Assembly (NCBI RefSeq): GCF_030028105.1
Contig: NC_092374.1
Coordinates: 8,856,998-8,920,997 of the forward strand
DNA: 64,000 nucleotides
Direction: 5' to 3'
Source: Mobula birostris
Taxonomy: Eukaryota
Shown piece by piece: positions 1 through 64,000 of the stretch. Position 1 is the stretch's first letter. Each line of letters starts with the position of its first letter. The translations under genes were made by a program, and so were the position numbers. The notes under the pieces were generated by a model. It ran no database searches and was not told where the DNA came from. It saw nothing but the letters and a program-made list of their open reading frames with translations.

Positions 1-231
1 GGGCCTTAACAGCTTCCAATTCCCTGTTCTCGGAGCCTTGCTTCTTCAGTGAGGTGCATATCCTTCTGTACTGAAGGCAACGAGCAGAGTCAGTCCCCTG
101 TGAAATCCACTCTCCTTAACCCTTGAAGAAGATGTCTTCACATGTCCTCACTATCCAAAACATCTTCTCCGTTGCAGGAGTCCAGAAGACACAAAAGACA
201 AAAAGTCCTGAAGATCTGTTTGGACCAAGCC

Positions 232-905
232 TTGTGACCCCTCCATTCGGTCATGGTTGATCTATTATCTTGCTCAACCCCATTCTCCTGCCTTCTCCCT
301 GTATCCTCTGATGACCTGACTAATTAGGAACCTATCAGCCTCCACTTTAATTATAGTCATGTCATAGTCATACTTTATTGATCCCGGGGGAAATTGGTTA
401 AATATACCCAATGAACTGGTCTCTACAGCCATCTGTGGCAATGAATTCCACGAATTACCACCCTCTGGCTAAAAAAAAATCCTCCTCATTCTAAAGAGAC
501 GTCCTTCTATTTTGAGGCTGTGCGCCCTGGTCGTGGACTACCCCACTATGGGAACATCCTCTCCACATCCGCTCCATCTAGGCCTTTGAATATTTGATAG
601 GTTTCAATGAGATCCCCATCGTAATTCTGAACTCCAGCAAGTACAGGCCCAGGGATATCAAATGATCCTCATACCATAACCCATTCATTCTTGGGATAAT
701 TCTCGTGAACCTTGTTTGGACCAGCACATCTTTTCTCAGACAAGGAGCCCATCTGCTCACAATTACTCCAAGTGCAGTCTGAGGCCTTATAAAGCCTCAG
801 CATTACATTTTTACTTTTATATTTTAGTCCTTTTGAAATGAAAGCCAACAGAGCATTCACCTTCCTCACCGCTGACTCAACCTGCAAGTTAAATCTGCTG
901 GAGGA
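232..905 (-). mobile_element. CR1 LINE 3' fragment
   Basis: LQVESAVRKVNALLAFISKGLKYKSK..LYLLEFR RT C-terminus with frameshifts. Confidence 0.8.
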
Positions 906-1332
906 ACTTAGCAGATCAAGCAATGTCTGTGGGAGGAAAGGGAATGTCCATGTTTCAGGTCAAAAACCTGCTTCTAGGGTCCTACCTCTTCTGACTCCAG
1001 GACTAAGAAGAAATCACTTGCTTTGGATAGGAAGAGTTCATCATTTCAGAATTTTTAGAATTCTCCATTCCAAAATGCTGTGGAGACAGTCTGCAAATTT
1101 ATCGATTGAGATAGAGTGCAGCATAGCTGCCCTCCACCCCACCCCCCACCCTGAGCCGCACCACCCAGCAACCCCAAATTTACCGCAGGCGTAATCATGG
1201 GGCATTTTGCAATGACCATTTAACCTACTAACCCAAACAACAGGAATTCTGCAGATGCTGGAAATTCAAGCAACACACATCAAAGTTGCTGGTGAACGCA
1301 ACAGGCCAGGCAGCATCTCTAGGAAGAGATAC

Positions 1333-1368
1333 AGTCGACGTTTCAGGCCGAGACCCTTCGTCAGGACT
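1333..1368 (-). ncRNA. Minimal type I hammerhead ribozyme motif (intact core)
   Basis: Reverse strand AGTC-CTGACGA-AGG GTCTCGG CCT-GAAA-CGTC^GACT. Confidence 0.75.
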
Positions 1369-1376
1369 AGACGAAG

Positions 1377-1412
1377 GGTCCTGACGAAGGGTCTCAGCCT
1401 GAAACGTCGACT
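1377..1412 (+). ncRNA. Minimal type I hammerhead ribozyme motif (intact core)
   Basis: GGTC-CTGACGA-AGG GTCTCAG CCT-GAAA-CGTC^GACT. Confidence 0.72.
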
Positions 1413-2559
1413 GCACCTCTTCCTAGAGATGCTGCTTGGCCTGCTGCGTTCACCAGCAACTTTGATGTGTGTTACCTACTAACCCATATGTGTTTGGACT
1501 GTGGGAGGAAGCTGGAGTGTCCGGAGGAAACCCACATTCTCATAAAGTTCGTCTGGGCCCCCTTCAATGCTAGCAAACATTTTCGTAGATAAGGGGCCCA
1601 AGACTGCCCACAATACTCCAAATGCAGCCTGACCAATGCCTGATAAAGCCTGTGAGTTGCTTTCTTCGTTTTTATATTCTGGTCCTCTTGAAATGAATGC
1701 TCGCGTTACCTTTGCCTTCCTCACTAGTGACTCAACTTGTCAGGGAATCCTGCACAAGGACTCCCAAGTCCCTCTGCACTTCTGATTTCTGAATTTTCTC
1801 TCCATTTAGAAAATAGTCGATGCCTTTGTTCCTTCTACCAAAGTATATGATCATAGATTTAATTTGGGGATGGAAAGAGAAATCCTGAGAAACTGGAAAA
1901 GCTGCTTGAACTGGGGAAGGATGAAGGCAGGTTTAAAAAAAACACCACCTGGGTTAAAGCACATCAAGTGCACGTACAAATATTTTTAGCAATGGTGAGG
2001 TGTGCCACCCCATGCTCTGCCCTTCAACCCCAGTGAATGTTGTTATATTTTTAAACCCCTTTCACATCTCTTGTCATTTTATACAATTTAATTGAAACAT
2101 TCCCTCGGCCTCCAAAGTGTCCCAAAGTGGCCATAGTTCAAAGTGAAGTTATTACCAAAGTACAAGGTCACCACGTACAACCCAGAGATTCACTTCCTTG
2201 CGGGCATACACAGTAAATCCAAGAGACACAATAGAATCAATGAAAGACCACATGCAAGAGGGCAAACAACCCATGTGCAAAAGATAACAAGCTCTTCAAA
2301 TAAAAAAGTAAATAAATACACAGTAATTGTCAAGAACATGAGATGAAGAATCCTTGAAAATGAGTCCTTAGATTGTGGGAACAGTTCAGAGATGGGTGTG
2401 AGCTGCACCAATGTAGCCAGACTTACTTCATGACTAAGGTTTAATGCTGCCAAACTCTTTGTCAATGATCAGCCACTGAGTTCCCCAGCTTCGAGGGTTC
2501 AGAGATTGGAAATCCATGCAGGGAACAGGCATGAGAGCTGGTGACCCCCCCAACACCAG

Positions 2560-3215
2560 ATATGTGAGTCCAGTTTGGAGTTCAGGAACCTGTCTTCAGT
2601 GAGTCCTTGGATCAGTACTTCTAAAACTTTGACAAACTTCTATAGACGTATAGTGGAGAGTACATTGACTAGTTGCCACATGGCCTGGTATGGAAACGCC
2701 AATACACTTGAATGGAAAAGCCTACAAAAAAATAGTGGATATGGCCCAGTCCTACACCTGGAAAGACCTCCCCACCATTGAGCACATCTACATGGAGCGT
2801 TGTCACAGGAAAGCAGCATCAACATCAGGGGCCCCAACCATCTCTTCTCATTGCTGCCATCAGGAAAAAGGTCCCACACCATCAGATTCAGGAACAGTTA
2901 TTACCCCTCAACCATCAGGTTCCCGAACCAGAGGGGAAGCTTCACTCAACTGAACTGTTTCCACAACCTGGACTCACTTACGATAAGTCTTCATCTCATG
3001 ATTCTCGTTCTCAATATTAATTGCTTATTTATTTATTATTATTTCTTTTTTGTATTTGCATAGATTGTTATCTTTTGCACACGGGTTGTTTGTCCGTCCT
3101 GTTGTGTGTGGTCTTTCATTGATTCTATTCTGTTTCCTGGATTTACTGTGAATGCCCACAAGAAACAAACCTGGGTGTTGTTTATGGTGACATACATGCA
3201 CTTTGAACTTTGAAT
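2560..3215 (+). mobile_element. Rex1-like 3' fragment
   Basis: SKTLTNFYRRIVESTLT..LLPSGKR, plus TTTGAACTTTG tail. Confidence 0.75.
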
Positions 3216-3459
3216 GCTTCAATGTACATGGGATAATGAAACTGAGCTTTTACAAACAGTAGTGTGCGAGTGTGTTAGAGAATGAAAGTGTATGTCAAGG
3301 AAACCCATCAGGACTGCACAGGGAGAATTTTCCAGCTGGAGCATCTGGAATCAGAAGGCGTAACCTTGGGATACAGGGAAAGTCATCAGAAAAGAGCACA
3401 GTACGCCACAGGAACAGGTACAATCCTTCAGCGATGATGTTGTTCTGAGTTCGTTAATC

Positions 3460-4055
3460 TAAAAATGCTCAATTAAACAAATCCCTTCTGCCTGCACATG
3501 GTCCATTTGCCTCCATTTTCTGTATATTCATTTACCTATCTGTGACCCTCTATTGTATCTGCCTCCACCATCAGCCCTAGAAGCATGTTCCATGCACCCA
3601 TCGCCTTCTGTGTAAAACAAATATTTTTCCTTTAAACTTACCGCCCTCCTGCCTCAAATACATGCCCTCTGGTACTTGACATTTCTACTCTGGGATAAAG
3701 ATACCAGCGATCTAATGTCTCTTATAATCTTATAACCTTCTATCTGATCTCCCCTCAACCTCTGCCGCTCCAGAGAAAACAACTTAAGTTTGTCTAACTT
3801 TTCCTTGTAGTTCATGCCCTCTCATCTAGGCAGCGTTCTGGTGAACCTCTTCTGTACCATCTCCAAAGGCTCCGAGTCCCTCCTGTATTGAGGCAACCAG
3901 ACTGTATGCAAAACTCCAAGGAGTGACCTAACCAGTGTTCAACGTAGCTGCAACGTAACTTCCTGTCTCTTAAACTCAGTGCCTGGCCAATAACCACAAG
4001 CATGCAATATGCCTTCTTTACCACCTATCAATCTGAGCAGCCATTTGTAGGCAAC
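3460..4055 (-). mobile_element. CR1 LINE 3' fragment
   Basis: VKKAYCML..RRGSPERCL remnants and 3' UTR. Confidence 0.7.
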
Positions 4056-5299
4056 TATCCCCTTATACATCAACAATATCAGAAGAACCAAAGAAGACTG
4101 CAGACATCAATTCATTTGTGGTAGACATATTGCTTAATGCAAAGGGGATCATGGGAAGTGGTGAGGGACGGGGCCAGGGTCTTGAAGTGGATGATCAGCC
4201 ATGATTATGCTGGAAGGTGGAACAGCCTTGAAGGGCCAAATGGCCGCCTCCTCCTATTTCCTTTCTCTCAACCCAGAGTTACTGAAGCTGCAGACATGGC
4301 TTCACCAATCTAATGAAAACCACAAGCCGCAGTTATAACACCTTGAGTCAGTCAAAGCAGCATGTGGCATGAATTATTTGAGTGCTGTTCATGAAACTGA
4401 ACACTTCAGAATCAGTTTATCTTATAACTTAGAATGTGCTCTCTGGCAGGAACTGGAAGACCAGGAGTTAATTAGTAAGTAATATAAACATATTATTTAT
4501 TGAAGATGGAAGATTAGCCTTACTTGTCACAAACATTGAAACACACAGTGAAATGCTCACATTACAATCTTCATTCTCTCTTGTTACATCAGAGTAAAGA
4601 TGAGCTGCCCCAGGGTACTGAACCAATTCTGTTTTTATGAATGTTCATAAGTTGATTTTGTCCACAAATTTGGAAAATGCACATAAATCATTCAACTCGG
4701 TTATTGCAGCTTCAAAGTATTGTCATGCATGGCATAACCAAAGCATACAAAACTGATGAATGATTACTAAAAGGAGAGAGAGACAGAGACAGAGACACCT
4801 GGTTCTGCTGTTTCAGGGAACACACATAACTATAGACAGTCCCTAGATTCCGTTCCTGACAAGTGTATGTCAGCCAATTTCTGTCCAAGTCAGAGATCAA
4901 AGTTCAAGGTAAATTTATTACCAAAGTTCAGTGTAGTCTCTAGCTGTGCATGATCATCCCTTCTCCTCCCGGCTATGTGGGCTGCACTGTTGCATCAACA
5001 ACACCAACAGTGTAAAGGAATGAAGAAATCACTGTCAAACACTATGCCTCATTGTAAACTGGGTTTGCCTTGTCAATGAGTTAGAGGATGTGGGTTTTGA
5101 AAGAATCTACAGCTATGAAGCAATAGGTACACATGGAATTTTAATTTCCCTAATATTGACTTGGCCCACCTATAGAGCAAAGGGCTTAGACAGAATGGAA
5201 TTTGTTAAGCATGTCCAAAACAGATTCTTACCACCAGCCAAGTTCCAGCCAGCTTCTTCCCTGCTGTTATAAGACTATTAAATGCTTTGCTAGTACAAG

Positions 5300-6790
5300 A
5301 CCATAAGTTATATAGGAGCAGAATTAGGCCATTTGGCCCATCGAGTCTGCTCCACCATTTCATCATGGCTGATCCAATCTTCCTCTCAGCCCCAATCTCC
5401 TGTCTTCTCCCTGTATCCGTTCATGCCCTGACCAATCAAGAATTTATCAACCTCTGCCTTGAATATACATAAAGACCTGGCCTCCACAGCTGCCTGTAGC
5501 AAAGAATTCCACGGATTCAGCAACTTCTGAGTAAAGATATTCCTCCTTATCTATTTACCAATCTATTTTCAGGCTGTGTCCTCTGGTCTTAGACTCTGCC
5601 AACATAGGAAACATCCTCTCCACATCTACTCTATCAAGGCCTTTCACCATTCAATAGGTTTCAATGAGGTCACCCCTCATTCTTCTGAATTCAAGTGAAT
5701 ACAGGCCCAGAGCCATCAGACGCTCTTCATATGACAAACCACTCAATCCTGGAATCATTTTCATGAACCTCCTTTGAAACCTCTCCAGTTTCAGCACATC
5801 CTTTCTAAGATAAGGGGCCCAAACCTGCTCACAATACTCCAAGTGAGGCCTCACCAGTGTCTTATGAAGTTTCAACATGGCATCCTTGGTTTGGTATTCT
5901 AGTCCACTTGAAATGAATGCTAACATTGCATTTGCCTATCTCACCACTGACTCAACTGGTAAGTTAATCTTCAGGGAATCGTGCACAAGGACTTTCAAGT
6001 CCTCTTGCACCTCAGTTTTTGTATTTTCTTTCCACTTAGTAAATAGTCAACCCCTCCGATTCTTCTACCAAAGTGCATGACCATACACTTCCTGACACTA
6101 TATTCCATTTGTCATTTCTTTACCCATTCTCCTTATTTGTCTAAGTCTTTCTGTAGCTTCTACTTCCTCATAACTTCCTGCCCCTCCACCTATCTTCATA
6201 TCCTCTGCAAACTTTGCAACAAAGCCATCAGTTCCATTATCCATAGCATTGACATATAACGTAAAAAGAATCAGTCCCAAAACAGACCCCTGTGGAACTC
6301 CACTAGTCACTGGCAGCCAGTCAGAGAAGTCTCCCTTTATTCCCACTGTTTGCCTACTGCCAATTAGCCACTGCTTTATCCATGCCAGAATCTTCCCTGT
6401 AATACCATGGGACTGTAGCTTGTTAAGAAGCCTCATATGTGGCACCTTGTCAAAGACCTTCTGAAGATCCAAGTAACCAACATCAATCTATTCTCCTTTG
6501 TCTATCCTGCTTGTCACTTCTTCAAAGAATCCCAACAGATTTGTCAGGCAAGATTTTCCTTGAGGAAGCCATGAAGACTACAACCCATTTTATCATGCGC
6601 CTCAAAGTACCTTGAGACCTCATCCTTAATAATCGACTCCAACATCTTCTCAACTGCTGAGGTCAGACAAACGGGCCTAAAGTTTTCCTTCTTCTGGCTC
6701 TCTCCCTTCTTGAAGGGTGGAGTGACATTTGAAATTTTCCAGTCCTCCAGAACCATTCTTGAATCTAGTCATTCTTGAAAGATCAATATT
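5300..6790 (-). mobile_element. CR1 LINE fragment (RT)
   Basis: DLQKVFDKVPH..SGVPQGSVLG..FAEDMK; WKISNVTPPFKKG; LHKTLVRPHLEYC. Confidence 0.88.
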
Positions 6791-6888
6791 AATGTCTCCA
6801 CAATCGCTTTGGCCACCTCCTTCAGACCTCTGGGGTGTACACCATCTGGTAGAAGTGACTTCTGATTTTTTTTTTTGACAGCTGTCAG

Positions 6889-7325
6889 CTGTCTTCAAAT
6901 TTGACCTACCAAAATGAACCACTTCACACTTACCTGGGTTGAACTCCAACTGCCACTTCTCAGCCCAGTTCTGCATCCTATCGATGTCCTGCTGTAACCT
7001 CTGACAATCCTCCAGACTATCCACAGCACCCCCAACCTTTGTGTCACCAGCAAACTTACTAACCCACCCTTCTACTTCCTTATCAAGGTCATTTATAAAA
7101 ATCACAAAGAGGAGGGGTCCCAGAACAGATCCCTGTGGAATATAACTGGCCACTGTCCTCCCTGCAGAATACGAACCATTCACAACCACCCTTTGCCTTC
7201 TGTGGGCAAGCCAATTCTGGATCCACAAAGCAAGGTCTCCTTGGATCCCATGCCTCCTTACTTTCTCAATGAGCTTTGCAAGGGAAACCTTATCAAATGC
7301 CTTGCTGACATCCATGTACACTGTA
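6889..7325 (-). mobile_element. CR1 LINE RT fragment
   Basis: YMDVSKAFDKV..PQGSVLGPLLFVIFINDLD..FAGDTK. Confidence 0.85.
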
Positions 7326-8507
7326 TCCACTGTTCTACCGTTATTAGTGTGTTTTGTATCATCAGCAAATTTATAGATGGCTTTTGAGCTGTAGCTAGCC
7401 ACAAAGTTTAGAGAGAGTAGATCAGTGCGCTAAGCACACACCCCTGACGCGCACCAGTGCTGATCATCAGCAAGGAGGAGATAGTATCACCAATCCACAC
7501 AGAATGTGGTCTTCTAGTTGAGGATCCAATTGCAGAGACAAAGGTTCTGTAGCTTATCGATCAGGACTGTGGGAATGATGGTGTTAACGGCTGGGCTATA
7601 GTCAATGAACAGCATCCCGACATAGGCGGTTGTATTGTCCAGGTGATAAGGCCGTGTAAAGAGCCATTGACATGGTGTCCACTGTAGACCTATTGTGGTG
7701 GTAGGCACAGCTGATAGCTTGGGCTGAGACCCTTCATAAGGACTGAAGAGGAGAGAGGCAGAAGCCAGAACAAAAATGTGGTGTCCCACTTTCTTTCATG
7801 GTCCACTGTCCTCTGCTATTAGATTGCTCCTTTACCTGATTACCTCTTTCAGCCAACACCTCCCAGATTCTTATTTCTTCTGCCTCACCTGGTCTGACCT
7901 ATCACCTACCAGACTGTACTCCTTCCCCTCTCCCACCTTCTTATTCCGGCTTCTGCCCCCTTCCTTTCCAGTGCTGATGAAGGTCTCAGCGTCGACTGTT
8001 TATTCATAGAAACACAGAAAACCTACAACACAATACAGGCCCTTCGGCCCTCAAAGCGGTGCCGAACATGTCCTTAACTTAGAAATTACCCAGGGTTACC
8101 CACAGCACTGTTTTTCTCAGCTCCATGTACCTGTCCAAGAGTGTCTTAAAAGACCCTATCATATCCACCTCCACCAATGTCGCCGGCAGCCCATCCCGCG
8201 CACTCACCACTCTCTGTGTAAAAAACTTATCCCGACATCTCCTCTGTTCCTCTCCATAAATGCTGCCTGGCCTGCTGAGTTCGTCCAACATTTTGCGTTT
8301 GTTGCTCAAAGTTTCCAGTGTCTGCAGAAATCTCTTGCGTCACTGTTTCTCTTCCGATAGGTGTGACCTGAGCTGTTCTGTCTGTCAATGAAGGCGACAA
8401 CCGACATGAATGAAATTTTGCGGTGAGGTTGTGGTCTCGCCGAGGTGGATCCCCGTTTGCATTTCTAAAATGCGCTCAGCCCGTGTTAAGAGGGAAGTTA
8501 GACAGAC

Positions 8508-8524
8508 GGCGCCATCTAGTGCCA
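8508..8524 (-). promoter_or_regulatory. Candidate CTCF site
   Basis: The reverse strand reads TGGCACTAGATGGCGCC, close to the CCACYAGRKGGCGC core, in unique CpG-containing sequence. Confidence 0.4.
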
Positions 8525-8682
8525 CACTGATAACATTACAGAAACCATCGGAGTCTGGTGTGGAAACTGCATTCGGGTGTCCGGCCTGCCTCTGTCATCA
8601 ATCGCGCCAATTATTCCGGCTAGCTATGAACAGGTGGGAATTCAGAGCCTTGATGATAAACACAGAAAATAGAACAAGTATC

Positions 8683-9000
8683 GGGTGGCACGGTAGAGTA
8701 GCGGCGAGCAGAACGCTTCACAGCGTCAGCAATTCCAGACAAAGAATCAATTCCCACCACTGTTTGTAAGGTGTTTATATTATCTCCCCGTGACCGCGTG
8801 AGTTTCCTCCAGGTGCCCCGGCTTCCTCCCACATTCCGAAGACGGATGGGTTTAGGGTTAAGAGTTGAGGAATGCCATGTTGGCATTGGAAGCGTGGTGA
8901 CAGATGCCCGCAGCACATCCTCGGACTGTGTCGGCCATTGACACAAATGAAGCATTTCACTGTAAGTTTCCATGTAGGTGTGACAAATAATGCCGAATCT
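8683..9000 (+). mobile_element. V-SINE (HE1-like)
   Basis: GGTGGCACGGTAG tRNA head plus V-domain GTTTCCTCCAGGTGCCCCGGCTTCCTCCCACA. Confidence 0.8.
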
Positions 9001-9636
9001 TGTGTCTTTACAAGCACAGCGGAGTCACAGGAGACTGCAGGTGCTGGGATGGGCCAAATAGCCTAATTCTGCTCCTTTGTCTTATGGTCTTCCGATCTGA
9101 AGCAACACACAATCGGCTTGGGGAACTCAGCGGGTCGAGTGGCTGTGGTGGAGGGGGGCGCGGTGGGGAAAGGAATTATCTACGATCTGGTTCAAACCCT
9201 GCGTCAGGACCTGATGAGTTCTGATGCAAGGTTTCCACATGAAATGTCGACAATTTCTTTTCCTCCTCCCCACTGACGCTGCCTGGTCATCTGAGTTCAG
9301 TGTATTGCATGGGACAGTGAAGCACAGGATGCTGGAAATGTTGAGCACGCCCATAAAATGCCTGAGGAACTCTGCTGGTAGGACAGCATCTATGGGGGAA
9401 GGGGACAAACAGTCGATGTTTTGGGCTGAGACCCTTCTTCAGGATGGGAAGGAAGGGGGCAGAAGCCAGAATAAGAAGATGGGTTGGGGGAACTACAAGC
9501 TGGGAAGTTGTACGTAAAAGCGGGTGAGGGAGGAGTGGGGTAGTGTATTTAATGTTTCATTAAAATGTGAGTAATATTAGAAACATAGAAAGCCTACAGC
9601 ACAATACAGGCCCTTTGGCCCCAAAGCTGAGCCGAA

Positions 9637-10975
9637 TATAGAATAGTACAGCACAGTACAGGACCTTCGGCCCACAATGTTGTGCCGACCCTCAGACCCT
9701 GCCTCCCATATAACCCCCCACCTTAAATTCCTCCATATACCTGTCTAGTAGTCTCTTAAACTTCACTAGTGTATCTGCCTCCACCACTGACTCAGGCAGT
9801 GCATTCCACGCACCAACCACTCTCTGAGTAAAAAAACCTTCCTCTAATATCCCCCTTGAACCTCCCACCCCTTACCTTAAAGCCATGTCCCCTTGTATTG
9901 AGCAGTGGTGCCCTGGGGAAGGGGCACTGGCTAACCACTCTATCTATTCCTCTTATTATCTTGTACACCTCTATCATGTCTCTTCTCATCCTCCTTCTCT
10001 CCAAAGAGTAAAGCCCTAGCTCCCTTAATCTCTGATCATAATCCATACTCTCTAAGCGAGGCAGCATCCTGGTAAATCTCCTCTGTACCCTTTCCAATGC
10101 TTCCACATCCTTCCTATAGTGAGGTGACCAGAACTGGACACAGTATTCCAAGTATGGCCTAACCAGAGTTTTATAGAGCTGCATCATTACATTGCGACTC
10201 TTAAACTCTATCCCTCGACTTATGAGAGCTAACACCCCATAAGCTTTCTTAACTACCCTATCCACCTGTGAGGCAACTTTCAGGGATCTGTGGACATGTA
10301 CCCCCAGATCCCTCTGCTCCTCCACACTACCAAGTATCCTGCCATTTACTTTGTACTCTGCCTTGGAGTTTGTCCTTCCAAAGTGTACCACCTCACACTT
10401 CTCTGGGTTGAACTCCATCTGCCACTTCTCAGCCCACTTCTGCATCCTATCAATGTCTCTCTGCAATCTTTGACAATCCTCTACACTATCTACAACACCA
10501 CCAACCGTTGTGTCATCTGCAAACTTTCTAACCCACCCTTCTACCCCCACATCCAGGTCATTAATAAAAATCACAAAAAGTAGAGGTCCCAGAACAGATC
10601 CTTGTGGGATACCACTAATCACAATCCTCCAATCTGAATGTATTCCCTCCACCACCACCCTCTGCCTTCTGCAGGCAAGCCAATTCTGAATCCACCTGGC
10701 CAAACTTCCCTGGATCCCATGCCTTCTGACTTTCTGAATAAGCCTACCATGTGGAACCTTGTCAAATGCCTTACTAATATCCATATAGATCACATCCACT
10801 GCACTACCCTCATCTATATGCCTGGTCACTTCCTCAAAGAACTCTATCAGGCTTGTTAGACAAGATCTGCCCTTCAGAAAGCCATGCTGACTGTCCCTGA
10901 TCAGACCATGATTCTCTAAATGCCCATAGATCCTATCTCCAAGAATCTTTTCCAACATCTTTCCCACCACAGACG
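9637..10975 (-). mobile_element. 5'-truncated CR1 LINE, 392-aa RT segment plus 3' tail
   Basis: QHGF..SKAFDKVPH..GIPQGSVLGP..FADD..RPYLEYC; (ctattcta)-type tail. Confidence 0.93.
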
Positions 10976-10984
10976 TATCCTTAC

Positions 10985-11700
10985 TTTAGAACATGTCCTT
11001 ACTTTAGAAATTACCTAAGGTTATCCATAGCCCTCTATTTTTCTAAGCTCTATGTGCCTATCCAGGGGTCTCTTAAAAGACCCAGTTGTATCTGCTTCCA
11101 CTACCATCACTGCAGCCGATTCCACACACTCACCACACTCTGCATAAAAGGCTTACCCCTGACATCTCCTCTGTACCTACTTCCAAACAACTGTGCCCTC
11201 TTGTGTTAGCCATTTCAGCCCTGGGAAAAAGCCTCTGACTATCCACACGATCAATGCCTCTCATCATCTTATACACCTCTATCAAGTCACCTCTCATCCT
11301 CCATCACTCCAAGGAGAAAAGGCCAAGTTCACTCAACCTATTATCATAGGGCATGCTCCCCAATCCAGGCAAAATCCTTGTAAATCTCTTCTGTACCCTT
11401 TCTATAGTTACCACATCCTTCTAGTGGTGAGGTGACCAGAATTGAACACAGTACTCCACGTGGGGTCTGAGCAGGATCCTATAAAGCTGTAAAATTACCT
11501 GTCGGCTCTTAAACTCAGTCCCATGGTTGATGAAGACCAATACACTGTATGCCTTCTTAGCCACACAGTCAACCTGCACAGCATCTTTGAGCGTCCTATG
11601 GACTCAAACCCCAAGACCCCTCTGATCCTCCACTCTGCCAATAGTCTTACCATTAATACTATATTCTGCCATCATATTTGACCTACCAAAATGAACCACC
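10985..11700 (-). mobile_element. CR1 LINE 3' fragment
   Basis: Antisense copy of the same 3' region as the 50730-51500 segment. Confidence 0.75.
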
Positions 11701-12430
11701 TCAAACTTATATACTGCGTCTGGTGCTCCCGATGTGGCCTTCTATATATTAGCGAGACCCGACGCAGACTGAGAGACCTCTTTGCTGAACACCTATGCTC
11801 TGTCCGCCAGAGAAAGCAGGATCTCCCAGTGGCCACGCATTTTAATTCCACATCCCATTCCCATTCTGATACGTCTATCCATGGCCTCCTCTACTGTAAA
11901 GATGAAGCGCCACACTCAGGTTGGAGGAACAACACCTTATATTCTGTCTGGGTAGCCTCCAACCTGATGGCATGAACATTGACTTCTCTAACTCCTGCTA
12001 ATGCCCCACCTCCCCCTCGTACCCCATCCATTGTTTATTTATATACACACATTCTTTCTCTCTCTCTCCTTTTTTTCCCTCTGTCCCTCTGACTATACCC
12101 CTTGCCCATTCTCTGGGTTTTCCCCCCCTCCCCGTTTTTCTTCTCCCTGGGCCTCCTGTCCCATGATCCTCTCATATCCCTTTTGCCAATCATCTGTCCA
12201 GCTCTTGGCTCTATCCCTCCCCCTCCTGTCTTCTCCTATCATTTCAGATCTCCCCCTCCCCCTCCCACTTTCAAATCTCTCACTAGCTCTTCCTTCAGAT
12301 AGTCCTGACAAAGGTTCTTGGCCCAAAACGTCGACTGTACCTCTTCCTAGAGATGCTGCCTGGCCTGCTGCGTTCACCAGCAACTTTGATGTGTGTTGCT
12401 TGAATTTCCAGCACCTGCAGAATTCCTCAT
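11700..12430 (+). mobile_element. Penelope-like element 3' fragment (GIY-YIG endonuclease, pyrimidine tract, decayed hammerhead, tail)
   Basis: ORF 11691-11975 IYCVWCSRCGLLYISETRRRL..FAEHL..PVATHFNSTSHS is a GIY-YIG pattern. Decayed HHR at about 12301-12336. Confidence 0.85.
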
Positions 12431-12564
12431 ATTTACGCCTCACACTTACCTGGGTTGAACTCCATCTGCCGCTTCTCAGCCCAGTTTTGCATCCTATCGA
12501 TGTCCCGCTGTAACCTCTGACAGCCCTGCACACTATCCACAACACCTCCAATCTTTGTGTCATC

Positions 12565-12787
12565 TGTCACACTTGATTGGTCCTATTGCAAATATATTCT
12601 TTGATTAAGCATTCTTTGTTTACATAAGTCAGTACGAGTTATAAGTAAGACGTATGTAAATAGCATACCTGATTGTACCACCATGTCATTCGTGTGTGCC
12701 TCACTAAAGTAAAGAAACTAAGTAAACGAATAATCCTGGCTCCTGTGATTTTCTTTCAATTCGGTTCTGCAGTTAGAAAATATAACA
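12565..12787 (+). mobile_element. Possible solo LTR fragment
   Basis: Unique segment bounded by TGT...ACA between a CR1 and a Penelope piece; no TSD found. Confidence 0.3.
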
Positions 12788-14367
12788 GGTGGGGAAGGGA
12801 GTATGAAGTAAGAAGCGGGGGGGGGGTGTGGAATAGGTGGAAGAGGTAAAGGGTTGAAGCAGAAGGAATCTGATAGGAGAGGACAGCGGACCGTGGGAGA
12901 AAGGGAAAGAGGAGGGGCACCATAGGGAGGTGATGGACAGGTGAGGAGAAGAGGAGGGGTGATAGGTTATTTGAATAAAGGTTATTTATTGAGGTTGGGA
13001 TTATGGTCAGATGCGCAGAACATTTCCAGTATTTACAATGAGTACACTTTGTAAATTATTTCGCCGGCTGGGGTATGCAAGGGAAATTCCTGAAAGGCAC
13101 CATTTGAGTACAAGAGATTTTGCAGATGCTGGAAATTCAGAGCAACGCACACAAAATGCTGGAGGAACTCAGCAGATCAGGGAGCGTCGATGGAAATGAA
13201 TAACAGTCGATTTATCGGGCCGAGACCCTTTATCAGGAATTGGTAAATTATTTTGAGCACAGGTCTTTGTTTCCAAAACGAGTGTGTCTCAGCTTTTCCT
13301 GCAGTCCCCTGAGAATCTAACCCTTTAAGTCAGACCGTGTCGCTGTGGAAGTGCTCTCGGCTGATCTTAAACTATCCACGTGTGCATTTTACTGCCGCTA
13401 TTAAAACTAAATGGTGCAGTAACCCGTCCGTCCGCTGAAATCTGATATTAAAAAAAAACAACCATGTGAATCTGTGACATTGCTGTAAAACCTCGGTGAT
13501 CTGAGTGTCCTTCGGGAAGGTGGCTGCCTGATCTGCCCTGGGCAGACATGTGACTCCAGTACGGCAGAACATTGAGTCAATGTCCTGAGGACAAGCGGAG
13601 AACCAGAGGCAGACGATCTGTATGATCAGACCGTACCATAACCAACCAACATTTGCCACTCTACGGATGATTAATGGCACGCTAGTACTGTATAGCGCTG
13701 AGGGTGCACTTTGCAGCGCCAGGGACACGGGTTCAATTCTTGACACGGTCCAGCAAATACCCAGAGTTGTGTTGAAGGAGTATTGTGGTTAGAGCAAGCA
13801 CTTTACAGCGCCAGTGATCACTGATCGGGGTTAAATTCCCGTTGCCGTCCGCAAGGAGTTCAAGATTCACAGTACATTTATTATAGGAGTATATATTCAG
13901 TACGCAACTCTGAGATTCCTCTTCCCCGCAGACAGCCACGAAACAAAGAAACCCAGGTGCCCATTTAAAGAAAAACATCAAACCCCATGAGCAAAAAAAG
14001 AACAAATCGCGCAAACGGCAAAAAAGAGTGAGACACGCAGAACGCAAAATAGGAAATCACAAAGACATCCTGAGAGTCCAGGCGTATTCAGTTCACGTCA
14101 ATCTTGCGCCGCTATTTGCTGGCGACAGCGGTCGTCCGTCCGGATCAAAATCGCACAAAACAGCAACGAGAAAAGGAGCGACCAGAAACTCTCAATAACG
14201 TGAACGTTTGTACATTCTCCCCGAGACAGCATGGATTTTCTTCCGGTGCTCTGGATTTCTCCCATACTCCACAGACTCCACAGGGTTAGAACATAGAACA
14301 TAGAACATAGAATAGTACAGCACAGTACAGGCCCTTCGGCCCAAAACGTTGCGCCGACCCTTAAACC

Positions 14368-14504
14368 NNNNNNNNNNNNNNNNNNNNNNNNNNNNNNNNN
14401 NNNNNNNNNNNNNNNNNNNNNNNNNNNNNNNNNNNNNNNNNNNNNNNNNNNNNNNNNNNNNNNNNNNNNNNNNNNNNNNNNNNNNNNNNNNNNNNNNNNN
14501 NNNN
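14368..14504. other. Assembly gap (N run)
   Basis: Run of N. Confidence 1.
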
Positions 14505-14976
14505 TGTCTAGTAGTCTCTTAAACTTCAGGGCGAGTAAGTTATGGAAACACTAAGTTGATGCCGAAAGCCTGCTAACTCTTGCGGTCTCCCCGTGGAACA
14601 TCCTCGTGGTTTGTTGGTCGTCGATGCAAACCACTCATTTCACTATATGGTTCAATGTACACGTGTCAAATAAAGCTAATCTTTTAAATCTTTAACATAA
14701 AAGAGAAACTTGCTTCTTGCTCGGTGTGGATGCACGCTTAGTTGCAAATGAATGTGTGGGTGAGTTAGAGCACTGAGTGATTCCGGTATCCCACAATTAC
14801 AACATACTTTGTCAAGTGCTTCACTGGCTGGACTGTAACTGTGAGGCATCGGTTTAGGGTGAGAGGGGAAGGATGAGGTTTTCACCCAGAGGGTGGTATA
14901 TATAGAACGAGCTGCCAGAGGAAATGGCTGAAGCAGCTGCAGTAGTCATTTAAGACTTTCTTCTCTTCTTTCAGTG

Positions 14977-15012
14977 AGCCCTGACGAAGGGTCTCGGCCT
15001 GAAACGTCGACT
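14977..15012 (+). ncRNA. Minimal hammerhead motif (intact core, one stem-I mismatch)
   Basis: AGCC-CTGACGA-AGG GTCTCGG CCT-GAAA-CGTC^GACT, followed by the Penelope-type tail. Confidence 0.65.
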
Positions 15013-16133
15013 GTACCTCTTCCTATAGATGCTGCCCAGCCTGCTGCATTCACCAGCAATTTTTATGTGTGTTGCCAGAGTCATTTAAGAATCACTTTGG
15101 TGCATAGAAGGGTGAGGCTTGTAGAGGTGTGGGCTGAGTACAGGAAGTTGGGATTGGAAGGGTGGTCAGCATGGTCTTGTTGGGCTGAAGGGCCTGTATT
15201 CATGTTGGATTGCTCTACGGCTCTGTGATTCTTGGAATGTTCAAGTGGGGATTGGAACTTTCTGCAGGGGATAAGATAGATCAGGGTGAAAGTCATTATC
15301 AGGGTAATGGAGACAGATGAAGAACTGTTCTACCAGGAGCTGACAGACTCAATCGCCTGGAACCCCTCTCAATGTTGTAACAATTCCATGTCTGCTTTCC
15401 CTGGCCTGCCCACTCATTGGAAACTGAATTGAATGGGAACCATCCCATCTGATTCACTCATTGTTGAGTAAGGAGTTGGGTGTGCAAGGGTGGTTAAGAA
15501 ATTGAGCAGACTAAGGGAAGAAACCCAGGCAGTGGAATTTGGTTGGAATTGTCAAGGCAAAGTGCTGCCATTGTACTGATGGGCACAATGGCCTCTGCCT
15601 GCACTCAGCAAGCCTTCAAAATACCTGCTTTAAGCAGAGAAAGCCATTAAAAATTACTGAGTGACTACTCCCAGGCCAGGCACAATAAAACAAAGTTACT
15701 GATGTTATTATTTCTCCCTGGCAGGAATAACAAACGACACAAGGTCAAATCCCACCATAGTAACTGGGGAACTTGTATTAATTTTAATTAGGAATAAAAG
15801 GATGGATTTAACAGAAGTGTTTATGGAATTTTGTAACATTTTTCCTGCTTCCACCTGCCAAGCCTTTTATGAAGTGTGGGGTTCAGGGGCAGGGATGAGA
15901 GGGAGTTAGAGGTCAGGGGTGATAAATGAAGAGTCAGGGGCAGGAGCCTGTTTTCAGAGTTCAAGTTGAAGTGCTGTGATGTTGAAGGCTAGCAATACCC
16001 GAGGGTCTGGTCTGCAGGCATGGAGGACAAAACCAGTGATGCTGCTGCTTAAGGACAGCGGTCAGCAGGTTCCAAGGACAAAGGGTTGTTGACCCACAGG
16101 TGAGTGAGTGAATTATATTTTATTAACTTATTT

Positions 16134-16905
16134 ATGGTAATTTTGTGGTTATATGGCTTTTGGACTCATACAGAGAGGTGGTAGAGAGTCTTCTGAAATG
16201 GTGTGAGAACAACAATCTGAGTTACAATGTGGACAAGGCAAAAGAGGTGATTGTGGACTTCAGGAAGGCACAGATTGACCACTTTCCATTGCAGATCAAT
16301 AGCTCTGCCCTGGAGAGAGTGAAGTTCCTTGACGCGCACATAATGGACAATCTAACCTTGACCCACAACCCACAACATCTCTTCACTAGTCAAGGAGGCA
16401 CAGCAGCATCTACCCCTTCTGAGGAGACGCCCCACTGTATTTTAACAATTTTCTACAGGAGCACCATTGAGAATATCGTGTCTGGCTGCATCATTGTGTG
16501 GTACGGGAGCTGCAAGGCATTGGACTGCAAGATCCTGCAGAGGGCAGTAAAGACTGGCGAGAGTATCACCAGGGTCTCCCTCTCCCCAGTTTGGGACATT
16601 TTCCAGGAGCATTGTAATCAAAGGGTCTGAAGCATTGTTGAGAATCCCTACCACACATCCACAATCTCTTTGACCCGGTACATCAGGAAGGAGGTACTAG
16701 ACATCAGGACTAAGATTTCCAGACTGGGTAACAGCTTCTTCCCTCAGACTGAGGGACTAATGAATACCCTGACACCACTGAGATCTCGTCACTGGAACAG
16801 TGAGATGTTTAATGTATCCTTGTGCTGCACATTACATGCATTTTGAATTATATTTTATTAACTTATTTGTGACAGTATTTTATTTAATGCGCTGTGTGTG
16901 ATCTA
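16134..16905 (+). mobile_element. Rex1-like 3' fragment
   Basis: WCENNNLSYNVDKAKEVIVDFRK..FYRSTIENIVSGCI. Confidence 0.75.
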
Positions 16906-17291
16906 AGTTTGTGGGCACACCACGGGCCGGAGGAATGTTGTTTTGTTTGGTTGTATACATGTACAGTCAGATGGCAGTAAACTTGAACACAGAGTCCATG
17001 GAGGGGAGCTGATGTCTGTGATGTGCTGAACTGTGTCCATAACTCTGCAGTTTCTTGTGGTCTCGGGCAGAGCCATTGTCGCACCAAGCCCTGATGCATC
17101 CAGACAGAGAGCTTTCGATGGTGCTTCTGTACATAGAAGCTATGGGTGCTGAAGTGTACAGTGTTTGGTTCACACATCAGCCTGGCACTTACAGGGTTAC
17201 AGAGGCGGAGAAATGACTGACGGTGTGGCTCAGGAAGAAGCAGAGGGAATGCAGCCAGGATCAGACTCCTGGAGGTGGGCAGTAGTGGACA

Positions 17292-17340
17292 ATGCTGGCT
17301 GTCCTGCTCTGTATAATCGTCTGTGTTTTTTCCACTGGGG
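17292..17340 (+). CDS. Siglec-15-like gene, exon 1 (signal peptide MLAVLLCIIVCVFSTG)
   Basis: ATG followed by a 16-residue hydrophobic leader, ending G|GTGAGT (strong phase-1 donor). It splices in frame to the 23032 exon. FSTGG resembles the LPTGS leader end of mammalian Siglec-15. Confidence 0.8.
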
Positions 17341-18375
17341 GTGAGTATCTCACAGTGTGAGGCACAAACTTATTCCACTCCAGAGTAAATGTGGTCAGAG
17401 TTTAACCCTCTTATCCTGGACTATGTTAGCACTAAACCCACCCATCAGCTCACTCACTTGCTGAGAACCCCCTGTGTTGGGACCGACCAAATCCCTTTGG
17501 CGAGCTGGGCAGTCCAACATAACGTTTGAAATCCGTGCTGAGATTTGAAAATCTCTTGCCTTTCTAATGCAGCAGTGGAGGGAAACCTGAGATGCTGCAG
17601 GCGGGAAGGGGTCTCAACATTAGATGGATGGGGTGAGAAGATACTTCATCATTCCCAGTGGGAAGAAACTTCGGAAGTCTTTCTCCCAGAGGGCACAGGG
17701 ATTCGAGAGCATTAGAGAGAGGAATGAATTGATTTCTGGATGTTGAAGTAATTGAGAGGTATGGGGCTAGAGCGAGAAAGTGGGGCAGAAATAAAAGATG
17801 GGCTGTGATATTATTGAACAGGAGGTCAGAATTGAGGGGATGGAAAGGTTATTCCCACTTCAGATTCTTGTTTCTCTCATGTCCTTTTGTTTGACGGCAT
17901 TCTGGTAACAAACCATGGATAAGTGTACTAGGAGCCGGTTAATGATTCACTGGCAACCAGGCTGAGGAATCCACAATGGTTTATGACTGATAATCGAGGG
18001 GCTGGGGAACACACAGCAATGAAGTAAACCATTCAACCCAGTCAGTCATTGCTCTGTTAGTTACATCAAACACCATCACAGGATCTTCTTTCCTTTTCTC
18101 CCTGAAGCAAACAGCATGGAAACAAGCCCTTCAGCCCAATTTGCACGTGCCGATTGAGATATCTGTCTGAATTAGTCCCTTTTGCCTGCATTTGATCCAT
18201 GTAACTCCAACCCTTTCCTGCCCCCGTGTACCTGTCCAAGTGCTTTTTTAAACACTGTAGTTTTACCTACTTTTACCACTTCCTCTGGCAGCTCATTCCA
18301 CACACCCACTACCAGCAGTGTTCCGAATCAGAATCAGTAATCAGGTTTAATATCACTGACGTGTAATGTGAAACT

Positions 18376-18376
<1 letters not shown>

Positions 18377-18414
<38 letters not shown>

Positions 18415-18490
18415 TAGAGGGGAGGGAGGGAGGGAGAGAGGAGGGAGAAAGACAAAGAGAGTGAGTGTGTGTGTGTTCACACACACAAAC
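18377..18490. repeat. Compound (GT)n(GA)n microsatellite
   Basis: Direct reading of the sequence. Confidence 0.95.
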
Positions 18491-18916
18491 ACGGGGTGAT
18501 TGATAAGTTCGTAGCCTAAGGTAGAAGGAGTCAATTTTAGAAAACCTAGCACATTTACTTTTCAACACAGTCCCCTCCTACATTTACACACTTAGTCCAG
18601 CGATCGTGGAGCATAGGGATCCCTTCCTTGTACAAGTGGTTCACAGCAGGGGTGATGGATAAGTTCGTGGCCTTGGGTAGAAGGAGATCAGTTATACAGC
18701 TCTTGATACATGCACGTGCAGTTCAACTCTTTGAGTGAAAATGCAGGAAGTTTGAAGTTAATAACTCATCTCCTTCTACCTTAGGCCACGAACTTATCAA
18801 TCATCCCGAGCGTGCGCGCGTGTGTGTGTGTATGTAAGTAATACAAATTAAACAACCTAAGAATGTAATGCAAAAAGAACAAATGACAGTGTAAATCCAA
18901 CTGGCTTGATTTGTTT

Positions 18917-18976
18917 AAGCAACACACATCAAAGTTGCTGGTGAACGCAGCATCTGCAGAATTCCTCGTGTTTGCG
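18917..18976. mobile_element. 60-bp Penelope-tail insertion with internal inversion
   Basis: 15-bp TSD TGGCTTGATTTGTTT at 18902-18916 and 18977-18991. Confidence 0.8.
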
Positions 18977-19134
18977 TGGCTTGATTTGTTTGTCATCTTT
19001 CACCATCTCTCCCCTCCGCCCCTCACTCCAGCCTATTAGCCCCTTTCTCCTTCTCCGCCTCCCCTTTTCATACCGGCTATCTGACCCCTCCCCTCTCCAC
19101 TCTGAAACCTGATTGCAGGGATTCAACCCTGAAG

Positions 19135-19990
19135 GTTAACTTCAAGGATGAGTCTGTGGGAAGGACGGTAAATGTAATAATAGCATTCATTTTGAGAGCA
19201 CTGGACTGGAATATAAAAGCAAAGATGTAATGCTGACGCTTTATAAAGCATTGGTCAGACTGCATTTCAACCATTGCGAGCAGTTTTAGACCCCATATTT
19301 AAGAAAGGATGTGCTAGAATTGGAGAGGATCCACAAGAGGTTCACGAGAATGATTCGAGAATGAAAGGGTTAATTTGATGGTTCTGGGTCTGTACTTGCT
19401 GGAGTTTAGAAGAATAAGGGGGGAAATTTCATTGAGACCTGCCGAATATCTAGATAGAGTGGATGTGGAGAGGATGTTTCCTATAGTGGATGAGACCGGA
19501 GGGCACAGCTTCAGAATATAAGGGTGTCCCCATAAAACAGAGTAGAGGAGGAACTTAAAAACGCAAACATGAGGAAATCTGTAGATGCTGCAATTTCAAG
19601 CAACACATATAAAAGTTGCTGGTGAACGCAGCAGGCCAGGCAGCATCTCTAGGAAGAGGTACAGTTTGACGTTGGCTGTACCTCTTCCTAGAGATGCTGC
19701 CCGGCCTGCTGCGTTCACCAGCAACTTTTATATGTGTTGCTTGAGGAGGAATTCCTTTCACCAGATGGTCATGAATCTGTGGAAGACATTGCTACAGATA
19801 GATGGCTGTGGAGGCTGTCAATGGACATACTCAAAGAGGGGCTTGACAGGTACTTGATTAGTAAAGTTTATCAGGAGAATGAGTTTGAGAGGGATAATAA
19901 ACCGGCCATGATGGAATGGTGGAGCAGACTCGATGGGCCGAATAGCCTGATTCTGCTCCTACAGTATGCCTTATAGTCTTATGTTTAGTT
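19135..19990 (+). mobile_element. CR1 3' fragment, interrupted by a palindromic insertion
   Basis: ctggaatataaaagcaaagatgtaatgctg..gagtttagaagaataaggggg RT end and 3' UTR. Confidence 0.7.
19554..19742. mobile_element. Palindromic Penelope-tail insertion in a CR1 fragment
   Basis: Inverted arms of about 70 bp; TSD GAGGAGGAA at 19545-19553 and 19743-19751. Confidence 0.8.
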
Positions 19991-20047
19991 CATTGGGCCA
20001 GCCGCAGTGACAACCGGCTCTGCAGCTGTGAACTCACTTTTGTGAAC

Positions 20048-20265
20048 AAGAGAAAATCTTCAGATGCTGGAAATCCGAGCAACACACAAAATGCTGAAGG
20101 AACTCAATGGACCAGGCAGCATCTGTGGAAAAAAGTACAGTTCATGTTTTGGGCTGAGACCATACTCCAGTCCGGCCAAAGGGTTTCGGCCTGTAACGTC
20201 AACTGTACTTTTTTCCACAGATGCTGCCTGGTCTGCTGAGTTCCTCCAGCATTTTGTGTGTGTTG
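20048..20265. mobile_element. Palindromic Penelope-tail insertion (second subfamily)
   Basis: Inverted arms with two decayed HHRs at the centre; TSD CTCACTTTTGTGAAC 20033-20047 / CTCACTTTCGCGAAC 20266-20280. Confidence 0.72.
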
Positions 20266-20819
20266 CTCACTTTCGCGAACTTTAGTTATTTGCTTTTTAT
20301 TGTTTGCACGATTTTTTTTGCCAATTGGGTGTTTGACAGTTTTCATCTTCAATTGGTTCTACTGTGTTTCTTTATTTTGTGGCTGCCTGCAAGGAGACAA
20401 ATCTCAAGATTCTATATAATATAGAGACTTTGATAAATACGCTTCAAACTTTGATTCCCCCGACCAATGTTGAGTTCCTGCTGCAGATTGCGCGTTGGTC
20501 CAGATTTTAGCACCTACAGTCTCTTGTGTTCTCCTACACATTTTGCTGCTGTTATAAGAGGAAGCTAGTTTTGAGTAGTGGGTTCCATTCTTGCCTCTGA
20601 GTCTGAATGTAGTCGGTTTAAGTGACCAAACAGAGACTCCAGGACGACTATCTGATGCAGCAATGGATGGGATTGATCCCAGGACACTGTGCAGAGGATG
20701 GAGTGCATCACTTGAAGTTCAACTCAATGGTTTGAAGGTTGGTGCCAATCCTCTCCTGCTCTGCCGAAGGACTATGAGCTCACTTTCAAAGTCACTACAA
20801 CTCATGTTCTCAATATTAT

Positions 20820-21665
20820 TTATTCCTTATTTATCTTTATACTTTATACTTTATTGTCGCCAAACAATTGATACTAGAACGTACAATCATCACAGCGATA
20901 TTTGATTTTGCACTTCCTGCTCCCTGGATTACAAATATTAAATATTAAAAATATTTAAAATAGTAAAAATTAGTAAATATTAAAATTTGAAATTATAAAT
21001 AGAAAATAGAAAAATGGAAAGTAAGGTAGTGCAAAAAAACTGAGAGGCAGGTCCGGATATTTGGAGGGTACGGCCCAGATCCGGGTCAGGATCCATTCAA
21101 CAGTCTTATCACAGTTGGAAAGAAGCTGTTCCCAAATCTGGCCATACAAGTCTACAAGCTCCTGAGCCTTCTCCCAGAGGGAAGAAGGACAAAAAGTGTG
21201 TTGGCTGGGTGGGTCGTGTCCTTGATTATCCTGGCAGCACTGCTCAGACAGCGTGCGGTGTAAAGTGAGTCCAAGGCCAGAAGATTGGTTTGTGTGATGT
21301 GCTGCGCCGTGTTCACGATCTTCTGCAGCTTCTTTCGGTCTTGGACAGGACAACTTCCATACCAGGTTGTGATGCACCCTAAAAGAATGCTTTCTACGGT
21401 GCATCTATAAAAATTAATGAGGGTTTTAGGGGACAGGCCAAATTTCTTTAGTTTTCTCAGGAAGTGAAGGCGCTGGTGGGCCTTCTTGGCAGTGAACTCT
21501 GCTTGGTTGGACCAAGTCAGGCCATTTGTGATATTGACCCCGAGGAGCTTAAAGCTTTTGACCTGTTCCACTTGTGCACCACCGATGTAAATTGGGTCGT
21601 GCGGTCCGCTACTCCTTCTGAAGTCAACAACCAATTCCTTTGTCTTACTGACGTTGAGGGATAGG
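20820..21665 (-). mobile_element. Rex1-like 3' fragment
   Basis: NLSLNVSKTKELVVDFRR..KKAHQRLHFLRKLKKF..LPSGRR. Confidence 0.85.
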
Positions 21666-21689
21666 TTATCTATTATTATTCTTACTTTG

Positions 21690-22660
21690 TTTGTCTTTTT
21701 GTATTTACACAAAAAGAAAGGTGGTGACGAACCGGCGTATAGGAGGGAGATTGAAAATCTGTTCGAGTGGTGCCATCGCAACAACTTCTTACTCAATGTC
21801 AGCGAGACTAAGGAGCCTGTTATTGACTTGAGGAGGAGGAAACCAAAGGTCCATCAGAGGATCAGGGTTGGAGAGGGTCAGCAACTTTAAATTCCTCAGT
21901 GTTTTTATCCTGGATGACCTGTCTTACACCCAGCACGTAAGTGCAATCATGAAGAAAGCACAGCAGTGCCTCTACTTCCTTAGGAGTTTGCAAAGATTCA
22001 GCATCACATCTAAAACTTTGACAAACTTCTATAGATATGTGGTGGACAGTATATTGACTGGCTGCATCACAGCCTGGTGAGCAAACACCAATGCCCTGGA
22101 ACAGAAAATCCTACAAAAAGTAGTGAATATGGCCCAGTCCATTGCGGGTAAAGCTCTCCCCACCATTCAGCGTGCCTATATGAAACACTGTTGCAGGAAA
22201 GCAGTACCCGTCATCAGGCTCACCACTGTCCAGGAGATGCCCTCTTCCCGCTGCTGCCATCAGGAAGAAGGTACAGGGCATCAAGATTCTCACCACCAGG
22301 TTTAGGAATCGCTATTACCCCTCAGCTATCAGGCTCTGGAGCCAAAGGGGATAACCTTACTCAACTTCATTTCATCGTTGAAATGTTTGCACAGCTTATG
22401 GACTCACTTTCAAGGGCTTTTCATCTCATGTTCTTGATATTTGTTGTTTACTTATTATTTCTTTCTTTTTCGTATTTGAATAATTTATATCTTTTGCACA
22501 CTGATTAAACACTCAAGTTTGTGTGTTCTTTTATTGTTTCAATTATAATTATTATTATTTTATTATGGATTTATTGCGTATGCCAGCAAGAAAATGAATC
22601 TCAGGGTTCTACAGTACATGGTGACATACATGTACTTTGCTAATACATTTACTTTGAACT
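21690..22660 (+). mobile_element. Rex1-like 3' fragment
   Basis: WCHRNNFLLNVSETKE; KKAQQCLYFLRSLQRF; TTTGAACTTTG tail. Confidence 0.8.
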
Positions 22661-22780
22661 TTGAAAAGTTGTCTTTTACACATTGGTTGTTTGTCTGTAG
22701 TTTTTCATTGATTCTCTTTTGTTTCTTTGTATTTATTGTGAATGCTTGCAAGAATATTCTTCCCACATTCCACAGTTATG

Positions 22781-22870
22781 CTGGTTAGTAGGTTAATTGG
22801 TCATTATAAATTGTCCTGTGATTACGCTGGTTAGTAGGTTAATTGGTCATTATAAATTGTCCTGTGATTA
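22781..22870. repeat. Tandem duplication of a ~44-bp SINE-derived segment
   Basis: GCTGGTTAGTAGGTTAATTGGTCATTATAAATTGTCCTGTGATTA occurs twice. Confidence 0.9.
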
Positions 22871-23031
22871 TTGGTTAAATAGATGGGTTTCTGGGCTGTG
22901 TGGCTCACTGAATCGGAAAGGGCTATTCCACGCTATCTCTCTAGACAAAATTAAATAAACTGAATCTCAGGTTAATAAAGGTGACATATATATGTAATTT
23001 GATAATATTTAATTTACTTTGAACTTTGCAG

Positions 23032-23448
23032 GCCTCCATCGTAATGGCAGGAGCCTGGAGAGACCGGATATGGTGACATGGAGTGTGGAGAGCCCGGACA
23101 CGGTGATAGGGAGGGTAGGAAAGCCAGTGGTTCTGTTCTGCACGTTCACTCACCCTCACCATGCGTACAGAGGGAACATCAGCGTCAGCTGGAGGGAAGA
23201 GAAGACGGGCAAGTGGTTTCTCAATTACACCAATTACCCTTCGGGCAATGGGTTTGCCAGTTGGATCCAAGAGAGTGCAGGGGAGCGCTACCAACTAGTG
23301 GGGAGTCCGCGGCGGAACGACGTGTCCATAATCATCAGGAGTTTGAGACCTTGTGATGACCACACGCAGTATACTTGCCTTGTGGAGCTGCAGGTGCACA
23401 GGAATCAGACAGCCCATAACTTCTCCCAAACACTTCTCATGGTAACAG
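23032..23448 (+). CDS. Siglec-15-like gene, V-set Ig exon 1
   Basis: ttgcag| acceptor, ACAG|GTGAG donor, phase 1/1, 417 nt. WSVESP..VLFCTFTHPHHAYRG..WRE..RYQLVGSPRRNDVSI..YTCLVE matches the Siglec-15 V motifs CTFTHPH..Y.G and R..L.GNPRRNDLS as recalled. Confidence 0.92.
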
Positions 23449-24229
23449 GTGAGGAACTGTTCCAATTGGCTTGTGGATTATTCAATACAAAGCATCACTT
23501 AACAGACATATTACTGCTTCCACTGATTCGTTGAAAGTATACAATTAATTTCACACCCCCATTGTCCTCCCCTCGATTGGAACTCATCCAAGTCCAAACC
23601 CAATCACAGGAACATCTTTCTTTGAGCTGCCACTTGCATTTTTATTCTCTCCTTATTTGGTCCTTTGTCCAGTTCTGCTTGAGGCACTCAGTAATGTCCA
23701 GTTTCTTTAAGGATACTCCTTATGGTTATTAAGTCCAATCCTCTATGAAGTCTCCCATCCCACTTTAACATTTTTCTTTGGAATGCTGCCAAAAATTCAT
23801 AAGTAAGAAGATTAACTTAATTTGCCAAAATATCCAGTGAAATAGAAAGGGTTATCGGAATGCAGAAGAATGAGGGGTGATCTCAATGAAACCTATCGAA
23901 CGTTGAAAGGCCTCGATCGAGTGGATTTAAGATAGGATGTTTCCTATAGTGGGGGAGTCTAGGTCCAGAGGACACAGCCTCAGGATAGAGGGACATCCCT
24001 TTAGAACGGAGGTGAGGAGGACTTTTTTCAGCCAGAGAGTGGTGAATCTGTGGAATTTGTTGCCACAGTTGGCTGTGGGGGCCAAGTCAAGACAGGGGTT
24101 AATAGATTCTTGATCAGTCAGGGCACGAAGGGTTACAGGGAGAAAGTAGGAGACTGGGGCTGAGAGGGAAATGAATGAGCAGTGGTGAAATTGTGGAGCA
24201 GACTTGATGGGCCAATTGGCCTAATTTTG

Positions 24230-24495
24230 TTAACAACCAACACAGCCCAAAGTTGTGCTGGGGGAGCCTATAAGTATCGCCATGCCTCCACCACCAACAG
24301 TACAGTGCCCACAACTTACTAACCCTCACCTGAACATCTTTGGAATGTGGGTGGAAACCAGGGCACCCAGAGGAAGCCCTTGTGGTCAAGGGGAGAACGT
24401 TCAATTCCTTACAGAGAGTGGCAGGAATTGAACGGCAGTCGCTAATCGCTGGCACTGTAAAGCATTAAGCTAACCACTATGCCACTGTGCCACCA
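24230..24495 (-). mobile_element. V-SINE (HE1-like)
   Basis: Reverse complement of the tRNA head and V-domain. Confidence 0.7.
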
Positions 24496-24829
24496 ACTGT
24501 TTTGAAAGTGTTAAGTTGTAGTTACCCTCATCAATCCCCCGCCCTACAAATGACACAACTCAAGATGTCCTACCTCTGAACACTGGCTATCTTATCATCA
24601 AATCCTGCCCTAGAGAGTTACCCCCACTCTCCACACTGAAAGACACGAGCAGAGTCTTGCCCCATTGGAAGTGGCTTCCTTCAGATGAGATGATAAACTA
24701 TGGTCCAGTTAGCTCACTAAAGTGATCAGAAAAGACCCCATAGTACCATCTGCAAAAGCAGCAGAGGGTTTCTTCCTGATGACTCGGCCAATATCTTAAG
24801 CAACATCAATAAAACAGTTGACATTGTCC

Positions 24830-25560
24830 TTACTTTACTGTGCAGGTGGTGAAACAGTCTCTCACAGGGCGATGCATCAGTATCATGTATTGTATCAAAT
24901 GCAGCCTCCTCTATATCCAGGAGACCCAACATAGATTGGGGTCCACTTCACCGAACTCCTTTCTTCCCTGCTGCTGTCACACCAGGACCCTGCCGCAGCC
25001 AGCCAACTTAATTCCAATTCCCATTTCTACACCAATATGTCTGTTCATCGCCTCCACTATTGCCAGGATCAACCACCTCATATCCTGCCTTGGTAGTCTC
25101 CAACCTGAAGCATGAACATCATTTTCTTTAGCTTCTGGTAACCACTCCCCTCTGCCCCATTTTGATCAGTAATTACTAACCTCATCACTCTTCCTGCCTG
25201 CTCGCACATTCCACTCTCCAGTTCTCCTCCTCACTTCCTTCCCTTTGTTTCATGGTCCACTGTCCTCTCCTAACAGATTCCATCCTTTTCAACCCTTTAT
25301 GATCTCTACCTCTCACCTGCAGCTTCTTGCATCATTGCCAGTGATATCCATCCCTAACCTGCCAATCGCACCTCATTCACCTGTCACCCACCAGCTCTTG
25401 TTCCATCCCTCCCCCTCCTCTTTATTTCTTTATACTGTCTATCTCTCCTCTTTATTTCCAGTCCTGATGAAGGGTCTCAACCCAAAACATCATCTGCCTA
25501 TTTCCCTCCTGACTCACATAGTTCCTCCAGCTTTTCACGTGTTACTGCTTTATTGTTAGA
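24830..25560 (+). mobile_element. Older Penelope-like 3' fragment
   Basis: MYCIKCSLLYIQETQHRL GIY-YIG remnant, pyrimidine tract and decayed HHR near 25458. Confidence 0.65.
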
Positions 25561-25671
25561 TGTGGAAACTTTCTGAACGTCTGCTGTGCTTCTTGGTCAC
25601 CTTAGAGCATAAAATCGAGGGTCAGGAGTCAACCTAATGGAGCCTGCAACCTGCTCCACCATTCAATGATA

Positions 25672-26500
25672 TAAAGCAACACACATCAAAGTTGCTGGTG
25701 AATGCAGCAGGCCAGGCAGCATCTCTAGGAAGAGGTACAGTCGACGTTTCGGGCCGAGACCCTTCGTCAGGACTAACTGAATGAAGAGCTAGTAAGAGAT
25801 TTGAAAGTTGGAGGGGGAGGGGGAGGGGGAGATCCGAAATGATAGGAGAAGACAGGAGGGGGAGGGATGGAACAGTTGAGGCCAGTTCATTGGCTATATT
25901 TAAGAGGGAGTTAGATATGGCCCTTGTGGCTAATGGAATCAAGGGGGTATGGAGAGAAGGCAGGTACAGGGTTCTGAGTTGGATGATCAGCCATGATCAT
26001 ACTGAATGGCAGTGCAGGCTCAAAGGGCCGAATGGCCTACTCCTGCACCTATTTTCTATGTTTCTATGTTTTATGTTTAAGAGCTGGACAGTTGATTGGC
26101 AAAATGGATATGAGAGCATCATGAGGCCTAGGGAGAAAGAAAAGGGGTAGGGGGTAAGCCCAGAGGATGGGCAAGGAGTATAGTCAGAGGGACAGAGGGA
26201 GAAAAAGGAGAGAGAGAAAAAGAAAGTGTGTATATAAATAAATAAATAACGGATGGGGTACGAGGGGGAGGCGCGGCATTAGTGGAAGTTTCAGAAATCA
26301 ATGTTCATGCAATCAGGTTGGAGGCTACCCAGACGGAATATAAGGTGTTGTTCCTCCAACCTGAGTGTGGCTTCATCTTTACAGTAGAGAGGCCGTGGAT
26401 AGACATATCAGAATGGGAATGGGACGTGGAATTAAAATGTGTGGCCACTGGGAGGTCCTGCTTTCTCTGGCGGACAGAGTGTAGGTGTTCAGCGAAATAA
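25672..26500 (-). mobile_element. Penelope-like 3' fragment interrupted by a + strand CR1 3' fragment (about 25872-26070)
   Basis: Reverse complement of the 11.7-12.4 kb element (FAEHLHSVRQRKQDLPVATHFN); intact HHR. Confidence 0.8.
25739..25774 (-). ncRNA. Minimal hammerhead motif (intact core)
   Basis: Reverse strand AGTC-CTGACGA-A-GGG TCTCGG CCC-GAAA-CGTC^GACT. Confidence 0.75.
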
Positions 26501-26569
26501 TATAATGTGTCACCTTTGTGGTAGATTGGTTGTGGATAGTGTAGGAGTTTGTTGTAGATTATAATAGGA

Positions 26570-27410
26570 CATTGACAGGCTAGAGAGCTGGGCTGCAAAG
26601 TGGCAGATGCTGTTCAATCAGAAAAGTGTGAAGTGATTCACTTTAGAAGCTTGGACTTGAAGGCAGAGCACAGGGTTAATGTCAAGATTCTTAGCAGTGT
26701 GGAAGAACAGATGGATCTTGGGTTTCTCGTCCATAGACCCCTCAAAGTTGCTATGCAAGTTGATAGGTTGATTGAGAAGGTGTACGTTGTGTTGGCTTTC
26801 ATTAGTCAGGGTATTGAATTCTACAGCTGTGAGGTAGTGTTGCTGCTCTATAAAACTCTGGTTAGACTTTGGAGTATTGTGTTCAGTTTGGTTGCTTCAT
26901 TATAGGAAGGGTGTGGAACATTTACAGAGGGTATAGAGGAGATTTACCAGGACACTGCCTAGATTAGAGAGTATGTTTTTTGAGGTCAGGTTGAGTGATC
27001 GAGGGCTTTTCTCTTTGAAGCAAAGGAGGATGAAAAGTGACTTGATAGGGGTGGATAAGTTGATAAAAGGCATAAATAGGGAGTAGATAACCACAGTCTT
27101 TTCCCCAGGCCATAAATGTATAAACAAGAGGGCATAATGTTAAAGAGATTTTGGAGGAAAGTACAGTATATGGGGGATGTCAGATGTAAGGTATTTTTAC
27201 ACAGACAGTGGTGAGTGCATGGACTGTGCTGCAAGGGGTAGTGGTAGAGAGATAAATTAGGGACATTTAGAGATTCTTAGATAGGCACATGGATGATAGA
27301 AAAATGGAGGGTTATGTGGCAGGGAAGAATTAGATTGGTCTTGGAGTAGGTTAAAAGGTTAGCACAACAAAGTGGGCTGAAGGGCCTGTACTGTACTGTT
27401 CTATGTTCTT
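26570..27410 (+). mobile_element. CR1 3' fragment
   Basis: EKCEVIHFRS..QVDRLIEKVYVVLAFISQGIEF..LYKTLVR and 3' tail. Confidence 0.8.
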
Positions 27411-27728
27411 CATCATTTCCTGATCTTCATATCGATTGACTCCTCCAGACTCCAAAAGTCTATTCAAAATATAGTGACCTTGATTTCACAGCTCCCTGAG
27501 TAAAGAGACTATTCCTGTCTTTGGTTGTAAACAATCCTCCCATCTGTTGGGGGACCCCACACTCTGATTCAAGACCCTTCAGACATGGAGAACATCCTCT
27601 TACCATCTACCTTGGTAGGCAATTAGAAGATCTCAATGAGCTCAGTTCCCACTTTTCCCAGACCCAACGGATTTGCCCTGCTAGGTGTGATATGATCTCA
27701 CTTTCTCTTTCAGTTAATAGTTTCAGAC

Positions 27729-28041
27729 GTTGGCACGTGGCCAAGTGGTTAAGGCGTTCGCCTAGTGATCTGAAGGTCGCTAGTTCGAGCCTTGGCTGAG
27801 GCAGCGTGTTATGTCCTTGAGCAAGGCACTCAACCACACACTGCTCTGCGACGACACCGATGCCAAGCTGTATGGGTTCTAATGCTCTTCCCTTGGACAA
27901 CATCAGTGTTGTGGAGAGGGGAGACTTGCAGCATGGGCAACTGCTGGTCTTCCATACAACCTTGCCCAGGCCTGCACCCTGGAAACCCTCCAAGGCACAA
28001 ATCCATGGTCTCACGAGACTAACGGATTCCTATAAAAAAAG
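27729..28041 (+). mobile_element. Young tRNA-derived SINE
   Basis: A box TGGCCAAGTGG 27738-27748, B box GTTCGAGCC 27783-27791, GTCCTTGAGCAAGGCAC core, A-rich tail, TSD TAGTTTCAGAC at 27718-27728 and 28042-28052. Confidence 0.85.
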
Positions 28042-28549
28042 TAGTTTCAGACAAACACTGATGGGAACTTTTGGCTTATGGTGAAGGAAGTGTCTGCCAC
28101 TGGCCTCGAGCAGAGCCAACCACAAAGATCTAATAATATCTCTGGTTCAAAGTAAATTTATTATCAAAGTACATATACGTCGCTGTATACAACCCTGAGA
28201 TACATTTTCTTGCAGGCATACTCGGTAAATCCATAATAGAATAACAACTATAATAGAATCAGTGAAAGACCGGACCGATTTGGGTGGAGGGGGGGAGACC
28301 TGAGAGGTGTACAATATGATGAGATGCAGGGATGAGGAAAACTCTTCCATGGGCGGTCGCAGGCTCAGCTGCAGAAGGAGGAGGGTAGTGCATGGGGCTG
28401 GCAACCCCACCCCAGAGCTACAGAAATACCAACGAAAGCTCCAACGAGCTCATCTCTGGGAGTCGGAGGATCTTCACCTCGAGGACGTCTGACGGCATGT
28501 GGCGAAGGCAGAAACCACAGGGCTGATCCATCCACTTCAACTCCCATTC

Positions 28550-29040
28550 AGATATGTCCATACATGGCCTCCTCTACTGCCATGATGAGGCTAAACTCAG
28601 GTTGGAGGAGCAACACCTCATATACCGTCTAGGTAGTCTCCAGCCCCTTGGTATGAACATAGAATTCTCCAACTTCCCGTAATTCCCTCCCCCTCCCTTC
28701 CCCCATCCATATGTCACTCTGCCCCCTCCCCCAGCTGCCTACCACCTCCCTCATGGTTCTGCCTCCTTCTACTACCCATTGTGTTTTCCCCTATTCTTTC
28801 TTCACCTTTCCTGTCTATCCCCTCCCTGCCTCCCCTCCCCCACCCCTTTATCTTTCCCCTTACTAGTTTTTTACCTGGAACCTACCAGCCTCCTCCTTCC
28901 CACCCTCCCCCCACCTTCTTTATAGGGCCTCTGCCCCTTCCCTCTACAGTCCTGACGAAGGGTTCCGGCCCGAAACGTCGACTGATCGTTTCCACGGATG
29001 CTGCCTGACCTACTGAGTTCCTCCAGTGTGTTGTGAGAGT
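28550..29040 (+). mobile_element. Penelope-like 3' fragment
   Basis: End of GIY-YIG (HGLLYCHDEAKLRLEEQHLIYRLGSLQP), pyrimidine tract, intact HHR and tail. Confidence 0.82.
28948..28983 (+). ncRNA. Minimal hammerhead motif (intact core), sense strand in intron 2
   Basis: AGTC-CTGACGA-A-GGG TTCCGG CCC-GAAA-CGTC^GACT. Confidence 0.75.
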
Positions 29041-29175
29041 TGCTCAGAATAGAAAGATGTCCGCTTAGGTGGTATTTCTTTAGCCAGAGGGTTGTGAATT
29101 TGTGGAATTTATTGCCACAGGTGCCTGTGGAAGCCAAGTTATTACATAATTCTTTGCAACACTTCTCTATCCAAG

Positions 29176-29535
29176 GTGGTTTCAAAGCAACATCGGTGAT
29201 CGGGAAGAGGGGAGATTCTGCCAGACTGCCCTGTTCCTTCAGTCCCCTTGATAAGAAAGTTGCATCCATCACTATCCTCTGGATGAAGGGGAATCCTTGG
29301 AAAGGGTCCACTGTCTTCAATCAGACTCACTCCAGCTCCGTCAGCCCTCCCTACACCATCACTGTAAACGAAGGAGGTCACTATGAGCTGGTGGGAAACC
29401 CAAAGCAGGGAGACGCCTCCATCGGGGTGATGAACCTCAGAATGAATGACACCGGTGATTATTTCTGTTGTGTTTGGGTCAGGAATTCCACATGGGAAAC
29501 GGTGATTCAGGACGAGACAGGACTCCAGGTTATAG
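29176..29535 (+). CDS. Siglec-15-like gene, V-set Ig exon 2
   Basis: ctctatccaag| acceptor, ATAG|GTAAG donor, phase 1/1, 360 nt. Shows the V-set pattern RLPCSF..ILWMKG..YELVGNPKQGDASI..NDTGDYFCC. Confidence 0.88.
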
Positions 29536-30231
29536 GTAAGGAAACACCTTTGTCAGTGAGAACAGCAGCCGTAATTCTTGAGCCTTAGCATCGTTTGTCC
29601 TGGAGTGGATTTGATAGTGCTTCTCTTTATTCATAAGGAGATCGTGGCTAGCACCAGCATTTCTTACCCATCTGCACTCCCTTCTGCTCGGCAGAGTGGT
29701 GGCAGACTCCCTGTCTGACCTGCTGCTCTCCCTGTGGTGACGGTGCTCCCCCAGCACGTCTGAGCAGAAGCTCCCAGAATTTAGATCGAATTGGCAGCAT
29801 TTTGTTTCCAGGTCAGGGAGGTGTGTAACTTCAAAGTTACACAGTTTCAAATTCCACATCAACTTTAAATTAATTTCACTCAACTTCAACTTTCAAAGTA
29901 AATTTCCCATTAAAAACCATGTATGTTACCATGTACTAACTTGAGATTTGTTTGCTTACAGACATTTACAGGGAAAACGAAATGCAATAGACTTTTACAA
30001 AAAATACTATATGTAAGTTAGTATTACAGCACCAGTGACCAGTCTGTAAGGAGTTTCTGCTTTCTTCCTGTGACCACGTCATTTTCCTCCGGATTAATAG
30101 GTTAATTGGTTACATGGGCGTAAATGGGTGACACTGGGTCTTTGAACCAGAACAGCCTGTTACCCTGCTCTATCTCTAAATAAAACATCATGGAAGGGCC
30201 CCAGAGGACTCCAGGAGGAAATGGTGGTGGT

Positions 30232-30470
30232 GGGTCACGGTAGCCTAGCAGTTAGCATCACACTATTACAGTGAACTGGGTTCAATTTCTGCTGCTGTCT
30301 GTAAGGGGTTTGTATGTTCTCCCTGTGACCGTGTGGGTTTCCTCCGGGTGCTCCAGTTTCCTCCCACGTCCCAAAGGTGTACCGGTTAGTAGGTTAATTG
30401 TCACATGGTGTAATCGGATGCCGCGGGCTCCCAGAAAGACTGGCAAATGTTCAATGTACAAAAGAAAACA
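30232..30470 (+). mobile_element. V-SINE (HE1-like)
   Basis: GGGTCACGGTAGCCTAGC head; GTGGGTTTCCTCCGGGTGCTCCAGTTTCCTCCCAC V-domain. Confidence 0.8.
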
Positions 30471-31209
30471 AACTGTACTACCTCGAGATTCATTTTCTTG
30501 TAAGCTTGTGTAGCCCCCCGGCCAGCCTCAGGGTCCCTCAGCTCGCTGTCGTCTAGGGAAACAGCCCTCGGCCCCGCCAAACTGGGTAATTAGTTTGTGT
30601 GGATGCTGTGTGATGTACCCCACCCCGCCCAAATAACAGAGAATACACCAGATATGATTAAATGATTTACAGTTTATAGATATTACTGGAACTATATAAT
30701 TAATAGAGAATAAAATACGCTTGTAAGAATGCAATAAAATTTATGAAATACCAGACATAAAGGAAGACCGACAAATAATCAATGCATAAGGGAATTCAGA
30801 CTATGTAAATTAAAACAATACTGTGAACGCGAGTTGCAAAGAGTGCTTGAAAGAGAGTCTGCAGGTCGTAGAATCAGTTCAGTGTTATGGTGTGGGGCCT
30901 GAGGCTCCTGTACCTCTTTCCTGACGGTAGTAGCAAGAAGAGGGACTGGCCTGGGAAACTTGACAGTATTTCTCTGTGCCTGTCATTCAAAGGTGGTAGA
31001 AGTTCGTCATGGGACTGACGGGTGCTGGCAAAGAAACTGTGCAAGGTGTTAACTGCAGCCTCAGTGCAGACTACTGGAATTTTACAACACAGAGCAAAGC
31101 TATTTGGCCTGTTTGTCTCTGTTGCCATTTAGAAAGCATTGCCCACTCCCTGCTTCATCTGCAGAGCGCCACAATCATTCCCCATTGAGCACATATCTAA
31201 TGGCATAAA

Positions 31210-31840
31210 GATTAGATTAGATTATGAGGACATGCAGTTTTCTTTTATTGTTATTTAGTATGCATCCATTAAGAAATGATACAATGTTTCTCCAGAATGA
31301 TATCACAGAAACACATGACAAACCGACTGAAAAACTGACCAAAAACCACATAATTATAACATATAGTTACAACAGTGCAAAGCAGTACCGTAATTTGATA
31401 AAGAACAAACCATGGGCACGGTAAAAAGTCTCAAAGTCTCTTGAAAGTACCATCATCTCACGCAGACGGTGAACCTCCAGCGCCGCCAACTTGCCGATGC
31501 AGCATCCTGGAAGCATCCGACCACAGTCCGACTCCAAGTCCGTCTGAAAACTCCGAGCCTCCGACCAGCTCTCCGGCACCGAGCATCGAGCACCATCTCT
31601 GCCGAGCGCTTCGACCCCAGCCTCAGCAACAGGCAATACGCAAAGCTGAGGATTTGGGGCCTTCCCCTCCGGATATTCTCGATCGCACAGTAGCAGCGGC
31701 AGCGAAGTGGGCATTTCAGAAGTTTCTCCAGATGTTCCTCCGTGATTCTCATGGCTGTCTCCATCAAATCAGGATTGTGCACAGCCCCCTAGTTAACACA
31801 TACGACATAATTCGGAACGGCTGCGTGGCGCCGCCATTTG
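31210..31840 (-). mobile_element. About 630-bp non-coding interspersed repeat, copy 1 (putative non-autonomous LINE derivative)
   Basis: Homologous to 41241-41735 and 54480-55157; minus strand starts AAATGGCGGCG and ends in (TAATC)n. Confidence 0.7.
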
Positions 31841-32689
31841 ATAAAGGTCAAATTTACTGTCGCTTTATCTCATGACAATATCAGTGATTCTGACCTGATT
31901 CAAAGTTCGAGATACATTTACTTCAAAGTATGTATACATTATACAACCTTGAGATTCGTCTCCTAACAGGCAGCCACTAAACAAAGAAACCCAAAAGAAC
32001 CCATCAGAAACAGACTGTCAAACACTGCAGAGAGAAAAGTAAATCATGAAAACAATAAACAAAAGCAAATAGCATTCTGAACTGAACTGAGATACAGCGG
32101 AGAAACAAACTGCATGGTAGCGCACCAGTTAACGCAATCACATGACCGTGCCAAAGGTCACCAGGGTTCAATCCCTTACCGCTATGTGTAAGGAGTTTGC
32201 TCATTCTCCCATCGCCACATGGGTTTCCTTCCCCTTCCCACAGCAGTGGAGCAGTGCGCGAACAGGAAACTTATCTGTCAGCTCCACACGGCTGCTTCCT
32301 ATACCGGTCATTCCCTCAGGCTGACTGACACAGTGGTGTAAGTGAGAGGATAGTGTATCAAGGATCACCTTTGTTTGCCATATGCATTTACATATACTCA
32401 GAATTTGTTGTGGTGTGCTGGTCAGGGTGCAGCATGTAACAAAAAAACAACATATGGAATAAAAGGTGCATAAATATATAAATACCCACGGGTGCTAACT
32501 ACGAAGGTTGATCAGATTAACTGCCTGGGGGAAGAAACTTTTAAGATGGTGTGCAGTTTTTGTTTTAATTGCCCTATGGTGCTTTCCAGAAGAGAGCTTT
32601 TGGAGAAGGCAGTTTGCAGGATGGGTAGTGTCCAATAATGTAGCCTGCCTGCTCCTTTGTTCTGGACACGTACAAGTCCTACAGTGATG

Positions 32690-33244
32690 TATATGGGGTG
32701 TCAAGGAGGGGTAGCACCTCTGGTGGAGGAACATGTCGCGTCCTTTTCAGGGCGGTTAGTCCACCTTTGGTCCCCACCTGGCACTCAGCTCTCACCTGTG
32801 GCTCCCCGTAGCTGTTTGCATGCGACAGCGGCCACACCCGGGCAACGGCTTCGACAAGCGGGCTAAACCAGGTGAGGGTAGCCGACGGGTCTCAAACCCT
32901 CGGTGAGATAGGGAGTTGTCTATCCCAGCATGTGAAGACAGACTCCGGCGGATTGAGCGGACGAGACCAATGGAAGGCCCAACGGTCAAGAAGGCGGTCT
33001 CTGCAAGCGTCGTGGAACGTGTAGAGCAGGACAAGACACAGGAGACGTCCTGGTCATCCACTGCGCCTAGTCCCATCTCCAGCCGTCTAGACTCTGTCTT
33101 GCCACTGGACATAGATGGGAATTGGGAAGAGAGAGTGAGGCTGACGCTGCGCAACTCTCCCTCACTTAAATCCAAATCATGCGCTAGTCTCGACACCATC
33201 ATAATGGTGTCGAGGTCCTCTTTGACGTCAATGATGGACGAACA
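32690..33244 (+). mobile_element. 555-bp non-autonomous retroelement with a 5' HDV-like ribozyme, probably RTE-related
   Basis: TSD ACAGTGATG at 32681-32689 and 33245-33253. Inserted in a Rex1-like fragment; ends in AACAAC; CpG-rich; no recognisable protein ORF. Confidence 0.75.
32695..32876 (+). ncRNA. Predicted HDV-like self-cleaving ribozyme
   Basis: P1 GGGTGT 32696-32701/ACACCC 32834-32839. P2 CTCACCTGT 32791-32799/ACCAGGTGAG 32867-32876. P3 GGC/GCC. L3 TCCCCGT. GGGCAAC after P1'. P4 around GCTT-CGAC-AAGC. J4/2 GCTAA with catalytic C at 32863. Confidence 0.72.
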
Positions 33245-33414
33245 ACAGTGATGGTTGACTGCAGTCAATGGCCTTTACTGCTGACCTGACAGTTCGCTTT
33301 AGTTTCTGTATATCGTGAGACATATATGTGATATAAACAGTATGAGGATTCCCCCTTCTGGGAAAGGTATGACCCGGACAAAAAGGACGGGTTGGAACTG
33401 AACCCAAGGCGGTC

Positions 33415-34345
33415 CAATATCCTTGCAGGCAGGTTTGCTGGAGCTGTTGGGGAGAATTCAAATGAACTTGGCAGGGGGCTTGGGAACTGGTGTGATAGGG
33501 CTGAATCCCACTGAATCGTGGCTGAATGAAGATTATAGCTCGGAGCTTAATATCCAAAGATACACATTCCATCGAAAGAACAGACAGGAAAGCAGAGGGG
33601 GTGGGCTCTCTCTGTAGGTAAAAACTGAAAACAAATCTTTATAAAGAAGAGATGTAGCATCAGGAGATGTAGAATCCTCGTGGGTAGAGTTAAGAAACTG
33701 GAAGGGTAAAAAGATCTTAATGTTCGTTATAAACATATCCAATGTTGGCATTCATTTTGAGAGGACTCGAATATAAAAGCAAGGATGTAATGTTGAGGCT
33801 TTCTATAGCTTTGGACAGACCACACTTGGAGTATTGTAAGCAGCATTGGGCCTCTTATCTGAGACAAGATGTGCTGGCATTGGAATGGGTCCAGAGGAGG
33901 TTCACGAGAATGGTTCTGGGAATGAAAGGGTTAACGCATAAGGATCGTTCGATGCCTCTGGGCCTGGACTCCCTGGAGTTTAGAATAACGGTGGGGGATC
34001 TCATTGGAACCTATCAAATATTGAAAGGACAAGATAGAGTGGACGCGGAGGGGATGTGTCCTACAGTGGGGGAAGGCACAGCCTCAGAATAGAGGGACGA
34101 TCCATTTAGAACAGAGATGAGGAGGAATCTCTTCAGACAAAGGGTGGTAAATCTGTAGAATTCATTGCCATGGATATTTGTGGAGAACATGTCATTGAAT
34201 ATGTTTAAAACTGAAGTTTTTATATAGGTTTTTGATTAATCAGGGCATCAAAGGTTTTGGGGAGAAGATAGAAAAACAAGGTTGAGAAGGATAATACATC
34301 AGCCATGATGGAGCATAATCAATGGCCTAAATCTGTTCCTATGTC
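33415..34345 (+). mobile_element. Rearranged CR1 fragments (ORF1 end, endonuclease piece, RT end)
   Basis: TESWLNED..RKNRQESRGGG; MLAFILRGLEYKSK..RPHLEYC. Confidence 0.72.
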
Positions 34346-34368
34346 TTATGTTCTAAACCCTTCCTCAA

Positions 34369-34405
<37 letters not shown>
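34369..34405. repeat. (CA)n microsatellite just upstream of the C2 exon acceptor
   Basis: Direct reading of the sequence. Confidence 0.95.
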
Positions 34406-34406
<1 letters not shown>

Positions 34407-34436
34407 TAATTTAATCAATTTTTGTTTCTCCTCGAG

Positions 34437-34817
34437 TCCCGGCCACCATCCTGGAGCTGTCTCTTGTGACTGATGATGACAGAGAGACTCTGGTGTGCAG
34501 GGCTGAAGGAGAACCCCCTGCAAGCATCACGTGGATCGGCCCTGAGAACAGCGCACTGCCCGCCAACGGTAGTGAGATGAGATTCACGCGAGATCCAGAG
34601 CGACATCAGGTTGTTGGGGAGCTTTCCCACCCCAGGACGGGAGGAAGCTACCACTGCGTGGCTGAGAATGGACACGGAAGAGACACGCGTGAGATTGACC
34701 TGTCCGCCACAGATAACAGTTACTCGAATTTCATCATCGGAATGCTGTGCCTGATTCCACTGATTAAGTTTCTTCTCCTTCTGATAACAGGCATCATTCT
34801 CTTCATTAAGATAAAAG
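34437..34817 (+). CDS. Siglec-15-like gene, C2-set Ig domain plus transmembrane exon with charged Lys
   Basis: LVCRAEGEPPASITW..GSYHCVAENGHG resembles Siglec-15 LCTAEGEPPPALAW..GRYTCTAANSLG. TM FIIGMLCLIPLIKFLLLLITGIILFI has Lys at 34766-34768. Phase 1 at both ends (ctcgag| acceptor, AAAG|GTACC donor). Confidence 0.88.
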
Positions 34818-35349
34818 GTACCTCAGGCCTCATCTATTTGTTTTAAAGCGAGTGAGAAGTGAGGCAGTTAGCCATCACAGAACATAGAATATTACAGCAC
34901 GGAACCAGTCCTTCAGCCCACAATGCTGTGCCGATCCTCTCACCTACTCTAATATCAATCTAAACTTTCCCTCCCACATAGTCTCCATTTTCCTATCATC
35001 CATATGCCTAAGTCCCCTAAATGCCCCCAATGTGTCTTCCTCTACCACCACCCCTGGCAGGGCATTCCATGCACGTGTAGAAAAACTTAACTCTATCATC
35101 CTGAATCACCTTAAAATCATGCCCCCTCTTATGGGCTGTAGAGAGCATTCTAACTGGTTGCATCACTGCCTGGTATGCAGGAGAGGCTGCCGCACAGGAT
35201 CTGAAAATGCTGAAGAAAGTTGTAAATTCAGCCGGCTCCATCATGGGCGCTGGCCTCCCCAGCAGTGAGGACATCTTCAAAAGGCGATGCCTCAAAAAGG
35301 CGGCATCCATCGTTAAGGGTCCCCATCACCCAGGACATGCCCTCTGTCT

Positions 35350-36790
35350 GATTTATTATCCCTCACAACCCCATTCTCCTGCCTTGGGCCTGGGACCTTT
35401 GATACCCTTCCTAATGAAGAACCTATCAAACTCTGCCTTAAGTATACCCAATGACTTGGCCTCCACAGCCGCCTGTGGCAATGAATTCCACAGATTCACC
35501 ATGCTCTGGCAAAAAAAAAATCCTCCTTATCTTCCTTCTAAATGGATCTCCCTCAGTGCTGAGGTGGTGCCCTCTGGTCCTAGACTTACCCACTATAGGA
35601 AACATCCTCTCCACCTCCACTCTGTCTTGGCCGTTCAGTATTCGATAGGCTTCAATGAGATCCTCATTCTCCTAAACTCCAGTAAGTACAGGCCCAGAAC
35701 CATCAAACAACCCTCATACTTTAACCTTTTCATTCCTGGGATCATTCTCGTAAACCTCCTCTCCAATGCCAGCACATTTTTTCTTAGATAAGGGACACTA
35801 AAATGCTCACAATACTCCATGTGAGGTCTGACCAATGCATTATAAAGCCTCAGCGTTACATCCCTGCTTTTACATTCTAGTCCTCTTAAAATGAATGCTA
35901 ACATTAAGATTGCCTTCCGTACCACCATCTCATACTCCAAGTTAACCTTTAGGGAATCTTACATGAGGACTCCCAAGTTTCTTTGCACCTCTGATTTTTG
36001 AATTTACTCCCCATTAAGAAAATAGTCCATCCCTTTATTCTGTCTACCAAAGTGCATGACCATGCACTTCCCTATGTTATATTTCACCTGCCACTTTCCC
36101 CATTCTCCCAATCAGTCTAAGTCCTTCTGCAGATTCCCTGCTTCCTCAACACTATCTGTCCCTCCATCTATCTTTGTATCATCTGCAAACTTAGCCATGA
36201 GGCCATCAATTCCTTCATTCAAATCATTGACATGTGATGTGAAAAGAAGTGAACCTAACACCAACCTCTGAGCACGTTACTAGTCACTGGCAGCCAACTA
36301 GAAAAAATCCCCGTTATTCCCACTCTTTGCCTCCTGCCAATCATCCAATGCTCTATCCATGCTAGTATCTTTCCTCCAATACCATTGACTCTTAACCTGT
36401 TAAGCAACCTCGTGTGCAGCATGTTTTGGATGTAACTATCCTGCACCACCCAAATTTCCCTTTGGAAACTCCAGACATTGCTATTCTGCTGATATCCCTG
36501 CTCCTGCCCCCTTCCAACCACTTTGTCCAGCTCCTCTCTCTTGCCTCTGTATTCCCTTTATTCCACTGTAATACTGATATATCCAATTTTAGCTTCTTCT
36601 TCTCAAACTGCAGGGTGAATTCTATCATATCATGGTCACTGTCTCCTAAGGGTTCCTTTACCTTAAGCTCTCTTACCAAATCCAGGTCATTACAGAACAC
36701 CCAGTCCACAGTTGCCATTCCCCTAATGGGTTCAAACACAAAGCTATCTCGTAGAAATTCCCTCTCTTGGAAATCCAACACCAACCTGAT
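35350..36790 (-). mobile_element. CR1 fragments
   Basis: EPLGDSDHDMIEF; RLLNRLRVNGIGGKILAW; VRPHMEYC. Confidence 0.8.
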
Positions 36791-38519
36791 TTTCCCAGTC
36801 TTCTTGTATACTGAAATCCTCCACGATTATCGCAATTTTACCCATTTTACATGGCAATTGATTGCAGTCAAATATTGTCCGTTGCCTGTAAGTTTGTTTG
36901 CTGTCCCTGTGTTTGTTTCCTCTAGGTGCTCCAGTTTTCTCCCATATTCCAAAAACGTACAGGTTAGGGTAAATAAGTTGTGGTCATGCTGTTTTGGTGC
37001 TGGCAGCATGGCGACGCTTGCTGGCTGCCTCCAGGATCTGTTCGGACTGTGTTCACATTGATGCAAAATAACGTATTTTAAGTGCAGTGAAATATGTCTT
37101 TTTGGGTCAGTGACCAACACTGTCTGAACATGTTCTAGAGACAGTTACCAAATGTGCCCTGCTGCCGGCACCAACATATGTATGTTTGATATTTCGAAGA
37201 ACAAGTGACAAATAAAGCTAATCTTTAGTCTTCGAGGTAAGATCTTTACCTTATTTTACTGATTAACTCTTGGTCTTCCAATTTTTGTTCCCTTGCCAGA
37301 GAACTGAAAGGTTCGTGCATTTACAACAATCCCCATTCACAATGAGTTTGAACACCTGGGGAGAGCGGTTTCTTGTATGTTGACGGAATGATTCTACTTA
37401 TTGACACACTATAATTCAAAAGACATGGCAATTCTGGACCATGGAAAACACAGCATCCACTGGAACACAAGCACTTCTATTTTGACCTATTCTTAGGGGT
37501 TTTACTAAAATGAACATCTTTGGAGAATGTTGTGAAAAGTTTGAAGGTTTGAATCTGGATGAAGGGTCTCGGCCTGACTCTTTGTACCTCTCTGCTGATG
37601 CTGCCTGACTTGCTGAGTTCCTCCAGCATTTTGTGTGTGTAACTGTGAATGGTATAATCTTTTCTACGTGAACCCTAATTGTGTTTACCAAAACTTTAAA
37701 AAGTGTCCTGACATGAGGATGCTATGTAAAAGAACATCTCCCTTTTGTACAGATTGTCCTTAGGTTATAAATAATTGACTTATGAACAAGCTCCTCAGCA
37801 TTAGTAAGTTCAAGTATACGTACGGGGGCTCTCTGAGTCACAGCAAGGTGTTCAGAAGCCTCACAGCCCAGAAGAAGCTGTGACCCAGCCGAACACTCTT
37901 TGTTTTTATTCTGTGGTACCTTCTGCCTGATGCGGATGTTGTATCTCCCCTTTCCAGTCCACCACCACGCAGAGAATAATAGTTGAAACACAAGAGGTTC
38001 TGCAGATAATGGAAATCTTGAGAAACACGCACACAATACTGGAGGAACTCAGCAGGTCAGGAATAAACAGTCGATGACTTGGGCCGAGACCCTTCATTAG
38101 GGCTCATCAGAAGGACTTCATTGGGAATAATAGCTTTCCGCTTTGAAAACAGAAGTGGATAACCACAAATTGATCCACTTCAACCTTTACCTGCCATGCA
38201 TTTTCCAGTGTGACTCAGTCATCAAAATGACTGCAGTTCTCGTGTTGATGTGTGCAAATGACCTTTTTGTCACCACAGACAAATGAATGAGTACCACCAG
38301 CGGTATGGACAAGGTGAACGCACACACTCTCTTTTGAAACCAGACGGCATGGGTTTAAGGTGAGAGGAGAGAGATTAAATAGAAATCTGGGAGACAACAT
38401 TTTCACCCACTGAAAATGAATCTCAAGGTTCATATGGTAACATATGTGCACTTTGATAGTCAATTTACTTCAAATTTTGTACAGATTCAAAATGCTCTAC
38501 TGTTGACATGATCTTCCCA

Positions 38520-39205
38520 TCAAAGACCCACTTTGACTTTGCCCTGCCTATCTCGTCCATCTGGTTCCCCCTCTCCTTCTCTTTCTCCCATGGTCCACTC
38601 TCCTCTCCTTTCAGGTTCCTTCCTCCACCTATTGATCCGAGATTCTTACTTTATCCTGATCCACCGCCTTCCCATCCGCCACCTTCCTCATCTGTCTGCC
38701 TTCCCCGTCCACCGACATTCCCCATCCATCTGCTACATTCCCCACCCACTGACTTTCCCATCCACTGATGTCCCAGTCTGCCTGCCTTCCCCATCTGCCC
38801 ACATTCCCCATCTACTGCCTTCCCCATCCACCGACATTCCCCATCCATCGACATTCCCCATCCATCTGCTTTCCCCATCTGCTGCATTCCCCACCCACTG
38901 CCTTCCCCATCCACTGACTTCCCCATCCACTGACTTCCTTATCCGCCTACCTTCCCCATCCACCTCTGTCCCCATCACATGGTCTCACCTATCATCTGCC
39001 AGCTTGTATTCTTTCCCACCCCGCCTCTCACCTTCTTGTTTTGACCTCTTCTTTCTTCTTTTCCAGTCCTGATGAAAGGTCTCAGCCTGGAAAGTCAACT
39101 GTTTATTCCTCTCCATAGATGCTGCCTGACCTGCTGAATTCCTTCAGCATTTTGTTTGTGTTACTCTGGAATTCCATCAACTGCAGCATATCTTGTGTTT
39201 ATATT
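38520..39205 (+). mobile_element. Penelope-derived non-coding element containing an internal minisatellite
   Basis: Pyrimidine tract, decayed HHR at about 39063-39100 and gatgctgcctgacctgctga tail. Confidence 0.65.
38640..38965. repeat. Degenerate ~17-bp minisatellite (TTCCCCATCCAC/TGCC)
   Basis: Repeated TTCCCCATC motif. Confidence 0.85.
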
Positions 39206-39411
39206 TATCAATCCTTGTCTATTTATGTGTAGCTTTTTCCATTGTACTAATTTTTCCCCATAAATTTCTGCAAGAAAATGAATTTCAAGTTAATGTATGG
39301 AGACATATATCTACTTTGATAATAAATTTAGTTTGAACTTTGAACTTTATATAGCTTCAAATTGTTCTAGTAGATTCTTTAAGCATTACCTCCCTTTCAG
39401 AGACCCACTCT

Positions 39412-39905
39412 GGCTTTGTCCAATCATGTAGTGTTCACACTCTTGTCCAATCATGTGCAGTAATTACACTTTTGTCCAATCACGTGCAGTATTTACACCT
39501 TTGTCCAATCACGTGCAGTATTTACACCTTTGTCCAATCTTGAGTAGATTTTACACAAAATGCTGGAGGAACTCAGCAGGCTAGGCAGCATCTATGGAAA
39601 AAAGTACAGTCGATGTTTCAGGGATGCTGCCTGGCCTGCTGAGATCCTCCAGCATTTTGTGTGTGTTGCTTGGATTTCCACCATCTGCAGATTTTCTCTT
39701 GTTTGTAGTTTTTACACCTTTATCCAATCATGTGCAGCTTTTACATCTTTGTCCAATCATGTGTAGCTTTTACATCTTTGTCCAATCAGGTGTAGTTTTA
39801 CACCTTTGTCCAATCATGTAGCTTTTACACTTATGTCCAATTGAGTGTAGTTTATACACCTTGTCAAATCACGTAGCTTTTACACTTTTGTTCAATCATG
39901 TGTAG
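39412..39905. repeat. ~29-bp minisatellite (TTTACACCTTTGTCCAATCAYGTGYAG), about 12 units, interrupted by a palindromic insertion
   Basis: TCCAATC recurs about every 29 bp; insertion at about 39553-39700. Confidence 0.88.
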
Positions 39906-41240
39906 TTTATTGAGAGAATAACAGGACATAAAAGAAAGTAACAATAGAATTGGTTAATAATTACGCAATGTTTCCAAGAGCAGGCACCGGAAACACATTT
40001 ACCAGAAGTCCCAAAGAGGAATTGAGAATTTTACTTCTTAACCTGAGTTTTAGTAGGAAAGTGGAAGTGGTTTCCAAGTGAGTGGGATGAATTGTAGTAA
40101 TGTGTTAAAGGGGAAGTGAGGGAAATAAGAGCAAATTAAATTTGTCAGCTGCTGAAATGGCATGTATACTCAGCCTTAGTGTTACAAGCAATCTTGTCCA
40201 TAGCTAATATTATTATTTATTGATTGGATTTCCACACCCATTGGTCCCAATTAGTGATGTTCCACTGCCACATTCCTTTATTTACTCATTATTCAGGACA
40301 TTGGCACCTCTTCCAAGGTTGGGAATTAATGTTCTTTGCTAATTGTTACCCACCAGGCAAACTGCCTTTTCCAAGAGCTTCCTTCTGGAAAATTTTATAG
40401 GGCAATTAAAACAAAAACTTCACACCATTTTACAAATTTCATCTCCCAGGCAGTTGACCTGAGCTGCCACCCTCTCTATCATTTCTACCACTGCACTGGA
40501 AGCACTTTAAACCACTTTTTGTACAGCTGTTTAAATACATGTTGGAATTTATGTATTTACGCACATATTATTGCAATATCTGTACTTTAACTCTGTTTAT
40601 TTTTATATAGTTATTTATTCCTTGTAATCACTGAATGTTGTTTCTGTTGCATGTCACACCCTGACAACACACCACAGCAAATTCCTGACACTACATATAA
40701 ATCTATATGCTGAAAAAAGTTGTTCCTTGAACAGTGGCTGCTGGCCAGTTAGATGGCACTTAAGAGACAACCACACTGGTGGGTCTAAAATTGAAGAGAG
40801 CTCACACCAGATTCAACATGACTTCAAAAACTTTGACAAACTTCTACAGATATGTAGTGGAGAGTGTATTGACTGGCTGCATCACGGCCTGGTATGGAAA
40901 CACCAGTGCCCTTGAATGGAAAGTCCTACAAAAGATGGTGGATTCAGCCCAGTACATCACGGGTAAAGACCTCCCAACTATTGAACGCATCTACATGAAA
41001 AGCAGCATCCATCATCAGAGATCCTCACCGCCCAGACCATGCTCTCGTCCTGCTGCTGCCATCAGGTAGAAGGTACAAGAGCCTAGGGACTCGCATCACC
41101 AGGTTCAAGAACAGTTACTAGCCCACAACGATTGAGCTCTTGAACAAAAGGGGATAACTACACTCACTTGCCCACTCATAGAGATGTTCCCACAACCAAT
41201 AATCTCACTTTAAGGTCTCTTTATCTTGTTATTTTAGATT

Positions 41241-41735
41241 ATTAGATTAGATTAGATTATGAGGACACGCAGCCCTCTTTTATTGTCATTTAGTAACGCA
41301 TGCATTAAGAAGTGATACAATATTCCTCTGGTGTGATATCACAAAAACACAGGACGGACCAAGACTGAAAAACTAACAAAACCACATAATTATAACATAT
41401 AGTTACAACAGTGCAACAATACCATAACTTGATGAAGAACAGTCCATGGCACAGTAAAAAAGTTCAAAGTTTCTTGAAAGTCCCACACCTCATGCAGATG
41501 GGAGAAGGAAGAAAACTCTCCCTGCCATGCCCAACCACAGTCCGACTCTGAGTCGTCCGAAAACTTTGAGCTCTGATCAGCTCTCCGACACCGAGTACCG
41601 AGCACCATCTCTATCCAAACGTTTTGACCTCAGCCTCGGTCGCCAGCAGCAGGCAAAGCCGGGGATTTTGGGGCCTGCCCTCCGGAGATTCTCGATCACA
41701 CAGTAACAGCAGCGAACCGGGCATTCCAGAAATTT
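41241..41735 (-). mobile_element. Same non-coding repeat, copy 2 (5'-truncated)
   Basis: ATTAGATTAGATTATGAGGACAC end and homologous body. Confidence 0.7.
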
Positions 41736-42376
41736 CTCCTTTTTTCATGTCCTCATTAATTATTGCTATTTACTTATATTTGTATTTGCAGTTTGTTGTC
41801 TTCTGCACTCCGGTTGATCTTTCATTGATTCTGGTATAGTTACTATTCTATAGATTTGCTGAATATAGAGACATAGAAATATTCCCGCAGGAAAATGAAT
41901 CTCAGGGTTGTATGTGGTGACATATCCGTACTCTGATAGTGAAACCTATTTTGAACTTTGATCAATGCCACGTTTCCTCCTCAGAAGGTATTAAAGATTA
42001 GCTTTATTTGTCACATTAGAACACTGAGCCATCAAGACATACAGTGAAATTACATCAATGACCAACGCAGTCTGGGGCTCTACTGAGGGAAATTGGCAAG
42101 TCTTCCCATGCTTCCGATGCCAATAAAGCTTGCCCACAACTCACTAACCCTAACCCATACGTTTTTGATGGCATGGGAGGGAAGGGTTAGATTAACCTTA
42201 GAGCAGGTTAAAGGGCTGGCACAACATTGTGGGCTGAAAGGCTGTAGTGTTCCGTGTTCTATAGTAACCATGATCATATCACATTACACACGCTATAAAT
42301 CTCTCATTTAAGAAACATCTGAACACTACCCATAATTGACCTAACAGAATATATCCTGTCATTAACACCATATTCT

Positions 42377-44920
42377 TTGCCAAGGGAAATCTCGCATGCA
42401 ATTGTGGTTGTTGTGTACATCCCTCCCTCTGCCAACCCGACGTCGGCATGTAACATCATTTACACCGTCATAGCCAGACTACAAACCCAGTACCCGAGTG
42501 CCCTCATTACCATCTCAGGTGACTTCAACCAGGTTACCCTGGCTAGAACACTGCCCAACTTCACGCAGTATGTGAGCTGTACAACCAGAGGGGAGAGGAC
42601 TCTGGGTTTGATGTACGCTAACGTTAAGGATGCATACTGGTCCTCTCCCCTCCCCCCATTGGGAAGGTCAGATCACAACCTGGTGCATCTAAAACCCTGC
42701 TACGTGCCTCTGGTGAAGAGTAAACCTGCAACCTCGAGGACAGTGAGAAAATGGTTGGAGGAGGCTTATGAAGCGCTCCAGGGTTGTTTTGAGGTGACAG
42801 ACTGGCAGGCACTCTGTGAGCCACAAGGAGAGGATATTGATGGGCTCACAGAATGCATCACTGATTACATCAACTTCTGTGTGGACAGCAATGTTCCGAC
42901 AAGAACTGTCCTTTGTTATTCAAATAACAAGCCATGGGTGACAAAGGACATTAAGGACATCCTGAACGCTAAAAAGAGGGCATTTAGAGATGGAAATAGG
43001 GAGGAGCTGAGGGCAATACAGAGGGATCTGAAAGCCAGGATCAGGGAGGCTAAAGACAGGTACAGGAGGAAGCTTGAGTGGAAACTCCAGCAGAACAACA
43101 TGAAGAGAGGTCTGGAGGGGGATGAGGACCATCACTGGGTTCCAGCAAACTAGCAACAGAGGAGCTGAAGGCAGTGTGGACAGGGCCAACGAACTTAACC
43201 TGTTCTTTAACAGATTTGACATTGTGACCCCTGCCCATTCCCCACATGAGCCATCTGTTGTCGGCCCCCAACCAACACATATTCCACTCTCCCCTCCTAC
43301 GTCTCCTCACAGTCCCCCACCCTACTCTCATGACTATACCCCTTCCCCACAAAAACCACCATGGTGGGCTTCACAGCTCTACAGGTGAGAAGACAGCTGA
43401 AATGTCTCAACCCAAGCAAGGCTGCAGGACCGGATAGTGTCAGTACCAGTGTGCTCAAAGCCTGTGCCCCTCAGCTATGTGGAGTACTTCGCCATGTATT
43501 CAACATGAGCCTGAGGCTCCAGAGGGTTCCTGTACTGTGGAAGACATCCTGCCTCGTCCCTGTGCTGAAGACGCCGCGCCCCAACGGCCTCAATGACTAC
43601 AGACTGGTGGCATTGACCTCCCACATCATGAAGACCCTGGAGAGACTTGTTCCGGAGCTGCTCCAGCCTATGGTCAGGCCACACTTAGATCCCCTCCAGT
43701 TCGCCTACCAGCCCCGACTAGGAGTTGAGGATGCCATCGTCTACCTGCTGAACTGTGTCTACGCCCACCTGGACAAGCCAGCGAGCAGTGTGAGGGTCAT
43801 GTTTTTTGACTTCTCCAGTGCGTTCAACAACATCCGCCCTGCTCTGCTGGGGGAGAAGCTGACAGCGATGCAGGTGGATGCTTCCCTGGTATCATGGATT
43901 CTTGATTACCTGACTGGCAGACCACAGTATGTGTGCTTGCAACACTGTGTGTCTGACAGAGTGATCAGTAGCACTGGGGCTCCACAGGGGACTGTCTTGT
44001 CTCCCTTTCTCTTCACCATTTACACCTTGGACTTCAACTACTGCACAGAGTCTTGTCATCTTCAGAAGTTTTTGGATGACTCTGCCATAGTTGGATGCAT
44101 CAGCAAGGGAGATGAGGTTGAGTACACGGCTACGGTAGGAAACTTTGTCACATGGTGTGAGCAGAATTATCTGCAGCTTAAGGTGAAAAAGACTAAGGAG
44201 CTGGTGGTAGACCTGAGGAGAGCTAAGGTACCGGTGACCCCTGTTTCCATCGGGGGTTCAATGTGGTCATGGTGGAGGATTACAAATACCTGGGGATACG
44301 AATTGACAATAAACTGGACTAGTCAAAGAACACTGAGGCTGTCTACAAGAAGGGTCAGAGCTGTCTCTATTTCCTGAGGAGACTGAGGTCCTTTAACATC
44401 TGCCAGACGATGCTAAGGATGTTCTATGAGTCTGTGGTGGCCAGTGCTATCATGTTTGCTGTTGTGCGCTGGGGCAGCAGGCTGAGGGTAGCAGACACCA
44501 ACAGAATCAACAAACTCATTCGTAAGGCCACTGATGTTGTGGGGATGGAACTGGACTCTCTGACAGTGGTGTCTAAAAAGAGGATGCTGTCCAAGTTGCA
44601 TGCCATCTTGGACAATGTCTCCCATCCACTACATAACGTACTGGTTGGGCACAGGAGTACATTCAGCCAGAGACTCATTCCACCGAGATGCAACACAGAG
44701 CGTCATAGGAAGTCATTCCTGTCTGTGGCCATCAAACTTTATAATCCTCCCTTGGAGGGTCAGACACCCTGAGCCAATAGGCTGGTCCTGGACTTATTTC
44801 CTGGCATAATTTACATATTACTATTTAACTATTTATGGTTTTTTTACTATTTAATTATTTATGGTGCAACTGTAACGAAAACCAATTTCCCCCGGGATCA
44901 ATAAAGTATGACTATGACTA
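42377..44920 (+). mobile_element. Rex1/Babar-like LINE, 5'-truncated (endonuclease C-terminus + RT + 3' UTR)
   Basis: YIPPSAN, SGDFN, SDHNLV; LDPLQFAY, DFSSAFN, GAPQGTVLSPFLF, FLDDSA; AATAAAGTATGACTATGAC tail. Confidence 0.9.
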
Positions 44921-45361
44921 TTTTATTATTAATACAAGATTGAAAAATGCTTTGAATATGTATCAGAGAATTTGCCTAAAGTCAGGTTTTCGTAAATCAG
45001 GTAATCAGTGACTCAGAGGTCCCCCCGTATTTAGGTTCTGAAGCTAATGACCTTTGTAAATTCCATATAATGTAAATGAAAATTCCACAGCAGCTCAGGC
45101 GAAACTTGAACTCAGTTCTCTGGGTTCTTTTTCAGTCCAGGTTTCTGTCAGGCACCTCATACACCATCACGCCCTGTGCACCGGGACGCTCTGACTCATA
45201 ATGTCCAGGAATTGAAGATAAGCACGTCTGCTCTTTAAAGTGAATCTCACACTCTGAGTGGTGACTATCACCCACCTACACATCGACCCCTCACTTTCTG
45301 TAATATTTAAACCTCTTCCCAATACCAAGCAAACCCTTGATTTTAAGAAAGTCTTTTTAAG

Positions 45362-45615
45362 GGGTGGCACGGTAGCCTAGCAGTTAGTGTAATGCTATTA
45401 CAGAGGCAGTGACCTGGGTTCAATTCCTGCCACTGCCTGTTAGGAGTTTGTATGTTCTCCCCATGACCATTTGGGTTTCCTCTTTGTGCTTTGATTTCCT
45501 CCCATAGTCAAAAGATTTATAGGTTAGTTGGTTAATTAGTCACATCAGTGCAATTGGGCAGTGCAGGTTCATTGAACTAGAAGGGCCTGTTACTGTGCTG
45601 TACAGTAAGTAAAAA
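45362..45615 (+). mobile_element. V-SINE (HE1-like)
   Basis: GGTGGCACGGTAGCCTAGC head, GGGTTCAATTCC B box and V-domain. Confidence 0.78.
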
Positions 45616-46150
45616 ATAAATAAAATAAAAACCTGTCTGTACCATATATCATTTAACCAAATTACTTTAAATGTAAGGGACATTTTCTAGCCATAACGGT
45701 TGCTGGTTAAATGTTAGATGTTAAATAGAGACAGCCATTGACAAGAGTAGGAAAGGGAACTCAAGAAAGGCCAGAGTAAGGGCTGGAACGTAAAGGCAAG
45801 CCACTCAGGCCATCGAATCAAATCCTTGCCCATTGAGATGATGGCTGAGCTGTATCCCAACTCTATTCCTTCACCAGGTGCCATATCTGTTTACGTCCTG
45901 GGGAACAAAACTTTTATTGAACTCGTTACAGTCTAAAGCACTGACTGAGATTCTGTTAGGGTCCTAACCAGCCTTGCAAAGACATTATTTGTCGATTCGA
46001 ATTTTAAGTATATTCTGGGCTCTATCATGTCTGTTTTAATTCCTAAACACCTCAACCGTGTCATAGAAACACAGAAACATAGAAAATAGGTGCAGGAGTA
46101 GGTCATTCGGCCCTTCGAGCCTGCACCGCCATTCAGTATGATCATGGCTG

Positions 46151-49100
46151 ATAGAACCATAGAACCATAGAAACTACAGCACAGAAACAGGCCCTTTGGC
46201 CCTTCTTGGCTGTGCCGAACCATTTTCTGCCTAGTCCCACTGACCTGCACACGAACCATATCCCTCCATACACCTCCCATCCATGTATCTGTCCAATTTA
46301 TTCTTGTGTTAAAAAAGAACCCGCATTTACCACCTCATCTGGCAGCTCATTCCATACTCCCACCACTCTCTGTGTGAAGAAGCCCCCCCTAATGTTCCCT
46401 TTAAACTTTTCCCCCCTCACCCTTAACCCATGTCCTCTGATTTTTTTCTCCCCTTGCCTCAGTGGAAAAAGCTTGCTTGCATTCACTCTATCTATACCCA
46501 TCATAATTTTATATACCTCTATCAAATCTCCCCTCATTCTTCTACGCTCCAGGGAATAAAGTCCTAACCTATTCAACCTTTCTCTGTAACTGAGTTTCTC
46601 AAGTCCCGGCAACATCCTTGTAAACCTTCTCTGCACTCTTTCAACCTTATTTATATCCTTCCTGTAATTTGGTGACCAAAACCGAACACAATACTCCAGA
46701 TTCGGCCTCACCAATGCCTTATACAACCTCATCATAACATTCCAGCTCTTATACTCAATACTTCGATTAATAAAGGCCAATGTACCAAAAGCTCTCTTTA
46801 CGACCCTATCTACCTGTGACGACACTTTTAGGGAATTTTGTATCTGTATTCCCAGATCCCTCTGTTCCACTGCACTCCTCAGTGCCTTACCATTAACCCT
46901 GTATGTTCTACCTTGGTTTGTCCTTCCAATGTGTAATACCTCACACTTGTCAGTATTAAACTCCATCTGCCATTTTTCAGCCCATTTTTCCAGCTGGTCC
47001 AAGTCCCTCTGCAGGCTCTGAAAACCTTCCTCACTGTCTACTACACCTTCAATCTTTGTATCATCAGCAAACTTGCTGATCCAATTTACCACATTATCAT
47101 CCAGATCATTGATATAGATGACAAATAACAATGGACCCAGCACTGATCCCTGTGGCACACCACTAGTCACAGGCCTCCACTCAGAGAAGCAATTCTCTGC
47201 CTCCACTCTCTGGCTTCTTCCATCGATCCAATGTCTAATCCAATTTACCACCTCTCCATGTATACCTAGCGACTGAATTTTCCTAACTAACCTCCCATGC
47301 GGGACCTTGTCAAAGGCCTTACTGAAGTCCATGTAGACAATATTCACTGCCTTCCCTTCATCCACTTTCCTGGTAACCTCCTCGAAAAACTCCATCAGAT
47401 TGGTCAAACATAACCTACTGTGCACAAAGCCATGTTGACTCTCCCTAATAAGTCCCTGTCTATCCAAATGCTTGTAGATTCTGTCTCTTAGTACTCCCTC
47501 CAATAACTTACCTACTACTGACGTTAAACTCACCGGCCTATAATTTCCCGGATTACTTTTCGATCCTTTTTTAAACAACGGAACAACATGAGCCATTCTC
47601 CAATCCTCCGGCACTTCACCCGTAGACAGCGACATTTTAAATATTTCTGCCAGGGCCCCCGCAATTTCAACACTAGTCTCCTTCAAGGTCCAAGGGAACA
47701 CTCTGTCTGGTCCCGGGGATTTATCCACTTTAATTTTCCTCAAGACAGCAAGTACCTCCTCCTTTTCAATCTGTACAGTTTCCATGGTCTCACTACTTGA
47801 TTCCCTCAATTCCATAGATTTCATGCCAGCTTCCTTAGTAAATACAGACGCAAAAAACCTATTTAAGATCTCCCCCACTTCCTTTGGTTCCGCACAAAGC
47901 CGACCACTCTGATCTTCAAGAGGACCAATTTTATCCCTTACAATCCTTTTGCTCTTAATATACTTGTAAAAGCTCTTTGGATTATCCTTCACTTTGACTG
48001 CCAAGGCAACCTCATGTCTTCTTTTAGCCCTCCTGATTTCTTTCTTAAGTATTTTCTTGCACTTCTTATACTCCTCAAGCACCTGATTTACCCCCTGTTT
48101 CCTATACATTTCATACAACTCCCTCTTCTTCTTTATCAGAGTTGCAATATCCCTTGAGAACCAAGGTTCCTTATTCCTATTCAATTTGCCTTTAATCCTG
48201 ACAGGAACATACAAACTCTGCACTCTCAAAATTTCCCCTTTGAAGGCTTCCCACCTACCAATCACATCTTTGCCAGAGAACAACCTGTCCCAATCCACGC
48301 TTTTTAGATCCTTTCTCATTTCTTCAAATTTAGCCTTCTTCCAGTTAAGAACCTCAACCCTAGGACCAGATCTATCCTAGTCCATGATCAAATTGAAACT
48401 AATGGTGTTATGATCACTGGAACCAAAGTGCTCCCCTACACAGACTTCTGTCACTTGCCCTAATTTGTTTCCTAACAGGAGATCCAATATTGCATCCCCT
48501 CTAGTTGGTCCCTCTATATATTGATTTAGAAAACTTTCCTGAACACATTTTACAAACTCTAAACCATCTAGACCCCTAACAGTATGGGAGTCCCAATCAA
48601 TGTATGGAAAATTAAAATCCCCTACCACCACAACTTTATGTTTCCTGCAGTTGCCTGCTATCTCTCTGCAGATTTGCTCTTCCAAGTCTCGTTGACTATT
48701 GGGTGGTTTGTAATACAATCCCACTAATGTGGCCATGCCTTTCCTGTTTCTCAGCTCCACCTATAAGGACTCAGTAGACAAGCCCTCTAATCTGTCCTGC
48801 CTGAGCACTGCTGTAATATTTTCCCTAACAAGCAATGCTACTCCTCCACCTTTCATTCCTCTGCCTTGATCACATCTGAAACATCGGAACCCTGGAATAT
48901 TAAGCTGCCAGTCCTGCCCCTCCTGAAGCCAAGTTTCACTAATTGCTACAACATCATAATTCCATGTGTCAATCCACGCCCTCAACTCATCCACCTTCCC
49001 CGCAATACTCCTAGCATTGAAATATATACACCTCAGAAGATTTTTACCACCACTCACAACCTTTCTATCAGCGGATTTGCTTAAACTTTCAACATCATTT

Positions 49101-49274
49101 ATTTTCACCCCAGCCACACTGTCAGCTCTGGCACTCTGGTTCCCATCCCCCTGCAAATCTAGTTTAAAGCCTCCCCAACAGCACTAACAAACCTCCCTGA
49201 AAGGATATTGGTCCCCCTGTGGTTCAAGTGTAACCCGTCTCTCTTGTACAGGTCCCACCTGCCCCAGAAGAGGT
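46151..49274 (-). mobile_element. Near-complete CR1 ORF2 (APE endonuclease + RT) with ORF1 esterase C-terminus; 5'-truncated
   Basis: ORFs 48761-49156, 48377-48760 and 46298-48319 share one frame, separated by single TAG codons. Motifs: NARSI, ISETW, GDFN, SDH, QHGF, PQGSVLGP, FADD. ORF1 end WDLYKRDGLHLNHRG; (tctatggt)n tail. Confidence 0.95.
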
Positions 49275-49690
49275 GAATCCAACTCAGAACCCTGTACCTG
49301 CCTTCTCTCCATACCCCCTGATCCCTTTAGCCACAAGGGCCATATCTAACTCCCTCTTAAATATAGCCAATGAACTGGCCTCAACTGTTTCCTGTGGCAG
49401 AGAATTCCACAGATTCACCACTCTCTGTGTGAAGAAGTTTTTCCTAATCTCGGTCCTAAAAGGCTTCCCCTTTATCCTCAAACTGTGACCCCTCGTTCTG
49501 GACTTCCCCAACATCAGGAACAATCTTCCTACATCTAGCCTGTCCAATCCCTTTAGGATTTTATACGTTTCAATAAGATCCCCCCTCAATCTTCTAAATT
49601 CCAATGAGTATAAGCCTAGTGGATCCAGTCTTTCATCATATGAAAGTCCTGCCATCCCAGGAATCAATCTGGTGAACCTTCTTTGTACTC
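49275..49690 (-). mobile_element. CR1 3' fragment (different subfamily)
   Basis: VQRRFTRLIPGMAGLSYDERL..FFTQRVVNLWN. Confidence 0.85.
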
Positions 49691-50729
49691 CAATCTTTGA
49701 CTTCTTTGTCATCCCTTAATTTTCGACATTCCAACGTTCACATTTTCAGTTCGAAACTCCATCCGCTGCTCCTCAGCCCAGCTTTGCATCCTATCAATCT
49801 CCTGATGTTGCCTGCAACAATCTTCAACACTACCCACGACATCAGCAACCTTCATCTCATCTGCAGCTGACTAGCCCACACTTGCACTTCCTCATCCAAG
49901 TCATTTATAAAATTCTCAAAGAGCAGAGGTCCCAGAACAGCTCCCTGCAGACCACTACTGGGCACTGACCTGCAGCTAGAATACATTCCACCTGGTGATG
50001 GGATGGAGAATAGTGAACTGTAGCGGGAGGACTGTTAATGACAAAGTTACCGGTAGAAATGTTACAGTTCAAAGCTGAGCTGATTCCCTAATTACAGCAT
50101 CAGCTCACTGCTGCTGTACAAGTGCATTGTGAAGACTGTTAATCTCTAAATATCCCCTTCGTTAAAGGTCCATTCCTGTCAGTTTTAGTTCATGAGTCAT
50201 GACATCCAGGAAGTTTAGCTCCTTCCTCTCCAAGTCCAGGTTGCAGTGCGTGGTCCACTCAGTGAAGGAGATCATTGGCTGTCAGCTACCAACATTAGAA
50301 GACCTGTTCATTGCCAGAGCAGAGAAAAGAGCTGAAAAAATTGCTGCTGATTCCACCCATCCTAGCAGTCACTTATTCACCAGATTGCCATCAGGGAGAC
50401 GCTACAAGTCCATCACCACCAGGACTACACATAATCTCTGAATCCTCTTTCCTGTAGCTATCCAATTTCTTCACAAAACTCATTCAAGTGTAATACCCTA
50501 ACTGTCCCTGCGCAATATCCATTAAATTGTCTCTCCTGCCCTCCTTGTTCTGTTGATAATTATTGAGTCTGTTCATACGTTCACATTTATTTAAGTCTGA
50601 TTGTTAACATTTGTGCATGTGACCATTCTGCTAATTGTCAATTGCTCATAGCTGCTTGCACTTTTGACTTGTAAATGCACAAACACAAGAAAATCTGCAG
50701 ATGCTGGAAATCCAGGCAATACAGACAAA

Positions 50730-53700
50730 AACATAGAAACATAGAAAACCTACAGCACAATACAGGCCTTTCGGCCCACAAAGTTGTGCCGAACATGTCA
50801 CTACTTTAGAAATTACTAGGCTTACCCATAGCACTCTATTTTTCTAAGCTCCATGTACCTATCCAAGAGTCTCTTAAAAGACCCTATCGTATCCTCATCC
50901 ACTACCGTTGCCGGCAGCCCATTCCATGCACTCACCACTCTCTGCGTAAAGAACTTACCCCTGATATCTCCTCTGTACCTACTCCCCAGAACCTTAAATC
51001 TGTGTCCTCTTGTGGCAACCATTTCAGCCCTGGGAAAAAGCCTCTGACTATCCACATGATCAATGCCTCTCATCACCTTATATATTTCTATCAGGTCACC
51101 TCTCATCCTCCGTCGCTCCAAGGAGAAAAGGCCAAAATCATTCAACCTGTTTTAATAAGGCATGCTCCCCAATCCAGGTAACATCCTTGGAAATCTCCTC
51201 TGCACCCTTTCTATGGCTTCCACATTCTTCCTGTAGTGAGGCGACCAGAAGTGAGCACAGTACTCCAAGTGGGGTCTGACCAGGGTCCTATATAGCTGCA
51301 ACATTACCTCTCGGCTCCTAAATTCAATTCCACGATTAATGAAGGCCAATACACCATATGCCTTCTTAACCACACAGTCAACCTGCGCAGCTGCTTTGAG
51401 TGTCCTGTGGACTGGGACCCCAAGATCCCTCTGATCCTCTACACTGCCAAGAGTCTTACCAATAAATACTATATTCTGCCATCATATTTGACCTACCAAA
51501 ATGAACCACTTCACACTTATCTGGGTTGAACTCCATCTGCCACTTCTCAGCCCAGTTTTGCATCCTATCAATGTCCCGCTGTAACCTCTGACAGCCCTCC
51601 ACACTATCCACAACACTTCCAACCTTTGCGTCATCAGCAAACTTACTAACACATCCCTCCACTTCCTCATCCAGGTTACTTATAAAAATCATGAAGTGTA
51701 AGGGTCCCAGAACAGATCCCTGAGGCACTCCACTGACCTCCATGCAGAAAATAACCCATCTACAACCACTCTTTACCTTCTGTGGGCAAGCCAGTTCTGG
51801 ATCCACAAAGCAATGTCCCCTTGGATCCCATGCCTCCTTACTTTCTCAATAAGCCTTGCATGGGTACCTTGTCAAATGCCTTGCTGAAATCCATATACAC
51901 TACATCTACAGCTCTGCCTTCATCAATGTATTTAGTCACATCCTCAAAAAATTCAATCAGGCTCACAAGGCACGACCTGCCTTTGACAAAGCCATGCTGA
52001 CTACTCCTTATAATATTATACCTCTCCAAATGTTCATAAATCTTGCCCCTCAGGATCTTCTCCATCAATTTACCAACCACTGAAGTAAGACTCACTGGTC
52101 TATAATTTTCTGGACTATCTCTACTCCCTTTCTTGAATAAAGGAACAACATCCAATCCTCCAGAACTTCTCCCGTCCCCATTGATGATTCAAAGATCATC
52201 GCCAGAGGCTCAGTAATCTCCTCCCCCGCCTCCTGTAGTAGCCTGGGGTACATCTCATTCGGGCCCGGCGACTTATCCAACTTGATGCTTTCCAAAAGCT
52301 CCAGCACATTCTCTTTCTTAATATCTACATCCTCAAGCTTTTCAGTCTGCTGCAAGTCATCACTACAATCACTAAGATCCTTTTCCATAGTAAATATTGA
52401 AGTAAAGTATTCATTAAGTACCTCTGCTATTTCCTCTGGCTCCATACACACTTTCCCACTGTCACACTTGATAGGTCCTATTCTTTCATGTCTTATCCTC
52501 TTGCTCTTCATATACTTGTAGAATGCCTTGGGGTTTTTCTTAATCCTGCCTGCCAAGGCCTTCTCATGGCCCCTTCTGGCTCTCCTAATTTCCTTCTTAA
52601 GCTCCTTCCTATTAGCCTTATAATCTTCTAGATCTCTAACATTACCTAGCTCTCTGAACCTTTTATAAGCTTTTCTTTTCTTCTTGACTAGATTTATTAC
52701 AGCCTTTGTACACCACGGTTCCTGTACCCTACCATAACTTCCCCGTCTCATTGGAGCGTACCTATGCAGAACTCCACACAAACGCTTTTCTAGCTTGTCT
52801 GTTCCTATCTCTCTCCAATGCTATTGTAAAGGAGATAGGATTATGATCACTATCTCCAAAATGCTCTCCCACTGAGAGATCTGACATCTGACCAGGTTCA
52901 TTTCCCAATACCAGATCAAGTACAGCCTCTCCTTTTGTTGGCTTATCTACATATTGTGTCAAGGAACCTTCCTGAATACAACTAACAAACTCCACCCTAT
53001 CTAAACCCCTTGCTCTAGGGAGATGCCAATCGATATTTGGGAAATGAAAATCTCCTATCACGACAACTCTGTTATTATTACAGCTTTCCAGGGTCTGTTT
53101 CCCTATCTGCTCCTCGATATCCCTGTTACTATTGGGCAGCCTATAAAAAGCACCCAGTAAAGGTATTGGCCCTTCCTGTTCCTAACCTCCACCCACAGAG
53201 ACTCCGTAGACAATCCCTCCATGACTTCCACCTTTTCTGCAGCCATGACACTATCTCTGATCAGCAGTGCCACGCCCCATCTCTTTTGCCTCCCTCCCTG
53301 TCCTTTCTGAAACATCTAAAACCCGGCACTTGAAGGAACCATTCCTGTCCCTGAGCCATCCAAGTCGCTGTAATGGCCACCACATCATAGTTCCAAGTAC
53401 TGATCCACGCTCTAAGCTCATCCCCTTTGTTCACAATACTCCTTGCATTAAATAGACACATCTCAAACCGTCCATCTGAGCGCGTCCCTTCTCGATCACC
53501 TGCCTGTCCTCCCTCGCACACTGTCTCCAAGCTTTCTCTATTTGTGAGCCAACCGCCTCTTCCCCAGTTCTCTTCGGTTCGGTTCCCACCCCCCAACAGT
53601 TCTAGTTTAAACTCTCCCCAGCAGCCTTAGCAAACTGCCCTTTTTGTACATGTCATACCTGCCCCAAAAGAGGTCCCAATGATCCAGAAATCTGAATCCC

Positions 53701-53998
53701 TGCCCCCTGCTCCAATCCCTCAGCCATGCAGTTATCCTCCACCTCATTCTATTCCTATACTCACTGTTGTGTGGCACAGGCAGTAATCTCTGATACTCCG
53801 AGATTACTACCTGTGCGGTCCTGTTTCTCAACTTCCTTCCTAACTCCCTCTAGTCTGTTTTCAGGACCTCTTCCCTTTTCCTTCCTATGCCGCTGCTACC
53901 AATATGTACCACCACCTCTGGCTGTTCTCCCTCCAACTGCAGGGTATCTTGGACACGATCTGAAACATCCCGGACCCTAGCACCTGGGAGGCAAACTA
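50730..53998 (-). mobile_element. Degraded long CR1 (ORF1 SGNH esterase part, endonuclease, RT, tail)
   Basis: Frameshifted fragments LDHWDLFWGR, FNARSI, GDFHFPNIDW, SDH, QHGF, PQGSVLGP, FADD; aaacatag tail. Confidence 0.92.
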
Positions 53999-54479
53999 CC
54001 ATCCGAGGATCTCAGCAGGCCAGGCAGTATCTCTGGAAAAGAGTAAACAGTCGAGACTTGGGCCGAGTTTCAGTCAACGTGGCCCGAAACGTTGACTGTT
54101 TACTCTTTTCCATAGATACTGCCTGGCCTGCTGTGTTGCTCCAGCATTCTCCCTGTGTCTTCTGTATTGTTGGTTGTCATAGTCTTGTGGTGTCCCATGG
54201 TGTTATGCCTGGCACTGTAACACAATGAACTCTAGTATGTCTCACATACTGGCAATAAAATGATTCTGATTTCCTGAGACTGCAACAACTTCCTCCAGCA
54301 TTTCACCTTAACTTTAAAACTTGTTCTGCTACATTTTCCAAAGAAAGCAGCCAAAACCTGTCTCATGGGAAACAGTAAACATGATGATTAGCCCACACAA
54401 AATGTGCCAGAGGAACCCAGCAAGACAGAGATCATCCACGGAGAGGAATAGAGTCGATGTTTTGGGCCAAGACCCTTTA

Positions 54480-55157
54480 TTAGATTAGATTATGAGAACA
54501 CTCAGTCCTCTTTTTATTGTCATTTAGAAATGCATACATGCATTAAGAAATGATACAATGTTTCTCCGGAGCAATATCACAGAAAACAGAACAAACCAAA
54601 GACTAACACTGACAGAACCACATAGTTATAACATATAGTTACAGCAGTGCAAAGCAGTACCATAATTTGATGAAGAACAAACCATGGGAACTGTAAAAAA
54701 AAGTCTCAAAGTCTCCAAGTCGAATGACTCCCGAGTCCCCGATAGCAGGCGGCAAAAGGGAGAAACTCCCTGCCATAAACCTCCAGGCACCATCAACTTG
54801 CCGATACCTTGGAAGCAGCTGACCACAGCCGACACTGAGTCCATCCGTCCGAAAACTTCAAGCTCCCGACCAGCCTCTCCGATACAGCCTCCCGAGCGCC
54901 ATCCTCTGCCGAGCGCCTTCGACCTCTCCCCGGCCGCTGAAACACGCAAAACCGAGGATTTCAGGGCCTTCAGCTCCAGAGATTCCAGTTACCACACAGT
55001 AGCAACGGCAGGGAAGCAGGCATTTAAGAAGTTTTCCAGATGTTCCTCCGTACTCTCACGTCTGTCTCCATCAAATCAGGATTGTGCATGGTCCCCTACT
55101 TGACAGATTACAGACATCACCACCGAAGTGACCACGCGCGCCGCCATCTTCTCCTCC
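54480..55157 (-). mobile_element. Same non-coding repeat, copy 3
   Basis: Minus strand starts AAGATGGCGGCG; (TAATC)n tail. Confidence 0.7.
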
Positions 55158-55159
55158 CT

Positions 55160-55665
55160 CAGAATGTGAAAGAAAGGGATCAGAATAAGAAAGTGGGCAG
55201 AGCGGAGGGACTAGCAGTGAGAGATGAGACAAGGTGAGGGGGAAGGTGGGTGAGTGGGGAAGGGGATGAAGTCAGCAGCTGGGAGGTGATAGGTGGAAGA
55301 GGTAAAAGACTGAAGAAAGATGAATCTGATAGGACAGGAGAGTGCACCATGGGAGAAAGGGAAGGAGGAGGGGCACCAGAGGGAGGTGATAGGTAGGTGA
55401 GGAGAATAGAACTGGTAAGAGGGGAGCCAGACTGGGGATGGATAATGAGAGAAGGGGAAGGGGAGAAATTATTGGAAGTTGGAGAATTGATGCACATGCC
55501 ACCAGGTTGGAGGTTACCCAAGAGGAATATGAGGTGATGTTCCTCCAACCCAAGTGCGGTCTCATTGTAGGAGTAGAGGAGGACATGGACCGACATGCTG
55601 GAATGGGAATGGGGAGTGGAGTGAAAATGGGTGGCCACCAAGAAACCCTCCATGTTGCAGACAAA
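55160..55665 (-). mobile_element. Penelope-like 3' fragment
   Basis: LVATHFHSTPHSHSSMSVHVLLYSYNETALGLEEHHL GIY-YIG C-terminus plus purine tract. Confidence 0.7.
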
Positions 55666-55899
55666 GCAAGGGTGCTTCTGTTGCAGGAAGTTAAAAGCCT
55701 AGAGGTGGGTTTGCCAATGAGACTTTGACCTAAAGCTCTGATCTTGTTGCATCCCTGATATCCTCATTTACATTTGGCAGGGAAATCATGGTGAAGGATG
55801 TTTGTCAACATTAAATAGAAAGATGATTATCTACATGTTTTTCTATACACTGCAGAAATGCAAACTGGTTTAATACCAGATCCTTGTCTACCAAAAATC

Positions 55900-56390
55900 T
55901 TCCGCACGGTGACTGTTGGTATTGGTTAATTAATATTATAGTCACATGTCCCAAGATGCAGTGAAAAGCCTGTCTTGTACATTGTTTATACACATCATAT
56001 TGTATTGCAGTAGAACAAGGTAAAACAATGACAATGCAGAATAAACTGTAAATGCTACCAAAACTGTGCAGTGCAGTAAACAATAAAATGCAAGATCTTG
56101 ATGAGGTAGATTGTGAGGCCAAGACTGTACACGTGATGCATTCCAGTGTCTGGTAACAGCGGAGTAGAAACTGTACGTGAAGCTGGTGGGACGTGCTTTC
56201 AGACTTTTGTCCCTTCTGCCCGATGGGAGAGGGGAGAAGAGAGAATGTCTGGGGCGGGTGGGACCTTTGATTATGCTGGCTGCTTTACTGAGGCAGCGAG
56301 AAGTACAGACCGAGTCCATAAAGAGGAGGCTGGTTCTTGTGGGTGCTGAGCTGTGACCACAACTCTCTGCTGTTTCCTGTAGTCAGATAC
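55900..56390 (-). mobile_element. Rex1-like 3' fragment
   Basis: RCLSKAASIIKGPTRPRHSLFSPLPSGRR. Confidence 0.7.
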
Positions 56391-57189
56391 AGAGCAGATG
56401 GGAAGGACTGGAGGACATAGTGAGAGGCGGGTTTTTGTTATACAGAGAGTGGTGGGTGTTTAGAACAGGCTGTCAGGAGTCAAAGTAGATAGAGGTGCTT
56501 AAGGCAGAGGCCAAACTATCGAGTATATTTAAAGCGGAGATTGATAGGTTTTTGATTAGTCCGGACATCAAAGGTTAGGGGGAGAAGGCAGAAAAATGGG
56601 TTTGAGAGATATAATAAATCAGCCATGATGGAATAACAGAGTGGACTCGATGGGCCAAATGGCCTAATACGACTTCTATGTTTTATAGTGTTAAGAGGCT
56701 TTGGACAAGACACACGGGGTGGCGGGGGGCGGGGGGGGGGATATAGGTCATGTGCAGATAGAAGGGATTTAGTTTAATTTGGCATTGTGCTCAGCAGTGA
56801 TACCATGAGGCAAATGGCCTTCTCCTGTGCTGTACTGTTCTGTGTAATCCCGGTGGACCAGAGATCCTGGTTGGTACTTGTGATGTCAGTGCTTTCCGGG
56901 GGCACGTTAACACCCAGCAAGAAAGTGGTTTCTGTGGGACTAACAGTGGATCTAGTGATGCTTGCTGAGGACAGGGTCACATGAGCAGAAATGGGTGCTC
57001 TGGGAGAGCTACATGGGAAGGAGCCACTAACCTTCTCTTTCCTCTCGACTATTGGTTCAAGCTGCACTCTGGAGAATTAAAAGAAATAAAGGGCATAGGT
57101 TTAAGGTGAGAGGGGAAAGATTTATTTTTATTTATTTATTGAGATACAGCTGGAGTAGGCCCTATCTGGCCCTTCAAGCCTCGCTGGCC

Positions 57190-57410
57190 GCAACCCCCGA
57201 CATAATCCTAGCCTAATCATGGGACAGTTTACAATAACAAATTAACCTACCAACCAGTACATCTTTAAACTGTGGGTTGAAACCTGAGCACCCGAAGGAA
57301 ATCCATGCAGTCACGGGGATGATGAACAGTGCGAGCACCTTACAGACAGTGGTGGGTATTGAACTTAGGTCGCTAGTACTGTAAAGCGTTATGCTAACCA
57401 CTATGCTAGG
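57190..57410 (-). mobile_element. V-SINE (HE1-like)
   Basis: Reverse complement of the head and V-domain. Confidence 0.65.
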
Positions 57411-57971
57411 GGCTTGAGGGGCAACCCTTTTATACAAAGAGTGGTGTCTATGTGGAATGAGAAAGTTTAATGACTGAGCAGCAGTATAATACAATGCATA
57501 GGAAGTTACTAAGTTACAATAAGAAATACTGTATAATTTTTAAAAATAAATAGGTAGTGTAAAAAGAGCAAAATAGTGGATGGTATGGATTGGTTCATGG
57601 ACCATTCAAAAATCGAATGGTGGATGGGAAGAAGCTGTTCCTGAATCACTGGGTGTGTGTCTTCAGGCTTTTGTACCTCCCCTCTGATGGTAACAATAAG
57701 AAGGATGCATGTCCTGGGTGTTTGGGTCCCCAATGATGGATGCCACCTTTTTCAAGCATCACCTTTTGATGAATTGCATTGAATTGACTTTATTACCTTT
57801 ATATACACGAGGAGTAAAAATCTTTACGTTACATCTCCATCTAAATATGCAATGTGCAATTTATAGTAAATTATAATAAATAGTATTTACAACAGGATAA
57901 TCAATATAACACAGAAATACAGTTGTGTCAGCATGAGTTAAACAATCTGATGGCCTGGTGGAAGAAGCTGT

Positions 57972-59735
57972 CCCACAGAGGTAGTAATGGGGAATGAGGA
58001 AATGGCGGATGAACTGAGAAGTATTTTGCATCCGTCTTCAGAGTGGAAGACACTAGCAGTCTGGTGGAAGTTCCAGGTGCCAAGGGATATGAAGTGTGTG
58101 AAATTACCAAAACTAGATACAACGTTCTTGGGAAACTGAAGAGTCTGAAGGTAGATAAGTTACCTGCACCAGATGGTGTACACCCCAGAGTTCTGAAAGA
58201 GGTGGCTGAAGAGATCATGGAGGCATTAGTAATGATCGTTCAAGAATCCCTAGATTCTGGAATGGTCCCGGAAGACTGGAAAATTGCGAATGGCACTCCA
58301 CTCTTCAAGAAGAGAGAAAGGCAGAAGAAAGGAAACTATAGACCAGTTGGTCTTAACTCAGTGGTTGGGAAGATGTTGGAATCGATTATTGATGATGAGG
58401 TCTCGGGGTACTTGGAGGCACATGATAAAATAGGCCGTAGTCAGCATGGTTTCCTCAGGGAAAATCTTGCCTAACAAATCTATTGGAATTCTTTGATGAA
58501 ATAACAGGCAGGATAGACAAAGGAGAATCGCTTCATGTTGTGTACTTGGATATTCAGAAGGCCTTTGACAAGGTGCTGGACATGAGGCTGCTTAATAAGC
58601 TACAAGTCCATGGTATTGCAGGAAAGTTTCTAGAGTAGATAAAGCAGTGATTGATTGGCAGGAGGTAAAGAATGGGAATGAAGGGAACCTTTTCTGACTC
58701 GCTGCCGGTGACTAGTGGTGTTCTACAGGAGTCTGTGTTGGGACTGATTCTTTCTACGTTTTATGTCAGTGATTTGCATGGTGAAATTGATGGCTTTATT
58801 GCAAAGCTTGCGATGATATGGAGGTCGGTAGAGGGGCAGGTAGTCATGAGGAAGTAGAAACCACAGAAGGACTTAGATTAAGAAAATGGGCAAAGAAATG
58901 GCAGATGGAATACAGTGTTGGTAAGTGTATGGTCTGCACTTTGGTAGAAGAAATGAAAGGGTTGACTATTTTCTAAGTGGAGAGAAAATACAAAAAAAAA
59001 AGTGAGGTGCAAAGGGACTTGGGAGTCCTTGTGCAGGATTCCCTGAAGGTTAATTTGCAGGTTGAGTCTGTGGTGAGGAAGGCAAATGTAATGCTAGCAT
59101 TCATTTCAAGAGGACTAGAATATAAAAGCAAGGATGCAATGTTGAAACTTTATAAAGCCCTGATGAGACCTCACGGAGTATTATGAGCAGGTTTGGGCCC
59201 CTTATCTGAGAAAGGATGTGCTGAAACTGGAGAGGGTTCAAAGGAGGTTCATGAAGATGATTCCAGGAATGAATGGCTTGTCATATGAAGAGCGTCTGAC
59301 AGCTCTGAGCCTGTGTTCACTAGAATTCAGAAGAATGAGGAGTGACCTCATTGAAGCCTTCAGAAGAATGAGGAGTGACCTCATTGAAGCCTATCTAATG
59401 ATGTAAGGCTTTGATAGAGTGGATGTAGAGAGAATGTTTCTTATGTTGGGAGAGTCTAAGACCAGGGGACACAGCCCCAGAATGGAGGGACATTTTATGG
59501 AGATGAGAAGGCATTTCTTTAACTAGAGAGTGGTGAATCTGTGGAATTCTTTGTCACAGGTTGTAGTGAAGGCCACGTATCTATGTATATTTAAGGCAGA
59601 GGTTGATAGATTCTTAATTGTTCTGGGCATGAAGACATATTGGGAGAAGGCAGGAGACTGGGGTTGAGAGGAAAATTGGATCAGCCTTGATAAAATTGCG
59701 GAGAAGAAACAATGAGCCAAAATGGCCTAATTCTT
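57972..59735 (+). mobile_element. CR1 ORF2 3' half, degraded
   Basis: APDGVHPRVLKE..WKIANGTPLFKK..QHGF; SGVLQESVLG; LERVQRRF. Confidence 0.88.
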
Positions 59736-60582
59736 ACGGTCTTATACCAAATCTCATCAAACAGATACAATTGTTTCTGTCTTCAGTGTTCCGGTTAGAA
59801 CATTTGCTACTACCACCAAGGTTCGCAGCTATAGCAGCTCCTCCGGGGCCTAGGCTTCTGTGCTCACTGCAGCGTGTCTCCCACTTGCTGCTGCATAGCT
59901 CCCGCGGGCATTGCTCCTCTCTGTCAGCGACGGCTGGGTATGGTCCCGACGGGCTGTGTTGATCAGGGCCCAACATGCAACCAAAGACAACTTTCAATAA
60001 TTATAAAAAAAAAAATTATATAAAATGAAGTTAGACATTAAACTACAGGTATGGAATATTTGTTTTCATAAATACCAGTAGGTACTGTGTTTACAATGTA
60101 GACAACACTATAAAAGGTGGTTTAAGGTGTTCACAGGATAGAAGTTGAATGGTCGACCAGATTAACTGTCTGAGGGAGAAGCTTTTAAAATGACATTAAG
60201 TTTTTGTTTTAATAGCCCTACAGTATTTTCCAATAGGGAGCTTTTGGAAAAAGCAGTTTGTTTGCAATGATTTTTCCTGCCTGTTTCTTTATCCTGGGCA
60301 TACACAAGTCCTGCAGTGACGGTAAACTGCAGCCAATGACCTTTTCTGCCGACCTGACAGTTTCCTGTTGGTTTTCTATATTGTGAGAGAAATTTGATTG
60401 ATTCTGAAGTGATTTGAAGTCTGCAGAAACCTATTCCCGCCTACGAATTGTCTGGACTTACCCAAATTTGAATGTTAGACGGCGGGCTGAACGTACGTGG
60501 GAGGAAAATGTTATTGCTGAGATTGGTTTTGACACAAAACAAAATACCGCCAGGGCTCCGGGGAGCTGGGAGAGGGCAGTGG

Positions 60583-60662
60583 CGGGGATTTCACGCCACT
60601 TGCCTTTCAGAAGCCAGGCTGGGGTCGCTGATGAGTGGGGTTCCCCTCAATGGGGTTTCCCC
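60583..60662. promoter_or_regulatory. Cluster of three NF-kB-like sites
   Basis: GGGGATTTCAC 60583-60593, GGGGTTCCCC 60637-60646 and GGGGTTTCCCC 60652-60662 within 80 bp of GC/CpG-rich sequence. Confidence 0.45.
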
Positions 60663-62462
60663 ATTCAGGCGCGCCCTGTCGCGTGCCCCATGCAGTGTTT
60701 GCTAAACTCAGGACGCCAAACAAAAATAATCAGAAAACTGGTACATCAAGATTAGGAGTTCCTTCTAACGGGGAGTGTCATCAACAAATAAATTAACCGC
60801 TGGACGCGCAAACAGTTCCCGACCTGGTTCCCTCGAGTTATGAGACAGGGGCTTGTACGCTGCAGTCACTGCTGCCATTGAAAGCTTTCACATGCGCTGT
60901 CGAGAGCAATCTTGTCTTCAAGTTCTTTCAACTGTACAAATGAACGCCGCCAAACGAAACAACGTTCCTCCGAACCTATGGACACAACGTATAACTCGCA
61001 CACAAAACACATAAAGTAACATTACTATAAATAACAACAAATCTCAAGGTGCATATAAGATACAAGTTCAAATGTACACAGTATGACCTTACTGGCGCTT
61101 CATACGTGATGAGACGTGGGTGGTGGCAGGCGGTTCAGTAGTCTCACGGCCTTGGGGGGAAGGAGCTGTTTCCCATACTAACAGGCCCTGCCCTAATGCT
61201 ACGGTACCTCCTGCCTAATGGTGGGGAGTCAAAGAGATTGTGTTGGGTTTTATCTCGCCTCTGTAAATGCTGCAAACAGCTGGCAGTTCAGGCAACATCT
61301 GCCGAGTGAGAAACACCTCCCACTCCACAAAAAAATGAATCTCAGGGGTGTAATAATGCACTCCAACAATAAATTTACTATGAACTTTGTACACCTATTG
61401 TTTCCGGTTAGTTAAGATGGACAGTAATAGTTTTTTTTTCCCCCAGCGTAAAATATTCCAAGACTAGATGGCGGGGTTCACTGTCAGAGGGGTAACATTT
61501 GAAAGGGGCCCGAGGGGCAACTTTTTGAGTTTCAGCTTTAAGAGGAAGAGGTTGAGGGGGTAAAATAGTATCATTTAAGAAGCATTTGGATAGGTACATG
61601 GAACGGGGATGCGCCTGGATATGGGACCAACGCAGGAAATTGGGACCAGAGAACGCTTACAACGTACTAAGGACTTTTCCCCGGCCCAAAACATCGACTG
61701 TTTATTCCCTCTCCATAGATGCTGCCCATCTTGTTGAGCTCCTCCAGCATTTTGAGCTCCTCACTCTGGAGTTCCAGCATCTGCCCAATCCCTTGTGTTT
61801 ATAAATTGGGACCAGAAGGTGGTCGTTGGGCCGAAGGGTCTATATCCGTGCTGAATTCTGTTGAAGGGATTACTGGATTGGAGATTCCTAAAGGTTCCTG
61901 ACCATCTACTCTGGGTTCCCTACTATCAATCATCCCGCTGGATTTTCCCTTCACCTTCAGACCCAGTGACCTCTGCGATTGTATAGAAAGCCTCATCCTC
62001 TGAGATCCACTTTCTTCTGAATGCAATGTTTTTTCCCCTGAAGGTTTCTCCCCTCGTTCCTCGTGGCAGACAGAATGGCTTGAAATTAATGAGGTAATGT
62101 TGCACACGTTACCTGACCTGCTTCCTGTTTTAAACAGTTTAAGAAAAATTACCCTTGGAATTTCCGAAGAGGAAGACTGTATCGCACATTCTATCTTTGG
62201 AGGAGTTAGATAAGGTTAGGTTACCCTTTGGTTTTGCACTTCAGAATTCCTGAACGCCCTGGAGACAGGAAAGTCTCCGGAGTTGCCGCGCGTTCAGCCG
62301 GCCACAGTTGCTTTTTATTTTGAGGGAAGCGGGGAGAGTTGGAGAGGCCGGAAGAGTCTCGCTCTCGGGCAGTGCCGATATCAGCGACGGAGCCGGTCGG
62401 ATCAGTCCCGCGTGGAGGTGGGGCACTTGACCAGTCTTTCACCCTTCACCGGGAGTTAAACG

Positions 62463-62515
62463 GGGGACTTCACACAAGACACAGGAAGCTGACAGCAGCT
62501 TCACTTTCGGTTTTT
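62463..62515 (+). promoter_or_regulatory. Candidate immune promoter module: kB-like, ETS and IRF/ISRE sites
   Basis: GGGGACTTCAC 62463-62473, CAGGAAG 62482-62488, TTCACTTTCGGTTTTT 62500-62515 (reverse AAAAACCGAAAGTGAA), about 95-145 nt upstream of the ATG. Confidence 0.5.
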
Positions 62516-62608
62516 GCGACATCAGAGAGGGGAAGAGAGCGACGCAGTTTGCCGCCCTGCATAGTCGCCGAGTCTCCGAGACAGCGCGCCCGAGTCCACG
62601 GTGTGAGG

Positions 62609-62666
62609 ATGACCTTCCCTCCCCTCCTGCTCTTCCTAATACTCCTGACCGCGGTGGTCATCTCAG
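62609..62666 (+). CDS. Signal-peptide exon (MTFPPLLLFLILLTAVVIS-G) of a second secreted or type I membrane protein gene; remainder lies outside the window
   Basis: ATG, 19-residue hydrophobic leader and CAG|GTAGGT phase-1 donor, set in a non-repetitive CpG-rich region. Confidence 0.78.
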
Positions 62667-62742
62667 GTAGGTTCCTTTCCCCGCTCTCTCTCTCTCAGGC
62701 TCATGGTCGGTAACTAGATAAAACATGGATACCGGGAAGTAA

Positions 62743-63118
62743 NNNNNNNNNNNNNNNNNNNNNNNNNNNNNNNNNNNNNNNNNNNNNNNNNNNNNNNNNN
62801 NNNNNNNNNNNNNNNNNNNNNNNNNNNNNNNNNNNNNNNNNNNNNNNNNNNNNNNNNNNNNNNNNNNNNNNNNNNNNNNNNNNNNNNNNNNNNNNNNNNN
62901 NNNNNNNNNNNNNNNNNNNNNNNNNNNNNNNNNNNNNNNNNNNNNNNNNNNNNNNNNNNNNNNNNNNNNNNNNNNNNNNNNNNNNNNNNNNNNNNNNNNN
63001 NNNNNNNNNNNNNNNNNNNNNNNNNNNNNNNNNNNNNNNNNNNNNNNNNNNNNNNNNNNNNNNNNNNNNNNNNNNNNNNNNNNNNNNNNNNNNNNNNNNN
63101 NNNNNNNNNNNNNNNNNN
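62743..63118. other. Assembly gap (N run) in intron 1 of the second gene
   Basis: Run of N. Confidence 1.
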
Positions 63119-64000
63119 CCGTTTTAATTCCCGTCGTATCTTTCCACATAGAACTTAAAGGACCCGTGAAGGCCACACACCACACAGAACTGGCATAAAG
63201 GTTACCCTTTCATGCCCACGGTGTGTGTCATGTGGTGACCGTGATTTTCTTGCCTTTGAGGCGAGAGACTGTGATAAAATACATATCCTCGGGGCAACAG
63301 GGGTGGGATCAAAAATTGGTTCAAATTAGAACCGTGAGTTCAGAGTTGTAGAATTCTAAACCACTCTGTGTCTCTGCTAAAACTCAGGGCAGAAAGCAGC
63401 ACCACACTGACAGGCCATTCATCTCACTATGTTGTGCTGATCCCGCTGCCAATTTATATTAGGAGCCATGATGAAAGGTTTAGGTCCAAAAGTCAACTGA
63501 TTATTCTTCTCCATTGATACTGCCTGACCTGCTGAGTTCCTCCAGTGTTGTGTGTGTGTTGCTCAGGATTTCCAGCATCTGCAGAATCTCTGGTTATTTA
63601 CTAAATGGCCTCCCCATATCCCTCCATCCCCTTCTTATTCATTGGTCTGTCTAAAAACTTCTTAAAATCCACCAAGCAGCCTGTTTCCATTATTATCACA
63701 GCAACCAATCCAGGCTTGTAAAAGGGGATGTAATTTTAAGGTGATTGGAGGAAGGTATGGTGGGGGGTGGATGTCAGAGGTATTTTTTTTTACACAGAGT
63801 GTGGGTGCCATGGATCGAGGTAGAGGCAGATGAGTTAGGGACATTTAAGAGACTCTTAGATAGGCACATGGATGATAGAAAAAATGGAGGGCTATGTGGG
63901 AGGAAAGGTTTAGAACAATCTGGGAATGGGTTAAAAGGTGGACACAACACTGTTCCATGTTCAATCAAGGCACACAAAATGCTGGAGGAACTCAGCAGGC

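What the first reader, a model, noticed from the sequence alone, without database searches (positions are those of the whole stretch)
17292..34817. Siglec-15-like activating receptor with an extra V domain (L-V-V-C2-TM)
Seen: four phase-1 exons giving about 402 codons. V1 and C2/TM carry Siglec-15-specific motifs, and a second, more divergent V-set exon lies between them. Established: mammalian Siglec-15 is V-C2-TM(Lys). Inference: a cartilaginous-fish paralog produced by V-exon duplication or shuffling. All exons are symmetric, so V2 could be skipped to restore the canonical V-C2 form.
Basis: partly seen in the sequence, partly recalled or inferred. Interest (0 to 1): 0.7.

Follow-up and report, generated by a model that had tools for sequence, protein, structure and literature searches.

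The report
Manta ray two-V Siglec-15-like receptor
This is a real, intact manta-ray gene for an immune-type surface receptor related to Siglec-15 that carries an extra V domain; the same layout is found in sharks, rays and a chimaera and is already in public automatic annotation, so it is a useful but fairly ordinary family member.

Summary
The four phase-1 exons are real. A fifth, 8-base coding exon (Glu-Asn-stop) completes a 404-residue protein: leader, V1, V2, C2, a transmembrane helix with a lysine, and a 2-residue tail.

- **Orthologs:** the protein is colinear with, and 96% identical to, RefSeq "sialic acid-binding Ig-like lectin 15 isoform X1" of Mobula hypostoma. The same V-V-C2-TM layout is predicted in at least 12 other rays, sharks and a chimaera.
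- **Domain identity:** V1, C2/TM and the more distant V2 each resemble human Siglec-15 more than any other solved single domain.
- **V2 origin:** V2 forms its own well-supported clade, so it is an old extra exon, not a recent manta event.
- **Neighbour:** a single-V Siglec-15-type gene without the membrane lysine starts about 25 kb downstream on the same strand.
- **Lectin site:** both V domains lack the arginine needed for sialic-acid binding (Leu in V1, Cys in V2). The V1 leucine is shared by 9 of 10 elasmobranch activating orthologs.
- **Not shown:** there is no evidence of V2 skipping.

Earlier reports of this scan described sister genes elsewhere in this genome.

The parts
17292..17340 (+). 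Exon 1: ATG plus signal peptide (16 codons + 1 base), GT donor, phase 1
   Evidence: sequence; translation. The translation is identical to the first 17 residues of M. hypostoma XP_062903800.1/801.1.
23032..23448 (+). Exon 2: V1, a V-set domain of Siglec-15 type (417 nt, phase 1-1). It has Leu where Siglec-15 has the essential Arg. It also carries a 30-bp in-frame tandem duplication at 23049-23108.
   Evidence: V-set E 1e-7; 7zoz_A E 3e-14, with FCRVEF aligned to YTCLVEL.
29176..29535 (+). Exon 3: V2, a second and more divergent V-set domain (360 nt, phase 1-1). It has Cys at the Arg position.
   Evidence: V-set E 2e-14; hhalign V2 against V1: 99.2%, E 1.5e-19, 29% identity; V2 clade 99/96; model pLDDT 86; top fold hit 7zoz_A, TM 0.81.
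34437..34817 (+). Exon 4: C2/I-set Ig domain, stalk and transmembrane helix with an intramembrane Lys (…IPLIKFLLLL…). 381 nt, phase 1-1.
   Evidence: I-set E 3e-8; 7zoz_A E 9e-7, aligned 18-119 to 166-262; Lys column shared with lungfish Siglec-15; TM 90% identical among 10 elasmobranchs; helix 369-403 in the ortholog model.
37300..37307 (+). Coding part of exon 5: completes Glu, then Asn and TGA. The 3' UTR follows and its extent was not determined.
   Evidence: polypyrimidine tract plus AG at 37298-37299. The orthologs end in ...IKIKEN. The 5-exon product is 404 aa and colinear with P0154.
62609..62666 (+). Context: leader exon of the neighbouring single-V Siglec-15-type gene, which has no TM Lys and a long tail. 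It is on the same strand, about 25 kb downstream. The rest of that gene lies beyond the N run and the window end.
   Evidence: ATG, 19 codons + 1 base, GT donor. The translation is identical to residues 1-20 of P0101 = XP_072113673.1, Mobula birostris.

Best explanation
Window 17292-37307 (+) holds an intact five-exon gene for a 404-residue type I membrane receptor. Its order is signal peptide, V1, V2, one C2-type Ig domain, a transmembrane helix with a central lysine, and a two-residue tail. It is the giant-manta counterpart of the gene RefSeq calls SIGLEC15 in Mobula hypostoma.

It belongs to a family with the V-V-C2 ectodomain that is present throughout cartilaginous fish. That family is related to Siglec-15 and lies in tandem with a single-V Siglec-15-type gene.

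Inferred mechanism: the lysine pairs in the membrane with an acidic residue of a DAP12/DAP10-type ITAM adaptor, as in mammalian Siglec-15, so ligand binding gives an activating signal. The arginine that Siglec-15 needs to bind sialic acid is Leu in V1 and Cys in V2. The receptor therefore probably does not bind sialic acid in the canonical way, and recognises another ligand or uses another site. Long-tailed relatives without the lysine in the same genome and in other species make it one half of an activating/inhibitory paired-receptor system.

Shown: the gene structure, domain identities, residues and conservation. Inferred: expression in manta, adaptor pairing and ligand type.
For: - **Gene model:** exons, phases and splice sites are.
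- **Ortholog:** the product is colinear with XP_062903800.1, 404 versus 404 aa, with 16 substitutions and no indel.
- **Architecture in relatives:** the same layout is predicted in Hypanus, Pristis, Leucoraja, Rhinoraja, Cetorhinus, Heterodontus, Chiloscyllium, Rhincodon, Mustelus, Heptranchias, Narcine and Callorhinchus. The Ig core residues are invariant in both V domains.
- **Siglec-15 affinity:** Siglec-15 is the top PDB relative of V1, V2 and C2/TM.
- **TM conservation:** the TM segment is 90% identical on average among 10 elasmobranch orthologs, against 58-61% for the ectodomains. Its Lys aligns with the Lys of lungfish Siglec-15.
- **Functional residues from the literature:** the TM Lys is needed for DAP10/12 binding and R143 for sialic-acid binding in Siglec-15 (PMC7226832).
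- **Arg column:** it is Leu in V1 of 9 of 10 elasmobranch Lys-bearing forms, Arg in the long-tailed paralogs and in Callorhinchus, and His/Cys/Tyr in V2.
- **Long-tailed V-V-C2 paralogs:** examples are P0003 (M. birostris), P0006, P0144 and P0147.
- **Neighbour gene:**
- **Ortholog model:** it folds as three Ig domains plus a TM helix, pLDDT 84.
Against:
- **This exact protein is not in the searched collections.** The 90% cluster holds only the three M. hypostoma isoforms. I cannot say whether the manta annotation has it.
- **The adaptor is untested.** A manta DAP12/DAP10 was not looked for.
- **Loss of the Arg does not exclude non-canonical glycan binding.**
- **Relatives are automatic predictions.** All orthologous proteins are gene models, not cloned cDNAs.
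Confidence: 0.75

Rival explanations
1. It is the true (co-)ortholog of SIGLEC15, not a separate paralog family. On this view SIGLEC15 duplicated in tandem in the cartilaginous-fish stem. This copy kept the ancestral DAP12-type lysine TM and gained V2. The single-V neighbour kept the ectodomain layout but lost the lysine and grew a long tail.
For: In the C2 tree the chondrichthyan single-V clade and the V-V clade are sisters (88/83) within Siglec-15. The TM motif with Lys resembles bird, mammal and lungfish Siglec-15, whereas the ray single-V genes lack the Lys. The V1 motif CTFTHPHxxYxGNI is closer to the mammalian one than that of the single-V shark genes. The genes are in tandem.
Against: In the V tree the single-V chondrichthyan clade groups, weakly (80/74), with bony-vertebrate Siglec-15 rather than with V1, and the backbone is a polytomy. 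The root rests on one distant CD22-like outgroup. The C2 tree places bony vertebrates in an order that conflicts with the species tree, so the root is unreliable.
Confidence: 0.35
2. V2 is a facultative exon and the main product is the canonical leader-V1-C2-TM form made by skipping V2.
For: All internal exons are phase 1-1, so skipping keeps the frame.
Against: V2 is retained, intact and conserved from chimaera to manta: mean column identity 66%, with invariant Cys, Trp and the D-x-x-x-Y-F-C motif. The predicted isoforms in M. hypostoma, Hemitrygon, Rhincodon and Scyliorhinus truncate V1 or V2 at internal sites, and none joins V1 to C2 cleanly.
Confidence: 0.07
3. The receptor is still a sialic-acid lectin, using a non-canonical site or the V2 domain.
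For: Other Siglec-15-type residues of V1 are well kept. Non-canonical pockets are reported for other Siglecs (title of PMC10122656; the paper was not read in detail). One species (Rhincodon) has Arg at the V2 position and one (Mustelus) at the V1 position.
Against: R143 is required in Siglec-15 (PMC7226832). It is replaced by hydrophobic Leu in V1 of 9 of 10 elasmobranch orthologs, and V2 has His/Cys/Tyr in 12 of 13 cartilaginous-fish sequences.
Confidence: 0.15
4. The locus is silent or a young pseudogene in this genome.
For: There is no RNA evidence. The protein was not found in the collections.
Against: All five exons are open and all splice sites are canonical. There are only 16 substitutions and no indel against a sister species.
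Confidence: 0.05

Closest known systems
RefSeq XP_062903800.1 / XP_062903801.1, 'sialic acid-binding Ig-like lectin 15' isoforms X1/X2 of Mobula hypostoma, and the like-named models in Hypanus, Pristis, Leucoraja, Rhinoraja, Heterodontus and Mustelus
   Same: They have the same five-part layout and the same length (404 aa), and are 96% identical. The leader, the TM with Lys, the EN tail and the Leu/Cys at the two Arg positions all match.
   Different: There are 16 substitutions, 11 of them in V2. These are automatic predictions without any functional study.
Mammalian and avian Siglec-15 (human structure 7zoz)
   Same: The V-set domain shares the CTFTHPH…Y.G and GNPRRND motifs. It is followed by one C2 domain and a TM helix with a Lys used for DAP12/DAP10.
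   Different: This gene has an extra V domain between V and C2. The essential Arg (R143) is replaced by Leu. The tail is two residues instead of about 50. C2 and TM are in one exon here.
Neighbouring single-V Siglec-15-type gene of cartilaginous fish (P0101 M. birostris, P0105 Amblyraja, P0058 Carcharodon, P0182 Cetorhinus)
   Same: It lies at the same locus on the same strand. Its V and C2 domains are related, and its C2 clade is sister to this family.
   Different: It has a single V that keeps the Arg (YFCRVE). There is no central TM Lys in the ray forms, and the cytoplasmic tail is long.
Paired activating/inhibitory Siglecs, and human Siglec-12/XII, which has two V-set domains with the essential Arg lost in humans (from my own knowledge; PMC11343606 was listed but not read)
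   Same: Lys-TM short-tail forms and long-tail tyrosine-motif forms share similar ectodomains. The Pristis pair differs in 8 of 89 C2 positions, 26 of 121 V2 positions and 62 of 121 V1 positions. There are two V domains and the lectin Arg is lost.
   Different: The descent is independent: these genes come from the Siglec-15 lineage, not the CD33-related lineage.

Membership tests
Siglec-15 | N-terminal V-set domain most similar to the Siglec-15 V domain | tested here: met
   phmmer of V1 against the PDB gives 7zoz_A at E 3e-14, with the next family (myelin P0) at 1e-6. Pfam calls V-set.
Siglec-15 | Essential arginine on strand F (human R143), needed for sialic-acid binding | tested here: not met
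   The aligned position is Leu in V1 (YTCLVEL against YFCRVEF) and Cys in V2. The requirement for R143 is stated in PMC7226832.
Siglec-15 | Ectodomain of one V-set followed directly by one C2-set domain | tested here: not met
   A second V-set exon (29176-29535) lies between V1 and C2 and is kept in all orthologs.
Siglec-15 | Lysine within the transmembrane helix (DAP12/DAP10 coupling) | tested here: met
   The Lys in …IPLIKFLLLL… falls in the same alignment column as the Lys of lungfish Siglec-15. The PDB alignment to 7zoz_A runs through the TM. Actual adaptor binding was not tested.
Siglec-15 | Orthology by phylogeny or synteny | tested here: inconclusive
   The V tree is a polytomy, with the single-V chondrichthyan genes grouping weakly with bony-vertebrate Siglec-15 (80/74). 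The C2 tree makes the V-V family sister to the single-V chondrichthyan genes (88/83). No EPG5 or other marker gene is in the window.
Siglec-15 | Sialic-acid-dependent ligand binding | not testable with these tools
   This needs recombinant protein and glycan binding assays.
Chondrichthyan V-V-C2 Siglec-15-like family (Lys-TM subgroup) | Colinear leader-V1-V2-C2-TM(K)-minimal tail, with V1 and V2 each falling in the family's own clade | tested here: met
   See alignment A1. The V tree gives the V1 clade 97/94 and the V2 clade 99/96, with the window sequence next to M. hypostoma. The C2 tree agrees.
Paired activating/inhibitory immune receptors | Counterparts with a related ectodomain but no TM charge and a tyrosine-motif tail | tested here: met
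   P0003 (M. birostris), P0144 (Pristis), P0006 (Heptranchias, with ILYSSV and TLYSTV motifs) and P0147 (Narcine) fit this. Signalling itself was not tested.

The most novel reading that the evidence does not exclude
In cartilaginous fish the DAP12-coupled, 'activating' role of Siglec-15 is carried not by the single-V gene but by this two-V copy. That copy gave up sialic-acid recognition hundreds of millions of years ago: the V1 Arg-to-Leu change is shared by sharks and rays. It now senses a protein or other non-sialoglycan ligand, paired with long-tailed inhibitory twins. This would be an old, undescribed non-lectin branch of the Siglec-15 lineage.
Probability: 0.35. Interest if true: 0.55.

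Novelty: new member of a known kind. Interest (0 to 1): 0.35.

Why it matters
Siglec-15 is called the one activating Siglec conserved throughout vertebrates, and it is a drug target in bone disease and cancer. This locus shows that in cartilaginous fish the lineage is a tandem gene family. The membrane-lysine (adaptor-coupled) form has two V domains and lacks the lectin arginine. The single-V form keeps the arginine but not the lysine. That split is useful for working out which Siglec-15 features are ancestral, and it offers natural variants for testing what the V domain binds. I found no paper in the searched library describing this family. It is, however, already present in automatic annotation, and it is one of many similar genes in this genome.

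Tried and rejected
- **Reads.** No junction evidence could be obtained.
- **Sequencing runs.** The look-up of sequencing runs found holders of the C2/TM exon, with run X1 holding all sampled words, but none is on record as RNA. I make no claim of expression. Three calls were unanswered (17, 20, 42; also 35).
- **Ortholog locus.** The look-up of encoding contigs found no record for P0001. For P0154 it gave only the gene span (18.9 kb) and no neighbours within 10 kb, without DNA. Therefore no dN/dS and no exon-by-exon DNA comparison were possible.
- **Whole-model fold search.** Foldseek of the full model against Swiss-Prot models returned only generic multi-Ig proteins such as CD276, CD96 and IgLONs, at TM < 0.4. 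This is uninformative for family membership.
- **Literature.** Searches for Siglec-15 in sharks or cartilaginous fish, and for DAP12 in cartilaginous fish, gave nothing relevant.
- **Spliced protein as query.** The full spliced window protein has no reference and I did not type it. The 96%-identical P0001/P0154 stood in for it in the searches, the alignment and the fold.
- **Rejected readings.** V2 is not a shuffled V from another IgSF family, because Siglec-15 is its top relative by sequence, profile and fold, although the margin over SCN4B, JAML and CAR is modest. The lungfish V-V Siglec-15 is not the same event, because both of its V domains sit inside the bony-vertebrate clade.
Full report
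**Observation**

The leader (17292-17340) starts with ATG and ends at a GT donor after 16 codons plus one base. V1 (23032-23448, 417 nt), V2 (29176-29535, 360 nt) and C2+TM (34437-34817, 381 nt) each follow an AG and precede a GT. All are phase 1 to phase 1 and join into one open frame of 402 codons.

A strong polypyrimidine tract and AG at 37298-37299 are followed by AG AAC TGA, which completes Glu, Asn and stop. The product is 404 residues.

Pfam calls V-set for both V exons and I-set/Ig for the last large exon. tblastn of the three domains against the whole window finds no other Ig exon, only the V1/V2 cross-match at 29% identity. The rest of the window is mostly reverse-transcriptase ORFs of retroelements.

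**What it is**

A full HMMER scan of 1.84 billion representative proteins with V1 returned, as best hit, a 402-residue protein with two matched stretches. It is XP_062903801.1, "sialic acid-binding Ig-like lectin 15 isoform X2" of Mobula hypostoma. Isoform X1 has 404 residues. The window's five-exon product is colinear with isoform X1, 404 against 404 residues, with 16 substitutions and no indel.

The leader of another gene at 62609-62666 is identical to the first 20 residues of a Mobula birostris protein. Earlier notes of this scan also name the genome as giant manta ray.

Searching with the M. hypostoma protein found the same leader-V-V-C2-TM layout in these genera:
- Rays and skates: Hypanus, Hemitrygon, Pristis, Leucoraja, Rhinoraja, Narcine.
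- Sharks: Cetorhinus, Heterodontus, Chiloscyllium, Rhincodon, Mustelus, Heptranchias.
- Chimaera: Callorhinchus.

NCBI's pipeline names many of them SIGLEC15. Others are named SIGLEC12, CD276-like, CXADR-like or uncharacterized. The architecture is therefore the standard form of an old cartilaginous-fish gene, not a manta event.

**Domain identities**

- **V1.** Human Siglec-15 (7zoz_A) is by far the best solved relative (E 3e-14; next is myelin P0 at 1e-6).
- **V2 by sequence.** Siglec-15 is the best single-domain match with the single sequence (E 2e-9) and with a 14-species profile (53.8 bits in one stretch). A triple-VH construct and CD276 score higher only by summing several stretches.
- **V2 by profile.** The V2 and V1 profiles match at 99.2% probability, E 1.5e-19 and 29% identity.
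- **V2 by fold.** The AlphaFold model of the window's V2 (pLDDT 86) has 7zoz_A as top Foldseek hit (TM 0.81, rmsd 2.7 Å). It is only narrowly ahead of sodium-channel beta-4, JAML and CAR.
- **C2/TM.** The exon matches Siglec-15 from the C2 domain through the membrane segment (E 9e-7).
- **Whole ortholog.** The model folds as signal helix, three Ig domains and a TM helix (pLDDT 84, pTM 0.71).

**Evolution**

In a V-domain tree (55 domains, IQ-TREE) V1 of the V-V family forms one clade (97/94). V2 forms another (99/96), which also holds the second V of skate V-V-TM receptors. Bony-vertebrate Siglec-15 groups weakly (80/74) with a separate single-V Siglec-15-type gene of sharks and rays. These clades meet in a polytomy that is set apart from a CD22-like and a newt outgroup. 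The two V domains of a lungfish V-V Siglec-15 both sit inside the bony-vertebrate clade, so that is an independent duplication.

In the C2 tree the V-V family and the single-V chondrichthyan genes are sisters (88/83) within Siglec-15, but the deeper order conflicts with the species tree, so the root is not trustworthy.

The single-V gene is the immediate downstream neighbour on the same strand. It remains open whether the duplication happened in the chondrichthyan stem (making this a co-ortholog of SIGLEC15) or earlier.

**Functional residues**

PMC7226832 states that the TM lysine of Siglec-15 is needed for DAP10/DAP12 binding and that R143 is needed for sialic-acid binding, and that both are conserved from fish to mammals.

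Here the lysine is present and sits in the same alignment column as that of lungfish Siglec-15. The TM segment is 90% identical on average among ten elasmobranch orthologs, against 58-61% for V1, V2 and C2. This argues for a tightly constrained intramembrane partner. The tail is two residues.

The arginine is absent from both V domains:
- V1 has Leu (YTCLVEL against human YFCRVEF). The Leu is shared by 9 of 10 elasmobranch Lys-bearing orthologs. Mustelus and Callorhinchus have Arg there, as do the long-tailed paralogs aligned here (Heptranchias and Pristis).
- V2 has Cys in Mobula, Tyr in Hypanus and His in most other species.

The single-V neighbour type keeps the Arg, and its ray members lack the central Lys. 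Long-tailed V-V-C2 relatives without the Lys exist in M. birostris and other species, and some carry ITIM/ITSM-like motifs. In Pristis the Lys form and the long-tail form differ in 8 of 89 C2 positions, 26 of 121 V2 positions and 62 of 121 V1 positions. This mosaic pattern is typical of paired receptors.

**Mechanism proposed**

I propose an activating member of a paired-receptor system that signals through a DAP12-type adaptor and has a non-canonical, probably non-sialic-acid, ligand. The gene structure and residues are shown. Expression in manta, adaptor pairing and ligand type are inferred.

**V2 skipping**

The exon phases would allow it. The predicted alternative isoforms in relatives instead use internal sites inside V1 or V2: M. 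hypostoma X3, Hemitrygon X2, Rhincodon X2 and a Scyliorhinus model. None joins V1 to C2.

**Limits**

- No run holding the exons is on record as RNA.
- Co-transcription therefore rests on the concordant automatic gene models of more than a dozen species.
- No DNA of the M. hypostoma locus could be fetched.
- The N runs (14368-14504 and 62743-63118) were left untouched.

**Novelty and score**

The protein family is in public automatic annotation, and sister genes of this genome were already reported in this scan. I found no paper on it in the searched library. It is a new, uncharacterised member of a known kind of receptor. The interesting points are the conserved extra V domain, the old loss of the lectin arginine, and the split of arginine and lysine between tandem neighbours. 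Interest: 0.35.

Noticed in passing
window 23049-23108: There is an in-frame 30-bp tandem duplication at the start of V1 (RSLERPDMVT / WSVESPDTVI). It is present in Mobula, Hypanus and Hemitrygon but not in Pristis, skates, sharks or chimaera. The ortholog model is disordered up to residue 29, which overlaps the first copy.
   Followed up: partly
window 62609-62666 (+), then N run 62743-63118: This is the leader exon of the neighbouring single-V Siglec-15-type gene. It is identical to residues 1-20 of XP_072113673.1 (Mobula birostris, 514 aa). That protein keeps the lectin Arg, has no TM Lys and has a long repeat-rich tail.
   Followed up: partly
window 29176-29535 (V2) against P0154: Eleven of the 16 amino-acid differences from the M. 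hypostoma ortholog fall in V2 (11/120 against 5/284 elsewhere, Fisher p = 0.001), and many change charge. This could reflect diversifying selection or relaxed constraint. No DNA of the sister species was available for dN/dS.
   Followed up: partly
P0135 against P0144 (Pristis pectinata): The Lys-TM form and the long-tail form are mosaics. C2 is nearly identical (8/89 differences) and V2 is similar (26/121). V1 (62/121) and TM (32/36) are very different. This suggests exon exchange or gene conversion within the pair.
   Followed up: partly
window 34380-34405: A (CA)n microsatellite lies about 30 bases upstream of the C2/TM exon acceptor.
   Followed up: no
window 46298-48319 (-), 9792-10970 (-), 42377-44377 (+), 21152-21796 (-): Long reverse-transcriptase-type ORFs of LINE-like retroelements fill the introns and the 25-kb spacer between the two receptor genes. 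The 673-aa ORF at 46298-48319 looks nearly intact.
   Followed up: no
They lie in the V2-C2 intron and were not examined further or sent to any search tool.
   Followed up: no
P0019, P0020, P0024 (skates): This is a related V-V-TM family without a C2 domain and with tyrosine-motif tails. Its first and second V domains fall beside the V1 clade and inside the V2 clade respectively, so the V1-V2 pair is older than the C2-bearing subgroup alone.
   Followed up: partly

Follow-up and report, generated by a model that had tools for sequence, protein, structure and literature searches.

A candidate HDV-like ribozyme at the 5' end of a LINE-derived retroelement family in manta and devil rays

Ribozyme-headed retroelements and the ray insertion

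HDV-like ribozymes have been established or predicted at the 5' ends of several LINEs, among them R2, RTE and L1Tc (PMC3774820, PMC3185411, PMC5786205). Some non-autonomous derivatives of such LINEs keep the ribozyme, as shown by the R2 SIDEs of Drosophila (Eickbush & Eickbush 2012, PMC3414825) and by the NARTc/L1Tc pair of Trypanosoma cruzi (PMC3383444, PMC3185411). In the RTE clade, bipartite derivatives from which the ORF is absent are also known, including WALLSI3 and RTESINE2 (Kojima 2018, PMC5786205); 5' HDV-like ribozymes have been predicted for the RTE LINEs themselves, and a tie between these ribozymes and the bipartite derivatives has been suggested (PMC5786205). Large structured J1/2 domains are a known feature of HDV-like ribozymes (PMC4908430, PMC3774820), and a P1.2 peripheral domain activates the large ribozymes of the drz-Agam-2 family (Webb et al. 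2016, PMC4908430). For sharks and rays, a loose and incomplete literature search returned no relevant account of HDV-like ribozymes among its top results, which is weak evidence of novelty.

The element described here lies in a 64,000-nt stretch of Mobula birostris DNA, hereafter called the window. We consider it fairly likely that this element is a LINE deletion derivative of manta and devil rays, that its front ~190 nt constitute an HDV-like ribozyme, and that it is mobilised by the partner LINE. Ribozyme-headed LINE derivatives are already known, and the ray element is a further, well-supported example that introduces no new principle. Like the R2 SIDEs and NARTc, it keeps both the 5' HDV-like module and the 3' recognition end of its parent; however, those derivatives are members of the R2 and ingi/L1Tc clades, and experiments have established their cleavage, whereas the ray module is known from sequence. 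R2 is moreover site-specific in rDNA, while the ray element is dispersed, introns included. With the RTE bipartite derivatives (PMC5786205) the ray element shares a composition of 5' and 3' LINE parts only, a true 5' end and a microsatellite-type tail, and in both cases Pol II or read-through transcription is presumed. It differs from them in that its family is one of cartilaginous fish, its 5' part is ~509 nt long, the joint falls in a hairpin matching a 5'-3' helix of the parent, and the clade of the parent LINE is judged by architecture.

The insert occupies positions 32690–33244 (555 bp) on the plus strand, as do all features given below. It is flanked by a 9-bp target site duplication (TSD), ACAGTGATG, at 32681–32689 and 33245–33253, the sole direct repeat of at least 9 nt within 32640–33300. 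The host repeat that received the insert has a paralogue at 60151–60396, in which the two flanks (32506–32687 and 33246–33328) are uninterrupted; at the empty site of this paralogue (60300–60345, near 60320) the target is present once only and reads CAGTGACGG. The 9-bp duplication and the empty paralogous site together establish that the insertion and its TSD are real, as a first-pass annotation of the window had proposed. The same annotation was correct in placing the insert in sense orientation in a receptor intron: the host gene is a plus-strand Ig receptor, and the element lies between its second V exon (~29.1–29.6 kb) and its C2/TM exon (~34.5–34.8 kb). No further copy of the 555-bp element is found within the 64-kb window.

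Derivation from an autonomous LINE

LINE contigs related to the insert were reached by way of ENA proteins that match the translation of the frame running through the ribozyme. Three of these contigs (L009–L011) carry ~4.07-kb LINE copies, 99.3% identical to one another, with a single ~1,070-aa ORF containing Exo_endo_phos and RVT_1 domains. Positions 6–509 of the element align at 77% identity with the first 504 nt of these LINEs, which are their 5' UTR, and a second LINE lineage, represented by a Logan contig (L012), is 76% identical to the element. Downstream of the ribozyme-like module, this homology extends through the remaining 5' UTR-derived body of the element (32877–33188; BLAST 76–77% to L009–L012), where alignment shows the box CTGCGCAACTCTCCCTCAC (33147–33165) to be kept in all LINE relatives. 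The resemblance resumes at the other end. The LINEs finish in ...TCGTCGACAACGACGGACGAACA followed by a variable trinucleotide microsatellite, and their terminal ...GACGGACGAACA with its microsatellite matches the tail of the element. This 3' tail (33215–33244), which includes the AACAAC reported at first reading, is homologous to the LINE 3' end (...GGACGAACA) and then carries the AC of an (ACA)n-type microsatellite; the terminus of the element reads ...GACGTCAATGATGGACGAACA-AC, and the alignable stretch of ~40 nt takes in both the terminal GGACGAACA and the microsatellite.

Both LINE ends are thus common to the element and the ORF is gone, which identifies the insert as a bipartite derivative and not as a fragment of a single LINE or a SINE with a foreign head. 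Specifically, the insert is very probably composed of ~509 nt of LINE 5' UTR and ~45 nt of LINE 3' end, with loss of the ORF between them, and it displays the traits of a bipartite LINE, namely 5' homology, 3' homology, the lack of a conserved ORF, a TSD, and multiple copies with shared edges. The first-pass annotation had raised the possibility that the insert was merely an internal fragment of a longer LINE. Were the insert a piece of one LINE insertion, either 5'-truncated or internal, with no family of its own, the match of positions 6–509 to LINE 5' UTR sequence would be accounted for, but both LINE termini are kept and none of the 3.2-kb ORF is present, several species show the joined form at very high depth and sharply bounded on either side, and the insert has its own TSD. 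Such a fragment is therefore a highly improbable explanation.

The two longest ORFs of the element, of 111 aa on the plus strand and 158 aa on the minus strand, have no Pfam match, and no conserved ORF was found in the related LINE 5' UTRs. With no family match and no conservation across the LINE 5' UTRs, both were rejected as genes; the earlier statement that the element has no recognisable ORF holds in this sense, although the two reading frames do exist. Uncharacterised proteins from Mobula birostris and M. hypostoma are 93–94% identical to a minus-strand ORF of the element. Mobula annotations, it may be added, include uncharacterised proteins built on such copies of the element.

A search with ARAGORN found no tRNA in the element, in keeping with the earlier observation that it lacks a tRNA head, and neither ARAGORN nor Rfam gave any indication of a tRNA-, 7SL- or 5S-derived head. 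The many copies and small size of the element would suit a conventional Pol III SINE whose small-RNA head had gone unrecognised. Against such a SINE stand the lack of a tRNA, the lack of a small-RNA match in Rfam and, in direct contradiction, the finding that the head of the element is the LINE's own 5' end, and we give a Pol III origin very little credence. The first-pass picture of a SINE-like element defined by a ribozyme accordingly needs revision in one respect: this is a non-coding, non-tRNA retroposon with an HDV-like 5' end, as described, but it is a deletion derivative of a LINE and has acquired no new head.

That annotation had also supposed that the element is mobilised by an RTE-type LINE, and had recommended a search for an autonomous LINE sharing both of its ends. 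Such LINEs were found in public assemblies (L009–L012), and both ends of the element are those of an autonomous LINE, known from these public-assembly contigs, that encodes an endonuclease and a reverse transcriptase. The RTE part of the proposal is a judgement from architecture, and on that basis the parent LINE appears to be RTE-like, with one ~1,070-aa APE+RT ORF, no ORF1, a 3' UTR of ~35 nt and a microsatellite tail. The right TSD starts with ACA, as the tail repeat does, and this agreement between the first bases of the TSD and the tail repeat is consistent with the priming by microhomology that has been described for RTE-related retroposons (PMC6007223).

The junction between the two LINE parts coincides with a perfect 11-bp hairpin (33189–33214), whose presence confirms the first-pass description. 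Homology to the LINE 5' UTR stops inside the 5' arm of this hairpin. In the LINEs, a 5' UTR segment, AAGACATC(A/G)C, has its complement in (T)GTGATGTC(TT), a stretch ~45 nt from the LINE 3' end that overlaps the stop codon. This long-range complementarity is present, with wobble changes, in L011, L012, L013, L014 and L015, and two double compensations distinguish the element from the LINEs at this helix. The hairpin corresponds to a collapsed form of the LINE 5' UTR-3' UTR helix with the deletion joint in its loop, and the deletion therefore removed exactly the 3.5-kb loop of the long-range helix. The deletion may have originated by skipping of the reverse transcriptase across the stem, or the stem may be required for mobilisation. 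Two of the LINEs with this helix, L013 and L014 (74–79% protein identity), share the 3' end and the distal part of the 5' UTR; a search with the descriptor presented below found no ribozyme in either, and an exchange of their 5' modules appears to have taken place.

An HDV-like double pseudoknot at the 5' terminus

All of the helices listed by the first-pass annotation are present in the element, and their strands follow the order of an HDV-like fold (P1-P2-P3-(L3)-P3'-P1'-P1.1-P4-J4/2-P2'). P1 is formed by 32696–32701 with 32834–32839 and is followed by J1/2 (32702–32790), 89 nt that fold in the RNAalifold consensus of four lineages as a long irregular hairpin resembling a P1.2 peripheral domain. 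P2 pairs 32791–32799 (CTCACCTGT) with 32867–32876 (AC(C)AGGTGAG), leaving one bulged C, and P3 pairs GGC at 32800–32802 with GCC at 32831–32833. The P3 3' strand runs directly into the P1 3' strand ACACCC (together 32831–32839), which is ACACCCC in the LINEs and in ~23% of the family depth. The L3 core UCCCCGU (TCCCCGT; 32803–32809) supplies the CC for P1.1 and the U and G of the reverse wobble; it varies to UCCUCGA in L012 and to UCCAAGU in L004, a short element on a metagenome contig, but the U, CC and G are kept, and the UCCCCG, UCCUCG and UCCAAG versions all preserve the U..G and the pairing of CC with the GG after P1'. That invariant GG of P1.1 and J1.1/4 (32840–32846; GCAAC here, otherwise CAAAC or TACAC) lead into the P4 hairpin GGCTT-CGAC-AAGC(G) (32847–32860), which has 5 bp in most family copies, where position 32860 is C. 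In J4/2 (GGCTAA, 32861–32866), the candidate catalytic C32863 begins a C-T-A-A that abuts the P2 3' strand, as expected of the catalytic C-N-A-A of HDV-like ribozymes; across five sequences, neither the C nor the AA varies.

The module departs from the canonical fold in its L3 and at the putative cleavage site. L3 had been read as a simple 7-nt loop, but a 21-nt hairpin with a GCTGT/ACAGC stem (32810–32830) stands between the core and the P3 3' strand. This extra hairpin is present in all lineages at 19–21 nt, replaces the compact L3 closed directly by a 3-bp P3, and is non-canonical for an HDV-like fold; no description of it was found in the HDV-like ribozyme literature consulted. The cleavage-site pair is G-C in every lineage and not a G.U wobble, whereas HDV has a specific requirement for the G1:U37 wobble (PMC1874588). 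Curated covariance models (Rfam HDV, CPEB3 and the drz-* families) did not recognise the module, and Rfam ribozyme families gave no match in the window or in three related LINE contigs at thresholds ranging from the gathering score to E ≤ 10 or E ≤ 1. A failure to match would be unsurprising if these models are broken by the long J1/2 and the L3 insert.

Among known ribozymes, those of drz-Agam-2 and R2 resemble the ray module in their nested double pseudoknot, long J1/2, short or variable P4 and location at a retrotransposon 5' end. In contrast to them, the ray module has a G-C cleavage-site pair, the conserved 19–21-nt L3 hairpin and a tandem P1 strand that closes J1/2, and it goes unrecognised by the Rfam models. 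With the HDV genomic and CPEB3 ribozymes it has in common the L3 U-CC-N-C-G, the GGGCAAC that follows P1 and the C-N-A-A of J4/2, and the mammalian CPEB3 ribozyme is, like the ray element, intronic and in sense orientation. These ribozymes are, however, ~70–85 nt long as compared with about 190 nt for the ray module, which is moreover repeat-borne and multi-copy as opposed to a conserved single-copy host sequence.

The identity or near identity of GGGCAAC and the L3 core to HDV, together with the folding of the whole element, which is better than that of its shuffles on both strands (z about -2.8), might bring to mind a retroposed deltavirus-like circular RNA or a circular RNA element of the retrozyme type. 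But no delta-antigen-like or other Pfam match was obtained, the body of the element is LINE 5' UTR, there is one ribozyme with none in tandem or paired, and the LINE tail and TSD point to target-primed insertion of a linear RNA. Such an origin was ruled out on the LINE homology and the lack of an antigen-like ORF, and its probability is minimal. Exact-pattern scans of viral contigs gave no match, and pattern matches in bacterial contigs were discarded as 20-nt chance matches.

How readily such a module might arise by chance was gauged with a descriptor that specified a 3-bp P3, an L3 of TCCNNG plus up to 25 nt, a 6-nt P1' followed by GG, a P1 strand at most 120 nt upstream, and a C-N-R-A abutting a P2 of 8 bp that may contain a single bulge. 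When both strands of the window are scanned, this site is its sole match, and it also matches L011, L012 and L004; its chance frequency is 0.03 per dinucleotide-shuffled window and 0.0003 per shuffled element. The descriptor was loosened just enough to admit the candidate, and as it was fitted post hoc these chance figures are supportive and not decisive.

The first-pass annotation had also looked to covariation among copies as a check on the stems, and in the four independent intact lineages available for comparison (this element, L011, L012 and the short element L004) a few changes of this kind occur in P2, P4 and J1/2. In P2, 36/36 cells are canonical, with one two-sided change (T-A to A-T at 32797/32870) and one that is one-sided; P4 has 17/20 canonical cells and two compensatory pairs, one changing from G-C to C-G and the other running through T-A, T.G and C-G; and the irregular hairpin of J1/2, which recurs in every lineage as a single long structure, contains at least five covarying pairs. 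The L3 hairpin is canonical in all 23 of its cells, including one one-sided change (T.G to T-A), and a whole pair is lost in L004. P1 (24/24), P3 (12/12) and P1.1 (8/8) are likewise fully canonical but never vary, and these three helices are therefore supported by conservation and not by covariation. Slid-register controls gave far fewer canonical cells than the actual helices. Contigs L016–L018 were rejected for this comparison, as they represent one locus in three samples and the core has decayed; variants within the family are mostly CpG transitions, which are uninformative on pairing. Conservation is itself pronounced. C32863, the AA that follows it, the U, CC and G of L3 and the GG of P1.1 are invariant, and between L011 and L012 the core is identical at 86/88 positions (98%) and the P1 unit at 7/7, as compared with 82% in J1/2, 81% over the ORF and 64% at third codon positions. 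The contrast between 98% in the core and 64% at third codon positions indicates strong purifying selection on the core.

Strong conservation indicates function but not catalysis, and the element might instead be a bipartite LINE derivative whose 5' module serves as an internal promoter or as a structure for protein binding or translation, with the 5' end set by the transcription start. RNA runs, analysed as assembled contigs, showed no accumulation of ends, and one run labelled 'RNA' is probably DNA. The missing Rfam match, the G-C pair in place of the G.U wobble, the non-canonical L3 hairpin, and the support of P1, P3 and P1.1 by sequence conservation alone are all compatible with such a non-catalytic module, as is the nested minimum-energy fold, which places GGGGTGT in another helix. 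Yet all of the HDV-like hallmarks (C-N-A-A, GG, U-CC-..-G) are present in order and at the proper spacing, an arrangement that the descriptor would find at the low chance rate given above, and the hallmark positions are invariant across the compared lineages. The fold also lies exactly at the 5' terminus of the element, as in R2, RTE and L1Tc. A non-catalytic role is thus unlikely, though it retains some weight, and the 5' module of intact family members is likely to be a functional HDV-like ribozyme.

P1 choice, family abundance and consequences for ray genomes

Which strand forms P1 bears on how well the copy in the window might cleave. Two tandem units, GGGGTGT-NN-GGGGTGT, are found in L004, L011, L012 and L015. 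L016, a decayed copy, has them too, as does a consensus built from 101 run X9 contigs, whose loose ends read ...GGGGTG before 32692. Full-length copies open with the first G of GGGGTGT, and the flanks upstream of it are unrelated. In the window copy, the TATAT at 32690–32694 is a remnant of the upstream GGGGTGTAT unit, which suggests that the copy is 5'-truncated by about 4 nt, and the GGGGTGT at 32695–32701 is the sole candidate for the P1 5' strand. The downstream GGGGTGT pairs, in nested folds, with CCTG(A/G)CAC(C/T)C at 32777–32786 and closes J1/2; this closing helix shows a G-C / G.U / A-U series at 32700/32782, and the A present in L015 at that pair would break pairing with P1'. With the downstream unit closing J1/2, the upstream unit remains available for P1, and it is probably this upstream GGGGTGT that serves as the P1 strand in intact members of the family. 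The P1 first proposed (GGGTGT/ACACCC) is thus present as two strands, but the family probably uses the upstream unit in its place.

For the GGGGTGT of the window copy, the closing helix is computed at -14.0 kcal/mol as compared with -10.7 kcal/mol for P1; its P1' has 6 bp and not 7, and the G at 32860 costs one P4 pair. Given the loss of the upstream unit, the competing helix, the shorter P1' and the weaker P4, this copy is probably a poor ribozyme: slightly 5'-truncated, it is probably weak or dead, and confidence in its efficient cleavage is low. The cutting of the receptor pre-mRNA that the first-pass annotation had envisaged is possible, but efficient cutting is unlikely in view of the probable weakness of this ribozyme.

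For intact members, a life cycle can be proposed. The first ~190 nt would fold into P1, the structured J1/2, P2, P3, L3 with its hairpin, P1.1, a short P4 and a J4/2 that carries the catalytic C, the upstream GGGGTGT providing the P1 strand and the second GGGGTGT closing J1/2. In transcripts read through from a host promoter, the ribozyme would cut directly 5' of P1, and cleavage would fix the 5' end of the resulting RNA. The protein of the partner LINE would then recognise this RNA by the shared 3' end and copy it by target-primed reverse transcription, the (ACA)n tail and the target sharing the microhomology that primes synthesis.

The repeat family to which the element belongs is very abundant, and several ray species carry it. 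Summed contig depth in public runs rises from ~700 at 32676–32684 to 1.3 x 10^5 at 32694–32702, stands at 2–6 x 10^5 inside the element and falls to <10^4 after 33236, a depth that is not copy number. The sharp edges at both element ends recur in runs from at least four organisms. Single contigs have depths of 4–17, and contig depth suggests element copies on the order of 10^4. In public assemblies the LINE protein has >1,600 relatives (E ≤ 1e-20), of which many are on ~4.1–4.3-kb contigs; a frog is the only organism named among the relatives listed, and the nearest protein-atlas clusters are mostly from Chordata. A profile of the ribozyme-frame translation retrieved 62 cluster representatives, from which it follows that diverged copies of the ribozyme module are widespread.

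A bolder reading, which we regard as doubtful, is that ray genomes harbour some ten thousand active HDV-like ribozymes of an unusual kind, with a G-C pair, an L3 hairpin and a duplicated P1 strand, spread by a derivative whose terminal hairpin is the collapsed 5'-3' helix needed for LINE recognition; sense intronic copies would then cut host pre-mRNAs widely, those of immune receptors included. For genome annotation, many sense intronic copies in ray genes may self-cleave, and Rfam families flag none of this in the window or in the three LINE contigs. The module also raises the questions of whether an HDV-like core can tolerate an L3 hairpin and a G-C cleavage-site pair, whether the 5' end is set by a tandem P1 unit, and whether a long-range 5'-3' helix accounts for the place of the internal deletion. 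The link between ribozymes and non-autonomous derivatives was earlier proposed for RTE and has been argued mainly from insects, trypanosomes and R2; the ray family would provide a vertebrate case in which a 5' HDV-like ribozyme is tied to the birth of a successful non-autonomous LINE derivative.

Tandem units at the 5' end and copies in metagenome contigs

The first 7–9 nt of the element are duplicated in tandem among family members, as GGGGTGT-NN-GGGGTGT, an arrangement found in a contig with a ~4.07-kb LINE copy (L011:10042-10060), in the Logan contig of a second LINE lineage (L012:2-17), in a further LINE-family contig (L015:2-17), and in the metagenome contigs L004 (1795-1812) and L016 (154-170). 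Closure of the J1/2 domain falls to the downstream unit; the P1 strand of family members is likely supplied by the one upstream. In the window copy, where the same region lies at 32690-32701, the upstream unit is reduced to TATAT, and L010, another contig with a ~4.07-kb LINE copy, is without it.

A still shorter element of ~240 nt is carried by WLWI01 metagenome contigs. It consists of the candidate ribozyme and a common stretch of ~55 nt, beyond which two copies differ; two copies lie within a single 2-kb contig (L004:1-130 and L004:1795-2056), and another is found at L001:1-60. The element adjoins host-like genes, namely those for an M16 peptidase and an OTU protein, and for a cullin in L001. 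Contigs L016, L017, and L018, from three separate metagenome samples, represent one locus, their flanks being identical as well, and the copy there has decayed, having lost both the GG of P1.1 and its catalytic C.

The insertion target and receptor gene

The window element was inserted into another high-copy repeat (depth 10^3–10^4), present at 32400-32687, 33246-33600, 40347-40684 (-), 49122-49280 (-), and 60151-60396, whose minus strand codes for a CR1/Rex1-type C-terminal motif (...KSFFPQAVNLINL). An Rfam scan of the whole 64-kb window, including 1236-1473, returned no hammerhead and no other family at the gathering score. The last receptor exon (34466-34846) codes for a C2-type Ig domain and, after it, a lysine-bearing transmembrane segment, a layout that fits an activating receptor.

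LINE ends, 5' modules, and the encoded protein

In full-length LINEs, the segment AAGACATCAC of the 5' UTR has a conserved long-range complementarity of 8–11 bp to GTGATGTC, which lies in the region of the stop codon and 3' UTR (L011:10545-10556 with L011:14083-14095, and likewise in L012–L015). The counterpart of this complementarity in the short element is the terminal hairpin at window 33189-33214. Two LINE relatives with 74–79% protein identity, L013 and L014, retain the shared 3' end and distal 5' UTR box, and their 5'-terminal sequences (L013:1-290 and L014:1-450) are unrelated and contain no recognisable ribozyme. This combination of kept and differing segments suggests that the 5' module was swapped. 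The LINE protein ends in a C2H2-like motif, CPTCGRGFRARIGLISHSRTH (L011:14000-14088), that is kept in L012 and might aid clade placement.
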